From: an uncultured Gemmatimonadales bacterium
GTDB lineage: Bacteria > Gemmatimonadota > Gemmatimonadetes > Gemmatimonadales > GWC2-71-9
Length of the DNA: 64,000 nucleotides
Assembly (NCBI GenBank): GCA_963795085.1
Contig: CAWCFX010000002.1
Location: 160,001 to 224,000, forward strand
Direction of reading: 5' to 3'
In this document: positions 1 to 64,000 of the stretch, piece after piece
How positions within the stretch are numbered: position 1 is the first letter of the stretch
Layout of the letters: each line of letters begins with the position of its first letter
Translations under genes and position numbers: made by a program
Notes under the pieces: model-generated
Told to the model about the DNA's origin: nothing
Databases searched by the model: none
Seen by the model: the letters and a program-made list of their open reading frames with translations, nothing else

Positions 1-429
1 GAGGGGGCGGCGCTGGCCGACGAACTGCGAAACCGCCTCCTGTTGCTGGAAGGCGAGGCCCAGGTCATCGCCGCGCGGGCGCCAGAGCGGGTGCTGCGGG
101 AGCGGGACCGGCTGCGGGCCGCCGTGGCCACCTTGCTGGACGGGCGCACCCCGGACGATGTCCGGCTCTCGCAGGAGATCGCGCTGCTGGCGGACAAACT
201 GGACATTACCGAGGAGCTGGTGCGGTTCGGCGCCCACGTGGCCGCGTGCCGCGAGGTCCTGGCTGGCGCCGGTGCCAAGGGCAAGCAGCTCGGTTTCCTG
301 GCCCAGGAGCTGGGGCGGGAGGTGAACACCATGGGTTCCAAGGCCAACGACGCCGTGATTGCCCACCAGGTCATCCAGATGAAGGGCGAACTGGAAAAGT
401 TCCGGGAGCAGCTGGAGAACCTGGCGTGA
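1..429 (+). CDS. yicC: YicC/YloC family endoribonuclease (5' truncated by window)
   Basis: C-terminal motifs DITEELVRF and GKQLGFLAQELGREVNTMGSK...EKFREQLENL; sits directly before gmk. Confidence 0.92.
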   Translation, partial: EGAALADELRNRLLLLEGEAQVIAARAPERVLRERDRLRAAVATLLDGRTPDDVRLSQEIALLADKLDITEELVRFGAHVAACREVLAGAGAKGKQLGFLAQELGREVNTMGSKANDAVIAHQVIQMKGELEKFREQLENLA

Positions 430-1070
430 ATCCGTTTCCGCTGGTGCTCTCCTCTCCCTCCGGGGGCGGCAAGTCCACCATCGCGCGCCAGTTGTTGCAG
501 GGCCGGGACGACCTGGGGTACTCGGTGTCGGCCACGACCCGCCAGCCGCGGGTGAAGGAAGCAGACGGCCGGGACTATTTTTTCCTCAGCCGGGATGAGT
601 TCATCGCCCGGCGGGAGCGGGGCGATTTCGTGGAATCGGCCAGCTACGCCGGGGAGTATTACGGCACTCTCACCAGCGAGTTCGAGCGGTTGTTCGCCGA
701 CGGCAAGCATCCGATCCTGGACATCGAGATCGACGGCGCCCGGCAGATCATCCAGAGGTATCCGGACGCGGTGCGGGTGTTCGTCCTGCCGCCCAGCGGC
801 GCCGAACTGGTGGACCGGCTGCGAGGCCGGAACACCGAGCCGGTCGAGATTCTCCGCCGCCGCCTCGACCGGGCGGCCGTCGAACTGGAAGCAGCGGGCG
901 AATACGATTACGTGATCATCAATGACGACATCGTGACGGCGGTGGGGCACGTGGCGGCGATTATCGACGCCGAATGCCACAAGGTCAAGCGGCAGGCGGA
1001 CCTGCGTGCCACCGTCGAGGGCATTCGCAGGGACGTGATGGCAGTGGCGGAGCGGTTGGAACACCCGTAG
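426..1070 (+). CDS. gmk: Guanylate kinase
   Basis: P-loop SSPSGGGKST, SVSATTR, DGRDYFF, YYGT; GTG start overlaps yicC stop (GTGA). Confidence 0.96.
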   Translation: MNPFPLVLSSPSGGGKSTIARQLLQGRDDLGYSVSATTRQPRVKEADGRDYFFLSRDEFIARRERGDFVESASYAGEYYGTLTSEFERLFADGKHPILDIEIDGARQIIQRYPDAVRVFVLPPSGAELVDRLRGRNTEPVEILRRRLDRAAVELEAAGEYDYVIINDDIVTAVGHVAAIIDAECHKVKRQADLRATVEGIRRDVMAVAERLEHP

Positions 1071-1113
1071 GGCGCAGGGCTGGTCACTCAAGGACCCGAG
1101 GAGAACGACACCG

Positions 1114-1326
1114 ATGCGGATTTACACACCGATGGAAGCGGCGCGGGAAGCCGGCAACAAGTACCTGGGCGTGCTGGTGGCCGCGAAGTTTTCGCGGTTT
1201 CTGAACGAACTGCCCAAGGAAAAGATCACCGAGAAGGAAGTGAAGCTCACCACGGTGGCGCTGGAGCGCCTGGTGGAGGGCGACCTCCAGTACAAGCTGC
1301 TGCGCCGGCGCCGCTCCGAAGCGTGA
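1114..1326 (+). CDS. rpoZ: RNA polymerase omega subunit
   Basis: 70 aa, NKYLGVLVAAK, KLTTVALE; canonical gmk-rpoZ-coaBC order; GAGGAG upstream. Confidence 0.85.
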   Translation: MRIYTPMEAAREAGNKYLGVLVAAKFSRFLNELPKEKITEKEVKLTTVALERLVEGDLQYKLLRRRRSEA

Positions 1327-2519
1327 CCTGGGCCGGCCGGCACGTCGTCCTCGGCGTCTCCGGCGGAATCGCGAGCTACAAGAGCTGCTATCTCGCCCGG
1401 CGACTCACCGAAGCCGGAGCCCGCGTGGACGTGGTGCTCACGCAGGGCGCCGCCGAGTTCGTCCGGCCGGTGGTCTTCGAAGCCCTGACTGGCCGCCCGG
1501 TGGTCACCTCGCTCTGGGACCGGGACCAGGCCCTCTCCCACATCCGGCTGGGACAGGATCCCGATCTGATCATCGTCGCCCCGGCGACCGCCAATCTCAT
1601 TGCCCGCGCCGCGCTGGGGCAGGCCGACGATTTTCTCACGACCCTGCTGCTGGCCCACACCCGGCCCGTCCTACTCGCCCCGGCCATGAACGACGACATG
1701 TTCGCCCATCCCGCGACCGGGGATAACCTTGCCCGCCTGGCGGACCGGGGGTTCCACGTGGTTGGCCCCGAAACCGGCTCGCTAGCCGAGGGGCCCTCCG
1801 ACCGGCCCGGCCGAATGAGCGAGCCGGACACCATCATGGCTCACGCCGCCCGGCTGCTGCATGGGGGAAGCCGGCTGGCCGGCCGGACCGTCGTGGTGAC
1901 CGCCGGCCCCACGCGCGAGGCTATCGATCCGGTCCGAGTCATCACCAACCGGTCCAGCGGAAAGATGGGCTACCGGCTGGCCGAAGCCGCCTGGGAGCGG
2001 GGCGCCCGAGTCATCCTCATCAGCGGGCCAGCCTCGATCGAGGCGCCGTCCCATATCCCTGTCATCAGGGTGGAGACCACTGCCGACATGCAGCAGGCGG
2101 TGCACCACGCTCTCGCCGGCGCGGATGTGCTGGTGATGGCCGCCGCCCCCGCCGATTACCGGCCTGCCACCGAGGCGAGCTCCAAGCTGGCCCGGGCCGA
2201 GGGACCGCTCTCGCTGTCGCTCGAGGCGACGCCGGATATCCTGGTCTCGACGGCCGCCGCCCGAAAGCCGGGCGCCGTGATCGTCGGGTTTGCCCTCGAA
2301 ACGGGTGCGGCCATGGACCGGGCCCAAGAGAAGCTGGTTCGCAAGAACCTGGATATCATCGTGTTCAACAACGCGTTCGAGGCCGGTGCCGGCTTCGAGG
2401 GGGACACCAACCGGGTGACCATCATCGCACGAGACAGCCCCCCGGTGAATGTGCCGGTCCAGTCCAAGCGGGCCGTGGCGGAGGCGATTCTCGACGCAAT
2501 CGAGGCCCGTCTTGGCTGA
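1323..2519 (+). CDS. coaBC: Bifunctional phosphopantothenoylcysteine decarboxylase/synthetase
   Basis: GVSGGIASYK, APATAN, PAMN, TAGPTREAIDPVRVITNRSSGKMG, VGFALET. Confidence 0.97.
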   Translation: MTWAGRHVVLGVSGGIASYKSCYLARRLTEAGARVDVVLTQGAAEFVRPVVFEALTGRPVVTSLWDRDQALSHIRLGQDPDLIIVAPATANLIARAALGQADDFLTTLLLAHTRPVLLAPAMNDDMFAHPATGDNLARLADRGFHVVGPETGSLAEGPSDRPGRMSEPDTIMAHAARLLHGGSRLAGRTVVVTAGPTREAIDPVRVITNRSSGKMGYRLAEAAWERGARVILISGPASIEAPSHIPVIRVETTADMQQAVHHALAGADVLVMAAAPADYRPATEASSKLARAEGPLSLSLEATPDILVSTAAARKPGAVIVGFALETGAAMDRAQEKLVRKNLDIIVFNNAFEAGAGFEGDTNRVTIIARDSPPVNVPVQSKRAVAEAILDAIEARLG

Positions 2520-3297
2520 CGATCTCCGCCGGTACCTTCGGCAGCAGGCGGACCTGGGCGGTCCCGATGTGCTGGTCGGGTGGGGGACGCTACCGGTTGC
2601 CGTTCCGTCCGCCGCGGCCGCTGGCCTCGAGCCCACACCTGAGGCTGCACCTCCGGAGCAGACCGGCCGCTGGCGGAAGGACGCCCCACCGATCCCCGGG
2701 GCCGGCCTGGAGGTTTCTCCCCCCGAGCCAGGGGAGGGCTTCGCGGCGCTCACCAGCCTGGAGGCCGTCGCGGAGGCGGCCGCCGCCTGTACCCGCTGTC
2801 CCCTGCATCGAACCCGTACCAACAGCGTGCCCGGAGAAGGCAACCCCGCGGCACGGCTGCTGCTGGTCGGCGAGGGACCCGGCGAGACGGAAGACCGCCT
2901 GGGCCGGCCGTTCGTCGGGCGGGCCGGGGAGTTGCTGAACAAGCTGCTGGCGGCGATTGATCTGCCCCGGGACGCGGTCTACATCGCGAATATTGTCAAG
3001 AGCCGTCCGCCTCAGAACCGCCGGCCCTTGCCGGATGAGGTCGCAGCCTGTATTCCATTCCTGTACCGGCAAATCGCTATCATACAACCCCGAGTGATCC
3101 TGGCGCTGGGAGGCACCGCCGCCGAGTCGCTGCTGGGGGTCAAGCAGAGCCTGACCGCGCTTCGCGGGAAGGTGCATCGTTTCCGGGGGACTCCGCTGGT
3201 GGTGACGTATCACCCGGCCGCCCTGCTCCGGAATCCAAACTGGAAGAAGCCTACCTGGGATGACGTTCGTATCGCCCGTCAGCTCCTCGACATCTGA
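2512..3297 (+). CDS. Uracil-DNA glycosylase family 4
   Basis: CTRCPL, GEGPG, GRPFVGRAG, YHPAALLR; probable TTG start overlapping coaBC end. Confidence 0.92.
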   Translation: MADDLRRYLRQQADLGGPDVLVGWGTLPVAVPSAAAAGLEPTPEAAPPEQTGRWRKDAPPIPGAGLEVSPPEPGEGFAALTSLEAVAEAAAACTRCPLHRTRTNSVPGEGNPAARLLLVGEGPGETEDRLGRPFVGRAGELLNKLLAAIDLPRDAVYIANIVKSRPPQNRRPLPDEVAACIPFLYRQIAIIQPRVILALGGTAAESLLGVKQSLTALRGKVHRFRGTPLVVTYHPAALLRNPNWKKPTWDDVRIARQLLDI

Positions 3298-4654
3298 ACA
3301 ACTCCCGGGGCGCTCCGCGCCCTGGGACGGCTCGGCCGAGCAGGCAGTCCTCGGATCCATGATGCTGGACCAGAACGCGGCGCTCCGGGCCGCGGAACTG
3401 CTGGACCAGAGTCATTTTTACCGGGAGGGCCACCGCCGGCTGTTCCGCTCGATGGCGCGCCTGGTGCAGCAGGGGGTCGTCATCGACCCGGTGACGCTGC
3501 GGGACGAACTGATGCGGCAGGGCGAGCTGGACGAGTCGGGCGGCGTGGAGTACCTGGCGGAGCTGGTGGACGCGGTGACCTCCACGGCGAACCTCGAAGC
3601 CCACGCCAAGATCATTCGCGACAAGGCGGTGATCCGCCAGCTGATCGAAGCCGCCACCAATATCATCGGGGAATCCTACGAGCAGCGGACGACCGCCAAC
3701 GAGTTGCTCGACCTGGCGGAGTCACGAGTCTTCCAGATTTCCCAGACCCGGCACGAGCGCGGCTTTACCCGGATCAAGGAGATGCTCTCGGAGACCATCG
3801 AGCGCATCGAGACCCTGCAGCGCAGCGGCAAGACCATAACCGGGGTGGCCAGCGGGTTCCGCGACCTGGACGAGTTGACGTCCGGCTTCCAGCGGTCCGA
3901 CCTGGTGATCGTCGCGGCCCGGCCCTCCATGGGCAAGACCGCCTTCTGCCTGAACGTCGCCGCCCACGCGGCCATCGAAGAAGACGTCGGTGTCGCCATC
4001 TTCTCGCTGGAAATGTCCAAGGAATCGCTGGTCCAGCGGCTGCTTTCCGCCGAGGCCTGGGTGGACAGCCAGAAAGTGCGCCGGGGCGGGCTGCTGGACA
4101 CCGATTTTACCAATCTCGCCAAGGCGGCGGGGCGGCTGCACAGCTGCCCGCTCTGGATCGACGATACCCCCTCCCTGACGCTGCTCGAGATGCGCTCCAA
4201 GGCGCGGCGGCTCCGGGCCCAGAACGATGTGGGCCTGATCGTCGTGGACTATCTCCAGCTCATGCGCAGTCCCGAGAAGGCCGAAAACCGGGTGCAGGAA
4301 ATCTCCGAGATCAGCCGCTCGCTGAAGAGCCTGGCGCGGGAGCTGGAAATCCCGGTGGTCGCGCTTTCCCAGCTTTCCCGCGCCACCGAGCAGCGGGGCG
4401 GCGACCGGCGACCCATCCTGTCAGACCTCCGTGAATCGGGCGCCATCGAGCAGGATGCCGACCTGGTGATTTTCATTCACCGGCCCGAGATGTATAAGAA
4501 CCCCGAGGATGCGCGGGCGGAGGGACTGGAGGGCAAGGCCGAGATCATCGTCGGCAAGCAGCGCAACGGACCGACCGGGTCGGTAAACGTGTTCTACCAT
4601 AAGCAGTTTACCCGGTTCGATAATCACACCAATCGGCCGGAGCCGGAGAACTAG
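3260..4654 (+). CDS. dnaB: Replicative DNA helicase
   Basis: AEQAVLG, AARPSMGKT, FSLEM, VDYLQL, LSQLSR, SDLRESGAIEQDAD, KQRNGPTG. Confidence 0.98.
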   Translation: MTFVSPVSSSTSEQLPGRSAPWDGSAEQAVLGSMMLDQNAALRAAELLDQSHFYREGHRRLFRSMARLVQQGVVIDPVTLRDELMRQGELDESGGVEYLAELVDAVTSTANLEAHAKIIRDKAVIRQLIEAATNIIGESYEQRTTANELLDLAESRVFQISQTRHERGFTRIKEMLSETIERIETLQRSGKTITGVASGFRDLDELTSGFQRSDLVIVAARPSMGKTAFCLNVAAHAAIEEDVGVAIFSLEMSKESLVQRLLSAEAWVDSQKVRRGGLLDTDFTNLAKAAGRLHSCPLWIDDTPSLTLLEMRSKARRLRAQNDVGLIVVDYLQLMRSPEKAENRVQEISEISRSLKSLARELEIPVVALSQLSRATEQRGGDRRPILSDLRESGAIEQDADLVIFIHRPEMYKNPEDARAEGLEGKAEIIVGKQRNGPTGSVNVFYHKQFTRFDNHTNRPEPEN

Positions 4655-4670
4655 CCATGGAATCCAGCCG

Positions 4671-5060
4671 GTGACCCGCCACGCCACGGGTTCGTTCAGC
4701 GTCTCCCTGGTTCCCCAGGACGGCGGCGGAAGCGCCATCGGGCGTTTCGTCATTGAGAAGCAGTTCTACGGCACCCTGGCCGCCTCGAGCCGGGGAGAAA
4801 TGCTGGCCTTTCGCACCTCCACCGAGGGCTCGGCCGGGTACGTGGCCATGGAGCTGGTGACAGGGACGGTGGCGGGACGGCGCGGGACGTTCGTGCTCCA
4901 GCACAGCGGCACCATGAACCGGGGAGCCGCCGGCCTGGGCGTCACCGTTGTCCCCGACTCCGGGACCGACCAGCTCGCCGGGTTGATGGGGAGCATGCGT
5001 ATCCTCGAGGGTGGGGCCCATGCCTATGAATTTGAATACGACCTGCCCGACGACGCCTGA
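4671..5060 (+). CDS. DUF3224-like protein
   Basis: SAGYVAMELVTGTVAGRRGTFVLQHSG, VVPDSGTDQLAGL resemble DUF3224. Confidence 0.8.
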   Translation: MTRHATGSFSVSLVPQDGGGSAIGRFVIEKQFYGTLAASSRGEMLAFRTSTEGSAGYVAMELVTGTVAGRRGTFVLQHSGTMNRGAAGLGVTVVPDSGTDQLAGLMGSMRILEGGAHAYEFEYDLPDDA

Positions 5061-5323
5061 TCCGGTCGGCCCGAGCGCCGGCCATGCTGCGCTCTCATCC
5101 CGTGTTTCGCCGGCCGTCACCCACGGCCTGGGCCGCACCGAGTTCGCGTCCGATGCGCCGCTCGACCACGCGTCAGCGCCGGGCCCACCTGGCCCTGGGG
5201 CGGGGAGGCCGCACAGATCCGCTATTTCGGGGAGGACTTCCAACCCGGATTCCCGGCGATCCTGCTCCTTTCTCCCGGGTAGTTCCCGCAGGTTCCCAGT
5301 TACCCCTCGAGTCCACGCCCAGG

Positions 5324-5900
5324 GATATTCCCTGCATGAGGGTGGCGGCAACTACTGAAGGGGCCGAGGGTCAGGGGGCCAGGGGGCAGGGGCGGGCGTC
5401 GCCGCAACGGCCGCGCGTTCTTGCACCGGGTCGCGGTTATCCGATGCCGCATTGTCCCCCGATCGGACCGATATTCCCTCAATAGGGGGCGGAGGCCTCT
5501 ACTCAAGGGATCAAAGGGTCAGGGGCCGGGGGAGCAGTGCGGGCGTCGTTGCAACGGTCGCGCGTTCTTGTACCGGGTCGCGGTTTTCCGATGCCGCCTT
5601 GTTCCCCGATCGGATCGATATTCCCTCAATAGGGGGCGGAGGCCTCATCGGGAGGGGCCACTGACGGGCGTCGTCACAACGACCGCGCGCGTTTTCGTAT
5701 CGTGATCGCGATATTCCGATGCCACCTCTTTCCCGGTTCGGACCGATATTCCCTCATTAGGGGGCGGAGGCCTCACCGGGAGGGGCCAGTGCGGCGTCGT
5801 CATAACGACCGCGCGTTTTCGTACCGTGATCGCGATGTTCCGATGCCATCTCGTTCCCGGTTCGGACCGATATTCCCTCCATAGGGGGCGGAGGCCTCAC
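5324..5900. repeat. Imperfect tandem array of four ~106-109 bp units plus linkers (period 124-147 bp) and one degenerate partial unit
   Basis: GATATTCCCTC(A/C)(A/T)TAGGGGGCGGAGGCCTC starts at 5470, 5617, 5745, 5869 (degenerate at 5324); unit bodies 5394-5499, 5541-5646, 5666-5774, 5793-5898. Confidence 0.95.
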
Positions 5901-6006
5901 CCGGGCCGTGGCGACTGGCCGCCAATGCCTGCATCCACAAGCCGGTTCCGATGTCAGGGCGCTGTTGCTCCTGGAGCGATCTTCCACCTCAACGACCTGT
6001 GCTGCC

Positions 6007-6471
6007 ATGACCCGTCCCCCGTCCGCGCCTACTGTCCGTCCCGCGAAGCCCGCCGACGCTGCCGGCTGGCTTCTGATGCGGCGCGACCTCTGGCCCGAAG
6101 AGCCCGGCGACGACCATACCACCGAAATCGACGAATGGTTCGCCGGCCGGCGAAGAGAGCCGCTGGCGGTGCTCGTGGCCGAAGACGAGGCGGGGTTGAC
6201 GGGGTTCGCCGAGCTGTCGATCCGGCGCTATGCCGAAGGCTGTGACACCGATCATGTGGCGTTCCTGGAGGGCTGGTATGTCGCCGCGCGGGCCCGGCGG
6301 AACGGTGTCGGCCGCGCGCTGGTCAAGGCCGCCGAGGTCTGGGGCCGGGCCCAGGGGTGTCGGGAGTTTGCCTCCGACGCCTATCTGGAGAATGAGATCA
6401 GCGCAGCGGCTCACCTGGCGGTGGGCTTCACCGAAGTGGGACGGATCCGCTGTTTCCGGAAGCCCCTCTAG
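6007..6471 (+). CDS. GNAT acetyltransferase, AAC(6')-I-like
   Basis: MRRDLWP, GFAELSIRRYAEGC, AFLEGWYV, EFASDA..EN..S..AH.AVGF.E...FRK. Confidence 0.85.
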   Translation: MTRPPSAPTVRPAKPADAAGWLLMRRDLWPEEPGDDHTTEIDEWFAGRRREPLAVLVAEDEAGLTGFAELSIRRYAEGCDTDHVAFLEGWYVAARARRNGVGRALVKAAEVWGRAQGCREFASDAYLENEISAAAHLAVGFTEVGRIRCFRKPL

Positions 6472-6642
6472 ACACCAGCTGCGGCTCCTCCGCTCGATCG
6501 CCTCCAGCCGTGGAAGTATTTCCCGCCCCATCGGTGTATTTTCAGGGCTCTCCACTCCGAGGGTCCATGCGCGACGCTATCGCCACCCCGGTATTTGCGG
6601 CCCGCCCATCCCGACGCACCTCCAGCGGAATGCGGACCTGAC

Positions 6643-8004
6643 GTGGCCCGGGCAAAGTCGGTCTATCGCTGCACCGAATGTGGACACGACCACCCGAAGT
6701 GGGCCGGCCGTTGCGAGGCCTGTTCCGAGTGGAACACGGTGGCCGAAGAGCCCCTGTCCGTGGGTGGACCGCCGGATCGGCGGCCGGGCGGCGCCGTGAC
6801 CCGCCAGGCGGTGCCCGCTCCCCTGGGCGACGTGCAGGAAAGCCGCCTGGTGCGGTGGAGCACCGGGCTCCAGGAATTCGATTTCGTACTGGGCGGCGGC
6901 ATCGTCCCCGGGTCCATGACCCTGGTGGGGGGCGAGCCGGGCATCGGGAAATCCACCCTGCTGCTGCAGACGGCGGCCCGCCTGGAAACCGGCGGCCGGC
7001 GGGTGCTCTACGTCAGCGGCGAGGAGTCGCCTGAGCAGCTGCGGCTCCGCGCCGACCGCATGGTCGAAGATTCCCGCCGGGTCCACGTCCTCGGCGAGAC
7101 CCAGCTCGAGGCCATCCTCGACGCCGCGGCCCGCCTCCCGGCCGACGTCCTGATTCTCGATTCTATTCAGACCATCTATACGGCCACCCTCGAGGGCGCC
7201 CCGGGTAACGTCGGACAGGTGCGGGAATGCTCCGCCCGCCTGATGCGATTCGCCAAGGAAACCGGCATCGCGGTGATCGTCGTCGGGCATGTGACCAAGG
7301 GCGGGGGCATCGCCGGGCCCAAGACGCTGGAGCACATCGTGGACACGGTGCTCTACTTCGAGGGTGAGGCGGTGCTCGACTACCGCCTGCTCCGTGCCAC
7401 CAAGAACCGGTTCGGCTCGGTGGACGAACTGGGCGTGTTCTCGATGACAGGGCAGGGCCTGGTGCCCGTGGGAAACCCGTCCGCCCTCTTCCTCTCGGCC
7501 CGCGCCGCCAATGCCAGCGGCAGCGCCGTGACCGCCCTGATGGAAGGTTCCCGTCCCGTCCTGGTCGAGGTGCAGGCGCTCGCCGCGCACTCCGGGTTCG
7601 GCACTCCGCAGCGGGTCGCCACCGGCCTGGATCAGAAACGGCTGGCGGTACTGCTGGCCGTGCTCGAGCGGCGGGGTGGTACCGCCTTTGCCAGTCTCGA
7701 TGTGTTCGTGCAGGTGAGCGCCGGGTTTCGGCTGGCCGAGCCGGGCGCCGACCTGGCCGTGGCCGCGGCCCTCATCTCCAGCCTTCACAACAAGCCCGCC
7801 GGGTCCGATGCGCTGTTCCTGGGGGAACTGGGACTGGGCGGCGAAGTGCGTCCGATTGCCGGGCTTGAGCGTCGGCTGGCCGAAGCGGCGCGCCTGGGCT
7901 TCCGCCAGGCCTACGTCTCCCGCCGCAGCACTGCCACCGCCCGGGGAATGACCCTGATCGAACTGGATCACGTCGAACAACTGGTGCAGGCCCTTGTCGC
8001 GTGA
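6643..8004 (+). CDS. radA: DNA repair protein RadA/Sms
   Basis: Zn finger CTECG...CEAC, GGEPGIGKSTL, KNRFG; GTG start inferred. Confidence 0.98.
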   Translation: MARAKSVYRCTECGHDHPKWAGRCEACSEWNTVAEEPLSVGGPPDRRPGGAVTRQAVPAPLGDVQESRLVRWSTGLQEFDFVLGGGIVPGSMTLVGGEPGIGKSTLLLQTAARLETGGRRVLYVSGEESPEQLRLRADRMVEDSRRVHVLGETQLEAILDAAARLPADVLILDSIQTIYTATLEGAPGNVGQVRECSARLMRFAKETGIAVIVVGHVTKGGGIAGPKTLEHIVDTVLYFEGEAVLDYRLLRATKNRFGSVDELGVFSMTGQGLVPVGNPSALFLSARAANASGSAVTALMEGSRPVLVEVQALAAHSGFGTPQRVATGLDQKRLAVLLAVLERRGGTAFASLDVFVQVSAGFRLAEPGADLAVAAALISSLHNKPAGSDALFLGELGLGGEVRPIAGLERRLAEAARLGFRQAYVSRRSTATARGMTLIELDHVEQLVQALVA

Positions 8005-8692
8005 CGTCGGGGTGATCCTGGTGGCCGGCGGCAAAGGCCAGCGGCTGGGCGGAGCCGTCTCCAAGCAGTTCCTGCCGCTGGCCGGCCAGCCGATGCTGCT
8101 CCGTGCGATGCGGGCCTTCACCTCCCATCCGGCCGTGGTTCACCTGGCGGTGGTCCTGCCGCCCCCCGTGCTGGTGGCGCCCCCGGAATGGCTTTCGGAA
8201 CTCCCGGGTGAGAGGATCAGCCTGGTAGCGGGCGGGCGGGAACGCATGGACTCGGTGGAGAATGGGCTCCTCGCCCTTCCACCGGGGTGCGCCATTGCGC
8301 TCTCCCATGATGCCGCCCGGCCCTTCGTCTCCCGGGAGGTCATTGACGCGGTCATCGCGCTGGCGCGCAGAGGCATGGGTGGCCTGGCCGCGCTTCCGGT
8401 CGGCGATACCCTCAAGTCGGAACGGTTCACCGATGGCGCCCGGGTCGTGGACGCAACCGTATCCCGCGAGGGAATGTGGCGCGCCCAGACGCCGCAGGGC
8501 TTTCCCCGTGCACTGCTGGAACGCGCCTTCCGGGAAGCGCGGGAGGCCGGGTTCGTCGGCACCGATGAGTCGGCCCTGGTGGAGCGGACCGGAATCGCGG
8601 TGGTGTTCGTCCCCGACAGCATCCGGAATTTCAAGGTTACCACGGCCGATGACCTGGCGCTGGCCGAGGTCATCGCCAGGGAGCTGGGGTGA
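7994..8692 (+). CDS. ispD: 2-C-methyl-D-erythritol 4-phosphate cytidylyltransferase
   Basis: AGGKGQRLG..KQF, HDAARP, AQTPQGF, NFKVTT. Confidence 0.96.
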   Translation: MSRDVGVILVAGGKGQRLGGAVSKQFLPLAGQPMLLRAMRAFTSHPAVVHLAVVLPPPVLVAPPEWLSELPGERISLVAGGRERMDSVENGLLALPPGCAIALSHDAARPFVSREVIDAVIALARRGMGGLAALPVGDTLKSERFTDGARVVDATVSREGMWRAQTPQGFPRALLERAFREAREAGFVGTDESALVERTGIAVVFVPDSIRNFKVTTADDLALAEVIARELG

Positions 8693-9339
8693 TCCTCCCC
8701 TTTCGGACGCCCGCCGAGATTGGCCGGGCCATCGAACCGGTGCGACAGCACCTGGACCAGGCCGGCTTGCTGGGATATCCGACCGAGACCGTGTATGGCC
8801 TGGGGTCGGCGCCCACCCCCGCGGGAGCCACCGCGCTTGCCTCGCTGAAGGGGAGAGCGCCGGGGAAGCCTTTTCTCCTCCTCGTGTCCAGCCGGGAAAT
8901 GGCCGAGCGGTGGGGCCTGGTGTTTCCCCCCGCCGCCTCGGTGCTGGCCCAGGCCTTCTGGCCCGGCCCGCTGACCCTCGTCCTCCCCGGCGCCGAAGGC
9001 AAGCTGCCGGATATTCTGCGTGGCAAGGAGGGTGGGATCGCGGTCCGCCATACCGGGCACGCCGGCATCGCCCGGCTGGTGGCGGCCCTCGACTACCCGA
9101 TTACCTCCACCTCCGCCAACAAACCGGGGACACCGCCCGCGCCCGGCGCCGACGGCCTGGCCGAGGTATTCCAGGAAGAGATCGCCGAAGGCCGGCTGCT
9201 CGTGCTCGACGGCGGCGTGCTGGGAAACGTGCCGCCCTCTACATTGGTGGACTGTACCGGCCCGCTGCCGACCCTGATCCGGGACGGGGCCATCCCGCGG
9301 GAAGAGTTGCGCCGGGCCGCGGGGCGCCTAGCGCCGTAA
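8689..9339 (+). CDS. tsaC: L-threonylcarbamoyladenylate synthase (Sua5/YrdC)
   Basis: PTETVYGLG, KGR, FWPGPLTLV, STSAN, PSTLVD. Confidence 0.95.
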   Translation: MILPFRTPAEIGRAIEPVRQHLDQAGLLGYPTETVYGLGSAPTPAGATALASLKGRAPGKPFLLLVSSREMAERWGLVFPPAASVLAQAFWPGPLTLVLPGAEGKLPDILRGKEGGIAVRHTGHAGIARLVAALDYPITSTSANKPGTPPAPGADGLAEVFQEEIAEGRLLVLDGGVLGNVPPSTLVDCTGPLPTLIRDGAIPREELRRAAGRLAP

Positions 9340-9356
9340 CCCCGACGTCCCGGTAT

Positions 9357-9384
9357 CCGTCACCTGTCACTCGTCACTCGTCCT
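9357..9384. repeat. Heptamer tandem repeat (YYGTCAC x4, imperfect)
   Basis: CCGTCAC CTGTCAC TCGTCAC TCGTCCT just before the ATG at 9387. Confidence 0.6.
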
Positions 9385-9386
9385 CG

Positions 9387-9857
9387 ATGAATATTCTCTT
9401 CGTCTGTACTGGGAATACTTGCCGGAGCCCGCTCGCGGAGGCCTTGATGCGCCGGGTCCTGGAGGAGCGCGGGGTTGCCGGGATCCGGGTCGGCTCCGCC
9501 GGGACCGGGGCTGCCCCCGGGTCCCCGGCGTCCGAAGGATCCTATCTCGTGGGACTGGAACACGGGCTCGACCTGTCCGCGCACCGCGCCCGGGTGCTCA
9601 CGCCGGACCTGGTGGACGTGTCCGATCTCGTCCTGACCATGAGCGCGCATCACCGGGACCAGGTGGCCGAACTGGGGGGTGCATCCAGGGTATTTCTGCT
9701 CGGTGCCTACGCCGGGCAGACCGGCGAGGATGCCGCGGTGAGCGATCCCTACGGAGCGTCCCTCGACGAGTATCGCCTGACCTACCAGACGCTGGACCGG
9801 CTGATCCGCGCGGCGGTGGACCGGCTCCAGGCGGAACGGCCCGATGATCAACGGTAA
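9387..9857 (+). CDS. Low-molecular-weight protein phosphatase, YwlE-like (arginine phosphatase type)
   Basis: MNILFVCTGNTCRSPLAE active-site loop, DPYG; true ATG lies inside ORF 8262..9857. Confidence 0.9.
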   Translation: MNILFVCTGNTCRSPLAEALMRRVLEERGVAGIRVGSAGTGAAPGSPASEGSYLVGLEHGLDLSAHRARVLTPDLVDVSDLVLTMSAHHRDQVAELGGASRVFLLGAYAGQTGEDAAVSDPYGASLDEYRLTYQTLDRLIRAAVDRLQAERPDDQR

Positions 9858-10653
9858 AACCCGGCTCTTCGTCCTCCTTGGCTCCCCGGTCGAACATTCG
9901 GTATCTCCCGCCATGCACACGGCGGCCTTTCGCGCCCTGGGGCTCAACGCGGCGTACCTGCCGTTCCGTTGCGACGCGGCCGATGTACCCCATCTCATTG
10001 GCGCGATCACCCGCGCCGGCGGGGGCGGCAATCTCACCGTGCCCCACAAGACGGTGGCCGTCTCCGCCCTGGACCGGGCGGAGCCCGGGGCTCTCCGCAC
10101 CGGCGCCTGCAATACGTTCTGGGGACATGAAGGCGCATCTCACGGCGACAACACGGATGTCGATGGCATCCTGGCGGCGCTGGACCGGCTGGATGCGCCC
10201 GCGAGCGGCTGGCTGGTGCTGGGTACCGGCGGATCAGCGCGGGCGGTCCTGGAAGCCGCGCGGCAACGGGGGGCCGCTGTGGCGGTCGAGTCGCGCTCGC
10301 CCGAGCGGCAATCCGAATTCGAAGCGAGGGCGGCCAGCCTCGGCGTGCCCCGCGCCGAGGCCGAGCGTTGCGAGGTGATCATCAATGCCACGCCGCTGGG
10401 TCTCAGCCTCGAGGATCCGTTGCCGCTGGTCCCGGCACGCGTGCCCGGGGCGGTGGTGGCGCTGGACCTGGTGTACGCCGCGACCGGAACCCGCTGGTCT
10501 CAAACGATGGCGGCCCGGGGGGTTCGCGCCGCCGATGGGCGGGAGGTGCTGGTGGCCCAGGGCGCAGCCTCGTTCCGGCGCTGGTTCCCCGGCGAGGATC
10601 CGCCGGTTGAAGTAATGCGCGCGGTTGTCGAGGCCCGGCTGCAACCGGATTAA
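9844..10653 (+). CDS. aroE: Shikimate dehydrogenase
   Basis: HSVSPAMH, NLTVPHK, GACNT, DNTDVDG, GTGGSAR, INATPLG. Confidence 0.95.
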   Translation: MINGKTRLFVLLGSPVEHSVSPAMHTAAFRALGLNAAYLPFRCDAADVPHLIGAITRAGGGGNLTVPHKTVAVSALDRAEPGALRTGACNTFWGHEGASHGDNTDVDGILAALDRLDAPASGWLVLGTGGSARAVLEAARQRGAAVAVESRSPERQSEFEARAASLGVPRAEAERCEVIINATPLGLSLEDPLPLVPARVPGAVVALDLVYAATGTRWSQTMAARGVRAADGREVLVAQGAASFRRWFPGEDPPVEVMRAVVEARLQPD

Positions 10654-10725
10654 GCCGCGTTTTTCCGCCGTGCTGTTGCAGGTTTTAGGTACCGGGGCTG
10701 GGCTGCATCGCTGGTAGGGTTGGGC

Positions 10726-11427
10726 ATGTCCTGGGCCGGGTTGCTGGAGGAGTGGCTGTTGCCGCGTGAATGCCTGCTGTGCCGGGCCACGCCGGCCGAT
10801 GGCATCGTCTGCAGGCTCTGCCGGCATCGCTGGGTGCGGCTGCCCGAGCCGTTGTGCGACCGCTGCGGCCAGCCCCGGGTGCTGACCGACCTGGCCTGCC
10901 GGTTGTGCGCCGAGTGGCCGCCCGACCTGGCCGGCGCCCGGAGCGCGGTCTGGCACGAGGGTGGTGCCCGGTCGGCGGTCCACCAGTTGAAGTACGAGGG
11001 CTGGTGGAGCGTGGCCACCGCGATGGCCGCGGCGATGACCCGGCTGGAGCCATTGACCGGGAGACTAGTTTTGGTGCCAGTCCCGCTGGCCGCCCGGCGA
11101 CGGCGCGAACGGGGGTACAACCAGAGCGAACACCTGGCCCGCGCCCTGGGTCACAGGGTGGGCCAACCGGTTCGCGCCGAGGCGCTCTCCCGGACCCGGG
11201 AAACTCCCAGCCAGACCGCACTCGCGCCGGATGCCCGGATGGCCAACGTGGCGGGGGCGTTTCGAGCCAGCAGTCTCCCGGGCGTCCGGGTGGTCCTGGT
11301 CGACGACGTGTTCACCACCGGCGCGACCCTGCTGGCCGCCGCCCATGCCGTGCGGCAGGCTGGGGCCAGCCGGGTCGAAGCGGTTACTTTTGCGAGGGCC
11401 AGACCAGCCATCGGCCACCAGCCATAG
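10726..11427 (+). CDS. comF: ComF family protein (double zinc ribbon + PRTase domain)
   Basis: CLLC..CRLC..CDRC..CRLC, VPVPL, RGYNQ, VLVDDVFTTGAT; start could be TTG 10720. Confidence 0.92.
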   Translation: MSWAGLLEEWLLPRECLLCRATPADGIVCRLCRHRWVRLPEPLCDRCGQPRVLTDLACRLCAEWPPDLAGARSAVWHEGGARSAVHQLKYEGWWSVATAMAAAMTRLEPLTGRLVLVPVPLAARRRRERGYNQSEHLARALGHRVGQPVRAEALSRTRETPSQTALAPDARMANVAGAFRASSLPGVRVVLVDDVFTTGATLLAAAHAVRQAGASRVEAVTFARARPAIGHQP

Positions 11428-11460
11428 AGATTCGGCTGGCGGTCATATCGTCATCATTGA

Positions 11461-12495
<1,035 letters not shown>

Positions 12496-12577
12496 GATAC
12501 CTGGCATCGGCGATTGGTCATTGGAGAATGGCTGGTACATTCATCCAATGGCTGCTGACTCATCACCAGTCGAGATC

Positions 12578-13768
12578 ATGAAACGCTCCCTCAAGTCTCT
12601 GCAGCCCGGATCCCTCGACGGGCAGCGCGCGCTGGTCCGGGTGGATTTCAACGTGCCGGTCAAGGACGGCGCCGTCACCGATGCCACCCGGATCAAGGCC
12701 TCGCTTCCCACCATCGAGTACCTGCGGGGCCATGGGGCCCGGGTGATCCTGCTGAGCCACCTGGGGCGGCCCAAGAGCGGGCCCGATCCGAAGTATTCGC
12801 TGGCGCCGGTGGTGCGGGAGCTGGAAAAGCTGCTGGGTGCGCCGGTCAAGTTCATCGCCGACCCGGCGGCCGCCGAGTCCGTCACCGCGACGAAGCGATT
12901 GCCCCGGGGCGGCGTTGCGGTGGTCGAGAACACCCGGTTCTGGCCCGGCGAGGAGAAGAACGACGCCGAAGTCGCGGCGATGTTCGCCGCGCTGGGCGAC
13001 ATCTATGTGAACGATGCCTTCGGGTCCGCCCACCGGGCCCACGCCAGCACCGAGGCGGTGGCCCGGCTCATCAAGCCGGCAGTGAGCGGGTTCCTGATGG
13101 ACAAGGAGCTGGAGTACCTGGGTGGCGCGCTGGAAAATCCCCGGCGGCCGTTCATTGCCGTGCTGGGCGGCGCCAAGATCTCCGGGAAGATCGACCTGGT
13201 CGAAGCCCTGCTGCCCAAGGTCGATGCCATTCTGATTGGCGGCGCCATGGCCAACACGTTTCTCAAGGCCATGGGCCTGGAGACCGGGACGTCGCTGGTG
13301 GAAGACGACCGGGTGGAAATGGCCCGCCAGCTGATGGACCGGGCCGGGAAGAAACTGGTCCTGCCGACCGGTGGGGTGGTCGCGGAGGAACTGAAGACCG
13401 GGGCCGGGACGCTGACCGTCCAGCGGGACCAGATTCCCGCCGGCTACGCCATGTACGATATCGACCCGGCCACCGAGAAGGAGTTTGGCCGGCGGATCGC
13501 CGAAGCGAAGACGGTGATCTGGAACGGCCCGATGGGCGTCTTCGAGACTCCCCCGTTCGACCACGGCACCCGGGCGATCGCCAGGGCGATGGCCCTGGCG
13601 TCGGAAGCGGGGGCGGTCACCATCGTGGGTGGCGGCGATTCGGCGGCGGCCGTGGCGGAGGCCGGCCTGGCGGAAAAGATGAGTCACGTGTCCACCGGTG
13701 GGGGCGCCTCGCTCGAGTTCCTGGAAGGGAAAGACCTGCCCGGCGTCGCGGCGCTGGACCAGGCCTGA
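12578..13768 (+). CDS. pgk: Phosphoglycerate kinase
   Basis: [45 protein letters not shown]. Confidence 0.99.
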
Positions 13769-13831
13769 TGCTGCCTGACCGGCGGGCTGACCCGCAGGTT
13801 CAATGACCGGGGTGACGCCTCGGACCCCGCG

Positions 13832-14404
13832 TCAGGCGGGAGCGATCGGCCGTACGACAATACCCCCGCCATAGCGCAGGTGCGGACAGCGGCGGGCGAT
13901 GTCGAGCGCCCGCTCCAGGCTTTCCGCGGCAATGACGAACAGGCCGGTCACCCGGTCGGCCGCCCCCGGTCCCACCTCCCCCAACGGATAGCTGGCCTGG
14001 TCCAGTTCTTCTCCCACGACCAGGCTGCCGGTTCCCGCGAGCTCTCCCGCCCACGCCGCGTACTCGGCGACCAGGGAGTCGTGCCCGACCGTGGCGGTCC
14101 CGGAAAACGTAGAATCCTCCAGCAACAGCAAGGCATAGCGCGGCAACGGCGGTTCACCAGTCCCGGTATCCGGCCGTGCTCCCCAAAACGCGCCGGCCAG
14201 GAACAGGACGACGGTCGCGGCAATCAGCCGGAGGGTTCTGAGCAGGCTTCCGCTTGGGCCGCCGGACCGAAGCAGCCGGGCAGCCCGCAGCGCCGTGACG
14301 GTGCGGTCCTGCGTTCTCTTTTCCACGGGGTCTTCCCGGGTCAGCGGGTCGAATCGTTCCCGCCAGGCGGCGTCGTGCCGCTGGTCTCGGTCAGGTCCGG
14401 ACAT
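13832..14404 (-). CDS. Single-TM protein with C-terminal YCII-like domain; putative anti-sigma partner
   Basis: TM segment LIAATVVLFLAGAFWG; C-terminus YALLL...GEEL...VTGLFVIAAESLERALDIARRCPHLRYGGGIVVRPI; overlaps the ECF gene. Confidence 0.7.
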   Translation of the reverse strand: MSGPDRDQRHDAAWRERFDPLTREDPVEKRTQDRTVTALRAARLLRSGGPSGSLLRTLRLIAATVVLFLAGAFWGARPDTGTGEPPLPRYALLLLEDSTFSGTATVGHDSLVAEYAAWAGELAGTGSLVVGEELDQASYPLGEVGPGAADRVTGLFVIAAESLERALDIARRCPHLRYGGGIVVRPIAPA

Positions 14405-14939
14405 AGGGCGGGCTCTTTCGTTGATGACTCAGGAACCGGACCACCGCCCGGCGGGCGCGGCAGAGCTGGCTCTTTGAGGTGCCGATGGTGATCGAGAGGA
14501 ACCCGGCGATCTCCTCGTGGGTGTATCCCTCCACGTCGTGCAGCAGCAGGACTGTCCGGCCGCCAGGTGGCAGGCTTGCCAGGGCCCGTTCGAGGTCGAG
14601 CCGATCGCCGATTTCCGGTGGCGGAGGCCATTCTTCCTCGGCGACGTTCAACTCGATGAACGCGGCACGCTCCCGCTCTCGGTACTCCTCCCGGACCAGA
14701 TTTACGAGGATCCCGCTCAGCCAGGTAATCAGTGACGACCGCCACTCGAATTCCGCGAACCGGGCCACCGCCCGCACCCAGGCGTCCTGCACGAGTTCGT
14801 CGGGATCGGAGCGGCCCTGCCCCAGGTTCCGCGCCATGCGGACGAGCCGTGGCGTGTGCCGCTCGTGCAGGTGACGAAACGCTGATTCGTCCCCTCGCTC
14901 CACCACCCTGGCGACCAGTTCACGATCGGTGAGGTCCAT
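14391..14939 (-). CDS. ECF RNA polymerase sigma factor
   Basis: Region 2 DELVQDAW...WLSGILVN; region 4 LLLHDVEGYTHEEIAGFLSITIGTSKSQLCRAR. Confidence 0.95.
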   Translation of the reverse strand: MDLTDRELVARVVERGDESAFRHLHERHTPRLVRMARNLGQGRSDPDELVQDAWVRAVARFAEFEWRSSLITWLSGILVNLVREEYRERERAAFIELNVAEEEWPPPPEIGDRLDLERALASLPPGGRTVLLLHDVEGYTHEEIAGFLSITIGTSKSQLCRARRAVVRFLSHQRKSPPYVRT

Positions 14940-14942
14940 GGT

Positions 14943-15608
14943 TCAGGGGCCGCACCCGGCCGGCGCCCGGGGAGTGACGAAGTCCTGGACCGGGATCATG
15001 ATGTTGGCTTCCGGGGTGCCGGGATTCACTACGACTCCCGCTTTCAGGTCGGGTCCCTCCGCCATGCCGATCCCTTCGTTTGTGAGGTAGGGGAAATAGA
15101 TCATGAGGTGCGCCCGCCATTTTCCAACGGGCCGGCCCTCGTCGCTGATCAACCGCTGCGCGCAGGACATCATGTAGGAGAGTGCCGGCCTGGCAGGCAG
15201 GCGGTAACGGCCGGTAATGATCCCCTCGGCGATCTCCCGCTCGACCTTGTCCATGGTGTCACCGGCGGCCAGCATCTCCACTCTCCGCATCTCCATGGGG
15301 AGAATCGTCACCGCTCCCTCCGCGTCAAAGCATTGCGGTTCCAGGCTCTCGGGCCAGCTGCGGCTGACGTAGCAGGCAGCCCCCGTCCGTCCCGAATCGG
15401 CGACGACGTAGCCCCGGGCCGTCAGCACAAACACCCTCGCACTGGCGGTGACCGTCGCCGGACCCGCGCTCCGCGCGAGAGCGATTTCCTGGTCCCGGGG
15501 AAGCAAGGCGCGCGGGCCGCTCTTGCCGGCGCCCCGGGCCTGGGCGGTCAGGACGCCCGGGAGAAAGAGAAATACGAGTGTAAGGACGACGGACGGCCAG
15601 CGCGCCAT
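14943..15608 (-). CDS. Exported hypothetical protein
   Basis: Signal peptide MARWPSVVLTLVFLFLPGVLTA-Q; AGGAGGT RBS; EIALARSAGP, two Cys (ACYV, PQCFD), YMMS, HLMIY. Confidence 0.75.
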   Translation of the reverse strand: MARWPSVVLTLVFLFLPGVLTAQARGAGKSGPRALLPRDQEIALARSAGPATVTASARVFVLTARGYVVADSGRTGAACYVSRSWPESLEPQCFDAEGAVTILPMEMRRVEMLAAGDTMDKVEREIAEGIITGRYRLPARPALSYMMSCAQRLISDEGRPVGKWRAHLMIYFPYLTNEGIGMAEGPDLKAGVVVNPGTPEANIMIPVQDFVTPRAPAGCGP

Positions 15609-15710
15609 GGCGTACCTCCTGGATCAAACGGGAAAGACTGTTGGTACCCTACAGTGACCTGGGCAGTGCCCAGGGTTGCATGCCGCCGGGGAGTGCGGTT
15701 TCTTCCTGTC

Positions 15711-16457
15711 ATGCGCAGCCTCCTCTTTGCCGCCAACTGGAAGATGAACATCGGCCCCGACGACGCCCGGGACTACGCCCGCCGGTTTACCGCGCTGGTC
15801 GAGCCCCGGGACGGGCGGGACCTGTGGTTTTACCCGCCGACGGTATCCCTGGAGGCCACCGCCCTGGCGATGCAGGGGCGGCCGGACACCCGGGTCGGAG
15901 CCCAGAACATCTACTGGGAGCCCAAGGGCGCCTTCACCGGCTCGACATCGGTGGCGCTGGCGCAGGCGGCCGGCGCCACCACCGTGCTGGTCGGTCATTC
16001 CGAGCGCCGCCACGTGTTCGGCGAAACCGAGGGCGACACCGCCAAGAAGGTCCATGCCGCGCTCGCCGGCGAACTCACGCCGGTGCTGTGTGTCGGGGAA
16101 AAGCTGGACGAGCGGGAGCGCGGCGAGACCCTCACGGTGGTCCTTCGGCAGCTCGGCTCCGCCTGTGCCACCCTGCCGGAGGAACAGCTCCGGCAGGTGG
16201 TTATCGCCTATGAGCCGGTATGGGCCATCGGTACCGGCAAGAACGCGACCCCGGCAGACGCCGCCGAAGTGCACCGGGCCATCCGGAGCGAACTGGCCAG
16301 TCGGGGCCACCCCGCGCCGCGGATTCTCTACGGCGGAAGCGTGAACGAGAAGAACATCGGCGGGTTGTTGGGCGAATCCGAGATTGACGGCGTGCTGGTA
16401 GGCGGCGCCAGCCTGGACCCGGAGGGCTGGGCCCGAATCGTGGAGGCCGGCCGCTAG
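15711..16457 (+). CDS. tpiA: Triosephosphate isomerase
   Basis: ANWKMN, GHSERR, AYEPVWAIGTG, YGGSV, LVGGASL. Confidence 0.99.
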   Translation: MRSLLFAANWKMNIGPDDARDYARRFTALVEPRDGRDLWFYPPTVSLEATALAMQGRPDTRVGAQNIYWEPKGAFTGSTSVALAQAAGATTVLVGHSERRHVFGETEGDTAKKVHAALAGELTPVLCVGEKLDERERGETLTVVLRQLGSACATLPEEQLRQVVIAYEPVWAIGTGKNATPADAAEVHRAIRSELASRGHPAPRILYGGSVNEKNIGGLLGESEIDGVLVGGASLDPEGWARIVEAGR

Positions 16458-16707
16458 CGCCGGCACGACATCCGCCTCCGCTACCTCCAGTGGCTGAGTT
16501 CGATATCACCAGTTCGAACTGCAGGCCCGCCAGGTTCTGATCGATGTCGCGGTGGTGAATGCTGACCGCGAATACCGGGAACCTCGGGCTGCAGGCCAGG
16601 CGGCCATCAACTTCGTCGTTATGATTGCCGGACTGGCGGGAGGCTCCTGACCATGGACACAGGTGGGTCGAGTGCCATTGCGCCGCGGTCCTGCCCAAAC
16701 TCGATAG

Positions 16708-16736
16708 TTGACCTAACCCCGCCTACCTGCTACACT
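16708..16736 (+). promoter_or_regulatory. Sigma70-type promoter for secG-carA
   Basis: TTGACC-N17-TACACT with TG extended -10. Confidence 0.65.
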
Positions 16737-16773
16737 TCCGCCCGTCGAACTCGACCCAATTCTCAGGGCACGC

Positions 16774-17157
16774 ATGTACACGTTCCTCCTCATTCTGCTC
16801 ATCATTGACGCCATCTTGCTGGGCGTCGTCGTTCTGCTGCAGGCCGGGCAGGGCGGCGGTCTCGCCTCGCTCGGCGGCGGCACCACCGATATGGTCATGG
16901 GCGGCCGCCAGGCGGTCACCTTCCTGACTACGGCAACCTGGTGGACGGGCGGCATCTTTCTCTTTCTCTCGCTGATCCTGTCGGTGGTCCAAGCCAACCG
17001 GAGCGGGGGAAATTCCGAGGTACAGCAGCGCCTCCGGCAGGGCACCGCGCCCGTGGAGACCTCCCCGCTGCCGCTGGACGGTCCGGCGTCGCCTCTGACC
17101 AACAGCCCGCTGGAGCAGCAGCCCGCGCCGGCGACGGCGGTTCCCGACTCGAATTGA
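16774..17157 (+). CDS. secG: Preprotein translocase subunit SecG
   Basis: VLLQAGQGGGLASLGG, two TM helices; tpiA-secG synteny. Confidence 0.93.
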   Translation: MYTFLLILLIIDAILLGVVVLLQAGQGGGLASLGGGTTDMVMGGRQAVTFLTTATWWTGGIFLFLSLILSVVQANRSGGNSEVQQRLRQGTAPVETSPLPLDGPASPLTNSPLEQQPAPATAVPDSN

Positions 17158-17191
17158 ACCGCGCACCCGACCTGACCCGCGGGGAGGCCGG

Positions 17192-18307
17192 ATGACCGGC
17201 CGCCCCGCGTTTGTTTTGCTGGAGGACGGCACCTGGTACGCCGGGACCATGCCGGTCCCCGCGTCGCCCGCCTTTGGCGAGGTGGTGTTCACCACCAACC
17301 TGAGCGGTTACCAGGAGACGTTCACCGATCCCAGCTACCTCGGCCAGATCGTGGTGATGACGGCGCCCATGATCGGCAACTACGGGATCAATCCCGAGGA
17401 CATGGAGTCCGATGAGCCCCAGGTGAGCGGAGTCGTGGTCCGCGAGCTGGCCCGGCGCGCCTCCAACTGGCGCTCCCGGATGGAACTGGGCGCCTGGCTT
17501 GCCGAGCACAAGGTTCCGCTGATCGAAGGCGTGGACACCCGGAGGCTGACCAGGCATATCCGGGAGCGGGGTGCCATGCGCGGAGTGATCGCCGAGGGTG
17601 AGAAGCCGGGCGATGACCTCACAGCGCGGCTCCTGTCCTCTCCGTCCATGAACGGCCTCGACCTGGCCTCCAGGGCCACGGTGGACAAGCCCCACAGCGA
17701 AGGCGCCGGGCCCCACGTGGTCGCCATCGATTACGGCATGAAGCGCAACATCGTCCGCATGATGGTGGACCTGGGGCTCAAGGTGACGGTGGTCCCCGCT
17801 ACCACCCGGGCGGAGCAGATCCAGGCGCTCAAGCCTGACGGGCTGTTCCTGTCCAATGGCCCCGGGGACCCGGCGGCCGTCGGCTATGCCTTCAGCACCA
17901 TTCGGGACCTGGCCGAGAGCGGCTTGCCCACGTTCGGCATCTGCCTGGGGCATCAGTTGCTGGGACTCAGTTTCGGGGGCCGGACGGTCAAGCTGCCATA
18001 CGGGCACCGGGGCGGCAATCACCCGGTCCGCGACCTCGTCACCGGAAAGGTGCTCATAACCTCGCAGAACCACGGATTTGCGGTCGAAGGGGCAGGGACC
18101 AGTGTTCCAGGGGCTCCTGACCTCGAAATTACCCACCTCAATCTCAACGATGGAACGGTGGAAGGCTTGCGGCATCGGGAGTTACCGGTTTTCGCCGTAC
18201 AATACCATCCGGAGGCCTCCCCGGGCCCGCACGATGCCTACCCTCACTTCGAGGAATTCCTGGGGATTTTGCGGACCGGGCTGGGGTCAAAAGCCCCAAC
18301 CCCTTGA
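17192..18307 (+). CDS. carA: Carbamoyl-phosphate synthase small subunit
   Basis: GEVVFTT..GYQE..TDPSY.GQI, LSNGPGDP, GICLGHQ, QYHPEASPGPHD. Confidence 0.98.
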   Translation: MTGRPAFVLLEDGTWYAGTMPVPASPAFGEVVFTTNLSGYQETFTDPSYLGQIVVMTAPMIGNYGINPEDMESDEPQVSGVVVRELARRASNWRSRMELGAWLAEHKVPLIEGVDTRRLTRHIRERGAMRGVIAEGEKPGDDLTARLLSSPSMNGLDLASRATVDKPHSEGAGPHVVAIDYGMKRNIVRMMVDLGLKVTVVPATTRAEQIQALKPDGLFLSNGPGDPAAVGYAFSTIRDLAESGLPTFGICLGHQLLGLSFGGRTVKLPYGHRGGNHPVRDLVTGKVLITSQNHGFAVEGAGTSVPGAPDLEITHLNLNDGTVEGLRHRELPVFAVQYHPEASPGPHDAYPHFEEFLGILRTGLGSKAPTP

Positions 18308-18332
18308 CAGGCAACACTTAAGCTCGTAGCAT
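18304..18332 (+). promoter_or_regulatory. Sigma70-type promoter for the HU/IHF gene
   Basis: TTGACA-N17-TAGCAT. Confidence 0.65.
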
Positions 18333-18388
18333 CATCTCTGGGTAACCTCTCCGCGAGGGCCCTTTTGGTATGACCTCCAGGGGGATTG

Positions 18389-18709
18389 ATGACCAAAGCT
18401 GATCTCGTGGAGCAGGTCACCGCTTCCATCGCCCGAACCTCGGGTCCGATGATCTCCAAGAAGGACTGTGCCCGCGTCGTCGACGCCTTCCTTGATGCCA
18501 TCAAGGATGCGCTTAAAGCACAGCACAACATCGAGGTGCGTGGCTTTGGCACCTTCAAGATCCGGAAGAGAAAGACCCGGATGGCGCGCAACCCCCGCAC
18601 CGGCGAGCCGGTCGAGGTAGCTGCCCGCCCCGTCCCGGTCTTCAAGCCCAGCAAAGAGTTACGGGCTCTCGTCGCGGAAGAAGAAACACCGGCCGAACCC
18701 CCGGTCTGA
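18389..18709 (+). CDS. HU/IHF family DNA-binding protein
   Basis: MTKADLV, EVRGFGTF, ARNPRTGE, PVFKPSKELR. Confidence 0.96.
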   Translation: MTKADLVEQVTASIARTSGPMISKKDCARVVDAFLDAIKDALKAQHNIEVRGFGTFKIRKRKTRMARNPRTGEPVEVAARPVPVFKPSKELRALVAEEETPAEPPV

Positions 18710-18732
18710 CGCGGCAGCGTTCGCGAGTCCCC

Positions 18733-18759
18733 CAAGAGGGCCGCCCTGCGGCCCTCTTG
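18733..18759. terminator. Probable intrinsic terminator hairpin after HU
   Basis: Perfect 12-bp stem CAAGAGGGCCGC-CCT-GCGGCCCTCTTG; U-tail weak. Confidence 0.65.
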
Positions 18760-18773
18760 TCATATATTCAGGC

Positions 18774-19040
18774 ATGAACCAGGCACCTTCCACCGTCACG
18801 CTGACCGTTCAGTTTCTCGCCCGCTACGCCGAGCTGGTAGGCCAGGACACCGCCGAGATCACCCTGCGGTCGCCGGCCACGGTGGGCCATGTTCTCGGCG
18901 CGGTACGGAGCCAGTATCCGGGAGCGCGGCAATTGCCCTCCAATCCGTTCTGCGCGTTGAACCTGGCCCAGGTGGACTTGTCAGCACCGGTTGCCGACGG
19001 AGACCAGTTGGCGTTTCTCCCCCCGGTGGCCGGCGGATGA
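18774..19040 (+). CDS. moaD: Molybdopterin synthase sulfur carrier subunit
   Basis: FLARYAE, C-terminal FLPPVAGG. Confidence 0.93.
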   Translation: MNQAPSTVTLTVQFLARYAELVGQDTAEITLRSPATVGHVLGAVRSQYPGARQLPSNPFCALNLAQVDLSAPVADGDQLAFLPPVAGG

Positions 19041-19492
19041 ATTCCCGCTTTCTCACCGAGCGTCCTGTTGACCTGGCCTCCCTGATCGAGCGGGTCGAGG
19101 CGGACGAGCGCGGCGGGATCGCGGTGTTCCTCGGCACCGTGCGAAACCACCATGCGGGCCGGGAGGTCGAGCGGCTCGAGTACAGCGCATACGGCCCCAT
19201 GGCGGAGGCCGAGTGCGCCCGGATCGTGGCCGAAGCGGAACGGACCTGGGGTGCCGTAGTCGCGCTGGCGCACCGGATCGGGGCCCTCGGCATCGGCGAT
19301 GTGTCGGTGGCGATCGCCGCGGCCGCACCCCACCGCGATGAAGCGTTCGCGGCGTGCCGGTACGTCATCGAGGAACTGAAGCGCCGGGTCCCGATCTGGA
19401 AGCGGGAGTACTACGCCGATGGGTCGGTGGCCTGGGTGGACCCGACGGCGGAAGGCGGGATCTACCCGTCGGAAAGTTCCCGGAGTTCGTGA
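19037..19492 (+). CDS. moaE: Molybdopterin synthase catalytic subunit
   Basis: FLGTVRN, LEYSAY, HRIG, PHRDEAF, VPIWKRE. Confidence 0.96.
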   Translation: MNSRFLTERPVDLASLIERVEADERGGIAVFLGTVRNHHAGREVERLEYSAYGPMAEAECARIVAEAERTWGAVVALAHRIGALGIGDVSVAIAAAAPHRDEAFAACRYVIEELKRRVPIWKREYYADGSVAWVDPTAEGGIYPSESSRSS

Positions 19493-19514
19493 TGCACAAC
19501 CAGGTTTTGGATCT

Positions 19515-20591
19515 ATGAACCCATTGCCTGACCAGGAATCACCACTGACCAATCTCCTAAGGCGGCCCGCTATCCTTCTCGACTCCCTCGCCCGTTCCCT
19601 CGGCAGCCTGCGGCTCTCGGTGACCGACCGGTGCAACATGCGCTGTGGATACTGCATGCCGGAGGAGTCCTATACCTGGTTGCCCCGCGAGTCGCTGCTA
19701 TCGTACGAGGAGATGGCCCGGCTGGCGGCGTTGTTCGCCCGGGTGGGGGTGGCCAAGGTCCGGGTGACTGGCGGAGAACCGCTACTGCGCCACGACCTGC
19801 ACCGGCTGGTCGGCATGCTGCGGCCGATCCCGGGCATTCGCGACATCGCACTGACCACCAACGGCCTGCTGCTCGGTGCCCAGGCGGCGGGCCTCAGGGC
19901 CGCCGGGCTCGATCGCATCACCCTCAGCCTGGACACCCTGGTGCCGGCCCGGCTGGAACGGTTCGCCCGCTCCACCCGCCACGCCGATATCCTGGCGGGG
20001 CTCGCCGCCGCCGGCCGGGCAGGATTCACCGGTACCAAGATCAACATGGTCGTCATACGCGGGTTCAATGACGACGAGATCATCCCGATGCTGGAGTTCG
20101 CCCGGCCCCGCGGAGCCGAAGTTCGCTTCATCGAGTATATGGACGTAGGCGGCGCCACCCGGTGGTCCCTGGAGAACGTCGTGTCGCAGCGGGAGATCCT
20201 GGAGCAGGTGGCCGCCCGCTATGGATCGGTGACCGCGCTTCCCGGCCGGGCCTCCGCCCCCGCCGAGCGGTTCCAGCTGCCCGATGCCACCACTTTCGGG
20301 ATCATCGCCTCGACCACCCAGCCTTTTTGCCGCGATTGCGACCGGAGCCGGGTTACTGCCGACGGTACCTGGCTCCTCTGCCTCTACGCCGAGAACGGGA
20401 TTGACCTGCGCGAACCGCTGCGAAACGGGGCGGACGACGAGGCGCTGCTGGCGCTGATCCGGGCGGCGTGGACGACCCGGGACGACCGGGGCGCGGAACG
20501 CCGGGCGGAAATGCCCGGGCGGGAACCCCTGTACCAGCTGGAAGGTCTCCGCGCCGATCCTCGCCGGGAGATGCACACCCGGGGCGGTTAG
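19515..20591 (+). CDS. moaA: GTP 3',8-cyclase (radical SAM)
   Basis: LRLSVTDRCNMRCGYCMP, TGGEP, FCRDCDR...LCL, C-terminal GG; start uncertain. Confidence 0.96.
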   Translation: MNPLPDQESPLTNLLRRPAILLDSLARSLGSLRLSVTDRCNMRCGYCMPEESYTWLPRESLLSYEEMARLAALFARVGVAKVRVTGGEPLLRHDLHRLVGMLRPIPGIRDIALTTNGLLLGAQAAGLRAAGLDRITLSLDTLVPARLERFARSTRHADILAGLAAAGRAGFTGTKINMVVIRGFNDDEIIPMLEFARPRGAEVRFIEYMDVGGATRWSLENVVSQREILEQVAARYGSVTALPGRASAPAERFQLPDATTFGIIASTTQPFCRDCDRSRVTADGTWLLCLYAENGIDLREPLRNGADDEALLALIRAAWTTRDDRGAERRAEMPGREPLYQLEGLRADPRREMHTRGG

Positions 20592-20619
20592 TTCCGCACC
20601 CTTTCATCTTTCGCTGCCC

Positions 20620-21087
20620 ATGGCCCTGCACATCGCCCTGCTCGAACCCCGGATCCCGCCCAACACCGGCAACATCGCCCGGCTCTGTGCCGCCACCCAG
20701 TCGTCGCTCCACCTGGTGGAGCCGCTGGGTTTCCGCATCGATGACGCCGAGCTCAAGCGGGCTGGACTGGATTACTGGGAACACGTGGATCTCTGGGTCC
20801 ATCCGCACTGGCGGGCCTTTCGGGATGCCATGTCCCGGGAGCGGTGCCTCTATTTCTCCGCCAATGCCACGGTGCCCTACTGGGCGGCCCCTTACCGGTC
20901 CAACAGCTGCCTGGTGTTCGGGAGCGAGACCCAGGGGATGCCGGACCGGATCCTGGAGAAGTATCCCGGTCGGTGCTTCACGATTCCGATGACGGGGCCG
21001 GTGCGCAGCCTGAACCTGGCCACGGCGGCGGGGATCGTGCTGTACGAGGCCATCCGCCAGTGCGGGAGCAATCCCGGCCCCGGATGA
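20620..21087 (+). CDS. trmL: tRNA (cytidine/uridine-34-2'-O)-methyltransferase
   Basis: PRIPPNTGNIARLC, RAGLDYW, FGSETQG, IPM..VRSLNL. Confidence 0.96.
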   Translation: MALHIALLEPRIPPNTGNIARLCAATQSSLHLVEPLGFRIDDAELKRAGLDYWEHVDLWVHPHWRAFRDAMSRERCLYFSANATVPYWAAPYRSNSCLVFGSETQGMPDRILEKYPGRCFTIPMTGPVRSLNLATAAGIVLYEAIRQCGSNPGPG

Positions 21088-22853
21088 TTTCTCGCGCGAT
21101 CTGGGAAACGGCCCGGGACCGCCTCCGCTCCTCGTGGCGCGGTGCAGCTCTGGTCACGGCGGCGGGCGGAACCGGATTAGGATTTCTGCTTGCCACGCAG
21201 GCCTTTACCCGGGGCGGCGGCCTCCAGCTTCCGCCGGTCGGAGAAGTTGGCCCCATTCTCCAGTGGACGTCATACTACCGGGAAGCCGGCTCGGTCCGGG
21301 GCACGGCGCTGGCTGACCTGCTCTCCTTCCTGGTGATCATCGGATGGTCCATCGTGGCTTGTGCCCTGGTGACCCTCGCCGCCGGAGCGGCTGCCCAGGC
21401 AGTAGTTCGCCGCCAGGACGGGATCTTGCGCCGGGCGGCAGGCGCGACACACCGGGTGCTGCAGTTCTCCCTGCTGGCGGAACTCGGGGTCGTTGCCGCC
21501 CTGGTGGTGGTCGCCGGCCTGCTGGGCGGCACCCTGGCGGGAGCCGCCGGTATCGCGACCTGGCCTGGCGACATCGGAGGCGCAGGTGCTGCCTACCGGC
21601 TCGGCTGGGTCGGGACTCTCCTGCTCGCGACCGCGCTGGCCATCCTGATCTGGCCGCCGCCCCGCCGCCTTGTGCCGGCGGAACCGCCGGACCTTCCCCT
21701 CGTCATTCCCGCCGCGCAACTCGGGCTGGCCTTCGCGGTCATCATGACCGGAATCCGGGTGGCGCAGCTGGCGGATCGCCCGGTCGCGCCGGCCGCGGAG
21801 CGGAACCCGCCCGGCATGGTAATCCCGATCAGGGTGACCGATACCGCCGAGCCCGATCGCGGCCGCCAGTACGAGGCCCTCCTCGAGGCGCTTTCCAGAA
21901 ACCCGCATGTCGAGCTGGCAAGTCTGACGGGAGCAGGCAGCCCGGAAGATCTCGGGCCCGTGGATTATGCGACGAGCGACTGCGGTTTCTGCCGCACCGG
22001 CGGGATATTTCTTCCATTCCACAATTTTCCGGCGGTTCACGAGTTCGTCAGCGCGGATACCTTCCGGGCACGGCGCCAGGAACTGATGGAGGGCCGCTTT
22101 TTCACCATGGAGGACCGGAAGTCTTCGCGACCGGTAGCCATCGTCGGCCGCCACCTGGCACAGCGGCATTTCCAGGGCGGTCACGCGCTGGGGCGGGACC
22201 TCTTCCTGGGCGCGCACTTCCCCGGGCTGCCGTACCAGGTCGTTGGAGTCGTGGAAGACCCTGACCCGGCGGGCATCGGATCGGCCGCGTTTCCCCTGTC
22301 GCGGGTGTACTTGAGCGTTCTGCAGCACCCACCCGCCACCGTGGACCTGCTGGTACAGGGTGACGACACCAGCGCGCAGGAGGAGGCGGTGCGAATCCTG
22401 GGGCCCGCGGCGGCGGGTCCTCCCCAATCCTTGAATGGCCGGGCCTGGCAGGAGGCCCAGCGGGTTGGATGGATCAGCCGGTGTATGGGCGCGGCCGGGG
22501 TAGCGCTCCTCCTCCTGGGAATGGCCGGGACGTTTGCCTCCCTCAGCCTCTGGGTTCGGGGCCACGCCCCCGAGATTGCGCTCCGGCGCGCGGTGGGGGC
22601 GTCCCGGGTTCGCATGCTGCTGTTCGCCCTGAGCGCGGCGGCGCGGGTTGCCCTGGGAGGGGTCGCCATCGGCCTGTTCGCCTACTCCACCGTTGCGCTG
22701 CCAACGGCATCCCGGTTCGTGGCCGGACTGGCCGGATGGAGTTGGCCGCTGGCCGGGGGTCTCGCGCTGCTTCTGGGCCTGGTGGCACTCGTCGCAGTCA
22801 CCACTCCCATGTCTCGCATACTCCGAACTCCGCCCTCCCGCCTCCTGCGCTGA
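21084..22853 (+). CDS. MacB/FtsX-like ABC transporter permease
   Basis: Two FtsX-type motifs (GILRRAAGA, EIALRRAVGASR), periplasmic GRFF...VAIVG..LA..HF...QVVGVVED; ATGA-coupled to trmL. Confidence 0.8.
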   Translation: MISRAIWETARDRLRSSWRGAALVTAAGGTGLGFLLATQAFTRGGGLQLPPVGEVGPILQWTSYYREAGSVRGTALADLLSFLVIIGWSIVACALVTLAAGAAAQAVVRRQDGILRRAAGATHRVLQFSLLAELGVVAALVVVAGLLGGTLAGAAGIATWPGDIGGAGAAYRLGWVGTLLLATALAILIWPPPRRLVPAEPPDLPLVIPAAQLGLAFAVIMTGIRVAQLADRPVAPAAERNPPGMVIPIRVTDTAEPDRGRQYEALLEALSRNPHVELASLTGAGSPEDLGPVDYATSDCGFCRTGGIFLPFHNFPAVHEFVSADTFRARRQELMEGRFFTMEDRKSSRPVAIVGRHLAQRHFQGGHALGRDLFLGAHFPGLPYQVVGVVEDPDPAGIGSAAFPLSRVYLSVLQHPPATVDLLVQGDDTSAQEEAVRILGPAAAGPPQSLNGRAWQEAQRVGWISRCMGAAGVALLLLGMAGTFASLSLWVRGHAPEIALRRAVGASRVRMLLFALSAAARVALGGVAIGLFAYSTVALPTASRFVAGLAGWSWPLAGGLALLLGLVALVAVTTPMSRILRTPPSRLLR

Positions 22854-22940
22854 GATCCTGGTTCCGCCGGGACGTGCCTTTCATCACCGCGAGGGTCACC
22901 CGCCGGGGTGACCTTCGTTCCACCACCCACGAGGTCGCCC

Positions 22941-24224
22941 ATGGCACAGGGACGGTCAAAAATGTTCTGGATATTGCTCGGCGCCGCCGCCGCCGTCGTT
23001 CTCACCATCATCGTTCTGAATCTTTCCGCGGGGGAGACTCGGAAGCCGCTGGAGATCAGTCACGAGTACGGGGTGGCCGACCCTCAGTTCCCCCGCTACA
23101 TGGGCAGCTTCCTGGGCCCCGCCATTCTCGAGGGCAACACGGTCACCACGCTCCGGAACGGGGACGAGATCTTCCCCGCCATGCTCGCCGCCATCCGCTC
23201 GGCGACCCGGTCCGTCACCTTCGAGACCTACATCTACTGGTCGGGAGAGATCGGCCGGGAGTTTGCCGGGGCGCTGGCGGAGCGGGCGCGAGCCGGGGTC
23301 CGGGTACATGTCCTGCTGGATTGGGCGGGGGCCGCCAAAATGGATGACCAATCCCTGTCCATGATGAGGGACGCCGGGGTGGAAGTCGAGAAGTACCACC
23401 CCCTCCGCTGGTATAACCTCTCCCGGATGAACAACCGCACCCACCGGAAGCTGCTGGTCGTGGACGGTAAGGTCGGATTCACGGGCGGCGTGGGGGTGGC
23501 GGATGTCTGGGCGGGGCATGCCCAGGACTCGGCCCACTGGCGGGATACCCATTTCCGGCTGGAAGGCCCGGCCGTGAACCAGATGCAGGCCGCCTTTATC
23601 GATAACTGGATCAAGACCCGGGCGCAGGCGCTCCACGGGGACGACTATTTCCCGCCGCTGGACTCCGCCGGGCCCGCCCGGGCGCAGGTCTTCAAGAGTT
23701 CGGCCGGAGACGGCAGCGAGAACACCCAGCTGATGTACCTGGCGTCGATCGCGGCAGCGGAACGGTCGATCCTGCTGTCCAGTTCCTACTTCGTCCCCGA
23801 CAGCCTGTCCATCGCCAAGCTGGCGGAAGCGAGCCGGCGAGGGGTACGGGTCGAAATCATCGTTCCCGGGCGCCACATCGATTCCAAGATCGTCCGGAAG
23901 GCTTCCCGGGGGCTCTGGGGCCCGCTCCTCGAGGCAGGGGTCCGGATCTTCGAGTATCAGCCGACGATGTTCCACGTCAAAGTGATGGTGGTGGACGGAC
24001 TCTGGTCCTCCGTGGGGTCCACCAACTTCGACGAGCGATCGTTCCGGCTCAACGACGAGGCGAATCTCAACGTCCTGGACGGCGATTTCGCCCGGGTGCA
24101 GGAGGGCGTGTTCGAGGAGGACAAAGCGCAGTCCCGCGAGGTCACCCTGGAGATGTGGCGAAACCGGCCCCGGAGCGAGCGGATCAAGGAATGGCTCGCC
24201 GGCCTGTTCCGCAGCCAGCTCTGA
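22941..24224 (+). CDS. cls: Cardiolipin synthase (phospholipase D family)
   Basis: Two HKD motifs: HRKLLVVD and HVKVMVVD...GSTNFDERSF.LN.E; N-terminal TM. Confidence 0.9.
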   Translation: MAQGRSKMFWILLGAAAAVVLTIIVLNLSAGETRKPLEISHEYGVADPQFPRYMGSFLGPAILEGNTVTTLRNGDEIFPAMLAAIRSATRSVTFETYIYWSGEIGREFAGALAERARAGVRVHVLLDWAGAAKMDDQSLSMMRDAGVEVEKYHPLRWYNLSRMNNRTHRKLLVVDGKVGFTGGVGVADVWAGHAQDSAHWRDTHFRLEGPAVNQMQAAFIDNWIKTRAQALHGDDYFPPLDSAGPARAQVFKSSAGDGSENTQLMYLASIAAAERSILLSSSYFVPDSLSIAKLAEASRRGVRVEIIVPGRHIDSKIVRKASRGLWGPLLEAGVRIFEYQPTMFHVKVMVVDGLWSSVGSTNFDERSFRLNDEANLNVLDGDFARVQEGVFEEDKAQSREVTLEMWRNRPRSERIKEWLAGLFRSQL

Positions 24225-24332
24225 CCGCGGCGGTGGCCGGACCACTCCACTGCGTTTAGGTTTCACGCCGCCGGATGCCCCCATTCGGCGGCGTTGCCCT
24301 GCTCCTTCCAACCCGAATCAGCGAGCGAACGG

Positions 24333-25262
24333 ATGCTTTCGAAGATCACCGTAGTGGGAGCCGGCAACGTAGGCGCCACGGCGGCCCAGCGGCTGGCCGA
24401 GAAGAACCTGGCCCGCACCGTGGTCATGGTGGACGTGGTCGAGGGGATTCCCCAGGGCAAGGCCCTGGACCAGTGGCAGTCGGCCCCGGTGGAAGGCTTC
24501 GACACCCGGGTGGTCGGCTCCAATGGCTACGACGCGGCCGCGGGCTCCGAGATCTTCGTGGTGACCGCCGGGATCGCCCGGAAGCCGGGGATGAGCCGGG
24601 ACGACCTGGTCAAGACCAACGCCGGAATCGTCTCCTCCGTCTCGGCCGAGATCAAGCGGGTGGCTCCCCACAGCATCATCGTGATGGTGTCCAACCCGCT
24701 CGACGCCATGTGCTACGTGGCCATGAAGGGCACCGGGTTCCCCCGGGAGCGGGTCATCGGGATGGCCGGGGTTCTCGATACCGCCCGCTATCGCGCCTTC
24801 CTGGCGGAGGCGCTCAATGTGTCCGTGCAGGACATCCAGGCAATGGTGCTGGGCGGCCACGGCGATACCATGGTCCCGCTGATCTCCTACACTACGGTCT
24901 CCGGCATTCCCATCGACCAGCTGATGGCAAAGGACGCGCTGGACGCCATCGTCCAGCGCACCCGGAACGGCGGAGCCGAGATCGTCTCCTTCCTCAAGAC
25001 CGGGTCGGCCTACTACGCGCCCAGCGCCTCGGCCGTTCAGATGGTGGAAGCGATCGCGCTGGACAAGAAGCGCATCCTGCCCTGTTCCGCCTGGCTCACC
25101 GGTGAATACGGCCTGCGGGATGTTTTCTGTGGGGTACCCTGCAGACTGGGGCGCGCCGGCCTGGAGGAGATCGTCCCCATCACCCTGAGCGACGCCGAAC
25201 GGGCGGAACTCCACAAGTCGGCGGAGAACGTGCGCGATACCATGAAGGCCACGGGGGTATAA
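24333..25262 (+). CDS. mdh: Malate dehydrogenase (LDH-like)
   Basis: [38 protein letters not shown]. Confidence 0.98.
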
Positions 25263-25300
25263 CCGACCGTGCAGCGGGCAGCGTGCCGGAGGACCACGCG

Positions 25301-25984
25301 ATGGGCGATCGCCAGATGACGAGCGGCCTCCTTGTGTTCTACCGGTCCTCGGTAGGAAAGAAAGTCATCATGGGGGTGACCGGCCTGGTCCTGGTCGGGT
25401 TCGTCGTTTCCCATGTGGTGTCCAATCTGCTCATCTTCTCGGGACCGGAAGGCCTGGACGGGTATGCCGCCTTCCTCCGGAGCACCGGCAAGCTGCTCTG
25501 GGTGGCCCGGGGCGGACTCATCCTCGCTGCCATTCTCCACATCGATGCCGCCGTCCAGCTGACCCGCCGGGCCCGGGCCGGCCGCCCGGCCGGGTACCGG
25601 AAGCGGGTTCCCCAGGCCTCGACGTGGGGCGCCCGCAGCATGCGCTGGGGCGGGGTGCTCCTGCTGCTGTTCATCGTCATCCACCTGCTCCACTTCACCT
25701 TCGGCACCCTGCACCCGACCTTCCCGCGGTTCAGTCACACAACGGTGTATGCCAATGTGGTCGCCGGCTTTTCCTCGGTGTGGTGGGTGGTAGGGTACGA
25801 GGTTGCCATGGTGGCGCTCGGCTTCCATTTGTACCACGGTGTTGCCGCGATGGCCATGAGCCTCGGTGCCAGTCATCCGCGCTATACTCCGCTGTGGCGG
25901 AAGGTCGCCGCGGGGCTCGCGGTCCTGGTCGCCGCCGGTTTCATGGTAATCCCCCTGGCCGTCTATGCCAGATGGATCACCTGA
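25301..25984 (+). CDS. sdhC: Succinate dehydrogenase cytochrome b subunit
   Basis: [13 protein letters not shown], five TM segments, His ligands (SH, LH, IHL, FHLYHG); start 25301 or 25316. Confidence 0.93.
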
Positions 25985-25993
25985 CGCGGCGCG

Positions 25994-26021
25994 TTACTTC
26001 TTACTTCTCACTTCTCACTCA
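25994..26021. repeat. Heptamer tandem repeat (TYACTTC x4, imperfect)
   Basis: TTACTTC TTACTTC TCACTTC TCACTCA between sdhC and sdhA. Confidence 0.75.
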
Positions 26022-26024
26022 TCC

Positions 26025-27938
26025 ATGATCCTGGACGCACGCACACCCCCCGGGCCGCTGGAGCAGAAGTGGAGCCGTCATCGGTTCGACCTCAAGCTGG
26101 TCAACCCGGCCAACAAACGGAAATACCGGATCCTGGTCGTGGGCAGCGGCCTGGCCGGCGGCGCCGCGTCCGCCACGCTGGGCGAGCTGGGATACCAGGT
26201 GAGCTGTTTCTGCTTTCAGGATTCTCCGCGGCGGGCGCACAGCATTGCCGCTCAGGGGGGCATCAACGCCGCCAAGAACTACCAGAATGACGGCGACAGC
26301 GTGTTCCGGCTCTTCTACGATACCATCAAGGGGGGGGACTTCCGTTCCCGGGAAGCGAACGTGTACCGCCTGGCCGAGGTCAGCGTCAACATTATTGACC
26401 AGTGCGTGGCCCAGGGCGTGCCGTTCGCGCGGGAGTATGGCGGCATGCTGTCCAACCGGTCCTTCGGCGGCGCCCAGGTGTCGCGGACGTTCTATGCCCG
26501 GGGGCAGACCGGCCAGCAGCTGCTGCTGGGCGCCTACCAGGCGCTGGAGCGGCAGATCCGCGCCGGCAGCGTCCAGATGTTTCCCCGCTCCGAAATGCTG
26601 GACCTGGTCGTCATTGATGGCAAGGCGCGGGGCATCATCGTCCGCAACCTGGTGAGCGGGGCGGTGGAGACCCACCTGGGCGATGCGGTGGTGCTGGGCA
26701 CCGGCGGCTACGGCAACGTCTTCTACCTCTCGACCAACGCCAAGGGGAGCAACGCTACCGCCATCTGGCGGGCTCACAAGCGGGGCGCGGCGTTTGCCAA
26801 TCCCTGTTTTACCCAGATACACCCGACCTGCATCCCGGTGACCGGGGACCACCAGTCCAAGCTCACCCTGATGAGCGAATCGCTGCGAAATGACGGGCGG
26901 GTCTGGGTGCCCCGCACGCCGGGGGACAAGCGACCGCCCAGCCAGATCCCCGAGGGCGACCGGGACTACTATCTGGAGCGGAAGTACCCCAGCTTCGGCA
27001 ACCTGGCCCCCCGCGACATTGCCTCTCGGGGCGCCAAGGAAGCCTGCGATGCCGGCCTCGGCGTCGGCGAGGGTGGTCTCGGCGTGTACCTCGATTTCGC
27101 CGATGCCATCGGCCGCCAGGGGCGGGAAGTGATCGAAGAGCGCTATGGCAATCTCTTCGAAATGTACCAGCGGATCACCGCCGAGAATCCCTACCAGGTC
27201 CCCATGCGGATCTACCCCGCCGTCCACTACACCATGGGCGGGCTCTGGGTGGACTACAACCTGATGGGGACCATCCCCGGTCTCTTCGTCATCGGCGAGG
27301 CCAACTTCTCCGATCACGGCGCCAACCGCCTCGGGGCCAGCGCCCTGATGCAGGGACTGGCCGATGGCTACTTCGTGCTTCCCACCACCATCGGCGATTA
27401 CCTGGCGACGGCCCGTCCCGGGCCGGTGACCGCGGACGCACCGGAGGCCACCGCCGCGCTGACCGCGGTGCAGAACCGGACTGCCCGGCTGTTGTCCATT
27501 CGGGGGAAACGAACCGTCGATTCGATCCATCGGGAACTGGGAAAGGTCATGTGGGATTACTGCGGTATGGCCCGGAACGCCGCCGGGCTCACCACGGCAC
27601 TCCAGCGGATCCCGGCGATCCGGGAGGAGTTCTGGCGCAACGTCACCGTGCTGGGCAAGGGCGAAGAGCTGAACCAGTCCCTGGAAAAGGCCGGCCGGGT
27701 GGCCGACTTCCTGGAACTGGCCGAGCTGATGTGCATGGATGCCCTCCACCGGGAGGAATCCTGCGGCGGCCATTTCCGGGAGGAGTACCAGACTCCGGAC
27801 GGCGAGGCCCTGCGGAACGATGAGCGGTTCGCCTACGTCGCTGCCTGGGAACACTCCGGCGACGCCAGGCCGCCGGTCCTGGTCAAGGAACCGCTGACCT
27901 TCGAGCGGGTGCAGCTTTCGCAGCGAAGCTACAAATAG
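26025..27938 (+). CDS. sdhA: Succinate dehydrogenase/fumarate reductase flavoprotein
   Basis: [44 protein letters not shown]. Confidence 0.98.
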
Positions 27939-27972
27939 AGTGCCGAGTGCCGAGTGCAGAGTGCAGAGAGGA
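27938..27972. repeat. Heptamer tandem repeat (GAGTGCM x4-5)
   Basis: GAGTGCC GAGTGCC GAGTGCA GAGTGCA GAGAGGA between sdhA and sdhB. Confidence 0.8.
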
Positions 27973-27977
27973 ACGCA

Positions 27978-28724
27978 ATGAATCTTACGCTCCAGGTCTG
28001 GCGCCAGCCGAACCCGCAGTCGCCCGGCCGCATGGTCACCTATCAGGCGGCCGGGATCAGTCCGGACATATCCTTTCTCGAGATGCTTGATGCCGTCAAC
28101 GAAGGCCTGATCGCGAAGGGTGAAGCGCCGATCGCCTTCGACCACGACTGCCGGGAAGGGATCTGCGGGTCCTGCGGCATGATGATCAACGGGGTGGCCC
28201 ACGGGCCCAACCGCGGCACCGCGACCTGCCAGCTCCATATGCGGAGCTTCGCGGATGGCGACACCATTTGCATCGAGCCCTGGCGGGCCCTCGCCTTTCC
28301 TGTCATCCGGGATCTGGTGGTGGACCGGAGCCCGCTCGACCGGATCATTCAGGCGGGAGGGTTCATTTCCGCCGATACCGGCGGGGCCCAGGATGCCAAC
28401 GCGATGCTGATCCCCAAGGAGAACGTGGATCTCGCCATGGACGCGGCCCAGTGCATCGGCTGCGGCGCGTGCGTGGCGGCCTGTCCCAATGCCTCGGCGA
28501 TGCTGTTCACCGGGGCCAAGGTGACCCATCTGGGCCTGTTGCCCCAGGGCCAGCCCGAGCGCCGGGAACGGGCCCTCCAGATGGTCTCCCAGATGGACAT
28601 CGAGGGGTTCGGCGGCTGCACCTGGTTCGGCGAGTGCGAGGCCGCCTGTCCCAAGGAGATCAAAATTGAAGTAATCGCGCGGATGTATCGGGACTACCTG
28701 GTGGCCAGCCTGGCATCCCGCTGA
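27978..28724 (+). CDS. sdhB: Succinate dehydrogenase iron-sulfur subunit
   Basis: [33 protein letters not shown]. Confidence 0.98.
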
Positions 28725-28815
28725 CCGCCCCTGTCCATCCGGCCCGCCTTCGCTCGTCACCTAGGACACTCATGGCCGGAGCCCGAACCTGCGTCTGACT
28801 GCCGCCGTTCTGTTC

Positions 28816-30036
28816 GTGGGAGCTACCTCGATTGTACCTGCACGGCTGGCCGCCCAGCATGGGGACTATGGCATTCACCTTGCCGCCCAGGCCGTCTTGG
28901 TCGCGACCCGCGTTGACCCGGTTCCGGGAGGTACCCGCCTGGAGGAAACCCGGGTGGTCCAGCCCGTGGTCATGCTGCGGGCCCATGTACTGGGCGGCCG
29001 GATTCAATTGAGCGGCGTGGTAAACCTGGAGGGATGGACCATCCCCGAGGGAGAACTCACGCCGGGCGCCTTTGGAGAGGGATACGTCGACCGCCGCCAC
29101 CCGCACACCTACTTCCACGAACTGATGGTATCGGGGACCGACCTCCTGGGTCGGCTGGACGGGAGACTTCGTCTCTCCCTGAGCGCCGGGAAGGGCTTTG
29201 CCACCTTCGGTACCGACGACCCCATGAGCCGGCCGCCGGTCCGCTACCCGGTCAACCACCACTTCAGCCAGATCCTGGAGCGGGCGGTAGGCGCGGCCGG
29301 TGCGGCCTACGGCCCTCTGATGCTCGAAGCCTCGCTGTTCAACGGGGACGAGCCGGAGCACCCCGATCAGTGGCCGCTTCTCGACCGGTTCGGCGATTCC
29401 TGGGCGGCCCGGCTGACCGTGTTCCCCCTGCGCGGGTTGGAGGTGCAGGGCTCGCGCGCCACCGTGTTCTCGCCGGAGCATCGGCCCGGGGCCGGACTCG
29501 AAGTCAGCAAACGCAGTGTCTCGGTGCGCTATGCAGAGGCGGTTGCCGGCCTCCCGGTGTACGTGCTGGCCGAATGGTCCGAGTCCTCGGAGGCGGACCG
29601 GTTCTTCGTGTTTGATTCCTACCTGGTTGAGCTGCAACTGAGCCCGGGCCGGCACCGGGCCTATGCCCGCGCCGAGCGGACCGAACGCCCCGAGGAATTC
29701 CGGACCCTGAGCCGGTTTCGCACGGTGCGCCCCCACATGGAGAATACCCTCATCGGGATCACCAGCTGGAACCTGCAGACCATCGGCTACGGACTGGCCG
29801 CCGGCCCGCTGTGGGGAGGGCTCACCATTGAACCGTTCGGCGAGATCACCCATGCCACGGTGTCCAGGGTAGGGCGGGGGCTGTTTCGCCCCGCGCAGCA
29901 CTACGGCGAGACCACCATCTGGGCGCTTTCTGCGGGGATCCGCATCGACTGGCGCATGCGGGGTCACCGCATGGGCCGGTACGGGGTGGCCGCTCCCCCC
30001 CTCACGCTCTCCCATCACCTGGATCAACCCATATGA
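28816..30036 (+). CDS. Exported hypothetical protein, possible outer-membrane beta-barrel with His-rich motifs
   Basis: Signal-like LRLTAAVLFVGATSIVPARLAAQ (true start may be CTG 28789); DRRHPHTYFHEL, VNHHF; alternating beta-strand pattern ending ...LSAGIRIDW. Confidence 0.6.
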   Translation: MGATSIVPARLAAQHGDYGIHLAAQAVLVATRVDPVPGGTRLEETRVVQPVVMLRAHVLGGRIQLSGVVNLEGWTIPEGELTPGAFGEGYVDRRHPHTYFHELMVSGTDLLGRLDGRLRLSLSAGKGFATFGTDDPMSRPPVRYPVNHHFSQILERAVGAAGAAYGPLMLEASLFNGDEPEHPDQWPLLDRFGDSWAARLTVFPLRGLEVQGSRATVFSPEHRPGAGLEVSKRSVSVRYAEAVAGLPVYVLAEWSESSEADRFFVFDSYLVELQLSPGRHRAYARAERTERPEEFRTLSRFRTVRPHMENTLIGITSWNLQTIGYGLAAGPLWGGLTIEPFGEITHATVSRVGRGLFRPAQHYGETTIWALSAGIRIDWRMRGHRMGRYGVAAPPLTLSHHLDQPI

Positions 30037-31811
30037 AGCGCATCACGTTCCTGATCTCCATGGGGCTGCTGGGCAGCCTCGCGTGCGGCGGGGGAGACTC
30101 CGGCAGCGGGCCAGACCCCGAGCCGGCCGGGCCCCGGCTCGCGGTAGCAGGCGGGAACCAGCAGACTGACACGGTGGGACACGTCCTGAACCTCCCGCTC
30201 ACCGTCGTCCTCGAAGACACCCTGGGGCAGCCGATGGCCGGAGTGGTCGTGGAGTGGAGTGTCGTGACCGGAGCCGGGACCGTCACCCCGCGGTCGGCAG
30301 TGACCGGCAGTGATGGCCGGGCGGCGGCGGACTACACCCTCGGGCCCTTGGTCGTCGCCAACTCGGTGCGTGCCTTCAGCGCCGAGGCGGTGTTCCCGGT
30401 GTTCTTTACCGAGAACCCCGTCAACGACGTCCCCTCCCAGTTGATCAGGGCCGCCGGCGACAGCCAGTATTCGGATATCGGCGTGGCCACGGTGACCCAA
30501 TACAGTGTCAAGGTGGCCGACCAGTACGGTAACGCGGTTCCCCAGGCGACCGTCCAGTGGACACCCGCCTCCGGCCAGGGATCGGTCTCGGTGGCGACCT
30601 CGGTCTCTGATGCGGCCGGCATCGCGAGAACCCGCCATACGCCCGCGGTGGCAGGAACGAACGTCGTGACCGCTTCTCCGGTCGGCTTTACCGGTGCGCC
30701 AGTCACCTTTCTCACTCTCGGGGTCCTGCCGCCTGTGCTCATGGCCGAGGTCCCGGTACCGCCGAACTACGGTAGCCACGACACCTTCGTCCGTGACGGG
30801 ATCGCCTTTCACTGTGCCTGGAATACCGGGGTGATCATTCTCGACGTGGGCAATGGTATCCGGGGCGGAAGCCCCTCCAACCCGGTGGAAATCAGCCGGC
30901 TGATCACCGCCGACCATGGTATCCCGGGCGGCTCCGCAGTTCACAATGCCTGGTGGTTTCACAACCCGGTCACCGGTGAGAAGCGATACCTGTTCATCGG
31001 CCAGGAGGGATTAGGGGTCAACGGAGGGAACTCGTCCGGCGACATTCACATCGTCGACGTGTCGAACCTGGCCCAACCGGTCGAGGTGGGCTACTACACG
31101 CTCCCCGGAGCCGGGGTGCATAATTTCTGGATGGACGAAGCCAACCAGGTGCTGTACGCCGCGTTCTATGCCGGGGGGGTGGTGGCGCTCGACGTCTCGG
31201 GGACGCTGCAGGGCAATATCGCCAACCGGCGGATCGCCCGGATCCAGCCTGCCGGCCCGGGCAATACGCTGACCTGGGGCGTCCAGCTCTACCAGGGTTC
31301 ACTCTATGCGTCTGACATGATCAACGGATTCTACCAGCTCAAGCTCAACGGGCTGGTGTTTTCCGTGGCGGCCGGCGGGAACAACATCGACCCGGCGCAA
31401 GGCATCAGCACGGACCTCTGGGTGGCGAACGGGTATGCGTACACCGGGTTTTCCGGGGGGCGCAATTCCAAGGTGCTCGTGTGGCGGCTGGATCCATCCG
31501 GCGCCCCGGTCCTCGTGAACCAGATCATACCGCCGGCCGGGGTCTATTCGCTGAGCGACGTCGAGGTCAGCCCCAGTGGCCGCCTCCTGATGTTTTCCAC
31601 GGAGGGCGGGGTGAACGCAGGGTATTATTTCTATAATCTCAGCGACCCGGCCAATCCCCGGTTCGTATCCCGGTACGTGGTGTCCAATGGAACCGCCGGG
31701 ATTCACACCGCGACCTACGGAACCGTCAACGGTCGCCTCTACGCTTTCGGGTCGAAGAACCCCTCGGGGCCAGCTATGCAGATCCTCGATGTCACCTCAC
31801 TGGATTTCTGA
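30033..31811 (+). CDS. Lipoprotein with Ig-like domains and LVIVD-like beta-propeller
   Basis: Lipobox SLA-C; Ig-like repeats (GNQQTDTVG, GDSQYS); GVIILDV, DIHIVDVSN, GVVALDV, QILDVT repeats. Confidence 0.8.
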   Translation: MKRITFLISMGLLGSLACGGGDSGSGPDPEPAGPRLAVAGGNQQTDTVGHVLNLPLTVVLEDTLGQPMAGVVVEWSVVTGAGTVTPRSAVTGSDGRAAADYTLGPLVVANSVRAFSAEAVFPVFFTENPVNDVPSQLIRAAGDSQYSDIGVATVTQYSVKVADQYGNAVPQATVQWTPASGQGSVSVATSVSDAAGIARTRHTPAVAGTNVVTASPVGFTGAPVTFLTLGVLPPVLMAEVPVPPNYGSHDTFVRDGIAFHCAWNTGVIILDVGNGIRGGSPSNPVEISRLITADHGIPGGSAVHNAWWFHNPVTGEKRYLFIGQEGLGVNGGNSSGDIHIVDVSNLAQPVEVGYYTLPGAGVHNFWMDEANQVLYAAFYAGGVVALDVSGTLQGNIANRRIARIQPAGPGNTLTWGVQLYQGSLYASDMINGFYQLKLNGLVFSVAAGGNNIDPAQGISTDLWVANGYAYTGFSGGRNSKVLVWRLDPSGAPVLVNQIIPPAGVYSLSDVEVSPSGRLLMFSTEGGVNAGYYFYNLSDPANPRFVSRYVVSNGTAGIHTATYGTVNGRLYAFGSKNPSGPAMQILDVTSLDF

Positions 31812-33580
31812 TGCTCCCTGGCACCTCCCGCCCTGGCCAGCCCCGGTACCTGCTGGATTCTGTTCGCTTCCGGCTGGTTCCGGCAGCCGTCCTGTTCGCC
31901 GCCGCTCTCCACCTGTCGTCCTGTGGTGACGGCCATGGACCCGACCAGCGGGTCGCGTCCATCGTCGTCAGTCCGCCCAACGTGGATCTCACGGTCGGCA
32001 CCAGTCTCCAGTTCGCCGCGGCCGCGCTGGATGAAAGCGGCCATCTGATTCCCGGCACCACCTTCACCTGGGTTTCCACGGTGCCGGCGACGGCGACCAT
32101 CGACGGTTCCGGGCTGGCATTCGCCCAGGCAGTGGGGACGACGACCATCGAGGCGAGCGCCGGGGGCGTCACCGGTTCGACTTCCCTCGCCGTGGTGGTG
32201 ACCGTCCAGGCGGGACCGACTCTCACCGCGGTGGGGGGACGCCTCCAGCGCGCGCCGTCCTCCTCCATGCTGCCGGTTCCCTATGTCGTGGAAGCACGGG
32301 ACGGGTCCACTCCGCTCCCCAACGTGGAGATATTGTGGACGGTCGAGAGCGGGGGGGGGACGGTCGCCCAGAGCTCTTCGTTTACGGGAAGCGACGGACG
32401 GGCGAGCATCCTTCATACCCTCGGGCCGGTGCTCGGAGTGCAACAGGTGCAGGCCCGCGCTCCCTCCCTGGCCCCCGCGGACAGCAACAACAGGAATGTG
32501 GCCTTCAGCGCGACGGCTCTCGCGCCGGGCGGCATCGTCCCGGTGGCCAGCGTGGCGATTCCTCCGAATTACGGAATTCACGACACCTTCGTGCGTGAAG
32601 GCATTGCCTTCGTGTTCGCGTGGGACAGCGGGGTCCGGATCTTCGACGTGGGCAACGGCATCCGGGGAGGCAGCCCCTCCAACCCGGTGCTGGTCTCCCG
32701 GGTCGTCACCCATGGGGGGCAAGCCCATAACGGGTGGTGGTTTCACAATCCAAACACCCAGGAGAAGAAGTACCTGTTCGTCGGCGAAGAAGGCCCCGGC
32801 CTGATCGGTAGCTCGTCCTCCGGCGATATCCACGTGATTGATGTCTCCAACCTGGCCGCGCCGCTGGAAGTCGCCTCCTTCACAGTGGCGGGCGCCGGGG
32901 CCCACAACTTCTGGATGGACGAGGCCGCCCAGATTCTCTACGCCGCGTTCTACAACGGGGGCGTGGTCTCAATTGATGTCTCGGGCACCCTCAGCGGCAA
33001 CCTCGCCAGCCGGGAAATCGACCGGCTGGTGCCGGCATCCGGCTCCTACATCTGGGGGGTACAACTGTTCAACGGCTCCGTCTACGCCAGCGACATGGTG
33101 AACGGGTTTTGGCAACTTTCGACCACCGGAGGAAACCTGAGTATCGCCGCGGGTGGTGGCAACGTGCCGGAACGGTTCACATCCGACCTGTGGGTCCATG
33201 GCACCCATGCCTACAGCGGGACCTGGGGCAACCGCGGCGCCCAGGGCAATGTGGTGAAGATCTGGTCACTCAATGGGACCGGAGCGCCGGCGCTTGCCGA
33301 TTCCGTCATCATCCCCGCGATCAGCACGGTCAGCGACGTGGAGGTCAGCGCCGACGGCAGCGTGCTCATGGTGAGCACGGAGGGTGGCAGCGGCGACGGC
33401 TTTCAGTTCTACAGCCTGGCCAACCCGGCCAGCCCGGCCTTTCTGAACCAGCACCTGGTGGGGACCGGCATCCACACCACGACGTTCGGGTACATTGGGG
33501 GCCGGACCTACGCCTTCGGGGCCAAGAACCCGGGGAGCCCCGAACTGGTTGTTCTCGATGTCACCGGTCTGTTTCCCTGA
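31811..33580 (+). CDS. Paralogous Ig-like/LVIVD-like lipoprotein
   Basis: Lipobox LSS-C; IPPNYGIHDTFVREGIAF, HNGWWFHNP, HNFWMDE match the preceding gene. Confidence 0.8.
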   Translation: MLPGTSRPGQPRYLLDSVRFRLVPAAVLFAAALHLSSCGDGHGPDQRVASIVVSPPNVDLTVGTSLQFAAAALDESGHLIPGTTFTWVSTVPATATIDGSGLAFAQAVGTTTIEASAGGVTGSTSLAVVVTVQAGPTLTAVGGRLQRAPSSSMLPVPYVVEARDGSTPLPNVEILWTVESGGGTVAQSSSFTGSDGRASILHTLGPVLGVQQVQARAPSLAPADSNNRNVAFSATALAPGGIVPVASVAIPPNYGIHDTFVREGIAFVFAWDSGVRIFDVGNGIRGGSPSNPVLVSRVVTHGGQAHNGWWFHNPNTQEKKYLFVGEEGPGLIGSSSSGDIHVIDVSNLAAPLEVASFTVAGAGAHNFWMDEAAQILYAAFYNGGVVSIDVSGTLSGNLASREIDRLVPASGSYIWGVQLFNGSVYASDMVNGFWQLSTTGGNLSIAAGGGNVPERFTSDLWVHGTHAYSGTWGNRGAQGNVVKIWSLNGTGAPALADSVIIPAISTVSDVEVSADGSVLMVSTEGGSGDGFQFYSLANPASPAFLNQHLVGTGIHTTTFGYIGGRTYAFGAKNPGSPELVVLDVTGLFP

Positions 33581-33591
33581 TCCCCGCCTCC

Positions 33592-33876
33592 ATGCCCGTC
33601 GTCCTCCAGCGGGATTCCGCGTTTACCCTGAGCCCGGCCGTCCGGGGACGGCAGCTGGATAACGAGCTGATCCTGCTGGACCTTGGCAAGGGGGAGTACT
33701 TCAGCCTGAACGAGAGCGGCGCCGCCGTCTGGGCCTGCCTGGAGCGCGGCATGGCTCTCGGCGCTATTGACGAAGCGATGGCCGGCTGGCCGGTGGCGCC
33801 GGATCAGCGGTGGGAGATGATCACCGCCATCGTGCTCGAGCTTCGGAGCCGGGGACTGCTGGAGCCCGCCGGGTGA
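33592..33876 (+). CDS. PqqD-family RiPP recognition element (lasso B1/E protein)
   Basis: 94 aa: RQLDNELILLDL..GEYFSLNESGAAVW..L...LRSRGLL; ATG lies inside ORF 33109..33876. Confidence 0.9.
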   Translation: MPVVLQRDSAFTLSPAVRGRQLDNELILLDLGKGEYFSLNESGAAVWACLERGMALGAIDEAMAGWPVAPDQRWEMITAIVLELRSRGLLEPAG

Positions 33877-35351
33877 CAGGGCCGGCGGCCTTGGCCGTCC
33901 TGGTTCACGATCCCCGGGTGCGGGAATTCACGCCTGCCACCCTCGCCGAGCTCCGGGTCACCGGCTGGGCGCGTCTCCCCGATGGCGATATCCGGCTCCA
34001 ATCCGATCCAGCCGCCACCCGGCCATTCTGTTACCGGATGCTTGGCCGGACCCTCCACCTCGCCTGCTATCCCGGCGACCTGGCCCGCCTTGGTCCCCCC
34101 CCCGAACTCGACTGGACCACGCTCGCGGGCCTGCCGCGGTTCCGGTTTCCGGACGATGGCGCCACGGCTTTTGCCGGTATCCACCGACTGGCCGCAGGCA
34201 CCACGACGACCATCGCGCCGGATGGCGGCACCCGTTCGCATCGCTGGTGGGAGCTGCCCCCCGAGCCGTCATCGTCCGCCAAGCCGGATCTATTCGGAGC
34301 CCTGGTGCAACAGTGCGCCGGCCAGATCCAGGGCCGGCAGTGCGCCATCCTGCTGAGCGGGGGCCTGGATTCCTCCGCCATCGCGGCCGCGGCGGTGGCA
34401 GCTGCCCGGGCAGGCGGCGGCCCCGATCCGATCCTTGCTTCGCTCGTTTATCCCGGATTGCCCTGCGACGAAGACCTTACCCAGGAGGCCATCGCACGGC
34501 ACTACGGGCTTACGCGGGTCACGGTCAACCCGGTAGGCCGCCCGGTCTGGCCCGGAGCCCTGGGCACGGTCCACTCGCGGCTGGCCCCGGTCGTGGATAC
34601 TCAGTCGGCAGCCATCGGTCAGCTCTTCGAGCAACTGGAGGCCGCCGGATGCCGGGTCGTGCTCACCGGCCTGGGTGGGGATGTCCTGTTTCGCGGCATC
34701 GGGCTGGAAGGGAGCCTGCTGCGGCAGGGCAGACTCCTGGCGATACATCGTCACTTCCGGGGAATTTCCCGGGCCCTGCCGGTCTCGGTGCCAAGGCTCT
34801 GGTGGGCCGGTGTTCTCCGGCCCCTCGCCACCGGACGCCGGGGCCCCGGGCTTTCCCGCGCGGAGGTCCTGCGGGCAGGGAGCTCGGTCCGCAGTACCCT
34901 GATCCGCAACCTCGCGGCCGGCGGTACCGGGTGGTTGACCGAAGCGGTGGAACAATCCGGTAACCATCGCCTGGCCCTGGAGAGTCCGTTCTACGGCGCC
35001 GCCTTTCTTGACCAGTACTCCCGGCTGACCCAGCAGGATTTCGCGTCGAGCGCCTCCCACAAGGGAATCCTTCGCGAGATGATCCGGCCGCACCTGCCCG
35101 CTGCGGTGGTGAACCGCGTCAGGAAGCCGAACTTTCTTGATTATCATGCCACCTGGCTCCATCGGGAGCGCAGTTCCCTCGCGGCTCGCTATCGCGAAGT
35201 GCGGCCGATGGCTCCCGCCTCCATTGACATGCCGGCGGATATTAGCCGGGCCCTCAACGCCACCAGCGGCTCGGACGGGTTCTCCAGCTCCTGGATGAGT
35301 TTGACGATGCTCGAGTTCCTGGCGGCCTGGAACTTGAGGGTCAACCCTTGA
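33873..35351 (+). CDS. Asparagine-synthetase-like lasso cyclase (C protein)
   Basis: LLSGGLDSS, CDE, VLTGLGGD, PFY, KGILRE...HLP..V.NR.RK; no N-terminal Cys glutaminase; GTGA-coupled to the RRE. Confidence 0.85.
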   Translation: MTGPAALAVLVHDPRVREFTPATLAELRVTGWARLPDGDIRLQSDPAATRPFCYRMLGRTLHLACYPGDLARLGPPPELDWTTLAGLPRFRFPDDGATAFAGIHRLAAGTTTTIAPDGGTRSHRWWELPPEPSSSAKPDLFGALVQQCAGQIQGRQCAILLSGGLDSSAIAAAAVAAARAGGGPDPILASLVYPGLPCDEDLTQEAIARHYGLTRVTVNPVGRPVWPGALGTVHSRLAPVVDTQSAAIGQLFEQLEAAGCRVVLTGLGGDVLFRGIGLEGSLLRQGRLLAIHRHFRGISRALPVSVPRLWWAGVLRPLATGRRGPGLSRAEVLRAGSSVRSTLIRNLAAGGTGWLTEAVEQSGNHRLALESPFYGAAFLDQYSRLTQQDFASSASHKGILREMIRPHLPAAVVNRVRKPNFLDYHATWLHRERSSLAARYREVRPMAPASIDMPADISRALNATSGSDGFSSSWMSLTMLEFLAAWNLRVNP

Positions 35352-35417
35352 CGCCCCGTGCCGGGACGGGCAGCTTTCATTCACCCCTGGAAAAACCGAG
35401 TACCTCAGGAGATCGCC

Positions 35418-35558
35418 ATGGATCGGGAGCGCCCCGCCACGACGGCCAGTATGCCCAGGTTCGAACCCCCCAGGCTGACTCCGCTGGGGAGTGTCACCCG
35501 GGTGACCCAGGCCTTCGAACCTGGCACCAATACCGACTTCACGATGTCGTCGTTCTAG
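35418..35558 (+). CDS. Lasso peptide precursor (46 aa); predicted core AFEPGTNTDFTMSSF
   Basis: AGGAGA RBS; leader FEPPRLTPLGSVTRVT-Q fits (Y/F)xxPxLxxxGxxxxxT; core Ala1 with Asp9. Confidence 0.85.
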   Translation: MDRERPATTASMPRFEPPRLTPLGSVTRVTQAFEPGTNTDFTMSSF

Positions 35559-35656
35559 GCGGAGAGCTCAGCGACCGGGCCGCACCGACTGACGCAACCT
35601 CATTCTGCCGTGCCGCCGACTGAGCCGGACGGCGCCTTCAACCAGACTCCCTCCTG

Positions 35657-36502
35657 ATGCCTCCCGGCATCATCACGCCAACTCTCGCGATCGCCGGGTG
35701 GGAACGGATAGCCCGGCATTCCAGCCTGGCCATCACGGTCCGGTCTGGAACACCTCGCGGAATTGCCGTGCCACCGGGGGTAATTAACCGGGTGGACGGC
35801 GGCTGGGCGTTCACAACCGCCGACGGGCAATGGTACCGAGTCCGGGGACCGGCGCCCGTCGCCGTGGAGGGGTACCCGCTGGAGCAGGCGACCGAACCGG
35901 AATCAGTGCTCCGCCTGTTCGGGCCGGTTACCGCCCTGGTGGCCCAGGTCAGCGGGTGCCAGCCACTTCACGCCGCGGGATTGATGCGGGGAGGGAAGGT
36001 CCTGGCTCTCTGTGCCGAGTCTGGCCAGGGCAAATCCACGCTGGCGGCACTGGCGGCGGCCCACGGATGGCAGGTCCAGGGCGATGACCTGCTCGCGGTG
36101 GACCGATCGGGTATGGTGTTGCCACTACCCGGCTCACTCCGCGTCCGTCCCGAACTGGCGCCGCCGGGATGCACCTCGGCCTGGCATCTGCCCGATGGCC
36201 GGGAATGGTATCCGCTTCCGGCGCCCGCCCATTCCGCCCAACTCGGGGGGATTGTCCGTCTCGCCAGGGGCAGGGAGATCCTGCTGCGCACGCTTCGCGG
36301 CGCCGAACGGCTGGCCACTGTCGCCGTCGCCGCCTTGGCCCCATTCTTCGGCCATGTCGAGAACGATCCGCATCCCGCCCGGCTGCTGGACCTGGCCGGG
36401 GCCACTCCAGCCTGGCATCTCACCGTGCCTGAAGGGCTGACCCGCCTGCGCGAGTCCTGGGGCATATTGGATGGCCTGCTCACCGGTCTCCTCGGCGAAT
36501 GA
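35657..36502 (+). CDS. HPr-kinase-like P-loop kinase (lasso peptide kinase type)
   Basis: PLHAA, AESGQGKSTLA, GDD. Confidence 0.85.
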   Translation: MPPGIITPTLAIAGWERIARHSSLAITVRSGTPRGIAVPPGVINRVDGGWAFTTADGQWYRVRGPAPVAVEGYPLEQATEPESVLRLFGPVTALVAQVSGCQPLHAAGLMRGGKVLALCAESGQGKSTLAALAAAHGWQVQGDDLLAVDRSGMVLPLPGSLRVRPELAPPGCTSAWHLPDGREWYPLPAPAHSAQLGGIVRLARGREILLRTLRGAERLATVAVAALAPFFGHVENDPHPARLLDLAGATPAWHLTVPEGLTRLRESWGILDGLLTGLLGE

Positions 36503-38289
36503 GCACGCCGGACGCGGTCGGGCAACGCCGGCCGAGGGGACGGGACCTGGTCATGCTCGGGCTGGCGGCGGGACTTCTCACCGGGCTGGGCGAAACGGTC
36601 CTCCTGCTGGTGAAACGGTTCCTCCGGGGCCGATTCATCACGGTTGGGGAGCACGCGCTCTGGATGGCGCCGGTCGCGGACGCGCTCCTCTTCACGCTAC
36701 TCGCCATCATCTTCGTGGCGCTTACCCGCCGGGTCAGCGTCGAGCGGCGGGACCGCCTCTTTGCCACCATGCTGGTGGCCCTGGGCCTCACGGCGATGCT
36801 GACCCTGTGGGGCCGTTTCCATTGGGTCGCCACGATCCTGCTCAGCCTCGGCATCGCGGTGCGATTGAGCGGACGGATCGCTCCCCGGCTGGATGCCCTG
36901 ATGAGGGCGGGGCGGGCGGCCATGCCGGGGATGGCGGTCCTGGTCCTGCTCACGGCGGCCGGCGTCGCCGGGGAAGCCTGGTGGAAGGAGCGTAAGAGCC
37001 TCGAGGCGACCCCCGCGGGATCCCAGCCTAATGTCCTGCTGATCATCCTGGACACCGTTCGCAGCCTGAGTATGGGCCTGTACGGACATGCCCGGGACAA
37101 CACACCCGAGCTGGCTCGCTGGGCCGCCCGGGGCACCGTCTTCGATCACGCCTTCTCCTCGTCCTCCTGGACCCTTCCCTCTCATGCCGCCATGTTCACC
37201 GGCCGGTGGCAAACCGATCTCACGGTCCGATTCAACCGCCCCCTCGACAGCACCTGGCCTACCCTGGCTGAATTCCTGGGGGACCGCGGGTATGCGACGG
37301 GGGGGTTCGTGGCCAACCTGATCTACACGCCCCGGGAATCCGGCCTGGCCCGCGGGTTCGGCCACTACGAGGATTTCGGCCTCAACGTCCGGGTGTTCAT
37401 TCGCAGTGCCACCCTGCTGCGGAAGCTGGTGGACCGGCCCCGGTTCCGCTGGGCCGCCCGGCCCCGGCACCCCATGCTGTGGAAGACGGCCCGGGAAGTC
37501 TCCGGGGGAGCGCTCGACTGGATCGACCGGCAGGAGGAGGACCGGCCCTGGTTCGCCTTCCTCAACTACATGGAGGCGCATGATCCCTGGTATGTCCCGG
37601 CTCCCTTCGATACCCTCTACGGGAATGGGGCCCTTCATATCTCATGGGCGGAGATGACCGCGACGCCGCTGCCCCCGCCGGTTGCCCTGGTCCGCTTCGC
37701 CGAGGGCTACGATGCGGCCATCGCCTATCTGGATCAGGAGATCGGCAGCCTGCTTGACACGCTCGAGCGGCGCGGGCGGCTTCGCAATACGATCGTCGTG
37801 ATTACCTCGGATCACGGCGAAGAGATCGGCGAGCACCAGTTCCTGGGGCATGGCGCCAGCCTCTACCGGCCGACCGTGGAGGTCCCCCTGATCGTAATCG
37901 CGCCCGGCTGCGCAATGTCCGGAGGCCGGGCACCGGATCCGGTATCGCTCCGGGACTTCGCCGCGACCATCATGGACCTCACCGGTATGCCGGAGCATCC
38001 TTTTCCCGGGGCTTCCTTCGCGGCCCTGGCCTGTCCCGGCAACGACACCCAGGCCTATCCCCGGCCGGTCTTCTCTGTGCTTCAGGAGGCCCGGGGACGC
38101 GCCAACCCTACCCTGGTCTCGGTGGTCCAGGATTCTTTCCGGTTTATCGGGGATGGACAGGGCAGGGGGGAACTCTACAGTTTTTACGGCGATCCGCTGG
38201 AACAACACGACCTGGCCGCCCAGCCGATGCTGGGTCCTGCCTTGCTCCGGCTCCAGACCCTGGCCGACTCACTCCGAAAACCTCACTGA
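36499..38289 (+). CDS. Membrane-anchored sulfatase-like (alkaline phosphatase superfamily) hydrolase/transferase
   Basis: About 5 N-terminal TM segments; PNVLLIILDTVR, WTLPSHAAMFTG, NYMEAHDPW, TSDHGE, GHG. Confidence 0.88.
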   Translation: MSTPDAVGQRRPRGRDLVMLGLAAGLLTGLGETVLLLVKRFLRGRFITVGEHALWMAPVADALLFTLLAIIFVALTRRVSVERRDRLFATMLVALGLTAMLTLWGRFHWVATILLSLGIAVRLSGRIAPRLDALMRAGRAAMPGMAVLVLLTAAGVAGEAWWKERKSLEATPAGSQPNVLLIILDTVRSLSMGLYGHARDNTPELARWAARGTVFDHAFSSSSWTLPSHAAMFTGRWQTDLTVRFNRPLDSTWPTLAEFLGDRGYATGGFVANLIYTPRESGLARGFGHYEDFGLNVRVFIRSATLLRKLVDRPRFRWAARPRHPMLWKTAREVSGGALDWIDRQEEDRPWFAFLNYMEAHDPWYVPAPFDTLYGNGALHISWAEMTATPLPPPVALVRFAEGYDAAIAYLDQEIGSLLDTLERRGRLRNTIVVITSDHGEEIGEHQFLGHGASLYRPTVEVPLIVIAPGCAMSGGRAPDPVSLRDFAATIMDLTGMPEHPFPGASFAALACPGNDTQAYPRPVFSVLQEARGRANPTLVSVVQDSFRFIGDGQGRGELYSFYGDPLEQHDLAAQPMLGPALLRLQTLADSLRKPH

Positions 38290-38777
38290 TGGAAACCATC
38301 AACCGCCGATCCGCCCAGCACATCACCCGGAGTGGATTGTTCCCGCTTCGCTGTGCCGTCCTGAACCTCCCGTACGGGCCCCTGGCGGTATTCAGCCCGT
38401 CCGAAGGCCTCAAGCGAGTATTGGTTGAGACCGCCGGCCTGCGGGACGTCGAGATCCTGGGCGACGGTACCTTCGGGCTGACTCGGGCCGGGAAGGTTCT
38501 CCTGCCTGACCCCACCCCGCTGACCGCCCTGGTCAATCTGGTCGAAGGGGACCATTGCGCCCTGGGGCGGGTCGGTGGGCAGCGACGGCTCTCGATGCTC
38601 CTTGCGGCGGGATCGACCGGCGAGCTGGAGCCGGTTGCGGGCGATCCCTGGTACGACTCGCTCCTCGACATCACGGCCTCGCTCCCGGTCTGGGAGATGG
38701 TGCTTCCGCCCGAGCGCCGGGACATGCGCGCGGCCTGGCCCGAGATCGCCATGTTGCTGGCCGAATCGGCGTCATGA
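38289..38777 (+). CDS. Degenerate (pseudokinase) paralog of the 35657-36502 kinase
   Basis: Two ungapped blocks align by eye with the kinase (18/57 and 22/80 identities); catalytic motifs replaced. Confidence 0.7.
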   Translation: METINRRSAQHITRSGLFPLRCAVLNLPYGPLAVFSPSEGLKRVLVETAGLRDVEILGDGTFGLTRAGKVLLPDPTPLTALVNLVEGDHCALGRVGGQRRLSMLLAAGSTGELEPVAGDPWYDSLLDITASLPVWEMVLPPERRDMRAAWPEIAMLLAESAS

Positions 38778-39802
38778 CGGCCGAGCCCGCGCCGCTGGCC
38801 TGGGTGATCCTCATGGCCGCGGGGCGGGAGGTGGCGGTGCCCTCCGCCGAGTCGTGGCAGACACATCTGGAATGCCTCCGCCGCAGCCGCCTGGTTCCGC
38901 TGGCCGCCCACCTGCTCCAATCCAGATTCCAGGAACTGCACCCGGACACCCGGCGCTATCTCGAGGCCGCCACGATGATGGCGGAATCAAACGTCGAGCA
39001 GGCGGCCAGCGCACTGGTGGAGATTGCCGCCCGGTTCGACCGGCGTGCCATCCGCTGGGTGGTGCTCAAGGGGTATCCGCTGGCCGCTCGGCTCTATCCG
39101 AGACCTTCCTGCCGGCCCAGTGGTGACATAGACCTGCTGGTTGACGAGCCGTCGCTGGCGGCTGCGGAGGAGGATTTAGTGGAAGCGGGGTACCGGGCGG
39201 AGGGAGCGGACCGTTCCTACCATCTCCGGCTGGTCCGGAAGGGTCAAACGGGGACCCAGGTCGTCGAGCTTCACCATCGGGCCGCGCCCGCCGCCCACGG
39301 AGGGCCCCGGACGGCAGACATTCTGGCCCACCGGCGGGCCTTCCCGATCTCCGGGTCCACCGGGTGGCTGCCTTCGGCCGGGCATGAGGTCGATCTATTG
39401 ATCCGCCACTACCTGCGGCACGCGGGCCACCAGGCCATCTGGCTGGTGGACCTCCTGCTGCTTTCGGCCGGGACCCCGCTGTGGCACCGGCTGGGATCGC
39501 CCATTGGCGATGACCTCGAGCGGGTGGGGCTACCCCGCCTGGTTGACGGGCCGGCCCGCTATTCCCTGCGCCCACTGCGCCGCTGGATGGCCCGGCGAAC
39601 TTTCGAGGAGCGGCACACGGCGCGGCACATCTCGCCGGTCGGCACGGCGCTCGCGCTGGCCGAGTCGCCCGGGGCGGCATCCCGGATGCTGGCGAGGCTG
39701 GCGTGGCCAAGCCAGCCTACCCCGCGTTGGTTCGCCACCAGTCACACCAGTTGGGGCCGCTACACCTGGCGGATCCGGCGCTTGTTCAAGCTGGGAGGCT
39801 GA
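38774..39802 (+). CDS. Nucleotidyltransferase family protein (NTP_transf_5-like)
   Basis: VVLKG..LA.RLYP....RPSGDIDLLV, VELHH; ATGA-coupled. Confidence 0.88.
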   Translation: MTAEPAPLAWVILMAAGREVAVPSAESWQTHLECLRRSRLVPLAAHLLQSRFQELHPDTRRYLEAATMMAESNVEQAASALVEIAARFDRRAIRWVVLKGYPLAARLYPRPSCRPSGDIDLLVDEPSLAAAEEDLVEAGYRAEGADRSYHLRLVRKGQTGTQVVELHHRAAPAAHGGPRTADILAHRRAFPISGSTGWLPSAGHEVDLLIRHYLRHAGHQAIWLVDLLLLSAGTPLWHRLGSPIGDDLERVGLPRLVDGPARYSLRPLRRWMARRTFEERHTARHISPVGTALALAESPGAASRMLARLAWPSQPTPRWFATSHTSWGRYTWRIRRLFKLGG

Positions 39803-39806
39803 TCGG

Positions 39807-41795
39807 TCAGGGCTGCGGTCCTCCGGCCGGCGCCCGTGGCCACCCGTTGTTCTCCCGCCGGACTTCGGGGAACGCCCGGTCCGGGTCGATGCGCACCGAG
39901 GTCACGCGGGTGGGACCCGGTATCGCGGCCACGTAGGTGTCGCCGTAGTACCAGATCTCGACCGGCAGCGTCACCCGGCGGCTGAATCCGTCGTCCATCA
40001 TCAGGTCCATCACCACCGGCACCGGCATCGGGCCGATCTTCCGCAGGTAGATCAGCGAGAGGGGCTGCCCGGTGCTGTCGGGCGTCCGGACCGAGTCCAC
40101 GGCGATGTCCATCGTCTCCGTCGTGTAGAAGTAACTCCGCCAGAACCAGCTCAGGTCCTCCCCTGCGCCGTCCTCGATCGTCCTGAAAAAATCCGCCGGC
40201 GTGGGGTGCCGGTACTGCCAGCGCCGGATGAACTCCTTGAACGCAGGATCGAAACGATCCGGGCCGAGGATGTAGTCCCGGAGCAGCCGAAGCCCCAGCC
40301 CGGGTTTGTTGTAGGCTACCATGCCGAGGCCGGAAGGGTCTGTCCGGTCCGCGGGGGTAGCGATGGGCTGTTCCCGGCCGCTCAGCGCGAACTGGATCTG
40401 GAGATCGGTGTTGGCCCGCCGGTTGAACCTCCCGGGATACTTCGCCTCCCAGTTGTAGTAGTTCATGAACGTGTTGAACCCCTCGTCCATCCAGGGGTAG
40501 AGTCGTTCGTTGTTCCCGACCAGCATGGGAAACCAGGTGTGCCCGAATTCGTGATCGGTGACGCTGTAGAGCGCTTCGGCCCCATCGCGGTTGCAGAAGA
40601 TGATCATGGGATATTCCATGCCGCCCTCCCGCCCGTTGATGTTGATGGCCATGGGGTAGGGGTAGGGCCACCACTGCTCCGAGTAGCGCTCGATGGCGGT
40701 CTTGCCGTACTGGGTCGCCAGGTGCCAGGTGGAGTCCGCCGAAGGCGGATACAGGCTCATCACCAGGACGTTGCCACCGTTGGCACGGGCGGCGTCCCAC
40801 ACGAAGTGAGTGGCCGCGGCCCAGGCGAAGTCGCGCACACTGTCGGCCACGAATCGCCAGGTCAGCGTCCCGGCTCGGGAGGCGGGACGGGTGGCCGGAT
40901 CCCGGACTTCGTCCTTCCCCCGAATGATCACGGTGGTGTCGCTGGCCCGGGCGGCTGCCAGCCGGGTCCGCTGGACCGGGGTCAGCACCGCTACCGGGTT
41001 CTGCAGGGTCCCGGTCGCGGCCACGATCATACTGGCCGGGACGGTGAGACTGACGTCGAACTTTCCGTACTCGAGATAGAACTCGCCATTGCCCATGTAT
41101 GGCTCGGTATTCCAGCCCCGGATATCGTCGTAGACCGCGAGCCGGGGATACCACTGGGCCACCTCGTAGATGACGTCTCCATCTACGGTGACGATCCCCA
41201 TCCGGCTGTTGATCTCTTCAAGGAAAGGGAAATACCACTCCACGTCGAACACCACCTTGCCGCCGGGCGGGAGCGGCCGGGCCAGGTCCACCCGCATCAG
41301 GGTCCCGTTGATCCGGTAGCGGAGTTCGGAGGCCCGCTGGGCCGGCCGCCCCGGGGCCGCCGCCAGCGCCGGCTGGGAGACGCCGCCAATAGTGACTCCG
41401 CCGTCGGCCCCGCCGGTGCCGAAGCGCGCGTCCGGCGGAACCACCAGGCTGCCCCGGCTGTCGGAGCGGAACAGGTTCTGGTCCAGTTGCAGCCAGAGGT
41501 ATCGGAGCGTATCGGGCGAATGGTTGCTGTAGGTGATCCGCTCCTCTCCCGTGAGGATCTTCCGGGCGGTATCGAGGGTGGCCCGAATGACGTAGTCCAC
41601 CCGCTGCTGCCAGTACTCCCGTCCCGGCGCCCCGCTCCCGGTGCGGTACCGGTTGGGGGCCGGGAGATCGAGCCGGCGGAAGGGCGAACCATCGGCCGTG
41701 GGTTCGGGCACCGGGGCGCTGGCGGTGCGCGGCTGCTGGGCCGCGAGCGGGAGAGCCAGGAAAGCCAGCAGCAGACAAGACGGGGAGGTACGCAC
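39807..41795 (-). CDS. M1 family zinc metallopeptidase, exported
   Basis: GGMEYP, HEFGHTWF...WMDEG (HEXXH-X18-E); signal peptide; GTG start overlapping upstream TAG with AAGGAG RBS. Confidence 0.93.
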   Translation of the reverse strand: MRTSPSCLLLAFLALPLAAQQPRTASAPVPEPTADGSPFRRLDLPAPNRYRTGSGAPGREYWQQRVDYVIRATLDTARKILTGEERITYSNHSPDTLRYLWLQLDQNLFRSDSRGSLVVPPDARFGTGGADGGVTIGGVSQPALAAAPGRPAQRASELRYRINGTLMRVDLARPLPPGGKVVFDVEWYFPFLEEINSRMGIVTVDGDVIYEVAQWYPRLAVYDDIRGWNTEPYMGNGEFYLEYGKFDVSLTVPASMIVAATGTLQNPVAVLTPVQRTRLAAARASDTTVIIRGKDEVRDPATRPASRAGTLTWRFVADSVRDFAWAAATHFVWDAARANGGNVLVMSLYPPSADSTWHLATQYGKTAIERYSEQWWPYPYPMAININGREGGMEYPMIIFCNRDGAEALYSVTDHEFGHTWFPMLVGNNERLYPWMDEGFNTFMNYYNWEAKYPGRFNRRANTDLQIQFALSGREQPIATPADRTDPSGLGMVAYNKPGLGLRLLRDYILGPDRFDPAFKEFIRRWQYRHPTPADFFRTIEDGAGEDLSWFWRSYFYTTETMDIAVDSVRTPDSTGQPLSLIYLRKIGPMPVPVVMDLMMDDGFSRRVTLPVEIWYYGDTYVAAIPGPTRVTSVRIDPDRAFPEVRRENNGWPRAPAGGPQP

Positions 41796-43753
41796 TACGG
41801 GGCTCCTTTCCACTCGTTGTTGGCCGGGTTCACGTCCGGCAGCATGCCATCCGCATTGACGGTGGCCGACCGGACCGGTGCCGACGTCGGCACGCTGGCG
41901 ATGTACCGGTCGCCGTTATACCAGATCTCCACCGGGAACCGGACCACCTCGGTGGATCCATCCTGCAGCACCATCGTGAGGGTCACCGGCATCACCTGCC
42001 CGCCCAGGTTGCGGAGGGTGACGCGGGCCAGGTTGCGGCCGCCCGCGGCCCGCTGGGTTACCGACTCGATCCCCTGGTCCAGTGCAGCAGTGGTAAAGAT
42101 CCATCCCCGCCAGAACCAGGACAGGTCGCGGCCGGAGACGTCCTCCATGGTTCTGATGAAATCCGCCGGGTAGGGGTGCTTGAAGGCCCAGCGGCGGATG
42201 TACTCCCGGAACGCCGCGTCGAACACGGTGGAATCGAGCACCTGGTGGCGCAGCGTGAGCAGCATCAGCGACGGCTTGATGTAGGCCAGGCTTCCGAGGT
42301 TGTTGTCGCCCCGGTACCGGTTGGCGGGCGTGATCATGGGCTGGGCGGCGGGGAGCCGGTCGTTCTGCAGGACGAACGCCAGCTCGCCCTGGCGGACCTG
42401 GGAATCATCGCGGGAGAAGTATCCCTCCTCCGCGAAGGTGTTGATGAAGGTGTTGAACCCCTCGTCCATCCAGGCGAAGCGCCGCTCATCGCTGCCCACG
42501 ATCATCGGGAACCAGTTATGTCCAATCTCGTGGGTCACGACGCTGAAGACCTCCGCCAGGCTCCCGGCATCCGATTCCATGGCGAGCATGGGGTACTCCA
42601 TGCCGGAGACCGGCCCCTCGACCGCGGAGATCTGCGGATAGGGATAGCGGAACCAGCGGGTGCTGTACTCCATGATCGAATAGCGGGACTGGCGCGCCAC
42701 GTCCGACCAGTTGGCCCGCGCCGCCGGCCGGTAGTAGGCATGGGCCAGCACCCCGTCCCAGCCGGCCGCATCCCAGAGATACTCCGGAGAGGCGGCCCAG
42801 GCCACGTCCCGGACATTGGCTGCCCGGAACTTCCAGGTGAGGGTGCCGCCGGCGCGGGGCCGTGCCGTTCCGGCGCGAAGATCCTGCTCGCGGATGATCG
42901 GCACCGCGGTATCCGATGTCCGGGCCACCGCGAGCCGGGATCGCTGGTCCGCGGTCAGGACTTCGAGCGGGTTCGCAAGCGTCCCGGTGCCGGCGACGAT
43001 GAATCCCGCGGGGAGGGTTACCTGGTAGTCAATGTCGCCGTACTCGAGGTAGAACTCGCCCTGGCCCAGGTAGGGATCGGTGCTCCAGCCCTCGACATCG
43101 TCGTACACCGCCATCCGGGGATACCACTGGGCCATTTCGTAGAGGCTGCCTTCCCGCCCCATCCGGTCAGCGCCGTGCTCGGGAATGTTGAAGTGGTAGC
43201 GAATCGCCAGCGAGGTGGCCCGCCCGGGCGCCACCGGCGTCGCGAGCGCGACCCGCATCATGGTGCCGTCCACCCAGGTGGTGACCGGCAGGCGGGCCGC
43301 CGCGGTCCGGGGCCGGTTTGCACCGCCGGTGAGCGCGGGCGTCGGTACCTGGACGATGTCTTCGATTGTGTAGCCGCCCTCGAAGCCGGCGCCGCCGAAC
43401 CGGCTGGCCGAGGCATTCAGCAGGGCGCCGGCACTCCCGGGCCGAAACAGGTTCTGGTCCAGCTGTAACCAGAGCTGCGCCAGGGTGTCCGGTGAATTGT
43501 TGGTGTAGCGGATGGTGACGGACCCGCTGAGGCGCTGGGTTGCCGTATCCAGGGTGACGGCGATCGAATAGTCGGCGCGCTGCTGCCAATACCCCGGTCC
43601 GGGAGCGCCGTTAGGCCGCCGGGCCAGGCCCGGGGCGGAAAGGGGCAGGGGACTGAAGATCCCGGTATCGGCGACCACGGACTTCGAGCTGGTCTGTTGG
43701 GCATGCACGGGGTAACCGAGCACCAGGAGCGGGAGCAGCCATAACGGGCGCAC
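41795..43753 (-). CDS. M1 family zinc metallopeptidase, exported (paralog)
   Basis: SGMEYP, HEIGHNWF...WMDEG; signal peptide ...VHA-QQ; YWQQR.DY. Confidence 0.93.
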   Translation of the reverse strand: MRPLWLLPLLVLGYPVHAQQTSSKSVVADTGIFSPLPLSAPGLARRPNGAPGPGYWQQRADYSIAVTLDTATQRLSGSVTIRYTNNSPDTLAQLWLQLDQNLFRPGSAGALLNASASRFGGAGFEGGYTIEDIVQVPTPALTGGANRPRTAAARLPVTTWVDGTMMRVALATPVAPGRATSLAIRYHFNIPEHGADRMGREGSLYEMAQWYPRMAVYDDVEGWSTDPYLGQGEFYLEYGDIDYQVTLPAGFIVAGTGTLANPLEVLTADQRSRLAVARTSDTAVPIIREQDLRAGTARPRAGGTLTWKFRAANVRDVAWAASPEYLWDAAGWDGVLAHAYYRPAARANWSDVARQSRYSIMEYSTRWFRYPYPQISAVEGPVSGMEYPMLAMESDAGSLAEVFSVVTHEIGHNWFPMIVGSDERRFAWMDEGFNTFINTFAEEGYFSRDDSQVRQGELAFVLQNDRLPAAQPMITPANRYRGDNNLGSLAYIKPSLMLLTLRHQVLDSTVFDAAFREYIRRWAFKHPYPADFIRTMEDVSGRDLSWFWRGWIFTTAALDQGIESVTQRAAGGRNLARVTLRNLGGQVMPVTLTMVLQDGSTEVVRFPVEIWYNGDRYIASVPTSAPVRSATVNADGMLPDVNPANNEWKGAP

Positions 43754-43862
43754 GAAGAACTCCAGGCAAAGGTAGTGGCGAACCGCGAAAGGTAACCGGG
43801 AGCGGCCGGACCCCTGCTGACGGGGCCGGGAGGGTTCCGGGCTCCGGTCAGCAATAGGGGTC

Positions 43863-43891
43863 TTGACATCTAGTGTGATAACATGTAGTTT
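43863..43891 (+). promoter_or_regulatory. Sigma70 promoter of marR (likely leaderless mRNA) overlapping a putative operator
   Basis: TTGACA-N17-TAGTTT ending 6 nt before the ATG; no RBS. Confidence 0.7.
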
Positions 43892-43897
43892 CCAGCC

Positions 43898-44365
43898 ATG
43901 TCACAGGGACTCCAGGCCGAGATCAAGCAGCGGGTTCCGTTCCGGAGCGCCGGGACTGAACTGATGCTGAGCATTCTGCGCACCGCGGCGCTCCTGGAAC
44001 ACGGGTTATCCGAGGTACTCAAGCCATTCGGCCTCACGGGAACTCAGCATAACGTGCTGCGGATTCTTCGAGGAGCCGGCGCCAAGGGGCTCTGCGGCAG
44101 GGAAATAGGCGAGCGAATGATCTCCCGGGTTCCCGATGTCCCCCGCATGCTGGACCGGATGGAGGCCATGCGGCTGATCACCCGGGAGCGGGACCAGGAG
44201 GACCGCCGCCACGTCACCGCCCGTATCTCGCCGGCCGGGCTGGCCCTCCTCGAGCGAGTGGATCCCCTCCTCGAGGCGTATGAAAATGCCAGGCTGGGTG
44301 GCCTGACCGGCGCCCGGCTCAAGAGCCTGATCGACGGGTTGGCGCAGGTACGGGAGCAGCTCTGA
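43898..44365 (+). CDS. MarR family transcriptional regulator
   Basis: GLTGTQHNVLRIL, PDVPRMLDRME...DRR...I...G. Confidence 0.93.
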   Translation: MSQGLQAEIKQRVPFRSAGTELMLSILRTAALLEHGLSEVLKPFGLTGTQHNVLRILRGAGAKGLCGREIGERMISRVPDVPRMLDRMEAMRLITRERDQEDRRHVTARISPAGLALLERVDPLLEAYENARLGGLTGARLKSLIDGLAQVREQL

Positions 44366-44379
44366 GTTTTTTGCAGGAA

Positions 44380-44404
44380 TATATGTTATCACTGTTGTTG
44401 TCAT
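44380..44404. promoter_or_regulatory. Putative MarR operator upstream of doxX
   Basis: TATATGTTATCACTGTTGTTGTCAT matches the reverse complement of 43863-43887 at 19/25 positions. Confidence 0.6.
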
Positions 44405-44426
44405 AACTTCCAAGGAGAACGTAGCC

Positions 44427-44894
44427 ATGCCGAATCGCCTGATTGCAGCCAGTACCCGGGTGGACATCGCCCTCGGGATCCTCCGGGCCGTTACCGGGGC
44501 CGTGTTCATCGCCCACGGTGCGCAGAAGCTCTTCGTATTCGGGTTCGCGGGCGTGAGCAGTGCCTTTGGCCAGATGGGGGTGCCGTTCGCCGACATCACC
44601 GGTCCGGCGGTGGCCCTGCTCGAATTTTTCGGGGGGATGGCCCTGGTCCTCGGACTGCTGGCCCGGCCGGTCGCGCTTGGTCTGGCGGCCACCATGATCG
44701 GCGCCATCGTCATGGTCCACCTGCCCAATGGGTTCTTCAACCCTGCCGGGATCGAGTTTCCTCTGGCCATGCTTGGCATGACGGTCGCTTTGGCCATTGC
44801 CGGGGCGGGAAAGTACAGCCTGGACCGCGTGGTGACCTCCCGCCGGGGCCGGTCTCCGGTGTTGCCGGTCGACGTCCTCCAGCGCGCCGCGTAA
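44427..44894 (+). CDS. DoxX family membrane protein
   Basis: LR...G..FIAHGAQKLF, LEFFGG..L.LG, G.GKYSLD; AAGGAG RBS. Confidence 0.93.
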   Translation: MPNRLIAASTRVDIALGILRAVTGAVFIAHGAQKLFVFGFAGVSSAFGQMGVPFADITGPAVALLEFFGGMALVLGLLARPVALGLAATMIGAIVMVHLPNGFFNPAGIEFPLAMLGMTVALAIAGAGKYSLDRVVTSRRGRSPVLPVDVLQRAA

Positions 44895-44946
44895 TTCCCG
44901 GGCCCGGTGCCGCATGGCGCCGGGCCGCTTTCCAGGAGAGTCCAAC

Positions 44947-45507
44947 ATGTTGAAGGTCGCCGTCGTCGTCGGAAGTACCCGCCCGAATCGCCGCGGGCTC
45001 GCGGTGGCCCAGTGGGCCCTGGAGTTCGCCAGCCGGCGGTCCGACGCGGAGTTCGAGCTGGTGGATGTCGCTGACTTCCATCTCCCGCTCCTGGACGAGC
45101 CGATGCCGGCATCCCAGGGCAATTATGCCCATGCCCACACCAGGGCCTGGTCGGCCCGGATCGCGCCGTTCGACGCGTTCATCTTCGTGACGCCGGAGTA
45201 CAACCACTCGGCGCCACCGTCCCTGACCAACGCCCTGGATTTCCTGTACCAGGAATGGCACAACAAGGCGGCGGGATTTGTCAGTTACGGGAGCAGTGCT
45301 TCGGGAGCCCGGGCGGTAGAGCACCTGCGGGGAATCATGGCGGAGCTGCAGATCGCGGACGTGCGGGGCCAGGTGGCGCTCTCGCTGTTTACCGACTGGG
45401 AGAAGTTCCAGGCCTTCACACCCGGGAGCCACCACGAGAAGGGCTTCACCGCGATGCTGGACCAGCTGGTGGCGTGGGGCGGGGCGATGAAGAAACTGAG
45501 GAATTGA
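44947..45507 (+). CDS. NADPH-dependent FMN reductase
   Basis: GSTRPNR, TPEYNHS, NALDFLY.EW..K, VSYG. Confidence 0.93.
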   Translation: MLKVAVVVGSTRPNRRGLAVAQWALEFASRRSDAEFELVDVADFHLPLLDEPMPASQGNYAHAHTRAWSARIAPFDAFIFVTPEYNHSAPPSLTNALDFLYQEWHNKAAGFVSYGSSASGARAVEHLRGIMAELQIADVRGQVALSLFTDWEKFQAFTPGSHHEKGFTAMLDQLVAWGGAMKKLRN

Positions 45508-45670
45508 GGGAATGTTGGAATTGAGGGAATGTTGGAAATGAGGGAATGTTGGAATTGAGGGAATGTTGGAATTGAATCGTCAATTTCCCCATTCCTTCAA
45601 TTTCCACATTCCCTCAATTCCCCCATTCCCTCAATTCCCCCATTCCCTCAATTCCCCCATTCCCTCAATT
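45500..45670. repeat. Inverted pair of 17-bp tandem arrays (171-bp palindrome) between convergent genes; likely bidirectional terminator
   Basis: GGAATTGAGGGAATGTT x4.5 (45500-45575), loop ATCG, TCAATTCCCCCATTCCC x5.3 (45580-45670). Confidence 0.93.
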
Positions 45671-46231
45671 TCACAGTCTGGGTCCCGTCACACCGGTCTG
45701 TTTCTGGTACTTCCCCTTCTTGTCCGCGTAACTCCTTTCGCACACGTCGTCCGCATCCGCTTCAAAGAACAGCACCTGGCAGATCCCCTCGTTGGCGTAG
45801 ATCTTCGCCGGCAGGGGGGTCGTGTTGCTGATCTCCAGGGTCACGAATCCTTCCCACTCGGGCTCGAAGGGAGTGACGTTGGTGATAATGCCGCAGCGGG
45901 CATAGGTGGATTTGCCCAGGCAGATGGTCAGGACGTTCCGGGGAATCCGGAAATATTCGATCGACCGGGCCAGGGCGAAGCTATTGGGCGGAACGATGCA
46001 CACGTCTCCCTGGAACTCGACGAAGCTCTTTTCGTCGAAGTGCTTGGGGTCCACCATGGCGGACAGGACGTTGGTGAAGATCTTGAACTCCGGCGCCACC
46101 CGCATGTCGTAGCCATAGGAGGATACCCCATAGGAGATGGCTCCCTGGCGAACCTGGCCGTCCACGAAGGGCTCGATCATGGCATGTTCGGTGGCCATGC
46201 GGCGGATCCAGCGGTCGGATTTGATGGACAT
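45671..46231 (-). CDS. dcd: dCTP deaminase
   Basis: [43 protein letters not shown]. Confidence 0.97.
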
Positions 46232-46339
46232 AGTCCTGTGCGAAGAAGGGGAGGCCGAGGGCGCGGAATATAATACCGGCCGTCCGCTTCCCGGCCGGTC
46301 CGGCCGTCCGGTTGCCCGCGGGTCGGGCCACAGACCGGG

Positions 46340-46387
46340 TTGATATCCCGTTTGTGGGGGTTACTTTAAATGTGAAATTTTTCACGT
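46340..46387 (+). promoter_or_regulatory. nuo promoter with downstream Rex-like operator
   Basis: TTGATA-N16-TACTTT, then ATGTGAA-ATTT-TTCACGT (46370-46387). Confidence 0.65.
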
Positions 46388-46411
46388 GCGGTCTTCCCCG
46401 GAACCTGGCCG

Positions 46412-46777
46412 ATGCTTCGCGCTTACGCCCCCATCCTGTTGGTGATCGCCTTCGTGGTGGCCAATGCCATCATGATGATCGCGCTCTCAACGGTCCTGTC
46501 GAGCTACCGGCCCACCCCCGTCAAGCAGGCCCCCTATGAGTCCGGCATGCCGGTCCTGGGGGACGCCCGGGAGCGGTTTTCGGTCAAGTTCTACATGATC
46601 GCGATGCTGTTCATCATATTCGACATCGAAACCGTGTTCATGATCCCCTGGGCCGCCGCCTTTCAGCAGCTGACCGCCATGCGGGGCCTCCTCCTGGTCG
46701 AGATGCTGGTCTTCGTCCTGATCCTGGTGGTGGGCTACGTGTACATATGGAAGAGAGGAGCGCTCGAATGGGAGTAA
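46412..46777 (+). CDS. nuoA: NADH-quinone oxidoreductase subunit A
   Basis: [30 protein letters not shown]. Confidence 0.98.
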
Positions 46778-47415
46778 CCCCCCCATCGGGACTGATAAAC
46801 CCGGCCACCGAAACCGGGGAAGCCGAGGGCGTCGAAATCGCCGGGGTGTCGCCCAACTGGGTCACCACCAAGCTCGACTTCCTGGCCAACTGGTCCCGGG
46901 CCAATTCCCTCTGGCCTATGCCCTTCGGCACCGCCTGCTGCGCCATCGAGTTCATGGCGACGGCGGCCAGCCGGTTCGACATCGCCCGGTTCGGCATGGA
47001 GCGCATGGCCTTCTCCCCCCGGCAGTCCGACGTGCTGATCTGCGCCGGCCGCCTCCCGTTCAAGCTGGCCCCGGTGATCCGGCGCATCTGGGACCAGATG
47101 ATGCAGCCCAAGTGGTCCATCTCGATGGGCGCCTGCGCCTCGTCCGGGGGCATCTTCGACAACTACGCGATGGTGCAGGGCATCGACACGATCATCCCGG
47201 TGGACGTCTATGTCCCGGGCTGCCCGCCCCGGCCGGAGGGCCTCATCTACGGCATCACGCTGCTGCAGAAGAAGATCATGGGCGAGACCTTCACGGACGA
47301 GTCGGTCCGCCGGGAGCAGCTGGTGTCCGACTCGGGGCTGTTTCTGCCGGCCCAGCGGGTGGATGAACTGTCGGAGCCGTTCGGCAACTCCGTCCACCAG
47401 ACGCGATCCTCATGA
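46768..47415 (+). CDS. nuoB: NADH-quinone oxidoreductase subunit B
   Basis: [40 protein letters not shown]. Confidence 0.98.
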
Positions 47416-48065
47416 TCGACGCGACCGCCCCCTCGCCGCCGGGCACCGCGTCCGCGACCTCCCCTTCCGCCGGGGCGTTGCGGGACCGGTTCGGGCCGGC
47501 CATCACCCGGGTGGCGACCAGCTGCGGGGACACCATCGTGTACCTGGAGCGGGACCGGTCCCACGAGATCCTGGCCTGGCTCCGGGACGACCCGGGCCAG
47601 TCTTTCAACTACCTGACCGATGTGACGGCGGTCGAGTATCGCGATACCGAACTCCCGCTCGAGGTCGTCTACCAGCTGCGGTCGCTGGGGCGCCGGGCCG
47701 ATCTCCGGGTCAAGATCGCGCTCGACAAGACCCAGCCTCTCGTGGTGCGCTCGGTGGTGGACCTCTGGAAAGGCGCCGACTGGCTGGAGCGGGAGGTGTA
47801 CGACATGTTCGGCATCAGCTTCAGCGGGCACCCCGATCTGCGCCGCATTCTCATGTGGGAGACTTACAGCGAGGGGCATCCGCTCCGGAAGGATTTCCCG
47901 CTGCGGGGCCATTTCAGCCGCGCCGAACAGACCCGGCAGGCGCTCGACGCCAACCCGGAGGCCAACTACTCCATGGAGGAGCTGTCCATCGCCCAGGCCT
48001 ACACCGAGCTGCCCAGGGACATGCAGGAGCGGCTGGACCGGGGTGAGCGAGGCAAGGTCGGATGA
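47412..48065 (+). CDS. nuoC: NADH-quinone oxidoreductase subunit C
   Basis: [32 protein letters not shown]. Confidence 0.98.
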
Positions 48066-49342
48066 GCACCCGCACGGTCGAGTTCGAACTGAGCACGCCG
48101 GGCCTCGACGCCCGTGGCCAGGTTGTGCCGCTGCCCCTGGGCGTCCCCGGCGGCGATGCCCCGGCGGATCACCTGGGCGGGGAGCACATGCTGGTGAACC
48201 TGGGACCCCAGCACCCGGCCACCCATGGCGTGCTGCGACTGGTGGTGGAGCTGGAAGGCGAAGTGGTGCGCCGGGTGATTCCCCACGTGGGCTACCTCCA
48301 CTCCGGCTTCGAGAAACTGGGCGAATACCGCCACTACAACCAGATCATCCCGCTCACGGACCGGACCGACTACCTGGCGCCGATGGCCAACAACGTCTGC
48401 CTGGCGCTGGCGGCCGAGAAGCTGATGGGCATCGAGATCACCGAACGGTGCACCGTGCTCCGGGTGATCGCCTGCGAGATGAGCCGGATCATCAGTCACC
48501 TGGTCTGGCTGGGGACCACGGGGATCGACCTGGGTGCGTTCACGCCCTTTCTCTGGTCCTTCCAGGAGCGGGAGCGGATCTACAATTTGCAGGAGTCCTG
48601 GACCGGCGCCCGGCTGACCACCAGTCTTACCCGGGTCGGCGGCATGATGGCGGATGTTCCCGAGGGCTGGGAGAACGGCCTCCGGGAATTCTGCCGCACC
48701 TTTCCGACGACCCTGCGCGAGGTGGACACCATGTTCACCCGCAACGCCATCTGGATCGGGCGGACCCAGGGGGTCGGGGCGATGAACGCCGAGGACGCCA
48801 TCAACCACTCGCTTTCCGGCCCGATGCTCCGGGCCAGCGGCGTGGATTATGACGTCAGGAAAGATCGCCCCTACCTGGGGTACGAGACCTACGATTTCGA
48901 CGTGCCGATCGGCGAGCATGGCGATGTCTATGATCGCTACCGGGTGCGGCTGGAGGAGATGTTCCAGTCGGTGCGCATCCTGGAACAGGCGCTCGACCGG
49001 CTGCAGCCGGGACCGATCAACGTCGCCGACCCCCGCCTGGTCCTGCCGCCCAAGTCGCGCGCGATGAGCGACATGGAAGCGATGATCTATCACTTCAAGC
49101 AGGTGATGGAGGGGGTGAAGGCCCCGATCGGCGAGGCCTATATGGGCATCGAGAATCCCAAGGGCGAGCTGGGCTATTACTTCGTCTCCGACGGCACCGC
49201 CAAGCCGGTGCGCTGGCGGATCCGGCCCCCGGCCTTCATCAACCTGGCCTGCCTGCCCCGGCTGTGCGAAGGCGCCCTCCTGGCCGACGTCATCGCCATC
49301 AACGCGAGCATCGACATCGTGATGGGAGAGGTGGACCGATGA
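48062..49342 (+). CDS. nuoD: NADH-quinone oxidoreductase subunit D
   Basis: NLGPQHPATHGVLRL, GYLHSGFEK, ENPKGELG, DIVMGEVDR. Confidence 0.99.
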   Translation: MSTRTVEFELSTPGLDARGQVVPLPLGVPGGDAPADHLGGEHMLVNLGPQHPATHGVLRLVVELEGEVVRRVIPHVGYLHSGFEKLGEYRHYNQIIPLTDRTDYLAPMANNVCLALAAEKLMGIEITERCTVLRVIACEMSRIISHLVWLGTTGIDLGAFTPFLWSFQERERIYNLQESWTGARLTTSLTRVGGMMADVPEGWENGLREFCRTFPTTLREVDTMFTRNAIWIGRTQGVGAMNAEDAINHSLSGPMLRASGVDYDVRKDRPYLGYETYDFDVPIGEHGDVYDRYRVRLEEMFQSVRILEQALDRLQPGPINVADPRLVLPPKSRAMSDMEAMIYHFKQVMEGVKAPIGEAYMGIENPKGELGYYFVSDGTAKPVRWRIRPPAFINLACLPRLCEGALLADVIAINASIDIVMGEVDR

Positions 49343-49884
49343 GCGACCTGGTTTCCATCAACGGCGCCCCGCGGGAACCGTCACTGACGACCCATCCCGC
49401 CGAGCACTATGAGCCGGTGTTCGTGGGGGAAGCCCGGGCAAAGCTGGAGGCGATGTTCGCCAGCTATCCCACTCGGCAGGCCCTGCTGCTCCCGGCGCTG
49501 TGGATGATCCAGGAGGCCCGCGGCTGGATTCCGGAGCAGGCCATCGCCGAGGTGGCCGACGTGCTCGGCCTGACGCCGGCGCAGGTAAAGGGCGTGGTGA
49601 CCTTCTACACGATGTACCATACCCACCCGGTGGGCCGGCATTTCGTCCAGGTCTGCACCACCAGCCCCTGCAACCTGTGCGGCGCGGAAGACGTGGTCAA
49701 AGCCATTCTCCGGGAGACCGGGTGCGGGGAACTGGGCCGCACCAGCCCGGACGGCCGTTTTACCGTGATCGAAGTCGAGTGCCTCGGCGCCTGCGGGTTC
49801 GCGACCCCGGTGCTGGTCAATGACGACTTCCTGGAGAACGTCACGCCGGAGCGGGTCCCCGGCATCCTGCAGAGGTACCAGTAA
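49339..49884 (+). CDS. nuoE: NADH-quinone oxidoreductase subunit E
   Basis: VVTFYTMY, CTTSPC, ECLGAC. Confidence 0.97.
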   Translation: MSDLVSINGAPREPSLTTHPAEHYEPVFVGEARAKLEAMFASYPTRQALLLPALWMIQEARGWIPEQAIAEVADVLGLTPAQVKGVVTFYTMYHTHPVGRHFVQVCTTSPCNLCGAEDVVKAILRETGCGELGRTSPDGRFTVIEVECLGACGFATPVLVNDDFLENVTPERVPGILQRYQ

Positions 49885-51191
49885 TGGGCTATCCGCACCC
49901 GAGTCACCCCAGGGAAACGGTCGTCCTTTCGAAGTATTTCGGTGACGCCGCGGCCCGCACTTATGACGGCTGGATGGAGCGGGGCGGTTACCAGGCCCTG
50001 AAGCAGGCCCTGGCCATGACGCCCGAGGCCATCATCGAGGTCGTGAAGGCCTCGGGGCTTCGCGGCCGGGGCGGCGCCGGGTTTCCAACCGGTCTCAAGT
50101 GGTCCTTCATGCCGAAGGGCGACGGCAAGCCGCACTACCTGGTCTGCAACGCCGACGAGTCCGAACCGGGCACCTTCAAGGACCGGGAGATCATGCGGTG
50201 GACGCCGCACGGCCTGATCGAAGGCTGCGCCATCGCCGCCTACGCCATCGGCGCCGAGCGCTGCTACATCTACATCCGGGGGGAGTTCACGGAACCCTGG
50301 AAGGTGATGGGCCGGGCGGTCGAAGAGGCCTACGCCCAGGGCGTGCTCGGGGCCAATGCGATGGGGTCCGGCAAGCGCATTGACATCGTGCTCCACCGGG
50401 GGGCGGGCGCCTATATCTGCGGCGAAGAGACCGCCATGCTCAACTCGCTCGAGGGCAAGCGGGGCAACCCCAGGATCAAGCCGCCCTTCCCGGCCCAGGC
50501 CGGGGCTTTCGGGCTGCCCACCACGGTGAACAACGTGGAGACGCTGGCCGCGGTGCCCCACATCATGACCCGGGGCGCCGAGTGGTACAAGGGACTCTGC
50601 CTCAGCAACCCCAAGAGCACGGGGACCAAGCTGATCTCGGTGTGCGGGCACATCCAGCGGCCCGGCAACTACGAGATCACCATGGGGTTTCCCATGAAGG
50701 ACCTGATCTTCGAGATGGCCGGAGGCATGCGGCCGGGCCGCAAGCTCAAGGCGGTGATCCCCGGCGGGTCCTCGGTGCCGATCATGACCGCCGCCGAGAC
50801 CGAGGACTGCCTGATGGACTACGAGGGGATCGTGGCCCGCGGGTCGATGCTGGGCTCGGCCGGCTTCATCGTGATGGACGATTCCACCGACATGGTGTAC
50901 CAGATCTACCGGCTGGCCCGGTTCTATGCCCACGAATCGTGCGCCCAGTGCACCCAGTGCCGGGAAGGCACCGCATGGACGGTCAAGATCATGGAGCGGA
51001 TGCTGGCCGGCAAAGGCAAGCAGGAGGACCTCACCCTGCTGCTCGATCTGTCCGACCAGATGACCGGCAAGACCATCTGCGTGCTGAGCGACTCCTGCGC
51101 CGCGCCGGTCGTGAGCGGGATCCAGAAGTTCCCGGAGGAGTTCGAGGCCTACGTCTCGGGCAGCCGGAAGCCGGTGATGGCCGGAGTATGA
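49884..51191 (+). CDS. nuoF: NADH-quinone oxidoreductase subunit F
   Basis: GLRGRGGAGFPTGLKW, NADESEPG, GAGAYICGEETA, ESCAQCTQCREG. Confidence 0.99.
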   Translation: MGYPHPSHPRETVVLSKYFGDAAARTYDGWMERGGYQALKQALAMTPEAIIEVVKASGLRGRGGAGFPTGLKWSFMPKGDGKPHYLVCNADESEPGTFKDREIMRWTPHGLIEGCAIAAYAIGAERCYIYIRGEFTEPWKVMGRAVEEAYAQGVLGANAMGSGKRIDIVLHRGAGAYICGEETAMLNSLEGKRGNPRIKPPFPAQAGAFGLPTTVNNVETLAAVPHIMTRGAEWYKGLCLSNPKSTGTKLISVCGHIQRPGNYEITMGFPMKDLIFEMAGGMRPGRKLKAVIPGGSSVPIMTAAETEDCLMDYEGIVARGSMLGSAGFIVMDDSTDMVYQIYRLARFYAHESCAQCTQCREGTAWTVKIMERMLAGKGKQEDLTLLLDLSDQMTGKTICVLSDSCAAPVVSGIQKFPEEFEAYVSGSRKPVMAGV

Positions 51192-51197
51192 ACAACT

Positions 51198-51336
51198 CGT
51201 ACAGAGTACCGGGTGCAGCGTGCAGCGGCACGGGCTCTCTCGCCAGACTGGGGCATGCAATGTCAGTTGGTCGAATCACCACGATGCCGGTCGATGCGGG
51301 GTGCAGGCTGCACGCTGCACGCGGCACGCGGCACGA
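51198..51336. repeat. Inverted heptamer-repeat element in the nuoF-nuoG gap
   Basis: GTGCAGCGTGCAGC (51213-51226) and its exact reverse complement GCTGCACGCTGCAC (51307-51320), with further degenerate heptamers. Confidence 0.75.
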
Positions 51337-51351
51337 CTCACCGTTACTTCC

Positions 51352-52938
51352 ATGACTCAGGATCTTGTCAAAGTCACCATCGACGGAATGGTGATTGAGG
51401 TCCCGAAGGGGACCACGATCATCGAGGCCGCCAAGCAGGCCGGCATCCTGGTGCCGCACTACTGCTATCATCCCTCGCTGCCCTCGCCGGCGGTGTGCCG
51501 GATGTGCCTGGTGGAAGTGGAAAAGGCGCCCAAGCTGGCTCCCGCCTGCGTCACCGCGGTCGCGGAGGGCCAGGTGGTGCATGTCAACAGCGCCTCGGCG
51601 AAGAAGGCCCGGGAGGGCGTGCTCGAGCTGCTGCTGATCAACCACCCGCTGGACTGCCCCATCTGCGACCAGGCGGGGGAGTGCGAACTGCAGGACTACG
51701 TCTTCCAGGAAGGCCGGGCGAACACCCGGTACGAGGCGTATGCCAAGCGGTACAACCCGGTCGAGGACTTCGGACCCGACGTATTGTACGTGCCCAACCG
51801 GTGCATCCTGTGTACCCGCTGCGTCCGGTTCATGGATGACGTGGCCAAGGACCCGGTGCTCAACGTCTCGGAGCGGGGCGACCGGGCCTTCATCGGGATC
51901 GACCCGGACCACGAGCTGACCCACATGTGGTCGGGCAACGTGGTGGATCTCTGTCCGGTTGGGTCGCTCATCAGCAAGGATTTCCTGCACAAGGCCCGGG
52001 CCTGGGACCTGGACAAGACCGCCAGCGTCTGCCCCGGCTGCAGCCAGGGCTGCAACACCATGATCGACACCCGGGACAACACGGTCGTGCGGCTGCGTCC
52101 CCGGCCCAACCTGGACGTCAACCGGCACTTCATGTGCGACTATGGCCGGCTCAACTACCGCTGGTTGAACCGGGGTGACCGGATCGAAGCGCCCCTGGTC
52201 CGGGAGGGTGGCCGCCACGTCGCGATGGACTGGGATGCGGCGCTCGAGCGGTTGGCTGAAATGGTCCGGGGCGCCTCGGGGCCGGTGGTCCTGGTCGCCG
52301 GCGGCAGCAGTTCGACCGAAGACCTGGCCTATGTGAAGCAGTTGCTGGACGGCGCCGCCCTGACCGCTGCCGCGCTCGTGCCCGAGTCGGGCGACGAGCA
52401 TCCCCTGCCCGGGATCCCCAACCTGGCGCTCCGGTCGGCCCGCGCGGCCAACGGCGACGGGGCCCGGCTGCTGGGGTACCAGGTCGGCGATGGCACTGCG
52501 GCGCTGCGAGCGGCGGAAACGGCCGGCCTCGTGGTCCTGCTCAACGCCGAGCTGCCGGAGGCGGCCGCCGCGCGGCTCGCGGGGCACAGCGGCCTGGTCA
52601 TCATCGGCACGGTTGCCAGCGACCTCGATCGCCATGCCCAGCTCGTGCTTCCCATGACCAACATGGCCGAAGAGCATGGCACGTTCGTGAACCGGGACCT
52701 CCGGGTCCAGCGCTACAACCAGGCCCGCAGTCCGCTCGGGATGGCCCGCCCGGCCTGGTGGATCGCCGCCGAGACGATGGCGGTCGCCACGGCGGGGTAC
52801 CGGGGACCGGGCACGGCGGCAGAGGCCTTTGACATGATGGCCGATTCGGTCGCCGCCTTTGGCGGTCTCCGGCACGCGGACCTGGGCCTGACCGGGCGGG
52901 TCCTGGCCGCCGCGCCGGCCGCGGAGGCGACCCGGTGA
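51352..52938 (+). CDS. nuoG: NADH-quinone oxidoreductase subunit G
   Basis: PHYCYH, CRMCLVE, HPLDCPICDQAGEC, CILCTRCVRF, CPGCSQGC. Confidence 0.97.
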   Translation: MTQDLVKVTIDGMVIEVPKGTTIIEAAKQAGILVPHYCYHPSLPSPAVCRMCLVEVEKAPKLAPACVTAVAEGQVVHVNSASAKKAREGVLELLLINHPLDCPICDQAGECELQDYVFQEGRANTRYEAYAKRYNPVEDFGPDVLYVPNRCILCTRCVRFMDDVAKDPVLNVSERGDRAFIGIDPDHELTHMWSGNVVDLCPVGSLISKDFLHKARAWDLDKTASVCPGCSQGCNTMIDTRDNTVVRLRPRPNLDVNRHFMCDYGRLNYRWLNRGDRIEAPLVREGGRHVAMDWDAALERLAEMVRGASGPVVLVAGGSSSTEDLAYVKQLLDGAALTAAALVPESGDEHPLPGIPNLALRSARAANGDGARLLGYQVGDGTAALRAAETAGLVVLLNAELPEAAAARLAGHSGLVIIGTVASDLDRHAQLVLPMTNMAEEHGTFVNRDLRVQRYNQARSPLGMARPAWWIAAETMAVATAGYRGPGTAAEAFDMMADSVAAFGGLRHADLGLTGRVLAAAPAAEATR

Positions 52939-54182
52939 CGCCCGAACTGAAGGGGTTCCTGCTGGTCACCGCCCTCAAGATGCTGCTGGTCTTCACGGTG
53001 GTCATGGTGGGCGTGGCGCTGCTCACGCTCATGGAGCGCAAGGTCTCCGCCTGGATGCAGAACCGGATCGGGCCCAACCGGGTCGGCTACGGGGGGCTGC
53101 TGCAGCCGGCCGCCGACGGCCTCAAGAACATCCTCAAGGAGGAAACCAATCCTCCCTTCGCCAGCCGGATCCTGTTCAACCTGGCGCCGGCCATGGCCTT
53201 CATTCCGGCCCTGCTCCTGTCGGCGGTGATTCCGTTCGCGGCGCCGCTGCCGGTCTCGTTCGATTTCACGGTTCCGCTGCTGGGGCGTTTCCTGCACACC
53301 GGGTCCACCCCCATGGTGGTGGCGGACCTGCCGGTCGGCTTTCTCTTCGTGATCGCGATCAGCTCGCTGGGCGTGTACGGGATCGCGCTGGCCGGCTGGG
53401 CGTCGAACAGCAAGTACTCTCTGCTGGGCGGGCTCCGGGCCAGCGCCCAGATGGTTTCCTACGAGGTGGCGATGGGGATGAGCCTGATCCCGGTGCTGCT
53501 CCTGGCCGGCAATGTCTCGTTCTCGTCCATCATCGCCAGCCAGCAGGCGGGGCTCTGGTACATCCTGCCGCTGTTCCTGTCGTTCTTCGTGTTTCTGATC
53601 TCGGGGTTTGCGGAGACCAACCGGCTGCCCTTCGACATGCCGGAGGCGGAGTCGGAGCTGATCGCCGGCTACCACACCGAGTACAGCGCGATGAAGTTCT
53701 CGCTGTTCTTCATCGCCGAGTACGCCAACATGGTTACCATCTCGGCGATGACGGCGACCCTGTTCTTCGGGGGCTGGGACATCCCGGGCAGCTGGGACCA
53801 GACCCACAGCGGGCTCCTGGTGACCCTGGCGACCGGGCTGGCCTTCTTCCTCAAGGTCTTCTTCTTCCTGTTCCTGTTCATGTGGATCCGGTGGACGCTG
53901 CCCCGGTTCCGGTTCGACCAGCTCATGGCCCTGGGGTGGAAGGTGCTGCTGCCGATGGCGCTGGCCTATATCATGGTGACCGCGGCGGCGATTTTCGTGA
54001 TCCAGGACCTGCTGGGGGTGACCAGCGTCCGGCTGCAGCACCTGATCCTGTTCGGGCTCAACGTGGTGCTGGGCTGGCTGGTGTTCTTCCTGCTGGACCG
54101 GGACACGGTGATCGCGGGGTCCCAGATGCGGAGGAGGGAAGGGCTGGTGAAGACAGGGGCCGCGGCGCCGGAGGCAGGGTAG
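52935..54182 (+). CDS. nuoH: NADH-quinone oxidoreductase subunit H
   Basis: ERKV...Q.RIGPNRVG, AETNRLPFDMPEAESEL..GYHTEYS, PRFRFDQLM. Confidence 0.99.
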   Translation: MTPELKGFLLVTALKMLLVFTVVMVGVALLTLMERKVSAWMQNRIGPNRVGYGGLLQPAADGLKNILKEETNPPFASRILFNLAPAMAFIPALLLSAVIPFAAPLPVSFDFTVPLLGRFLHTGSTPMVVADLPVGFLFVIAISSLGVYGIALAGWASNSKYSLLGGLRASAQMVSYEVAMGMSLIPVLLLAGNVSFSSIIASQQAGLWYILPLFLSFFVFLISGFAETNRLPFDMPEAESELIAGYHTEYSAMKFSLFFIAEYANMVTISAMTATLFFGGWDIPGSWDQTHSGLLVTLATGLAFFLKVFFFLFLFMWIRWTLPRFRFDQLMALGWKVLLPMALAYIMVTAAAIFVIQDLLGVTSVRLQHLILFGLNVVLGWLVFFLLDRDTVIAGSQMRRREGLVKTGAAAPEAG

Positions 54183-54358
54183 TTCCGGGGCGGGCGACTT
54201 CAATGAGCGGGACGGTTGTGTCCGAAAATCACGAACCCACGCAGGATCGCGAACACTCGACGCACGCGGTACGACGGACAAACTACCGAAGATGCTTTCG
54301 TGATCCTGTACTCGAACCTGCATCACCGAGATGCCGGGGTAACCCAAACGGAGCCTGA

Positions 54359-54865
54359 ATGGCAATCGGCGTCAAAATCATGAAGCGGCCGGATGAGAAG
54401 GTGTCCTACATCCGCGCCACCCTCAAGGGCATGGCGCTCACCTTCAAGCATATTTTCCAGCCGAAGGTCACCATGCAGTACCCGGAGCAGAAGAGCACCG
54501 CCGACTGGAGCATCTCGCCCCGGTGGCGGGGCACCCACCGGATGCTCACCGACGAGCAGGGCCGGTCCAAGTGCGTGGCCTGCGGCCTCTGTCCCCAGAT
54601 CTGCCCGGCCAACTGCATCAAGCTGGTGCCGGGCGAAGACGAGGAGGGCAACCGCTACCCACTGATCTACGAGATCGACGAGTTCCGCTGCGTCTTCTGC
54701 GGGTACTGCCAGGAGGTCTGTCCCGAGGAGGCAATCCACGTGGGGGTCCACTTCGAGAACTCGGAGTACTCCCGGGAGCGGTTCGTGTACGACCTGGAGC
54801 GGCTGCAGTCGCAGACCCATGCCGTGTCCACGTTGTGGGATCCCACCGATCCCCGGGGCGAATAG
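54359..54865 (+). CDS. nuoI: NADH-quinone oxidoreductase subunit I
   Basis: CVACGLCPQICP, CVFCGYCQEVCP. Confidence 0.98.
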   Translation: MAIGVKIMKRPDEKVSYIRATLKGMALTFKHIFQPKVTMQYPEQKSTADWSISPRWRGTHRMLTDEQGRSKCVACGLCPQICPANCIKLVPGEDEEGNRYPLIYEIDEFRCVFCGYCQEVCPEEAIHVGVHFENSEYSRERFVYDLERLQSQTHAVSTLWDPTDPRGE

Positions 54866-55423
54866 ATGACGCACGCGGTCTTCTATTTCTTCGCCACGGT
54901 CGCCCTGCTGTCGGCGCTGCTCTGCATCCTGCAGAAGAATCCGATCGCGGCGGCGCTCTGGCTGGTGAGCACCATGTTCTCGCTGGCGGCCATTTACGTG
55001 CTGCTGCACGCGCCCTTCATCGCGGCCATCCAGGTGCTGGTGTACGCCGGGGCGGTGATGGTGCTTTTCCTGTTCGTGATCATGCTGCTCAACCTGGGCA
55101 AGGCGAAGAGCGATCTCCGCGGTTTCGGGTACGGGCTGGTTGCCCTGGTGGTGGTGGGGATCCTGGCGTCGCAGCTGCTGCCCCTGATCCGCTACAGCCC
55201 GGAACGGGTCACCCTGGAGTATACCGGCACCGAGGCGATGGCCAATCCCGACCTGGTCTTCCCGGCCGGGCGGGCCGGGCTGGAGGCGACCCAGTCCCAG
55301 GGGGTCGTGGGGGCGGTGGCCCAGCCGCTGTTTGAAGCCTACCTGGTTCCGTTCGAGCTCACCTCGATACTGCTGCTGGCCGCCATCGTGGGCGCGGTCG
55401 TGCTGGCGAAGCGGAGGATCTGA
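54866..55423 (+). CDS. nuoJ: NADH-quinone oxidoreductase subunit J
   Basis: [30 protein letters not shown]. Confidence 0.98.
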
Positions 55424-55719
55424 TGCTGCTGGGCGAGTCCCTGGCCCTCTCGGCCCTCCTGTTCAGCCTCGGCGTGGCCGGGGTCCTGATCCGGCGCAAT
55501 GCCATCGTGCTGTTCATGTGCATCGAGCTCATGCTCAACGCCGTGAATCTGGCGTTCGTGGCGCTGGCCCAGGTCCACGGCCTGGGCGGGCAGGTCATCG
55601 TGTTCTTCGTGATGACGGTGGCGGCGGCGGAAGCCGCGGTCGGGCTGGCCATCATCCTGGCCATCTTCCGGCATACCGAGTCGGTGGACCTCAATAACAT
55701 CAACCTGCTCAAGGGCTGA
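55423..55719 (+). CDS. nuoK: NADH-quinone oxidoreductase subunit K
   Basis: [24 protein letters not shown]. Confidence 0.98.
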
Positions 55720-57773
55720 TGACTTCCCCTCTTCTGGCCGTACTCGGGACCCCGTACGCGGCGCTGACCCAGCACGCCGGCCCGGGCGGAGCGCTGGCGG
55801 GGTCAGCGGCCGACTGGATCTGGCTGGCCGTCGCGCTTCCGTTCCTCGGATTCCTGGTCAACGGCACCCTCGGGTTTGTCCGTCCCCAGGCCCGCCGGAC
55901 CGTGGCCGCGGTCGGGGTCGGCGTCATGGTGGCCGCCTTCGTCCTCGCCGTGGCAGTGTTCCTCGCCGTGCGCGCGGCCCACCCGGAGGCGCCGCACGTG
56001 GTGCGGCTCTGGTCCTGGATGCCGGCCGGGACGCTCCAGGTGGATTTTGCCTTCCAGGTGGACCAGTTGTCCACCGTGATGCTGCTGGTCATCACCGGGG
56101 TGGGCGCCTTGATCCACGTGTTCAGCGTGGGATATATGTGGAGCGACGAGGGGTTCGCGCGTTACTTCGCCTACCTGAACCTGTTCGTGTCCTTCATGCT
56201 GGTCCTGGTGCTGGGCGCCAATTTCCCCATGATGTTCATCGGCTGGGAAGGGGTAGGGCTCTGCAGCTACCTGTTGATCGGCTTCTGGTACAACGTCAAG
56301 GCCAACGCGGACGCCGGCAAGAAGGCGTTCATCGTCAACCGGATCGGCGATTTCGGGTTCCTGGTCGCGATGTTCCTGATCTGGACTTCGGTGGGATCGC
56401 TGGACTTCGTCGCGGTCTTCGACCGGGCGCCGGATGTCTTCCGGGTCGGCGGGCCGGTGGTCACCGCGATCACCCTCTTCCTGCTGCTGGGGTGCACCGG
56501 GAAATCGGCCCAGATTCCGCTCTATACCTGGCTCCCCGACGCGATGGCGGGCCCGACACCGGTCTCCGCCCTGATCCATGCCGCGACCATGGTGACCGCC
56601 GGCGTGTACCTGGTCGCCCGGACCAACCTGCTCTTTACGCTGGCGCCGACGTCCAGCCTGGTCACGGCGGGCATCGGGGCGCTGACCGCGCTGTTCGCCG
56701 CGACGATCGGCCTCCGCCAGTATGACATCAAGAAGGTGCTGGCCTATTCGACCGTCTCCCAGCTGGGCTACATGTTCCTGGGCGTCGGCGCCGCCGGCTA
56801 CGCCGCCGGAGTGTTTCACCTGGTCACCCATGCCTTCTTCAAGGCGCTGCTGTTCCTCGGCGCCGGCAGCGTGATCTACGCGATGCACCACGCGTACCAC
56901 GCCACCCACTCCCACGAAGACGCGCAGGACATGCGCAACATGGGCGGGCTGCGGCGGTACATGCCGTGGACCTTCGCACTGATGGGGCTGGCCACGCTCG
57001 CCATCGCGGGGATTCCGCCCTTCTCGGGCTTCTTCTCGAAGGATGAAATCCTGGCGACGGCGTTCGCGCGGGGCTCCGACCACCCGTTGTACTACCTCTT
57101 CTACGCCATGGGCCTGGCGGCGGCCGGGATCACCGCCTTCTACATGGCGCGGCTGATGGCCATGACCTTCCTGGGCGAGAACCGCTCGGGCGAGACGGCA
57201 CGGGAGCACCTGCACGAGGCGCCCTGGGTCATGACTGGTCCGCTGCTGGTCCTCGGCGTCCTGAGCGTCGTGGGCGGGGTGCTCAACCTTCCGCCCGTTA
57301 TCGGCGGCAACCTGGCGCTCCACCACTGGCTGCTGCCGCTGCTGGACACCAGCGAGGGGTTCCTGGCTCCGCACCAGCTGTCGCACGGCACCGAGTATCT
57401 GCTGATCGGGGCCGCCGTCGTGGTCGGAGTCGCCGGGCTGGTGCTGGGATACCGGGCCACCCTGGCGGCGGAGATCGTCCCCGCCGCGCGGGCCCCGCGG
57501 GAGCAGGGCTTCGCCCGGGTTCTCCTGCACAAGTATTACGTGGACGAGATCTACGACGCGGTGATCGTCCGGCCGCTGGCCTGGTTCAGCCGGGCCGTGC
57601 TGTGGCGGCAGGTGGATAGCAACCTCATCGACGGCCTGGCGGTTAACGGTTCCGGGCGGCTGTCCCGGGTGACGGGCCGCCTGGGCAGCGCGCTGCAGAG
57701 CGGCCGGGTCGGCGCCTATGTGGTGGCGTTCCTGGTGGGGGCGCTGTGGATTCTGTACGCGGTGATACCCTGA
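55719..57773 (+). CDS. nuoL: NADH-quinone oxidoreductase subunit L
   Basis: GWEGVG, NRIGD, GKSAQIPLYTWLPDAMAGPTPVSALIHAATMV, HAFFKALLF. Confidence 0.99.
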   Translation: MTSPLLAVLGTPYAALTQHAGPGGALAGSAADWIWLAVALPFLGFLVNGTLGFVRPQARRTVAAVGVGVMVAAFVLAVAVFLAVRAAHPEAPHVVRLWSWMPAGTLQVDFAFQVDQLSTVMLLVITGVGALIHVFSVGYMWSDEGFARYFAYLNLFVSFMLVLVLGANFPMMFIGWEGVGLCSYLLIGFWYNVKANADAGKKAFIVNRIGDFGFLVAMFLIWTSVGSLDFVAVFDRAPDVFRVGGPVVTAITLFLLLGCTGKSAQIPLYTWLPDAMAGPTPVSALIHAATMVTAGVYLVARTNLLFTLAPTSSLVTAGIGALTALFAATIGLRQYDIKKVLAYSTVSQLGYMFLGVGAAGYAAGVFHLVTHAFFKALLFLGAGSVIYAMHHAYHATHSHEDAQDMRNMGGLRRYMPWTFALMGLATLAIAGIPPFSGFFSKDEILATAFARGSDHPLYYLFYAMGLAAAGITAFYMARLMAMTFLGENRSGETAREHLHEAPWVMTGPLLVLGVLSVVGGVLNLPPVIGGNLALHHWLLPLLDTSEGFLAPHQLSHGTEYLLIGAAVVVGVAGLVLGYRATLAAEIVPAARAPREQGFARVLLHKYYVDEIYDAVIVRPLAWFSRAVLWRQVDSNLIDGLAVNGSGRLSRVTGRLGSALQSGRVGAYVVAFLVGALWILYAVIP

Positions 57774-57850
57774 GAGGGCAGAGTACAGAGTACAGAGTGC
57801 AGAGTGGAGAGTACAGAGTGCAGAGTGCAGCGTGCAGAGTGCAGCGTGAT
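57774..57850. repeat. Heptamer tandem repeat (GAGTRCA-like x11) in the nuoL-nuoM gap
   Basis: GAGGGCA GAGTACA GAGTACA GAGTGCA GAGTGGA GAGTACA GAGTGCA GAGTGCA GCGTGCA GAGTGCA GCGTGAT starting right after the nuoL stop. Confidence 0.93.
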
Positions 57851-57937
57851 GGATTTCTCCTGGATGGCCCATTGAATGATCGATGACATGACCCAGATTT
57901 TCAGCACCCGGTACGCGGCACCACTCGCGACCGCGCC

Positions 57938-59497
57938 ATGACGGCCTTTCTCGCGTCGGTCGGCTACGACCGCTGGATCCTGCATGTCCTGCTGCTTCTA
58001 CCGCTGGCGGGCATGCTGCCGGTGCTGCTGGCCCCGGCCCGGCTGGCCCGCCAGCTGGCCCTGTGGATCACGGTGCTCGAGTTCATCCTCTCCATGGGGC
58101 TCTGGTGGGCCTACGTGCCCCAGGCCGGCATGCAGTTCACCGCCACGGTGGACTGGCTGCCCGACTGGGGGATCGCCTACCGGGTGGGGCTGGACGGGAT
58201 TTCCCTGTTCATGGTGCTCCTGTCCACCGCCCTGATGCCGCTCTGCGTACTGGGCAGCTGGCAGTACATCACCGAGCGGGAGCGGGGGTATTACGCGCTG
58301 TTGCTGGCGCTGCTGACCGGCATGCTGGGCGTGTTCGTGTCGCTCGACATGTTCGTGTTCTACGTGTTCTGGGAAGTCATGCTCATCCCGATGTATTTCA
58401 TCATCGGGATCTGGGGCGGGCAGCGGCGGCTCTACGCGGCCATCAAGTTCTTTGTCTACACGTTCGCCGGCTCGATTCTCATGCTGGTCGCGATCCTGGT
58501 GATGGTGCGCCGGATCGGCGCCGTGACCGGCACGTATTCGTTCGCTTACGACCACCTGCTGGAGCACGCGGCCCTGATCGGCCCCGCCGCCCCCTGGCTG
58601 TTCGCGGCGTTCGCGCTCGCCTTCGCCATCAAGGTCCCGATCTTCCCCTTCCACACCTGGCTGCCCGATGCCCACGTGGAGGCGCCCACGGCGGGCAGCG
58701 TGCTGCTGGCCAGCGTCCTGCTCAAGATGGGCACCTACGGCTTCCTCCGGTTCGCGGTTCCCTTCTTTCCCGAGGTCGCCCTGAGCCCGGCCGTCACGAC
58801 CCTGATGGTGTCCCTGGCGGTGATCGGCATCATCTACGGCGCGCTGGTTGCGATGGTCCAGCCTGACATCAAGAAACTGGTGGCCTACTCCTCGGTGAGC
58901 CATCTCGGGTTCGTGATGCTGGGCATCTGGGCCGCGACCCTGCAAAGCGTGCAGGGCGCCCTCATGGTCATGATCGGCCATGGCCTCTCCACCGGCGCGC
59001 TCTTCTTCCTGATCGGCATGCTCTACGAACGGCGCCACACCCGGCTGATCGAATCCTACGGCGGTATCGCGCGGGTGGTCCCGCTGTTCAGCGCGATTTT
59101 CACCCTGGTGGCGCTGGCTTCCATCGGCCTGCCGGGGCTGAACGGGTTCGTCGGTGAGTTCCTGGTGCTGGTGGGCAGCTTTCCCCGACATCCCCTCGCG
59201 ACCGGGGTGGCCACCACCGGGGTGATCTTCGCGGCCGCCTACCTGCTCTGGGCCCTGCAGCGGATCATTTTCAACCCGCTCGACAACGACGAGAACCGGA
59301 CGCTGGCGGACCTTTCGCCCCGGGAACTCGCGGTCCTGCTCCCCCTGGTGCTGGGGATCGTGTGGATGGGACTCTATCCCAAGCCGGTGCTGGAGCGCAT
59401 GGAGCCCTCCGCCCAGCAATACGTGGATCATGTGCAGCCCGCCCTCGAGCGGAGCCGGACTACCCCGGCGGCAAACCGGGCGGAGACCCAGCCATGA
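57938..59497 (+). CDS. nuoM: NADH-quinone oxidoreductase subunit M
   Basis: FYVFWE..LIPMY, HTWLPDAHVEAPT, LLKMG.YG, AYSSVSHLG. Confidence 0.99.
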   Translation: MTAFLASVGYDRWILHVLLLLPLAGMLPVLLAPARLARQLALWITVLEFILSMGLWWAYVPQAGMQFTATVDWLPDWGIAYRVGLDGISLFMVLLSTALMPLCVLGSWQYITERERGYYALLLALLTGMLGVFVSLDMFVFYVFWEVMLIPMYFIIGIWGGQRRLYAAIKFFVYTFAGSILMLVAILVMVRRIGAVTGTYSFAYDHLLEHAALIGPAAPWLFAAFALAFAIKVPIFPFHTWLPDAHVEAPTAGSVLLASVLLKMGTYGFLRFAVPFFPEVALSPAVTTLMVSLAVIGIIYGALVAMVQPDIKKLVAYSSVSHLGFVMLGIWAATLQSVQGALMVMIGHGLSTGALFFLIGMLYERRHTRLIESYGGIARVVPLFSAIFTLVALASIGLPGLNGFVGEFLVLVGSFPRHPLATGVATTGVIFAAAYLLWALQRIIFNPLDNDENRTLADLSPRELAVLLPLVLGIVWMGLYPKPVLERMEPSAQQYVDHVQPALERSRTTPAANRAETQP

Positions 59498-60996
59498 ACG
59501 ATCTGGACCTGAGTACGCCGCTGGGCCTGACCCGGGCGCTGGCGCCCGAGATCCTGCTCACCCTGTGGTCGCTGCTGGTGCTGCTGGTCGTGGCCTGGCG
59601 CCACCGCACCGCGGCCGACAGCCGGCTGGCCGGCTGGCTGAGCTTCGCCGGGGTCGCGGCTACCGCCCTGGTGGTGGCCTGGATGTGGGCCACCACCAGG
59701 GGCAGCCCGGCCGTCCCCAACATGGTAGACGTGGACGCCTTCCGCTTCGCCACCTCGCTGCTCTTCCTGGCGTCCGCCGGCTTTACGATTCTCATCTCGC
59801 TGGGATACCTGGAACGGGAGGGACTGCTGGCCCCCGAGTACTACGTCCTGGTCCTGCTGGCCACGGTCGGCATGATGTTCATGGGCGGGGCGGTGGACCT
59901 GATCGTGATGTTCCTGGGCCTCGAGGTGATGTCGGTGGCGGTGTACGTGCTGGCCGGGTTCGACCGGGGCAGCCGCTTCAGCGCCGAAGCCGCGCTGAAG
60001 TATTTCCTGATCGGCGCCTTCGCCAGCGGATTTCTGCTCTACGGAATCGCCCTGGTTTACGGCGCCACCGGCCTGACCAACCTGGCGCTGATCGGGCCCG
60101 GCATGGGGCAGGGGGCGATGCCGCTGATGGCGAGCCTGGGACTGGGGCTGCTGCTCATCGGGTTCGCGTTCAAGGCCGCCGCCGTCCCCTTCCACATGTG
60201 GGCGCCCGACGTGTACGACGGGTCACCGACGCCGGTCGCCGGGTTCATGGCCACCGGCGTCAAGGCGGCCGCCTTTGCGGCCCTGACCCGCACCCTGCTG
60301 GTCGGGTTTCCGGCCGCGGCCATGCAATGGCAGCCGGTGATCGCGGTGCTCAGTATCGCGACCATGGTGGTCGGCAACCTGGTCGCCCTCGTCCAGCGCC
60401 CGCTCAAGCGTATGCTGGCGTACAGCTCGGTGGCCCACGCCGGCTATCTCCTCGCCGCGCTCTGGGCCGGTACCCGGTTCGCCGCGGCCACCGTGCTGGT
60501 GTACCTGGCCGCCTACACGCTGACCACCCTGGCCAGCTTCGCCATTCTCGCGGCGATCGGACGCAAGGGAGAACGGGACGTCACCCTCGACGACCTGGCC
60601 GGGCTGGGCCAGCGGCGTCCCTGGATGGCGGCGGCCCTGGCCATCTGCATGCTCTCCCTGCTGGGATTCCCCGGCACCATCGGTTTCATCGGGAAGTGGT
60701 ATATCCTGACCAGCCTGGTGCACGAGGGGCAGTGGATTCTTCCCGTCGTGCTGGTGGTGACCAGCGTGGTCTCCGCCGGCTACTACCTGCCGGTGATCAT
60801 GGCGATGTACATGCGGCCCGCCCCCAACGAGACCTGGCATGCCCACCGGGGGCTGGTGCCGCTGGCGTCGGCCGCGGTGGGTCTCTGCGTTGTCGGGATC
60901 CTGCTCTTCGGCGTCTGGCCCAACCAGTTCCTGGCCCTGGCCAACGCCACGGTGGAGAACCTGGGGCGAATGGTCCTCCCGATCGCCGCGCAGTAG
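59494..60996 (+). CDS. nuoN: NADH-quinone oxidoreductase subunit N
   Basis: EAALKYF, PFHMWAPDVYDGSPTP, KRMLAYSSVAHAGY. Confidence 0.99.
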   Translation: MNDLDLSTPLGLTRALAPEILLTLWSLLVLLVVAWRHRTAADSRLAGWLSFAGVAATALVVAWMWATTRGSPAVPNMVDVDAFRFATSLLFLASAGFTILISLGYLEREGLLAPEYYVLVLLATVGMMFMGGAVDLIVMFLGLEVMSVAVYVLAGFDRGSRFSAEAALKYFLIGAFASGFLLYGIALVYGATGLTNLALIGPGMGQGAMPLMASLGLGLLLIGFAFKAAAVPFHMWAPDVYDGSPTPVAGFMATGVKAAAFAALTRTLLVGFPAAAMQWQPVIAVLSIATMVVGNLVALVQRPLKRMLAYSSVAHAGYLLAALWAGTRFAAATVLVYLAAYTLTTLASFAILAAIGRKGERDVTLDDLAGLGQRRPWMAAALAICMLSLLGFPGTIGFIGKWYILTSLVHEGQWILPVVLVVTSVVSAGYYLPVIMAMYMRPAPNETWHAHRGLVPLASAAVGLCVVGILLFGVWPNQFLALANATVENLGRMVLPIAAQ

Positions 60997-61009
60997 CCGC
61001 GCTCCCGCC

Positions 61010-62386
61010 ATGCACACGCCTCGCGCCATCTTTCGCCAGTACGACATCCGCGGCGTGGCCGGTACCGAGTTGACGGCCGAGCTGGCGCGGGCCGTGGGCC
61101 GCGCCTATGCCACCCTGGGCTGGGACAAGCTCGGCCGGGCCCCGGTGCTGGCGGTCGGCCGGGACAACCGCCCCAGCGGCACCGGGCTGGCCGAAGCGAT
61201 CCGGGCCGGCATCGCCGACACCGGGGCCACCGCGATCGACATCGGCGTGCTGCCGACGCCGGCGCTTTATCTCGGCGTCATCGCGCTGGGGACCGATGGG
61301 GGCCTGCAGGTCACCGGGTCCCACAACCCGCCCGAGTTCAACGGATTCAAGATGGTCCTGGACGGTGACTCGGTGCACGGCGAGGAGATCCAGGAGTTGT
61401 GGGAGATCATCACGGCCGAGCGATGGCGGGCGGGGACCGGTGCCATCGGCGCCGACGGCTCGGTCCTCCAGCGCTACCGGGAGGCGATCCTGGAGCGGCA
61501 CACGCTCGCCCGGCCGGTCCACGTGGTGGTGGACTGCGGCAACGGTGCCGGCAGCCTGGTCGCGGTGTCCACCCTGGAGGGCCTGGGCGCCCGGGTGACC
61601 CCGCTGTTCTGCGAGTCGGATGGCACCTTTCCCAACCACCATCCCGATCCCACGGTGCCGGCCAACCTGCGTGACCTGCAGGAGACGGTCCGCCGCACCG
61701 GCGCCGAACTGGGTATCGCGTTTGACGGTGATGCGGACCGGATCGGCGCCGTGGATGAAACCGGGCGCATCATCTACGGCGACCAGCTGCTGGTGCTGTA
61801 CGGCCGGGACGCGGTCCGCCGGTTCGGGCCCGGGATCCCGGTGATCTTCGACGTCAAATGCTCCGAGGTGCTCGCCACCGCCCTCGCCGAGAGCGGGGCG
61901 GTGCCGCTGATGTGGAAGACCGGGCATTCGCTCATCAAGGCCAAGATGAAAGCGATGGGCGCCCCCCTGGCGGGCGAGATGAGCGGCCACATGTTCTTCG
62001 GGGGGGACTACTTCGGGTTCGACGATGCGCTCTTCGGTGCCGCCCGGCTGCTGGAGATCGTCTCCCGCGGCCCCGGAGGCCTGAGCCGGTTCCTCGCCGA
62101 CCTGCCGGAGACCTTTACGACCCCGGAGATCCGGGTGGACTGCGGCGACGAGCGCAAGTTCGCGCTGGTCGAGCGGGCCGCGGCGCATTTCGCCGCCCGC
62201 TACCCGGTGAACGCCATCGACGGGGTGCGGATGACGTTTCCGCAGGGCTGGGGTCTGATCCGGTCCTCCAATACCCAGCCGATCCTGGTGCTCCGCTTCG
62301 AGGCCGGGAGCCCGGAGGCGCTGGCGGCATACCAGGCTGAAGTCCGGGCCTACCTGGCCGCCGAGGGGCTGGCTTCGGACTGGTAG
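61010..62386 (+). CDS. Phosphomannomutase/phosphoglucomutase
   Basis: IFRQYDIRG, TGSHNP, PNHHPDP, FDGDADR, GEMSGH, RSSNTQP. Confidence 0.96.
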   Translation: MHTPRAIFRQYDIRGVAGTELTAELARAVGRAYATLGWDKLGRAPVLAVGRDNRPSGTGLAEAIRAGIADTGATAIDIGVLPTPALYLGVIALGTDGGLQVTGSHNPPEFNGFKMVLDGDSVHGEEIQELWEIITAERWRAGTGAIGADGSVLQRYREAILERHTLARPVHVVVDCGNGAGSLVAVSTLEGLGARVTPLFCESDGTFPNHHPDPTVPANLRDLQETVRRTGAELGIAFDGDADRIGAVDETGRIIYGDQLLVLYGRDAVRRFGPGIPVIFDVKCSEVLATALAESGAVPLMWKTGHSLIKAKMKAMGAPLAGEMSGHMFFGGDYFGFDDALFGAARLLEIVSRGPGGLSRFLADLPETFTTPEIRVDCGDERKFALVERAAAHFAARYPVNAIDGVRMTFPQGWGLIRSSNTQPILVLRFEAGSPEALAAYQAEVRAYLAAEGLASDW

Positions 62387-62408
62387 CCTTCTCAGGTGAA
62401 AGGTGACA

Positions 62409-64000
62409 ATGTCGCGCCGTGGACGCGTGGCGGCGTTGATCGTCCTCGCCGTCGTCGCATTCCTCTTCATCGGCCGTTGGGCCACCCTGGTCATCGCCGA
62501 GCGCTGGTGGGCGGAGACCATTTCGCCGGCGGCGGGACGGTTCGCCGGTGAAGTGCAGGCGCTTCGCCTGCTGCTCGACCTTGCCGGCATCCTGGCCGCC
62601 ACCGCCTGGTTCACCGGCAACCTGTACATCGTGTACCGGACGATCGGGTCGGTGCACGTCTCCCGCCGGGTGGCCAACCTCGAAATCAATGAAGCGCTGA
62701 CGTCCCGGGCCCTCCTCACCGGTACGATCGCCGGGGGCGTGCTCCTCGGCGTGCTGACCGGCCTGGGGACCTCGCGATGGTGGCACAGTGTCGTGCTGGC
62801 GGTGCATGGCGTGTCGTACGGGACCCTGGATCCCGTCCTGGGCAAGGACCTGGGACTGTACGTCGCCCAGCTGCCCCTCTGGCGCCGGGCCCATGGCGCC
62901 GCGCTGCTGCTGGTGCTGCTGGCCCTGGGGACCTGCTTCCTGCTGTACCTGCTGGTGGGCGCGGTCCGCTGGTCGGCCCGCCGTCCCGCCGTCAGCGACC
63001 ACGCGAGACGGCACCTGGGCTGGCTGCTGGCCGCACTGGCCCTGGCCCTCGCCTGGGGCTACTGGCTGGAGCCCTACGAAGCCGTCGCGGGGATCGACGC
63101 CAGCCTGCGGCTCGATATCGCGGCGTTTTCCGCGGTTGTCGCGAATGCCCTCACCGGGGTCGCGCTGGCCGCGGCCCTCGTCTCGGCGGCGTGGGCGCTG
63201 CGGCCTCGGCACCTGCTGATGACCATGGCCTGGCTGATCCTCGCGTTCTCCTCGATCGTCGGCCATCATGTCCTTCCCGCATTCGCCAGCGTGCGGGAGC
63301 GAGCCATCGGATACCGCGAGGATACCGTCATCCGGCTGGAACGCACCGCGTTTGGGCTGGCTCGAATGGAGGAAGCGGAGCGCTATTCCGGTGACGCGGT
63401 CCGCCGGCCGCCGGCCCCGGTTTCCCTGTGGAGCCCGGAACAGGTAGAGCGGATCGGCGAGGGCGATTCCTCCCGTGTCGTGGCGATCAACCAGTCGGTG
63501 CTTCGGGTGCGGGGACGGAGGCTGCCGGTCTGGATCACGGTGCGATCCGTGCCGGGCGACACCACGGTCGTCAACGCCTACGCGGATGACCGGGTTGCCC
63601 CTTCCGGCGGCCCCCTGTCCTTCCGGTCCCAGGACACCCTCGCCTACCCGGGCACGGTGCGGCTTCTCTCCCTGCCGGCCGCGGCGATCCGGCCGCAGGC
63701 GCCGGAGTTCGTCGTCAACCAGGATTCGGCGGGCGTACCGGCCGGACGCCTGGGGCGCCGGGTGGTCCTGGCCTGGGCGCGGCAGGCGGGCGCCCTGCTG
63801 GCCCCGGTCCCCGCCGGCGCCCACCTGGCCTGGCATCTCGACCCCCTCGGCCGCCTGCAGGCGATAGCGCCCCATGTGGCCTGGGGCCAGCCGACGGCCC
63901 ACGTGGTCGGCGACCAGCTGGTATGGATTTCGGACGGCTACGTGGCCTCGGCGACTTTCCCGGTCGTGGAACGGGTGCCGTGGCGGGACCGGAACATCGG
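62409..64000 (+). CDS. UPF0182 family membrane protein (3' truncated by window; absent from ORF track)
   Basis: My translation from ATG 62409: MSRRGRVAALIVLAVVAFLFIGRW...ERWW...DPVLGKDLGLYVAQLPLW, multiple TM segments; no stop seen in the part read. Confidence 0.75.
   Translation, partial: MSRRGRVAALIVLAVVAFLFIGRWATLVIAERWWAETISPAAGRFAGEVQALRLLLDLAGILAATAWFTGNLYIVYRTIGSVHVSRRVANLEINEALTSRALLTGTIAGGVLLGVLTGLGTSRWWHSVVLAVHGVSYGTLDPVLGKDLGLYVAQLPLWRRAHGAALLLVLLALGTCFLLYLLVGAVRWSARRPAVSDHARRHLGWLLAALALALAWGYWLEPYEAVAGIDASLRLDIAAFSAVVANALTGVALAAALVSAAWALRPRHLLMTMAWLILAFSSIVGHHVLPAFASVRERAIGYREDTVIRLERTAFGLARMEEAERYSGDAVRRPPAPVSLWSPEQVERIGEGDSSRVVAINQSVLRVRGRRLPVWITVRSVPGDTTVVNAYADDRVAPSGGPLSFRSQDTLAYPGTVRLLSLPAAAIRPQAPEFVVNQDSAGVPAGRLGRRVVLAWARQAGALLAPVPAGAHLAWHLDPLGRLQAIAPHVAWGQPTAHVVGDQLVWISDGYVASATFPVVERVPWRDRNI

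Follow-up and report, generated by a model that had tools for sequence, protein, structure and literature searches.

Several described peptide systems share enzymes with the locus studied here. In the pseudomycoidin (psm) pathway of Bacillus pseudomycoides, according to the available text of PMC6993621, a lasso cyclase (C), a precursor (A), an HPrK-like kinase (K), a discrete RRE and a DxD-containing nucleotidyltransferase (N) of the PF14907 type occur together with an Ala1-Asp9 ring; the cluster encodes its own B2 protease and an ABC exporter, and the precursor ends in Ser. Paeninodin-type systems (pade, ThcoK and SyanK), as far as they are described in the available parts of PMC9266682 and PMC8498205, have a split B protein and a kinase with a His-Lys-Asp-Asp set that targets a C-terminal Ser (PMC9266682). 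Among Gram-negative lasso clusters, bsf of Bradymonas sediminis has both K and N; as described in the available text, its B2 and exporter are in the cluster, its leader has Ile-2, and its kinase BsfK, aided by the RRE, phosphorylates an internal residue, ring Ser3 (PMC10368454). The systems for linear polyphosphorylated peptides (LPP) in Bacillota combine an RRE, an HprK-like kinase and an NTP transferase, often in capsule loci, with a SipW-like peptidase and, in the description available, no cyclase (PMC13381572). The same source describes the role of paeninodin-type peptides as unknown and their clusters as often lying beside capsule genes. For Gemmatimonads, one paper gives only counts of lasso BGCs, in 29 MAGs.

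The locus lies in a 64,000-nucleotide stretch of DNA (the window) from an uncultured Gemmatimonadales bacterium, whose 3.89-Mb genome we label G000. Seven ORFs, all on the + strand, occupy positions 33592-39802 (Table 1). The junction gaps, in gene order from the RRE to the nucleotidyltransferase, are -4, +66, +98, -4, -1 and -4, and third-position GC ranges from 0.76 to 0.86 across all seven genes. A sequence-only reading of this DNA had described seven genes in one orientation, overlapping at four junctions, in a probable Gemmatimonadota host; the coordinates and gaps agree with the former, and the labels of the closest homologues with the latter. The profiles that it proposed to search (PF05402, PF00733, PF14907 and PF00884) all score above cut-off. 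The cluster shares with psm C, A, K, a discrete RRE and a DxD-containing N, and its predicted ring is likewise Ala1-Asp9. It differs from psm, as described in PMC6993621, in that B2 is probably provided in trans, no exporter is present, the Ser is followed by Phe in a 6-residue tail, and a sulfatase-fold enzyme (S) and a pseudokinase (pK) are added.

Table 1. Genes of the cluster, with positions counted from the first letter of the window
Gene product	Position	Strand	Length (aa)	Supporting features
RRE / B1 (PqqD family)	33592-33876	+	94	PF05402 E 3e-9, above cut-off
Predicted lasso cyclase C	33873-35351	+	492	GTG start; PF00733; SGGLDSS and GLGGD motifs
Predicted precursor A	35418-35558	+	46	ATG start behind CAGGAG; NF033521 18.7 bits vs cut-off 19
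HPrK-like precursor kinase K	35657-36502	+	281	TIGR04352 E 1e-8, below cut-off
Sulfatase-fold enzyme S	36499-38289	+	596	PF00884 E 8e-48; five TM helices
Pseudokinase pK	38289-38777	+	162	tblastn to cluster kinases E 1e-5 to 1e-8
NTP_transf_5 nucleotidyltransferase N, PsmN-like	38774-39802	+	342	PF14907 E 3e-37

The cyclase subfamily is present in 7 of 401 genomes of the host's family. We compared nine loci from eight cluster genomes, leaving aside L036, which nearly duplicates L035 and is truncated within N, and L037, which is truncated within K; the nine-precursor set likewise leaves out L036. Since all cluster genomes are kin, counts across these loci are not independent. The seven genes had been read as a set, yet they are not conserved as a unit: pK occurs in 1/9 loci and S in 7/9, and gene order varies. 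Across this small family the tailoring enzymes form a series: K only, K+N, K+N+S and K+N+S+S. The ORF lists of all nine loci contain no ABC exporter; G000 carries ABC transporters unlinked to the cluster. The cassette does not stand in a glycan locus; its neighbours are genes for LVIVD proteins and M1/M28 peptidases. No cassette gene lies within about 1.5 kb of 24 LVIVD loci in cluster-free genomes, a comparison that is uninformative as to whether S arrived with the cassette, because the S family is present in only 1 of these 24 genomes. A promoter and terminator scan of the locus gave signal at shuffle level. Every tree comes from a quick IQ-TREE run, with SH-aLRT as the sole measure of support. 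The genes, their motifs, and how these are conserved and distributed are read directly from sequence, and the chemistry of the product is predicted from them.

The predicted lasso core

The predicted leader of A carries F-17, P-14, L-12 and T-2, and the predicted core is AFEPGTNTDFTMSSF, with a ring from Ala1 to Asp9, Ser14 five residues past the acceptor, and an extra Phe15. This leader register and an acceptor at Asp8 or Asp9 are conserved in all nine precursors, as is a Ser at acceptor+5; all nine thus fit the lasso pattern of a [YFW]xxPxL leader, Thr-2 and Asp/Glu at core position 7-9. In five of the nine, including that of the window, Phe directly follows this Ser, which is therefore not C-terminal; the other four end in Ser, as described for paeninodin in the available texts (PMC9266682, PMC8498205), while the clade of the window has a penultimate Ser. 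The expectation of a modified C-terminal Ser thus fails for the window, whose core ends Ser-Phe. NF033521 matches 9/9 precursors, 3/9 at or above cut-off. Across the six frames of the 3.89-Mb genome, the combination of lasso leader and acceptor turns up a single time, at the precursor ORF, and each of the eight other loci has a corresponding peptide in this place; together these place the precursor beyond chance. Four DNA runs yielded only short, low-depth pieces, among them a 162-nt contig, possibly not independent, that equals the precursor region 35424-35585 without differences.

Is the Asn-synthetase homologue a lasso cyclase? It could instead be an EPS-type amidotransferase, with the short ORF incidental. 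The curated lasso HMM scores of A and C leave room for this: the precursor, cyclase and kinase of the window are all below NCBIfam cut-offs (NF033561 is the best match of C), and TIGR01536 matches 23/23 members of the cyclase subfamily. However, C is a shortened protein of the Asn-synthetase fold that lacks the N-terminal Cys, and no Cys lies within its first five residues. This Cys is absent from 15/15 subfamily members checked and from 119 of 121 long nearest representatives. In contrast, EPS-type amidotransferases (TIGR03108/AsnB) have a Cys2 glutaminase domain and are about 600-650 aa long. The model of C (pLDDT 92) has the AsnB/beta-lactam synthetase fold. No lasso-cyclase-titled entry is among the PDB fold matches listed, so structure cannot separate a lasso cyclase from AsnB, and we used the tree. 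In the tree, the cyclase clade (support 100) is separate from MCG-type AsnB (support 100). One match, in G101, was dropped as an MCG-type AsnB inside an EPS locus. The RRE is directly 5ʹ of the cyclase in every locus with that side visible, and it is the sole PqqD protein found in G000, G002, G060 and G074. Two outcomes that would have counted against a lasso pathway, grouping of the cyclase with EPS/AsnB enzymes and lack of a conserved precursor in homologous loci, were not observed. We therefore consider the amidotransferase explanation very improbable, and a lasso core highly probable.

The B2 leader peptidase

B2 is absent from every cluster, and no B2 match in any cluster genome falls inside the cluster. 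Nonetheless, six of the eight cluster genomes encode one stand-alone B2 elsewhere; in the other two, which are drafts 81% and 64% complete, none was found. In G000 this is the sole PF13471 match, on contig C6 (G000:C6:741729-742178, minus strand). All six orphan proteins score above the NF033537 cut-off and keep the catalytic Cys and His, and five of the genes are directly behind an M48 peptidase gene. Among the 401 genomes there are 64 B2-clade matches, 53 of them within 158 bp of a PqqD gene; the remaining 11 are the six orphans of the cluster genomes and five from genus g11. A complex model of RRE, precursor and B2 scored 0.74 (best control 0.19), with at least 72% contact agreement between runs and partner pLDDT of at least 75; the mark used was reached by 116/157 solved pairs and 2/215 mismatched pairs. 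The model docks B2 on the predicted cut site, with an interface that takes in residues 85-88 and 117-121 of B2 and 29-33 of the precursor, although resemblance to solved B1-B2 pairs may account for the pass.

An alternative explanation is that the orphan B2 is a remnant of the cyclase-free peptide-K-PqqD-B2-N cassette that is widespread in the host family, for which LPP is the nearest described analogue in the available text (PMC13381572); host proteases would then remove the leader, or the pathway is decaying. Consistent with this, the orphan B2s are homologous to the cassette B2s, pseudomycoidin was made in vivo without B1/B2 (PMC6993621, available text), and the G000 copy is missing some conserved C-terminal residues; it lacks the YLE motif and the Glu that follows HAW, both present in most of its relatives. 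However, tblastn found no cassette-type kinase or nucleotidyltransferase in G000, Cys and His are kept in 6/6 orphans, T-2 is kept in 9/9 precursors, and no non-cluster genome among the 401 has a B2 match at the M48 site. A single clade of orphan B2s is not supported: that of G053 nests with cassette-type B2s in a quick tree of 138 columns in which four rows are under half filled. We judge the remnant explanation improbable, and it is quite likely that the stand-alone B2 acts in trans for the cluster. A B2 encoded in trans is the most testable novelty of the locus. The cluster differs from LPP, which lacks a cyclase and uses a SipW-like peptidase, in having a cyclase and probably relying on a B2.

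Putative tailoring enzymes

By alignment, K keeps His, GxGKST and Asp-Asp, that is, the His-Lys-Asp-Asp set, in agreement with the kinase motifs described in the available texts of PMC9266682 and PMC10368454. N keeps DxD, with D118 and D120 invariant in the five sequences aligned. The pairing of kinase and nucleotidyltransferase known from pseudomycoidin is found here as had been proposed. The N orthologue of G053 adjoins a polysaccharide-biosynthesis gene. Phosphorylation of Ser by K is probable. The alignments also bear out a degenerate kinase paralogue: pK is a copy of the kinase C-terminal domain in which His is changed to Arg, Walker A is lost and Asp-Asp has become Asp-Gly. Two full-length homologues (65% and 48%) rule out a one-off pseudogene; the kinase tree does not resolve the parent of pK. 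We regard pK as accessory because it is present in one locus only.

S is most likely a group transferase and not a formylglycine sulfatase. Its model (pLDDT 84) has the sulfatase core and C-terminal sheet of the S1 formylglycine sulfatases, with top fold matches to 4uph, 7p24 and 4upl (TM 0.54-0.56). Unlike those enzymes, the S family has no [CS]xPxR; instead it has Thr-Leu/Phe-Pro-x-His, with Thr and His in 57/57 rows. Alignment to 4upi and 4uph puts Thr225 at the formylglycine position, with D185, E359, H361, D438, H439 and H451 as further residues; all of these except E359 are among the residues invariant, with Thr225, in 57/57 rows. Sulfate is our best guess for the group transferred because the S family tracks PAPS synthesis: CysD was found in 26 of the 40 genomes with the family and in 11 of the 161 without it; in 18 of those 26, CysD and a family member lie no more than 10 kb apart. 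A precedent by fold is provided by Agl30/Agl31 (VNG1056C/VNG1057C) of Halobacterium salinarum, alkaline-phosphatase/sulfatase-fold proteins for which genetics show sugar sulfation (PMC11980604, available text). Their best structural matches, 5G2U and 6HHM, are also among the fold matches of S, beside many other sulfatases. The likeness is one of fold, and Agl30/Agl31 differ from S in having an archaeal N-glycan substrate and one TM helix or none. Some Firmicutes clusters in the paeninodin comparison carry a putative sulfotransferase gene, with fold and product not given in the available text.

What is the substrate of S? The sequence-only reading counted S among the peptide tailoring enzymes. 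That role is uncertain, S being one of nine paralogues in G000, in a glycan- and PAPS-linked family, with a probably periplasmic active site, and we put action of S on the peptide product at somewhat below an even chance. S could be a passenger: a further copy from an enlarged family of glycan decorators, it would have landed next to the cassette and would work on sugars of EPS, LPS or another part of the envelope, the product being an ordinary phospho(glyco) lasso. The eight other G000 paralogues are 36-41% identical to S, and six of them belong to an exosortase/EPS locus that also has cysNC, cysQ and cysD. The seven other cluster genomes each have 4-12 family copies, those inspected mostly at glycan loci, and the 40 of 201 genomes with the family mostly lack the cluster. 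The loci of G053 and G074 lack S, and those paralogues of the two genomes that are in the tree all fall outside the lasso clades described below. The positive-inside count places the S domain in the periplasm for 45/52 rows, and the catalytic domain is probably periplasmic in a cluster without an exporter. PAPS is cytoplasmic. The frequent presence of paeninodin-type clusters in capsule loci, described in the available text of PMC13381572, also fits a passenger.

Against this, S is always with N in the same cassette in the seven loci that have it, is flanked by K and N within the operon in three genomes, and has shifted position within the cassette across genomes without being lost; most of its junctions fall between -4 and +25 nt. 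The cassette neighbours given above do not make a glycan locus. The ten lasso-linked copies fall into two clades (support 100 and 99) that include none of the other paralogues and join at a support of only 23, and this purity can be plain synteny because the PAPS-array paralogues also form position-specific clades. We give the passenger explanation, too, slightly less than an even chance.

A further alternative is that S acts on a phosphodiester: it would move an N-activated (nucleotide or lipid) phospho-lasso to an envelope glycan and so anchor the peptide at the cell surface, or cleave a Ser-phospho-sugar after export and so unmask the peptide. EptA, MCR and LtaS have a five-TM anchor, a Thr nucleophile and a metal-binding Asp/His set, with which the topology and residues of S fit; a Thr nucleophile with such an anchor is also reminiscent of NPP enzymes. 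In addition to its invariant residues, S has weak, sub-cut-off HMM matches to pEtN transferase profiles and to PF01663, and its top fold match, 4uph, is a phosphonate monoester hydrolase. A review, in its available text, leaves room for PsmN as nucleotidylation only, and the neighbour of N in G053 points the same way. On the other hand, the family tracks CysD, EptA/MCR/LtaS HMM scores are far below cut-off, and the fold, with its C-terminal sheet, is nearer to S1 sulfatases than to EptA/LtaS, which are absent from the fold matches listed. Action on a phosphodiester is unlikely.

Proposed pathway and its significance

On balance, we slightly favor a split, pseudomycoidin-type lasso pathway with B2 in trans and S as a likely transferase. 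By analogy with its family and in the complex model, the RRE would bind the FxxPxL leader. K would phosphorylate the acceptor+5 Ser on the linear precursor, at the penultimate Ser14 or alternatively at Ser13. The stand-alone B2 from another contig, recruited by the RRE, is modelled to cut between Gln-1 and Ala1. C would then close Ala1-Asp9 with the use of ATP and no glutamine, giving a 15-residue lasso with a predicted MH+ of 1633.684. N may put a sugar on the phosphate or activate the phosphate as a nucleotide, as for PsmN in the available text of PMC6993621, and pK would be a non-catalytic accessory. In the weakest step, S might add sulfate at the membrane, either on the sugar or on Ser/Thr13. 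More tentatively, and with rather less confidence, sequential action of K, N and S, with B2 in trans, could yield a phospho-glyco-sulfated lasso or a Ser-phosphodiester envelope tether and make S a new RiPP tailoring enzyme.

Which parts of this pathway are new? In a search of openly accessible literature, the papers listed included no lasso kinase that acts on a penultimate serine, no lasso cluster with a sulfatase, no sulfated lasso peptide and, in titles and abstract openings, no lasso B2 encoded elsewhere in the genome. Phosphate- or sugar-tagged lasso peptides are known; the distant leader protease may be new here, as may a possible sulfate added by a membrane enzyme, which we did not find described. 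Phosphorylation of a penultimate tail Ser would broaden the known site rules for the kinases. Should S prove a passenger, it would still hold that lasso clusters with an unlinked protease are overlooked, or marked as broken, by mining rules in which an in-cluster B2 is compulsory. The family series, from K alone to K+N+S+S and with either C-terminal Ser or Ser-Phe, lets the addition made by each enzyme be read off. If S does modify the product, this would be new RiPP tailoring chemistry, and the peptide would be the first substrate for a large unannotated family of Thr-“sulfatases” that databases label as hydrolases. Sequential action of K, N and S, if true, would tie paeninodin-type peptides to the chemistry of surface glycans and offer a testable explanation for the frequent capsule-locus neighborhood of such clusters.

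The lasso core and its surroundings

Judged from its sequences, the cluster is a lasso peptide pathway. Its seven co-oriented genes lie on the forward strand where the sequence-only reading had placed them, and their codon bias is normal; the successive gaps measure -4, +66, +98, -4, -1 and -4 nt. Pfam matches above cut-off were obtained for PqqD, Asn_synthase, Sulfatase and NTP_transf_5, and the NCBIfam lasso models (RRE, cyclase and leader) and the model for HprK-related kinases matched below their cut-offs. The modelled cyclase has an AsnB/beta-lactam synthetase fold (pLDDT 92) and lacks the glutaminase Cys; in a quick tree of 49 rows it forms its own clade, separate from MCG-type amidotransferases. 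All nine distinct precursors share F-17, P-14, L-12 and T-2, an Ala, Ser or Gly at core residue 1 and an acceptor Asp at core position 8 or 9. NF033521 matches all nine (three at or above cut-off), and the precursor pattern occurs once in the whole host genome, G000. Therefore, neither of two outcomes named beforehand as counter to lasso identity, a cyclase grouping with EPS-associated amidotransferases or loss of the precursor in homologous loci, was found.

The cyclase-subfamily profile (E<=1e-35) matched in 8 of 401 family genomes, with seven true members; the match in genome G101 was rejected as an ordinary AsnB. The eighth cluster genome, G001, is 64% complete and holds the downstream half of the cassette; two further occurrences come from metagenome loci L035/L036 and L037. 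The closest cyclase homologues (52–54% identity) are labelled Gemmatimonadota, in agreement with the proposed host.

The second LVIVD/Ig-domain gene ends 11 nt before the RRE gene, and given this gap the LVIVD genes and the cassette may be co-transcribed. The cassette lies downstream of an LVIVD gene wherever that side is visible; the LVIVD gene itself occurs in 95 of 201 family genomes. Since an M28 peptidase occupies the same flank in other genomes, the M1 and M28 peptidases appear to lie outside the cassette. The 406-aa protein also adjoins several related clusters.

Features of the window and of related loci
Feature	Location	Strand	Context
Conserved 406-aa protein, no Pfam match	window 28816-30036		between sdh genes and LVIVD genes
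Two tandem Ig/LVIVD-repeat (choice-of-anchor B-like) proteins	window 30033-33580		directly upstream of cluster
Two convergent M1-family peptidases	window 39807-43753	minus	downstream flank
Six tandem Thr-type sulfatase-fold genes, then cysNC, cysQ/APS-kinase fusion, cysD	L138:10659 to L139:7396 (G000:C6:525-542 kb)		downstream of exosortase/EPS locus
Non-coding, ~150 nt	L179:2312-2460 (G001)		between sulfatase-fold and nucleotidyltransferase genes
Nucleotidyltransferase orthologue, 43% identity	L228:181-1290 (G053)		outside cluster, before Polysacc_synt_2 gene
Cyclase-free cassettes (examples)	L146:8093-11046; L147:4799-9588		

Kinases and nucleotidyltransferase

The cluster would work like those for pseudomycoidin and of Bradymonas sediminis, but three tested features of that type are absent: it encodes neither a B2 protease nor an exporter, and its predicted core does not end in Ser. 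It also has two added genes. The kinase and nucleotidyltransferase expected from pseudomycoidin-type clusters are both present with their key motifs. The kinase retains the His, Walker A Lys and Asp-Asp described as essential in lasso kinases (PMC9266682, PMC10368454), and the nucleotidyltransferase retains the DxD motif that PsmN requires to put a hexose on the phosphate (PMC6993621).

In all nine precursors the last core Ser stands at position +5 from the acceptor Asp. Four precursors end with this Ser; in the other five, including that of the window, one Phe follows, unlike the C-terminal Ser that the sequence-only reading described for paeninodin/pseudomycoidin-type clusters. Kinases of the Ser-Phe group cluster together (support 90), and core position 13 is Ser or Thr in 5/5 of their precursors. 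Most simply, the kinases of both groups would target this last Ser, and the Ser-Phe clade would tolerate or need the extra residue.

The second kinase domain is indeed degenerate, without His, Walker A, Asp-Asp and the N-terminal ~90 residues, but it does not belong to a shared gene set. Its gene is coupled to its neighbours at both ends, it has two full-length homologues (65% and 48%), and in the Atlas it resembles ScmC-type clusters; because it is present in just one of nine loci, we regard it as accessory. At the corresponding place in G001, the non-coding stretch has stop codons in all three forward frames.

A probable leader protease encoded elsewhere

The one PqqD of G000 is located in the window; its one match to PF13471 follows an M48 peptidase gene on contig C6. 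Single stand-alone B2 genes occur in six of the eight cluster genomes, five at the M48 site and one (in G053) at a different site; B2 was not found in the other two, both incomplete drafts. The G053 nucleotidyltransferase orthologue also lies outside its cluster, and the pathway in that genome is therefore spread over three loci. All six B2 proteins keep Cys and His and pass NF033537. A profile built from them matches 64 of 401 genomes, in 53 of which no more than 158 bp separate B2 from a PqqD gene, in the loci examined as part of a different, cyclase-free cassette. The 11 exceptions are the six stand-alone copies and five genomes of one genus, g11.

When RRE, precursor and orphan B2 were modelled together as three chains, the complex scored 0.74 and the best control 0.19, with contact agreement of at least 72% and partner pLDDT of at least 75, a mark attained by 116/157 solved and 2/215 mismatched pairs. 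The interface takes in the loops of B2 that carry Cys and His, as well as precursor residues 29–33, which span the predicted cut. This pass may stem from likeness to solved B1-B2 pairs, without proving that this copy binds. We consider it quite probable that the cluster uses the orphan B2 in trans. However, the orphan B2s do not form one supported clade, the G000 copy has lost some conserved C-terminal residues and pseudomycoidin is made in vivo without B1/B2 (PMC6993621).

The common cyclase-free cassette (loci L090-L108 and L146-L148) encodes a short peptide, HPrK-like kinase, PqqD, B2, NTP_transf_5 and often an ABC transporter. The peptide has a KPFVAP-type leader and a Gly/His/Asn-rich tail, often with Ser at its end; cyclase and sulfatase-fold profiles found no match in three such regions of 16–18 kb. 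The cassette resembles the linear polyphosphorylated peptide family described in PMC13381572, but B2 replaces the SipW-like peptidase. In genus g11 (L111, L113, L116, L122, L142-L145), PqqD, kinase and nucleotidyltransferase genes share one site and B2 stands alone at another, beside TonB-receptor-like genes, a second, independent separation of B2.

The sulfatase-fold protein

What is the role of the membrane-anchored sulfatase-fold protein? It has four hydrophobic segments above threshold, with room for a fifth in the model, followed by the sulfatase-like domain, and charge bias favours an N-in/C-out topology in 45/52 rows of its family. Thr225 occupies the formylglycine position, which is Cys or Ser in S1 sulfatases, and is invariant in 57/57 members together with D185, H229, H361, D438, H439 and H451. 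In the window's clade each of the four members carries two Cys in this domain, which would suit a periplasmic disulfide.

CysD was found in 26/40 genomes with the family and 11/161 without, and in 18 of those 26 it is no more than 10 kb away from a family member, in a count that scored at most six copies per genome, had three coordinates added and includes related, non-independent genomes. Because of this association, reported sulfation of sugars by sulfatase-fold proteins in Halobacterium (PMC11980604) and putative sulfotransferase genes flanking some Firmicutes lasso clusters (PMC8498205), sulfate transfer is our best guess for the family's chemistry; the difficulty is that a PAPS-derived donor would have to reach a periplasmic domain. 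Alternatively, the family would transfer or hydrolyse phosphodiesters.

That this protein acts on the peptide product is a tentative proposal, held with somewhat less than even confidence. Its gene is present in 7/9 loci, always with the nucleotidyltransferase, with tight junctions, and in the order kinase–sulfatase-fold–nucleotidyltransferase in three and kinase–nucleotidyltransferase–sulfatase-fold in four; of the other two loci, one has kinase and nucleotidyltransferase and one kinase alone, with its nucleotidyltransferase orthologue beside a polysaccharide gene. The ten lasso-linked copies form two clades with none of the other 47 paralogues inside. However, array positions likewise form clean clades, eight further paralogues are encoded in G000 (six of them in the exosortase/EPS locus with cysNC, cysQ and cysD), the family occurs in 40/201 genomes, and an exporter is in none of the clusters; these observations count against a link with the peptide.

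Of the seven-gene subclass proposed in the sequence-only reading, the lasso core stands and the fixed seven-gene unit does not. The cassette should be restated as variable: RRE, cyclase, precursor and kinase, optional nucleotidyltransferase, sulfatase-fold protein and pseudokinase, plus a remote B2. In our search of the main texts of open-access papers, none described a lasso cluster that has such a sulfatase-fold enzyme or a remote B2. The cassette would have greater significance if the sulfatase-fold protein modifies or anchors the peptide.

Follow-up and report, generated by a model that had tools for sequence, protein, structure and literature searches.

How HPr-kinase-like enzymes and PsmN-like nucleotidyltransferases tailor lasso peptides is poorly understood. 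The closest described systems are the lasso kinases PadeK (paeninodin) and PsmK (pseudomycoidin), which, according to excerpts of the published accounts (PMC8498205, PMC6993621), act in clusters with a lasso precursor, a cyclase, a PqqD protein and a PsmN-like nucleotidyltransferase. A D158A/D159A double mutant of PsmK is inactive (excerpt of PMC6993621), and whether PsmN-like transferases take the precursor or the folded peptide as substrate is still undecided (excerpt of PMC8498205). In HPrK/P, Asp179 is the proton acceptor, and HPr is bound by the catalytic site of one subunit together with the C-terminal helix and Arg245 loop of its neighbour (excerpt of PMC9399212).

The window, by which we mean the whole stretch of 64,000 nucleotides analysed here, carries a cluster of the same make-up, with all genes discussed on the plus strand. 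Profile matches identify a PqqD-like leader-binding protein (RRE; 33595..33876) and an asparagine-synthase-like lasso cyclase (33810..35351), the latter with no detected GATase domain. The lasso precursor ORF (35358..35558; NF033528, E 7.6e-5) has its likely start at Met32 (35451) and ends in ...TMSSF. It is followed by an HPrK-like lasso kinase of clade A, P0002 (35657..36502), which looks active from its His105, GQGKST and DD motifs, and by a membrane-anchored sulfatase-fold protein of the alkaline-phosphatase superfamily (36499..38289; PF00884, E 8.1e-48). The gene studied here, P0001 (38289..38777), encodes 162 aa and lies directly upstream of a nucleotidyltransferase gene (PF14907; 38774..39802). 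The start codon of P0001 has one base in common with the upstream stop (TGATG), and its stop codon runs into the ATG of the next gene (ATGA, 38774-38777), as a sequence-only reading of this DNA had indicated when it described an intact ORF overlapping both neighbours; the nucleotidyltransferase gene thus appears to be translationally coupled to it. A scan for promoters and terminators found nothing beyond shuffle expectation. Unlike PadeK and PsmK, P0001 shares its operon with an intact kinase.

Homology, motifs and fold of P0001

The sequence-only reading had held P0001 to be related to the cluster kinase, on a hand count of 18 identities in 57 positions. BLASTP aligns the two proteins with 43 identities in 170 columns and one 34-residue gap (E 2e-5), and its first ungapped block reproduces the count of 18/57 exactly. 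The Smith-Waterman score of 99 stands far above that of shuffled P0001 sequences (mean 34.9, sd 6.0; z 10.7), none of 2000 shuffles reaching it, and hhalign matches the three short orthologues to three clade-A kinases over 146 columns (probability 98.9%, E 2.8e-17). The relationship, including the comparison with shuffled controls that the reading had suggested, therefore holds. Across the whole 3.9-Mb genome, a six-frame search returned only one other match to P0001, the C-terminal part of the kinase (E 1.2e-3).

Exhaustive phmmer with P0001 found 12 proteins at E <= 1e-3. Eight of them are kinases (256-309 aa) that align with it in two stretches, and two others are shorter (148 and 219 aa). 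The matches include P0006, an orthologue of the cluster kinase (E 3e-10), and P0013 (E 6.4e-34), and six of the eight matches of one homologue search carry the precomputed label PF27840, the HPrK-like lasso kinase family of the PadeK/PsmK type. Homology to full-length members (phmmer E 3e-10 to 6e-34) thus places P0001 in this family. Pfam and NCBIfam profiles do not match P0001 at E <= 1; PF07475 (Hpr_kinase_C) matches neither P0001 nor P0002 at that level, and some relatives match it weakly, below cut-off. A profile of the short forms gave one weak, insignificant match among solved structures (E 1.7). The kinase profile does not reach HPrK/P by sequence, so that only motif and position relate the catalytic residues to HPrK/P numbering.

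Three catalytic motifs are altered in P0001, each as the sequence-only reading had described (PLH to PLR, GQGKST to EGLKRV, GDD to GDG). Arg21 (38349..38351) stands in place of the PLH His, which is present in 10/10 intact kinases of alignment A2; the position is R, R and Q in the three short forms and L in P0013. The Walker A site (38394..38420) is degenerate, reading SPSEGLKRV instead of xxSGxGKST, and is SPSEGLKRV, GSEALKAA and SVEALRSA in the three short forms, while all 11 full-length rows have GxGKST. Alignment with the kinases puts Asp59-Gly60 (38463..38468) where these have an Asp-Asp pair (DG, DG and NG in the short forms). All of the 10 intact kinases in A2, and none of the three short forms, combine His, GxGKST and DD.

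P0001 has also lost two regions. Relative to the cluster kinase, residues 3-91 and 156-189 are absent, which bears out the earlier statement that the N-terminal region and a central segment of about 35 aa are missing. The N-terminal deletion is in frame and removes a domain of ~90-105 aa; its junction lies at Ser8/Ala9 (38310..38315), where P0013 residues 8-112 are absent and the METxN start is kept. The internal junction, at Leu71/Leu72 (38499..38504), corresponds to the 34 aa of kinase residues 156-189. This block holds eight of the 26 invariant columns of a 12-kinase alignment (G159, L161, A168, P169, D180, R182, W184 and L187) and, judged from that alignment, carries the most conserved residues of the kinase family outside the P-loop. 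Both the GSLR...DGRxW block of the kinase family and the N-terminal ~90-aa domain are thus gone from P0001.

The AF2 model of P0001 has a pLDDT of 90.1 and a pTM of 0.85, values that in part express the fold of the family and not how stable the trimmed protein itself is, since the input alignment included 11 full-length kinases. As the sequence-only reading had anticipated in naming HPrK-type kinases for a Foldseek comparison, the top matches of the model are HPrK/P chains (3tqf, 1kkm, 2qmh; E 4.4e-4 to 9.3e-4, probability 0.98-1.00), followed by PEPCK. VIA gave Z 10.0 to PEPCK and Z 8.9 to HPrK/P chain 3tqf_B (110 residues, rmsd 3.0). According to the model, P0001 keeps what remains of an HPrK/PEPCK-type core, a nucleotide-binding-type fold. 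The predicted likeness to the HPrK/P C-terminal domain is at the level of the fold: sequence identity is 10-12%, the P-loop is absent, and a Gly occupies the equivalent of the catalytic Asp179. Sequence profile and fold place PadeK and PsmK in the same family as P0001, which differs from them in lacking the His, Walker A, the second Asp, the N-terminal domain and the 34-aa block.

Short orthologues and their full-length relative

Two orthologues share the short form, P0003 (163 aa, 65% identical) and P0004 (162 aa, 48% identical), both without internal indels. A further protein, P0023 (163 aa), is almost the same as P0003, with which it shares a 90% cluster, and adds no independent lineage; besides the window, the set thus comprises only two diverged lineages, all on short metagenomic contigs. 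The two deletions do not differ between the three short forms, for which 65 invariant columns are listed. Conservation is most evident in the block Val116-Trp135 (38634..38693; VAGDPWYDxLLDITAxLPVW), with 18 of its 20 positions invariant in the three short forms and a nearly identical counterpart in P0013. At sixteen positions the short forms and P0013 share an invariant residue that is rare in kinases; 12 of these positions lie at residues 96-159.

P0013, a metagenomic protein of 301 aa, is the nearest relative of P0001. Its full length and its GRGKST P-loop are intact, but L and DG occupy the His and Asp-Asp positions. P0013 and P0022 resemble P0001 in 56-57% identity over the common parts, a METLN N-terminus (METxN in the short forms), the LLAESAS C-terminus and the replacement of both the His and the second Asp, and they differ from it in their full length, with the P-loop and the 34-aa block in place. 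P0013 looks like an evolutionary intermediate, from which the order of events in the evolution of a pseudoenzyme could be read.

In the tree, the short forms group together (100/100) and have P0013 as their sister (100/99); both lie within a clade B (98/94) that is itself sister to clade A with the cluster kinase (99/98). Branch lengths of the short forms (0.15-0.57) lie in the range of those of active kinases (0.26-0.66). The sequence-only reading had called P0001 a paralog of the cluster kinase; the homology stands, but P0001 is not a recent copy of its neighbour, since the tree places it in the sister clade with a P0013-like full-length ancestor. Scans of metagenome contigs (queries A3 and P0007) and of genome contigs (A3) found no relative, and 401 sampled genomes of the phylum, together with a pattern scan of species-representative genomes, contained nothing like P0001. 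Judged by their lengths, the contigs with orthologues of the short protein (6017 and 2106 bp), of the kinase (1202, 47810 and 1211 bp) and of the transferase (2891 and 4820 bp) have none in common.

Role of P0001 and alternative explanations

We consider it probable that P0001 is a maintained non-catalytic pseudokinase that descends, in reduced form, from a second HPr-kinase-like lasso-tailoring kinase. Kept intact though catalytically disabled, it probably serves as a non-enzymatic helper. We infer a duplication of the kinase gene in this lineage, after which the clade-A copy beside the precursor kept catalysis, while the copy in the ancestral slot upstream of the nucleotidyltransferase would first have lost its catalytic residues (the P0013 stage) and then been trimmed by two in-frame deletions. 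In L047, the nearest named cluster, and in 4/12 related loci annotated, a kinase gene lies directly upstream of the nucleotidyltransferase gene and overlaps it; in the window this slot is now taken by the pseudokinase gene. P0001 would no longer bind ATP or transfer phosphate, and may persist in a structural role, as a subunit whose synthesis is tied to that of the nucleotidyltransferase by the ATGA coupling. Its conserved C-terminal helices and loop might dock onto the nucleotidyltransferase or, alternatively, hold the Ser-rich C-terminal tail of the precursor for that enzyme; docking onto the active kinase would be a second option. Candidate roles named by the sequence-only reading were a hetero-oligomer subunit, a substrate adaptor and a partner of the nucleotidyltransferase. 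A complex prediction with the kinase and the nucleotidyltransferase, P0001 being the partner, scored 0.00 against a mark of 0.32, in a run without controls, and speaks neither for nor against an association. ABC-transporter genes separate kinase and nucleotidyltransferase in 5/12 related loci, so that a complex of the two is not obligatory in relatives.

RiPP pathways have non-catalytic paralogue subunits; one is the E1-like 'Ocin-ThiF-like' protein, which partners some cyclodehydratases and binds the leader. P0001 would follow the same principle, in which a paralogue without activity is retained to serve the enzyme next to it as an adaptor, but its fold and pathway are different. As a pseudoenzyme, P0001 would exemplify one derived from HPrK/PEPCK-fold kinases, and the location of a conserved dead kinase between kinase and transferase activities suggests a hand-off between proteins or between protein and peptide. 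A literature search on lasso peptides and pseudokinases outside subscription journals returned only a citation of an unrelated pseudokinase, and within that scope a non-enzymatic helper role in a lasso pathway is not yet described. A bolder version, which we regard as unlikely, makes P0001 an obligatory specificity subunit that presents the non-terminal Ser of the precursor (...TMSSF) to the nucleotidyltransferase or the kinase, P0001 and P0013 recording a stepwise change from enzyme to adaptor in which catalytic residues were lost first and the P-loop and domains later. If true, this would be a tailoring logic absent from paeninodin- or pseudomycoidin-type clusters.

An alternative of comparably low probability is that the trimmed copy pairs with the clade-A kinase as in HPrK/P hexamers and lends its C-terminal helix and loop in trans for peptide binding, altering the specificity of the kinase, for example towards the non-terminal Ser of the SSF-ending precursor. 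The role of the neighbouring subunit in HPr binding described above favours such pairing, and it is exactly the C-terminal half that the short form has kept and strongly conserved. The precursor tails fit as well, being SSF in the window and ending in Ser in the L047 cluster. Against this, the pseudokinase gene is coupled to the nucleotidyltransferase gene and not to the kinase gene, and only one column is kept outside clade A but lost within it, which gives no clear sign of complementary loss. The loop Trp W121, considered as a marker of such loss, is found in 7/11 non-A rows and 0/4 A rows and was not clean enough.

Still less probable is that P0001 was re-purposed, either gaining a new activity or binding the peptide once it is phosphorylated or finished, as a protein for immunity or a chaperone might, for example. 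New invariant residues in the former P-loop (Glu39 and Leu41, in 3/3) and in the 117-132 loop and helix would suit this; no catalytic constellation is recognisable, however, and the searches of family profiles and solved structures reported above also speak against it.

Across the 162-163-aa orthologues we saw no frameshifts, stops or length variation, and P0001 keeps its coding signature, GC by codon position (0.71/0.50/0.83) being similar to that of neighbouring genes. In a neutral, substitution-only simulation an open frame survives in 21% of runs when identity has fallen to 65%, and in 11% when it has fallen to 48%, so that an intact frame alone is weak evidence in such GC-rich DNA. Three DNA sequencing runs contain 8-13% of the words, and the resulting short contigs cover the ORF only in fragments. 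That P0001 is the dying remnant of a duplicated kinase, its frame open only because 67% GC DNA offers few stop codons, fits the loss of every catalytic motif, the two large deletions, the simulated frames and the empty genome scans, but is highly improbable given three sequences, diverged down to 48% identity without indels, that agree in length, start, both junctions and the 18/20 invariant block, as well as the 16 clade-specific positions, the normal GC3, the kinase-like branch lengths, both preserved overlaps and the confident fold. Identity to the nearest homologues is 65% and 48% for P0001, not below that of the kinase (53% and 49%) or of the nucleotidyltransferase (53% and 47%). Together, the homology statistics, the lost motifs, the conservation among orthologues and the confident fold uphold the earlier judgement that P0001 is a catalytically dead relative of the cluster kinase and not simple decay.

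Kinship of a short operon protein with the cluster kinase

A compact operon of lasso type runs along the + strand of the window, and in it P0001, a 162-aa ORF (38289–38777), lies between genes for a sulfatase-fold protein (36499–38289; PF00884, E 8.1e-48) and a nucleotidyltransferase (38774–39802; PF14907, E 3.2e-37). Upstream are genes for a PqqD-like protein (33595–33876), an asparagine-synthase-like cyclase (33810–35351), a precursor (35358–35558; NF033528 lasso_cyano, E 7.6e-5) and the HPr-kinase-like cluster kinase, P0002 (35657–36502). P0001 overlaps both neighbours, as first read: one base is common to the upstream stop and its ATG (TGATG), and at its 3′ end the stop and the next gene's ATG overlap (ATGA). 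Neither Pfam nor NCBIfam gave P0001 a match at E ≤ 1.

BLASTP aligned P0001 with P0002 over 170 columns (E 2e-5), of which 43 are identical, and opened a single gap of 34 residues; the 18/57 identities counted earlier for the first block proved exact. The local score of 99 was reached by none of 2000 composition-preserving shuffles (mean 34.9, sd 6.0, z 10.7); for P0006 and P0007, orthologues of the kinase, z rose to 24 and 20. A profile of three short proteins, P0001 and its same-size relatives P0003 and P0004, matched a profile of three kinases of the cluster kinase's clade at 98.9% probability (E 2.8e-17, 146 columns). In a six-frame search of the genome's own 3.9-Mb assembly, P0001 matched nothing apart from itself and the C-terminal portion of P0002 (E 1.2e-3). 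Therefore, the similarity proposed in the sequence-only reading is real and not compositional.

The predicted fold is consistent with this. An AF2 model of P0001 built on A2, a 14-row protein alignment, reached pLDDT 90.1 and pTM 0.85, a confidence that speaks for fit to the family fold and not for stability of the trimmed protein, because full-length kinases dominate A2. Foldseek ranked the HPrK/P chains 3tqf, 1kkm and 2qmh (E 4.4e-4 to 9.3e-4) highest among PDB entries, and PEP carboxykinases (PEPCK) came next. With a second aligner (VIA), Z was 10.0 against PEPCK and 8.9 against 3tqf_B (110 residues, rmsd 3.0); for the kinase model it was 11.8 and 11.4, respectively.

Loss of catalytic motifs and retention of the short form

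A2 comprises 10 intact kinases, the three short forms and P0013, a 301-aa metagenomic relative. PLH, GxGKST and GDD are present in all 10 kinases. At these positions P0001, P0003 and P0004 read PLR/PLR/PLQ, SEGLKRV/SEALKAA/VEALRSA and GDG/GDG/GNG, so that the three substitutions first reported for P0001 (His to Arg, GQGKST to EGLKRV, DD to DG) reappear in the alignment; P0013 has PLL and GDG, but its GRGKST is intact. The short forms also share two gaps, at P0013 residues 8–112 and 177–210 (P0002 residues 3–91 and 156–189), which correspond to the N-terminal region and the central segment of about 35 aa, here 34, described as missing. Modelled by AF2 (pLDDT 89.8), the kinase folds its N-terminal piece into a helix-plus-five-strand domain of its own. 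The 34-aa piece, to which 8 of the 26 columns invariant across 12 aligned kinases belong, sits right after the Asp-Asp hairpin and forms strand 159–163, most of strand 183–187 and the intervening loop.

In pseudomycoidin biosynthesis, the D158A/D159A variant of the kinase PsmK is reported as inactive (PMC6993621). The HPrK/P active site is described as made up of His140, Lys161, Ser162, Asp179 (proton acceptor) and Glu204, and residues 203–212 as also required (PMC9399212); we equated the lasso-kinase motifs with these residues by motif order and fold, not by residue-level structural alignment. Because its motifs are lost, P0001, judged from its sequence, cannot be a P-loop kinase.

A word-indexed search found same-size relatives in P0003 (163 aa, 65% identical; P0023 differs from it by one residue) and P0004 (162 aa, 48%). 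When 1.84 billion representatives were searched exhaustively with phmmer, 12 proteins passed E ≤ 1e-3: the query itself, P0004, two shorter proteins (148 and 219 aa) and eight kinases of 256–309 aa, each matching in two stretches. The best full-length match was P0013 (E 6.4e-34, 57% identity over matched parts), whose termini are those of the short forms (start METLN, end LLAESAS); P0006 followed at E 3e-10. Among 401 sampled genomes of the phylum, a tally that includes four unpublished genomes (G057, G097, G157, G182) on which no locus-level statement rests, 125 matched the kinase profile and 196 carried PF14907 genes, and only the window's genome had the short form. Both gene types are thus very common in this phylum, and several genomes had more than one such kinase/PF14907 locus, on different contigs.

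A maximum-likelihood tree (26 rows, 213 columns) drew on 18 of the proteins retrieved from databases, the kinase of L047, a related locus, and 7 of the 14 kinases of fetched loci, leaving out P0005, P0008, P0019 and P0022–P0026. It resolved a tight 15-row family (100/100), within which the L047 kinase with P0018, and P0021, branch earliest. Clade A contains P0020, P0006, P0002 and P0007 (95/89). Its sister, clade B (98/94; the pair at 99/98), contains the intact kinases P0014–P0017 together with P0013 and the three short forms (100/99), the latter grouping at 100/100. The paralogy claimed with the cluster kinase therefore holds through an older split and not through a fresh duplication. His and Asp would have been lost first, at the P0013 stage, and the P-loop and the two deleted segments afterwards.

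Simple decay would also leave a kinase without motifs. In a neutral simulation with substitutions only (1000 runs), an open frame survived to 65% identity in 21% of runs and to 48% in 11%; therefore, an open frame alone is weak evidence of maintenance. The three short forms, however, show no internal indel down to 48% identity and have 65 invariant columns listed, including 18 of 20 positions in the Val116–Trp135 block. Eleven positions that 9 or more of 10 kinases conserve are altered in all three, 10 of them at residues 21–63, the former nucleotide site. At 16 positions the short forms and P0013 all have one residue that no more than 2 of 10 kinases carry; 12 of these positions lie at residues 96–159. 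This pattern indicates that constraint was changed rather than lost. GC by codon position (0.71/0.50/0.83) is like that of the neighbours (sulfatase-fold gene, 0.69/0.50/0.83). Nearest-homologue identities are 65% and 48% for P0001, 53% and 49% for the kinase and 53% and 47% for the transferase, from source organisms that may differ, and by these figures the homologues of P0001 are no more diverged. Motif loss, indel-free orthologues and conserved blocks support the original view of a catalytically dead kinase relative over that of decay, and P0001 as a putative pseudoenzyme paralogue of HPrK-like lasso kinases.

Operon layout and a possible role

A single kinase-like ORF was present in each of 14 fetched related loci, and the short-form profile matched in none of them. 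Twelve were Pfam-annotated (all except L036 and L041), and kinase/PF14907 spacing was sorted for these except L038. The PF14907 gene directly follows the kinase gene in four (L039, L040, L042, L043), ABC-transporter genes intervene in five (L033, L034, L035, L037, L046) and a B2 protease gene in L044; the L045 stretch has no transferase. No sulfatase-family member occurred among scanned proteins of the 12 annotated loci, or in L047. This Gemmatimonadales MAG locus is the closest named cluster (kinase 42% identical to P0013), ordered Big/LVIVD-like protein, PqqD, short cyclase, precursor ending in Ser, kinase and PF14907 gene, the last two overlapping, with neither a second kinase nor a sulfatase-fold gene. 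The window therefore looks like an ancestral L047-like layout with the kinase duplicated and a sulfatase-fold gene inserted, the degenerate copy probably retaining the original position before the transferase gene.

Lasso clusters are described with one kinase, and PsmN-type transferases as acting after phosphorylation (PMC8498205, PMC6993621, PMC13352647), whereas the window holds an active-looking kinase and a degenerate copy. In reviews and pseudomycoidin literature available outside subscription journals we came across no dead kinase in lasso clusters, and a search for 'lasso peptide' with 'pseudokinase' retrieved only a citation of an unrelated pseudokinase. We favour a reading of P0001 as a putative non-catalytic subunit that would be produced in stoichiometric amounts with the transferase, its conserved C-terminal half perhaps serving in docking or in holding the precursor tail. 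Alternatively, P0001 might form a hetero-oligomer with the active kinase, by analogy with HPrK/P, in which substrate is described as being bound by the C-terminal helix and loop of the adjacent subunit (PMC9399212). With a full-length intermediate, P0013, and diverged orthologues, both the evolutionary path and the function of P0001 are experimentally approachable.

Further features of the cluster

The window and L047 cyclases are both short (513 and 476 aa), and no GATase domain was detected in either; related-locus cyclases have 595–701 aa and GATase domains. The window precursor (35451–35558) ends in FTMSSF, two Ser and then a terminal Phe, and the L047 precursor (7630–7833) in GAFGS, with a terminal Ser, the residue described as phosphorylated by known lasso kinases (PMC8498205). 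The sulfatase-fold protein has several hydrophobic segments near its N-terminus and phosphoethanolamine transferases as weak NCBIfam matches. It reads TLPSH in place of the sulfatase signature C/S-x-P-x-R, which makes a sulfatase less likely than a phosphotransferase or hydrolase with a Thr nucleophile.

Two paralogous Big_1/Big_2 plus LVIVD-repeat proteins of ~590 aa (30033–33580) lie directly upstream of the PqqD gene and may belong to the cluster; L047 has a similar Big_1 protein in the same place (4479–5990), and both share the motif 'IPPNYGIHDTFVR'. The B2 leader-peptidase gene is absent from the window cluster, and the sole PF13471 match of its genome lies on another contig (L054, contig C6); B-less clusters have been noted by Zyubko et al. 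(PMC6993621). Two tandem M1-family peptidases (39807–43753, - strand) converge on the operon end, and L047 has an M28 peptidase just downstream (9808–11913 region); purely as speculation, such peptidases could be candidates for leader removal in a B2-less cluster.
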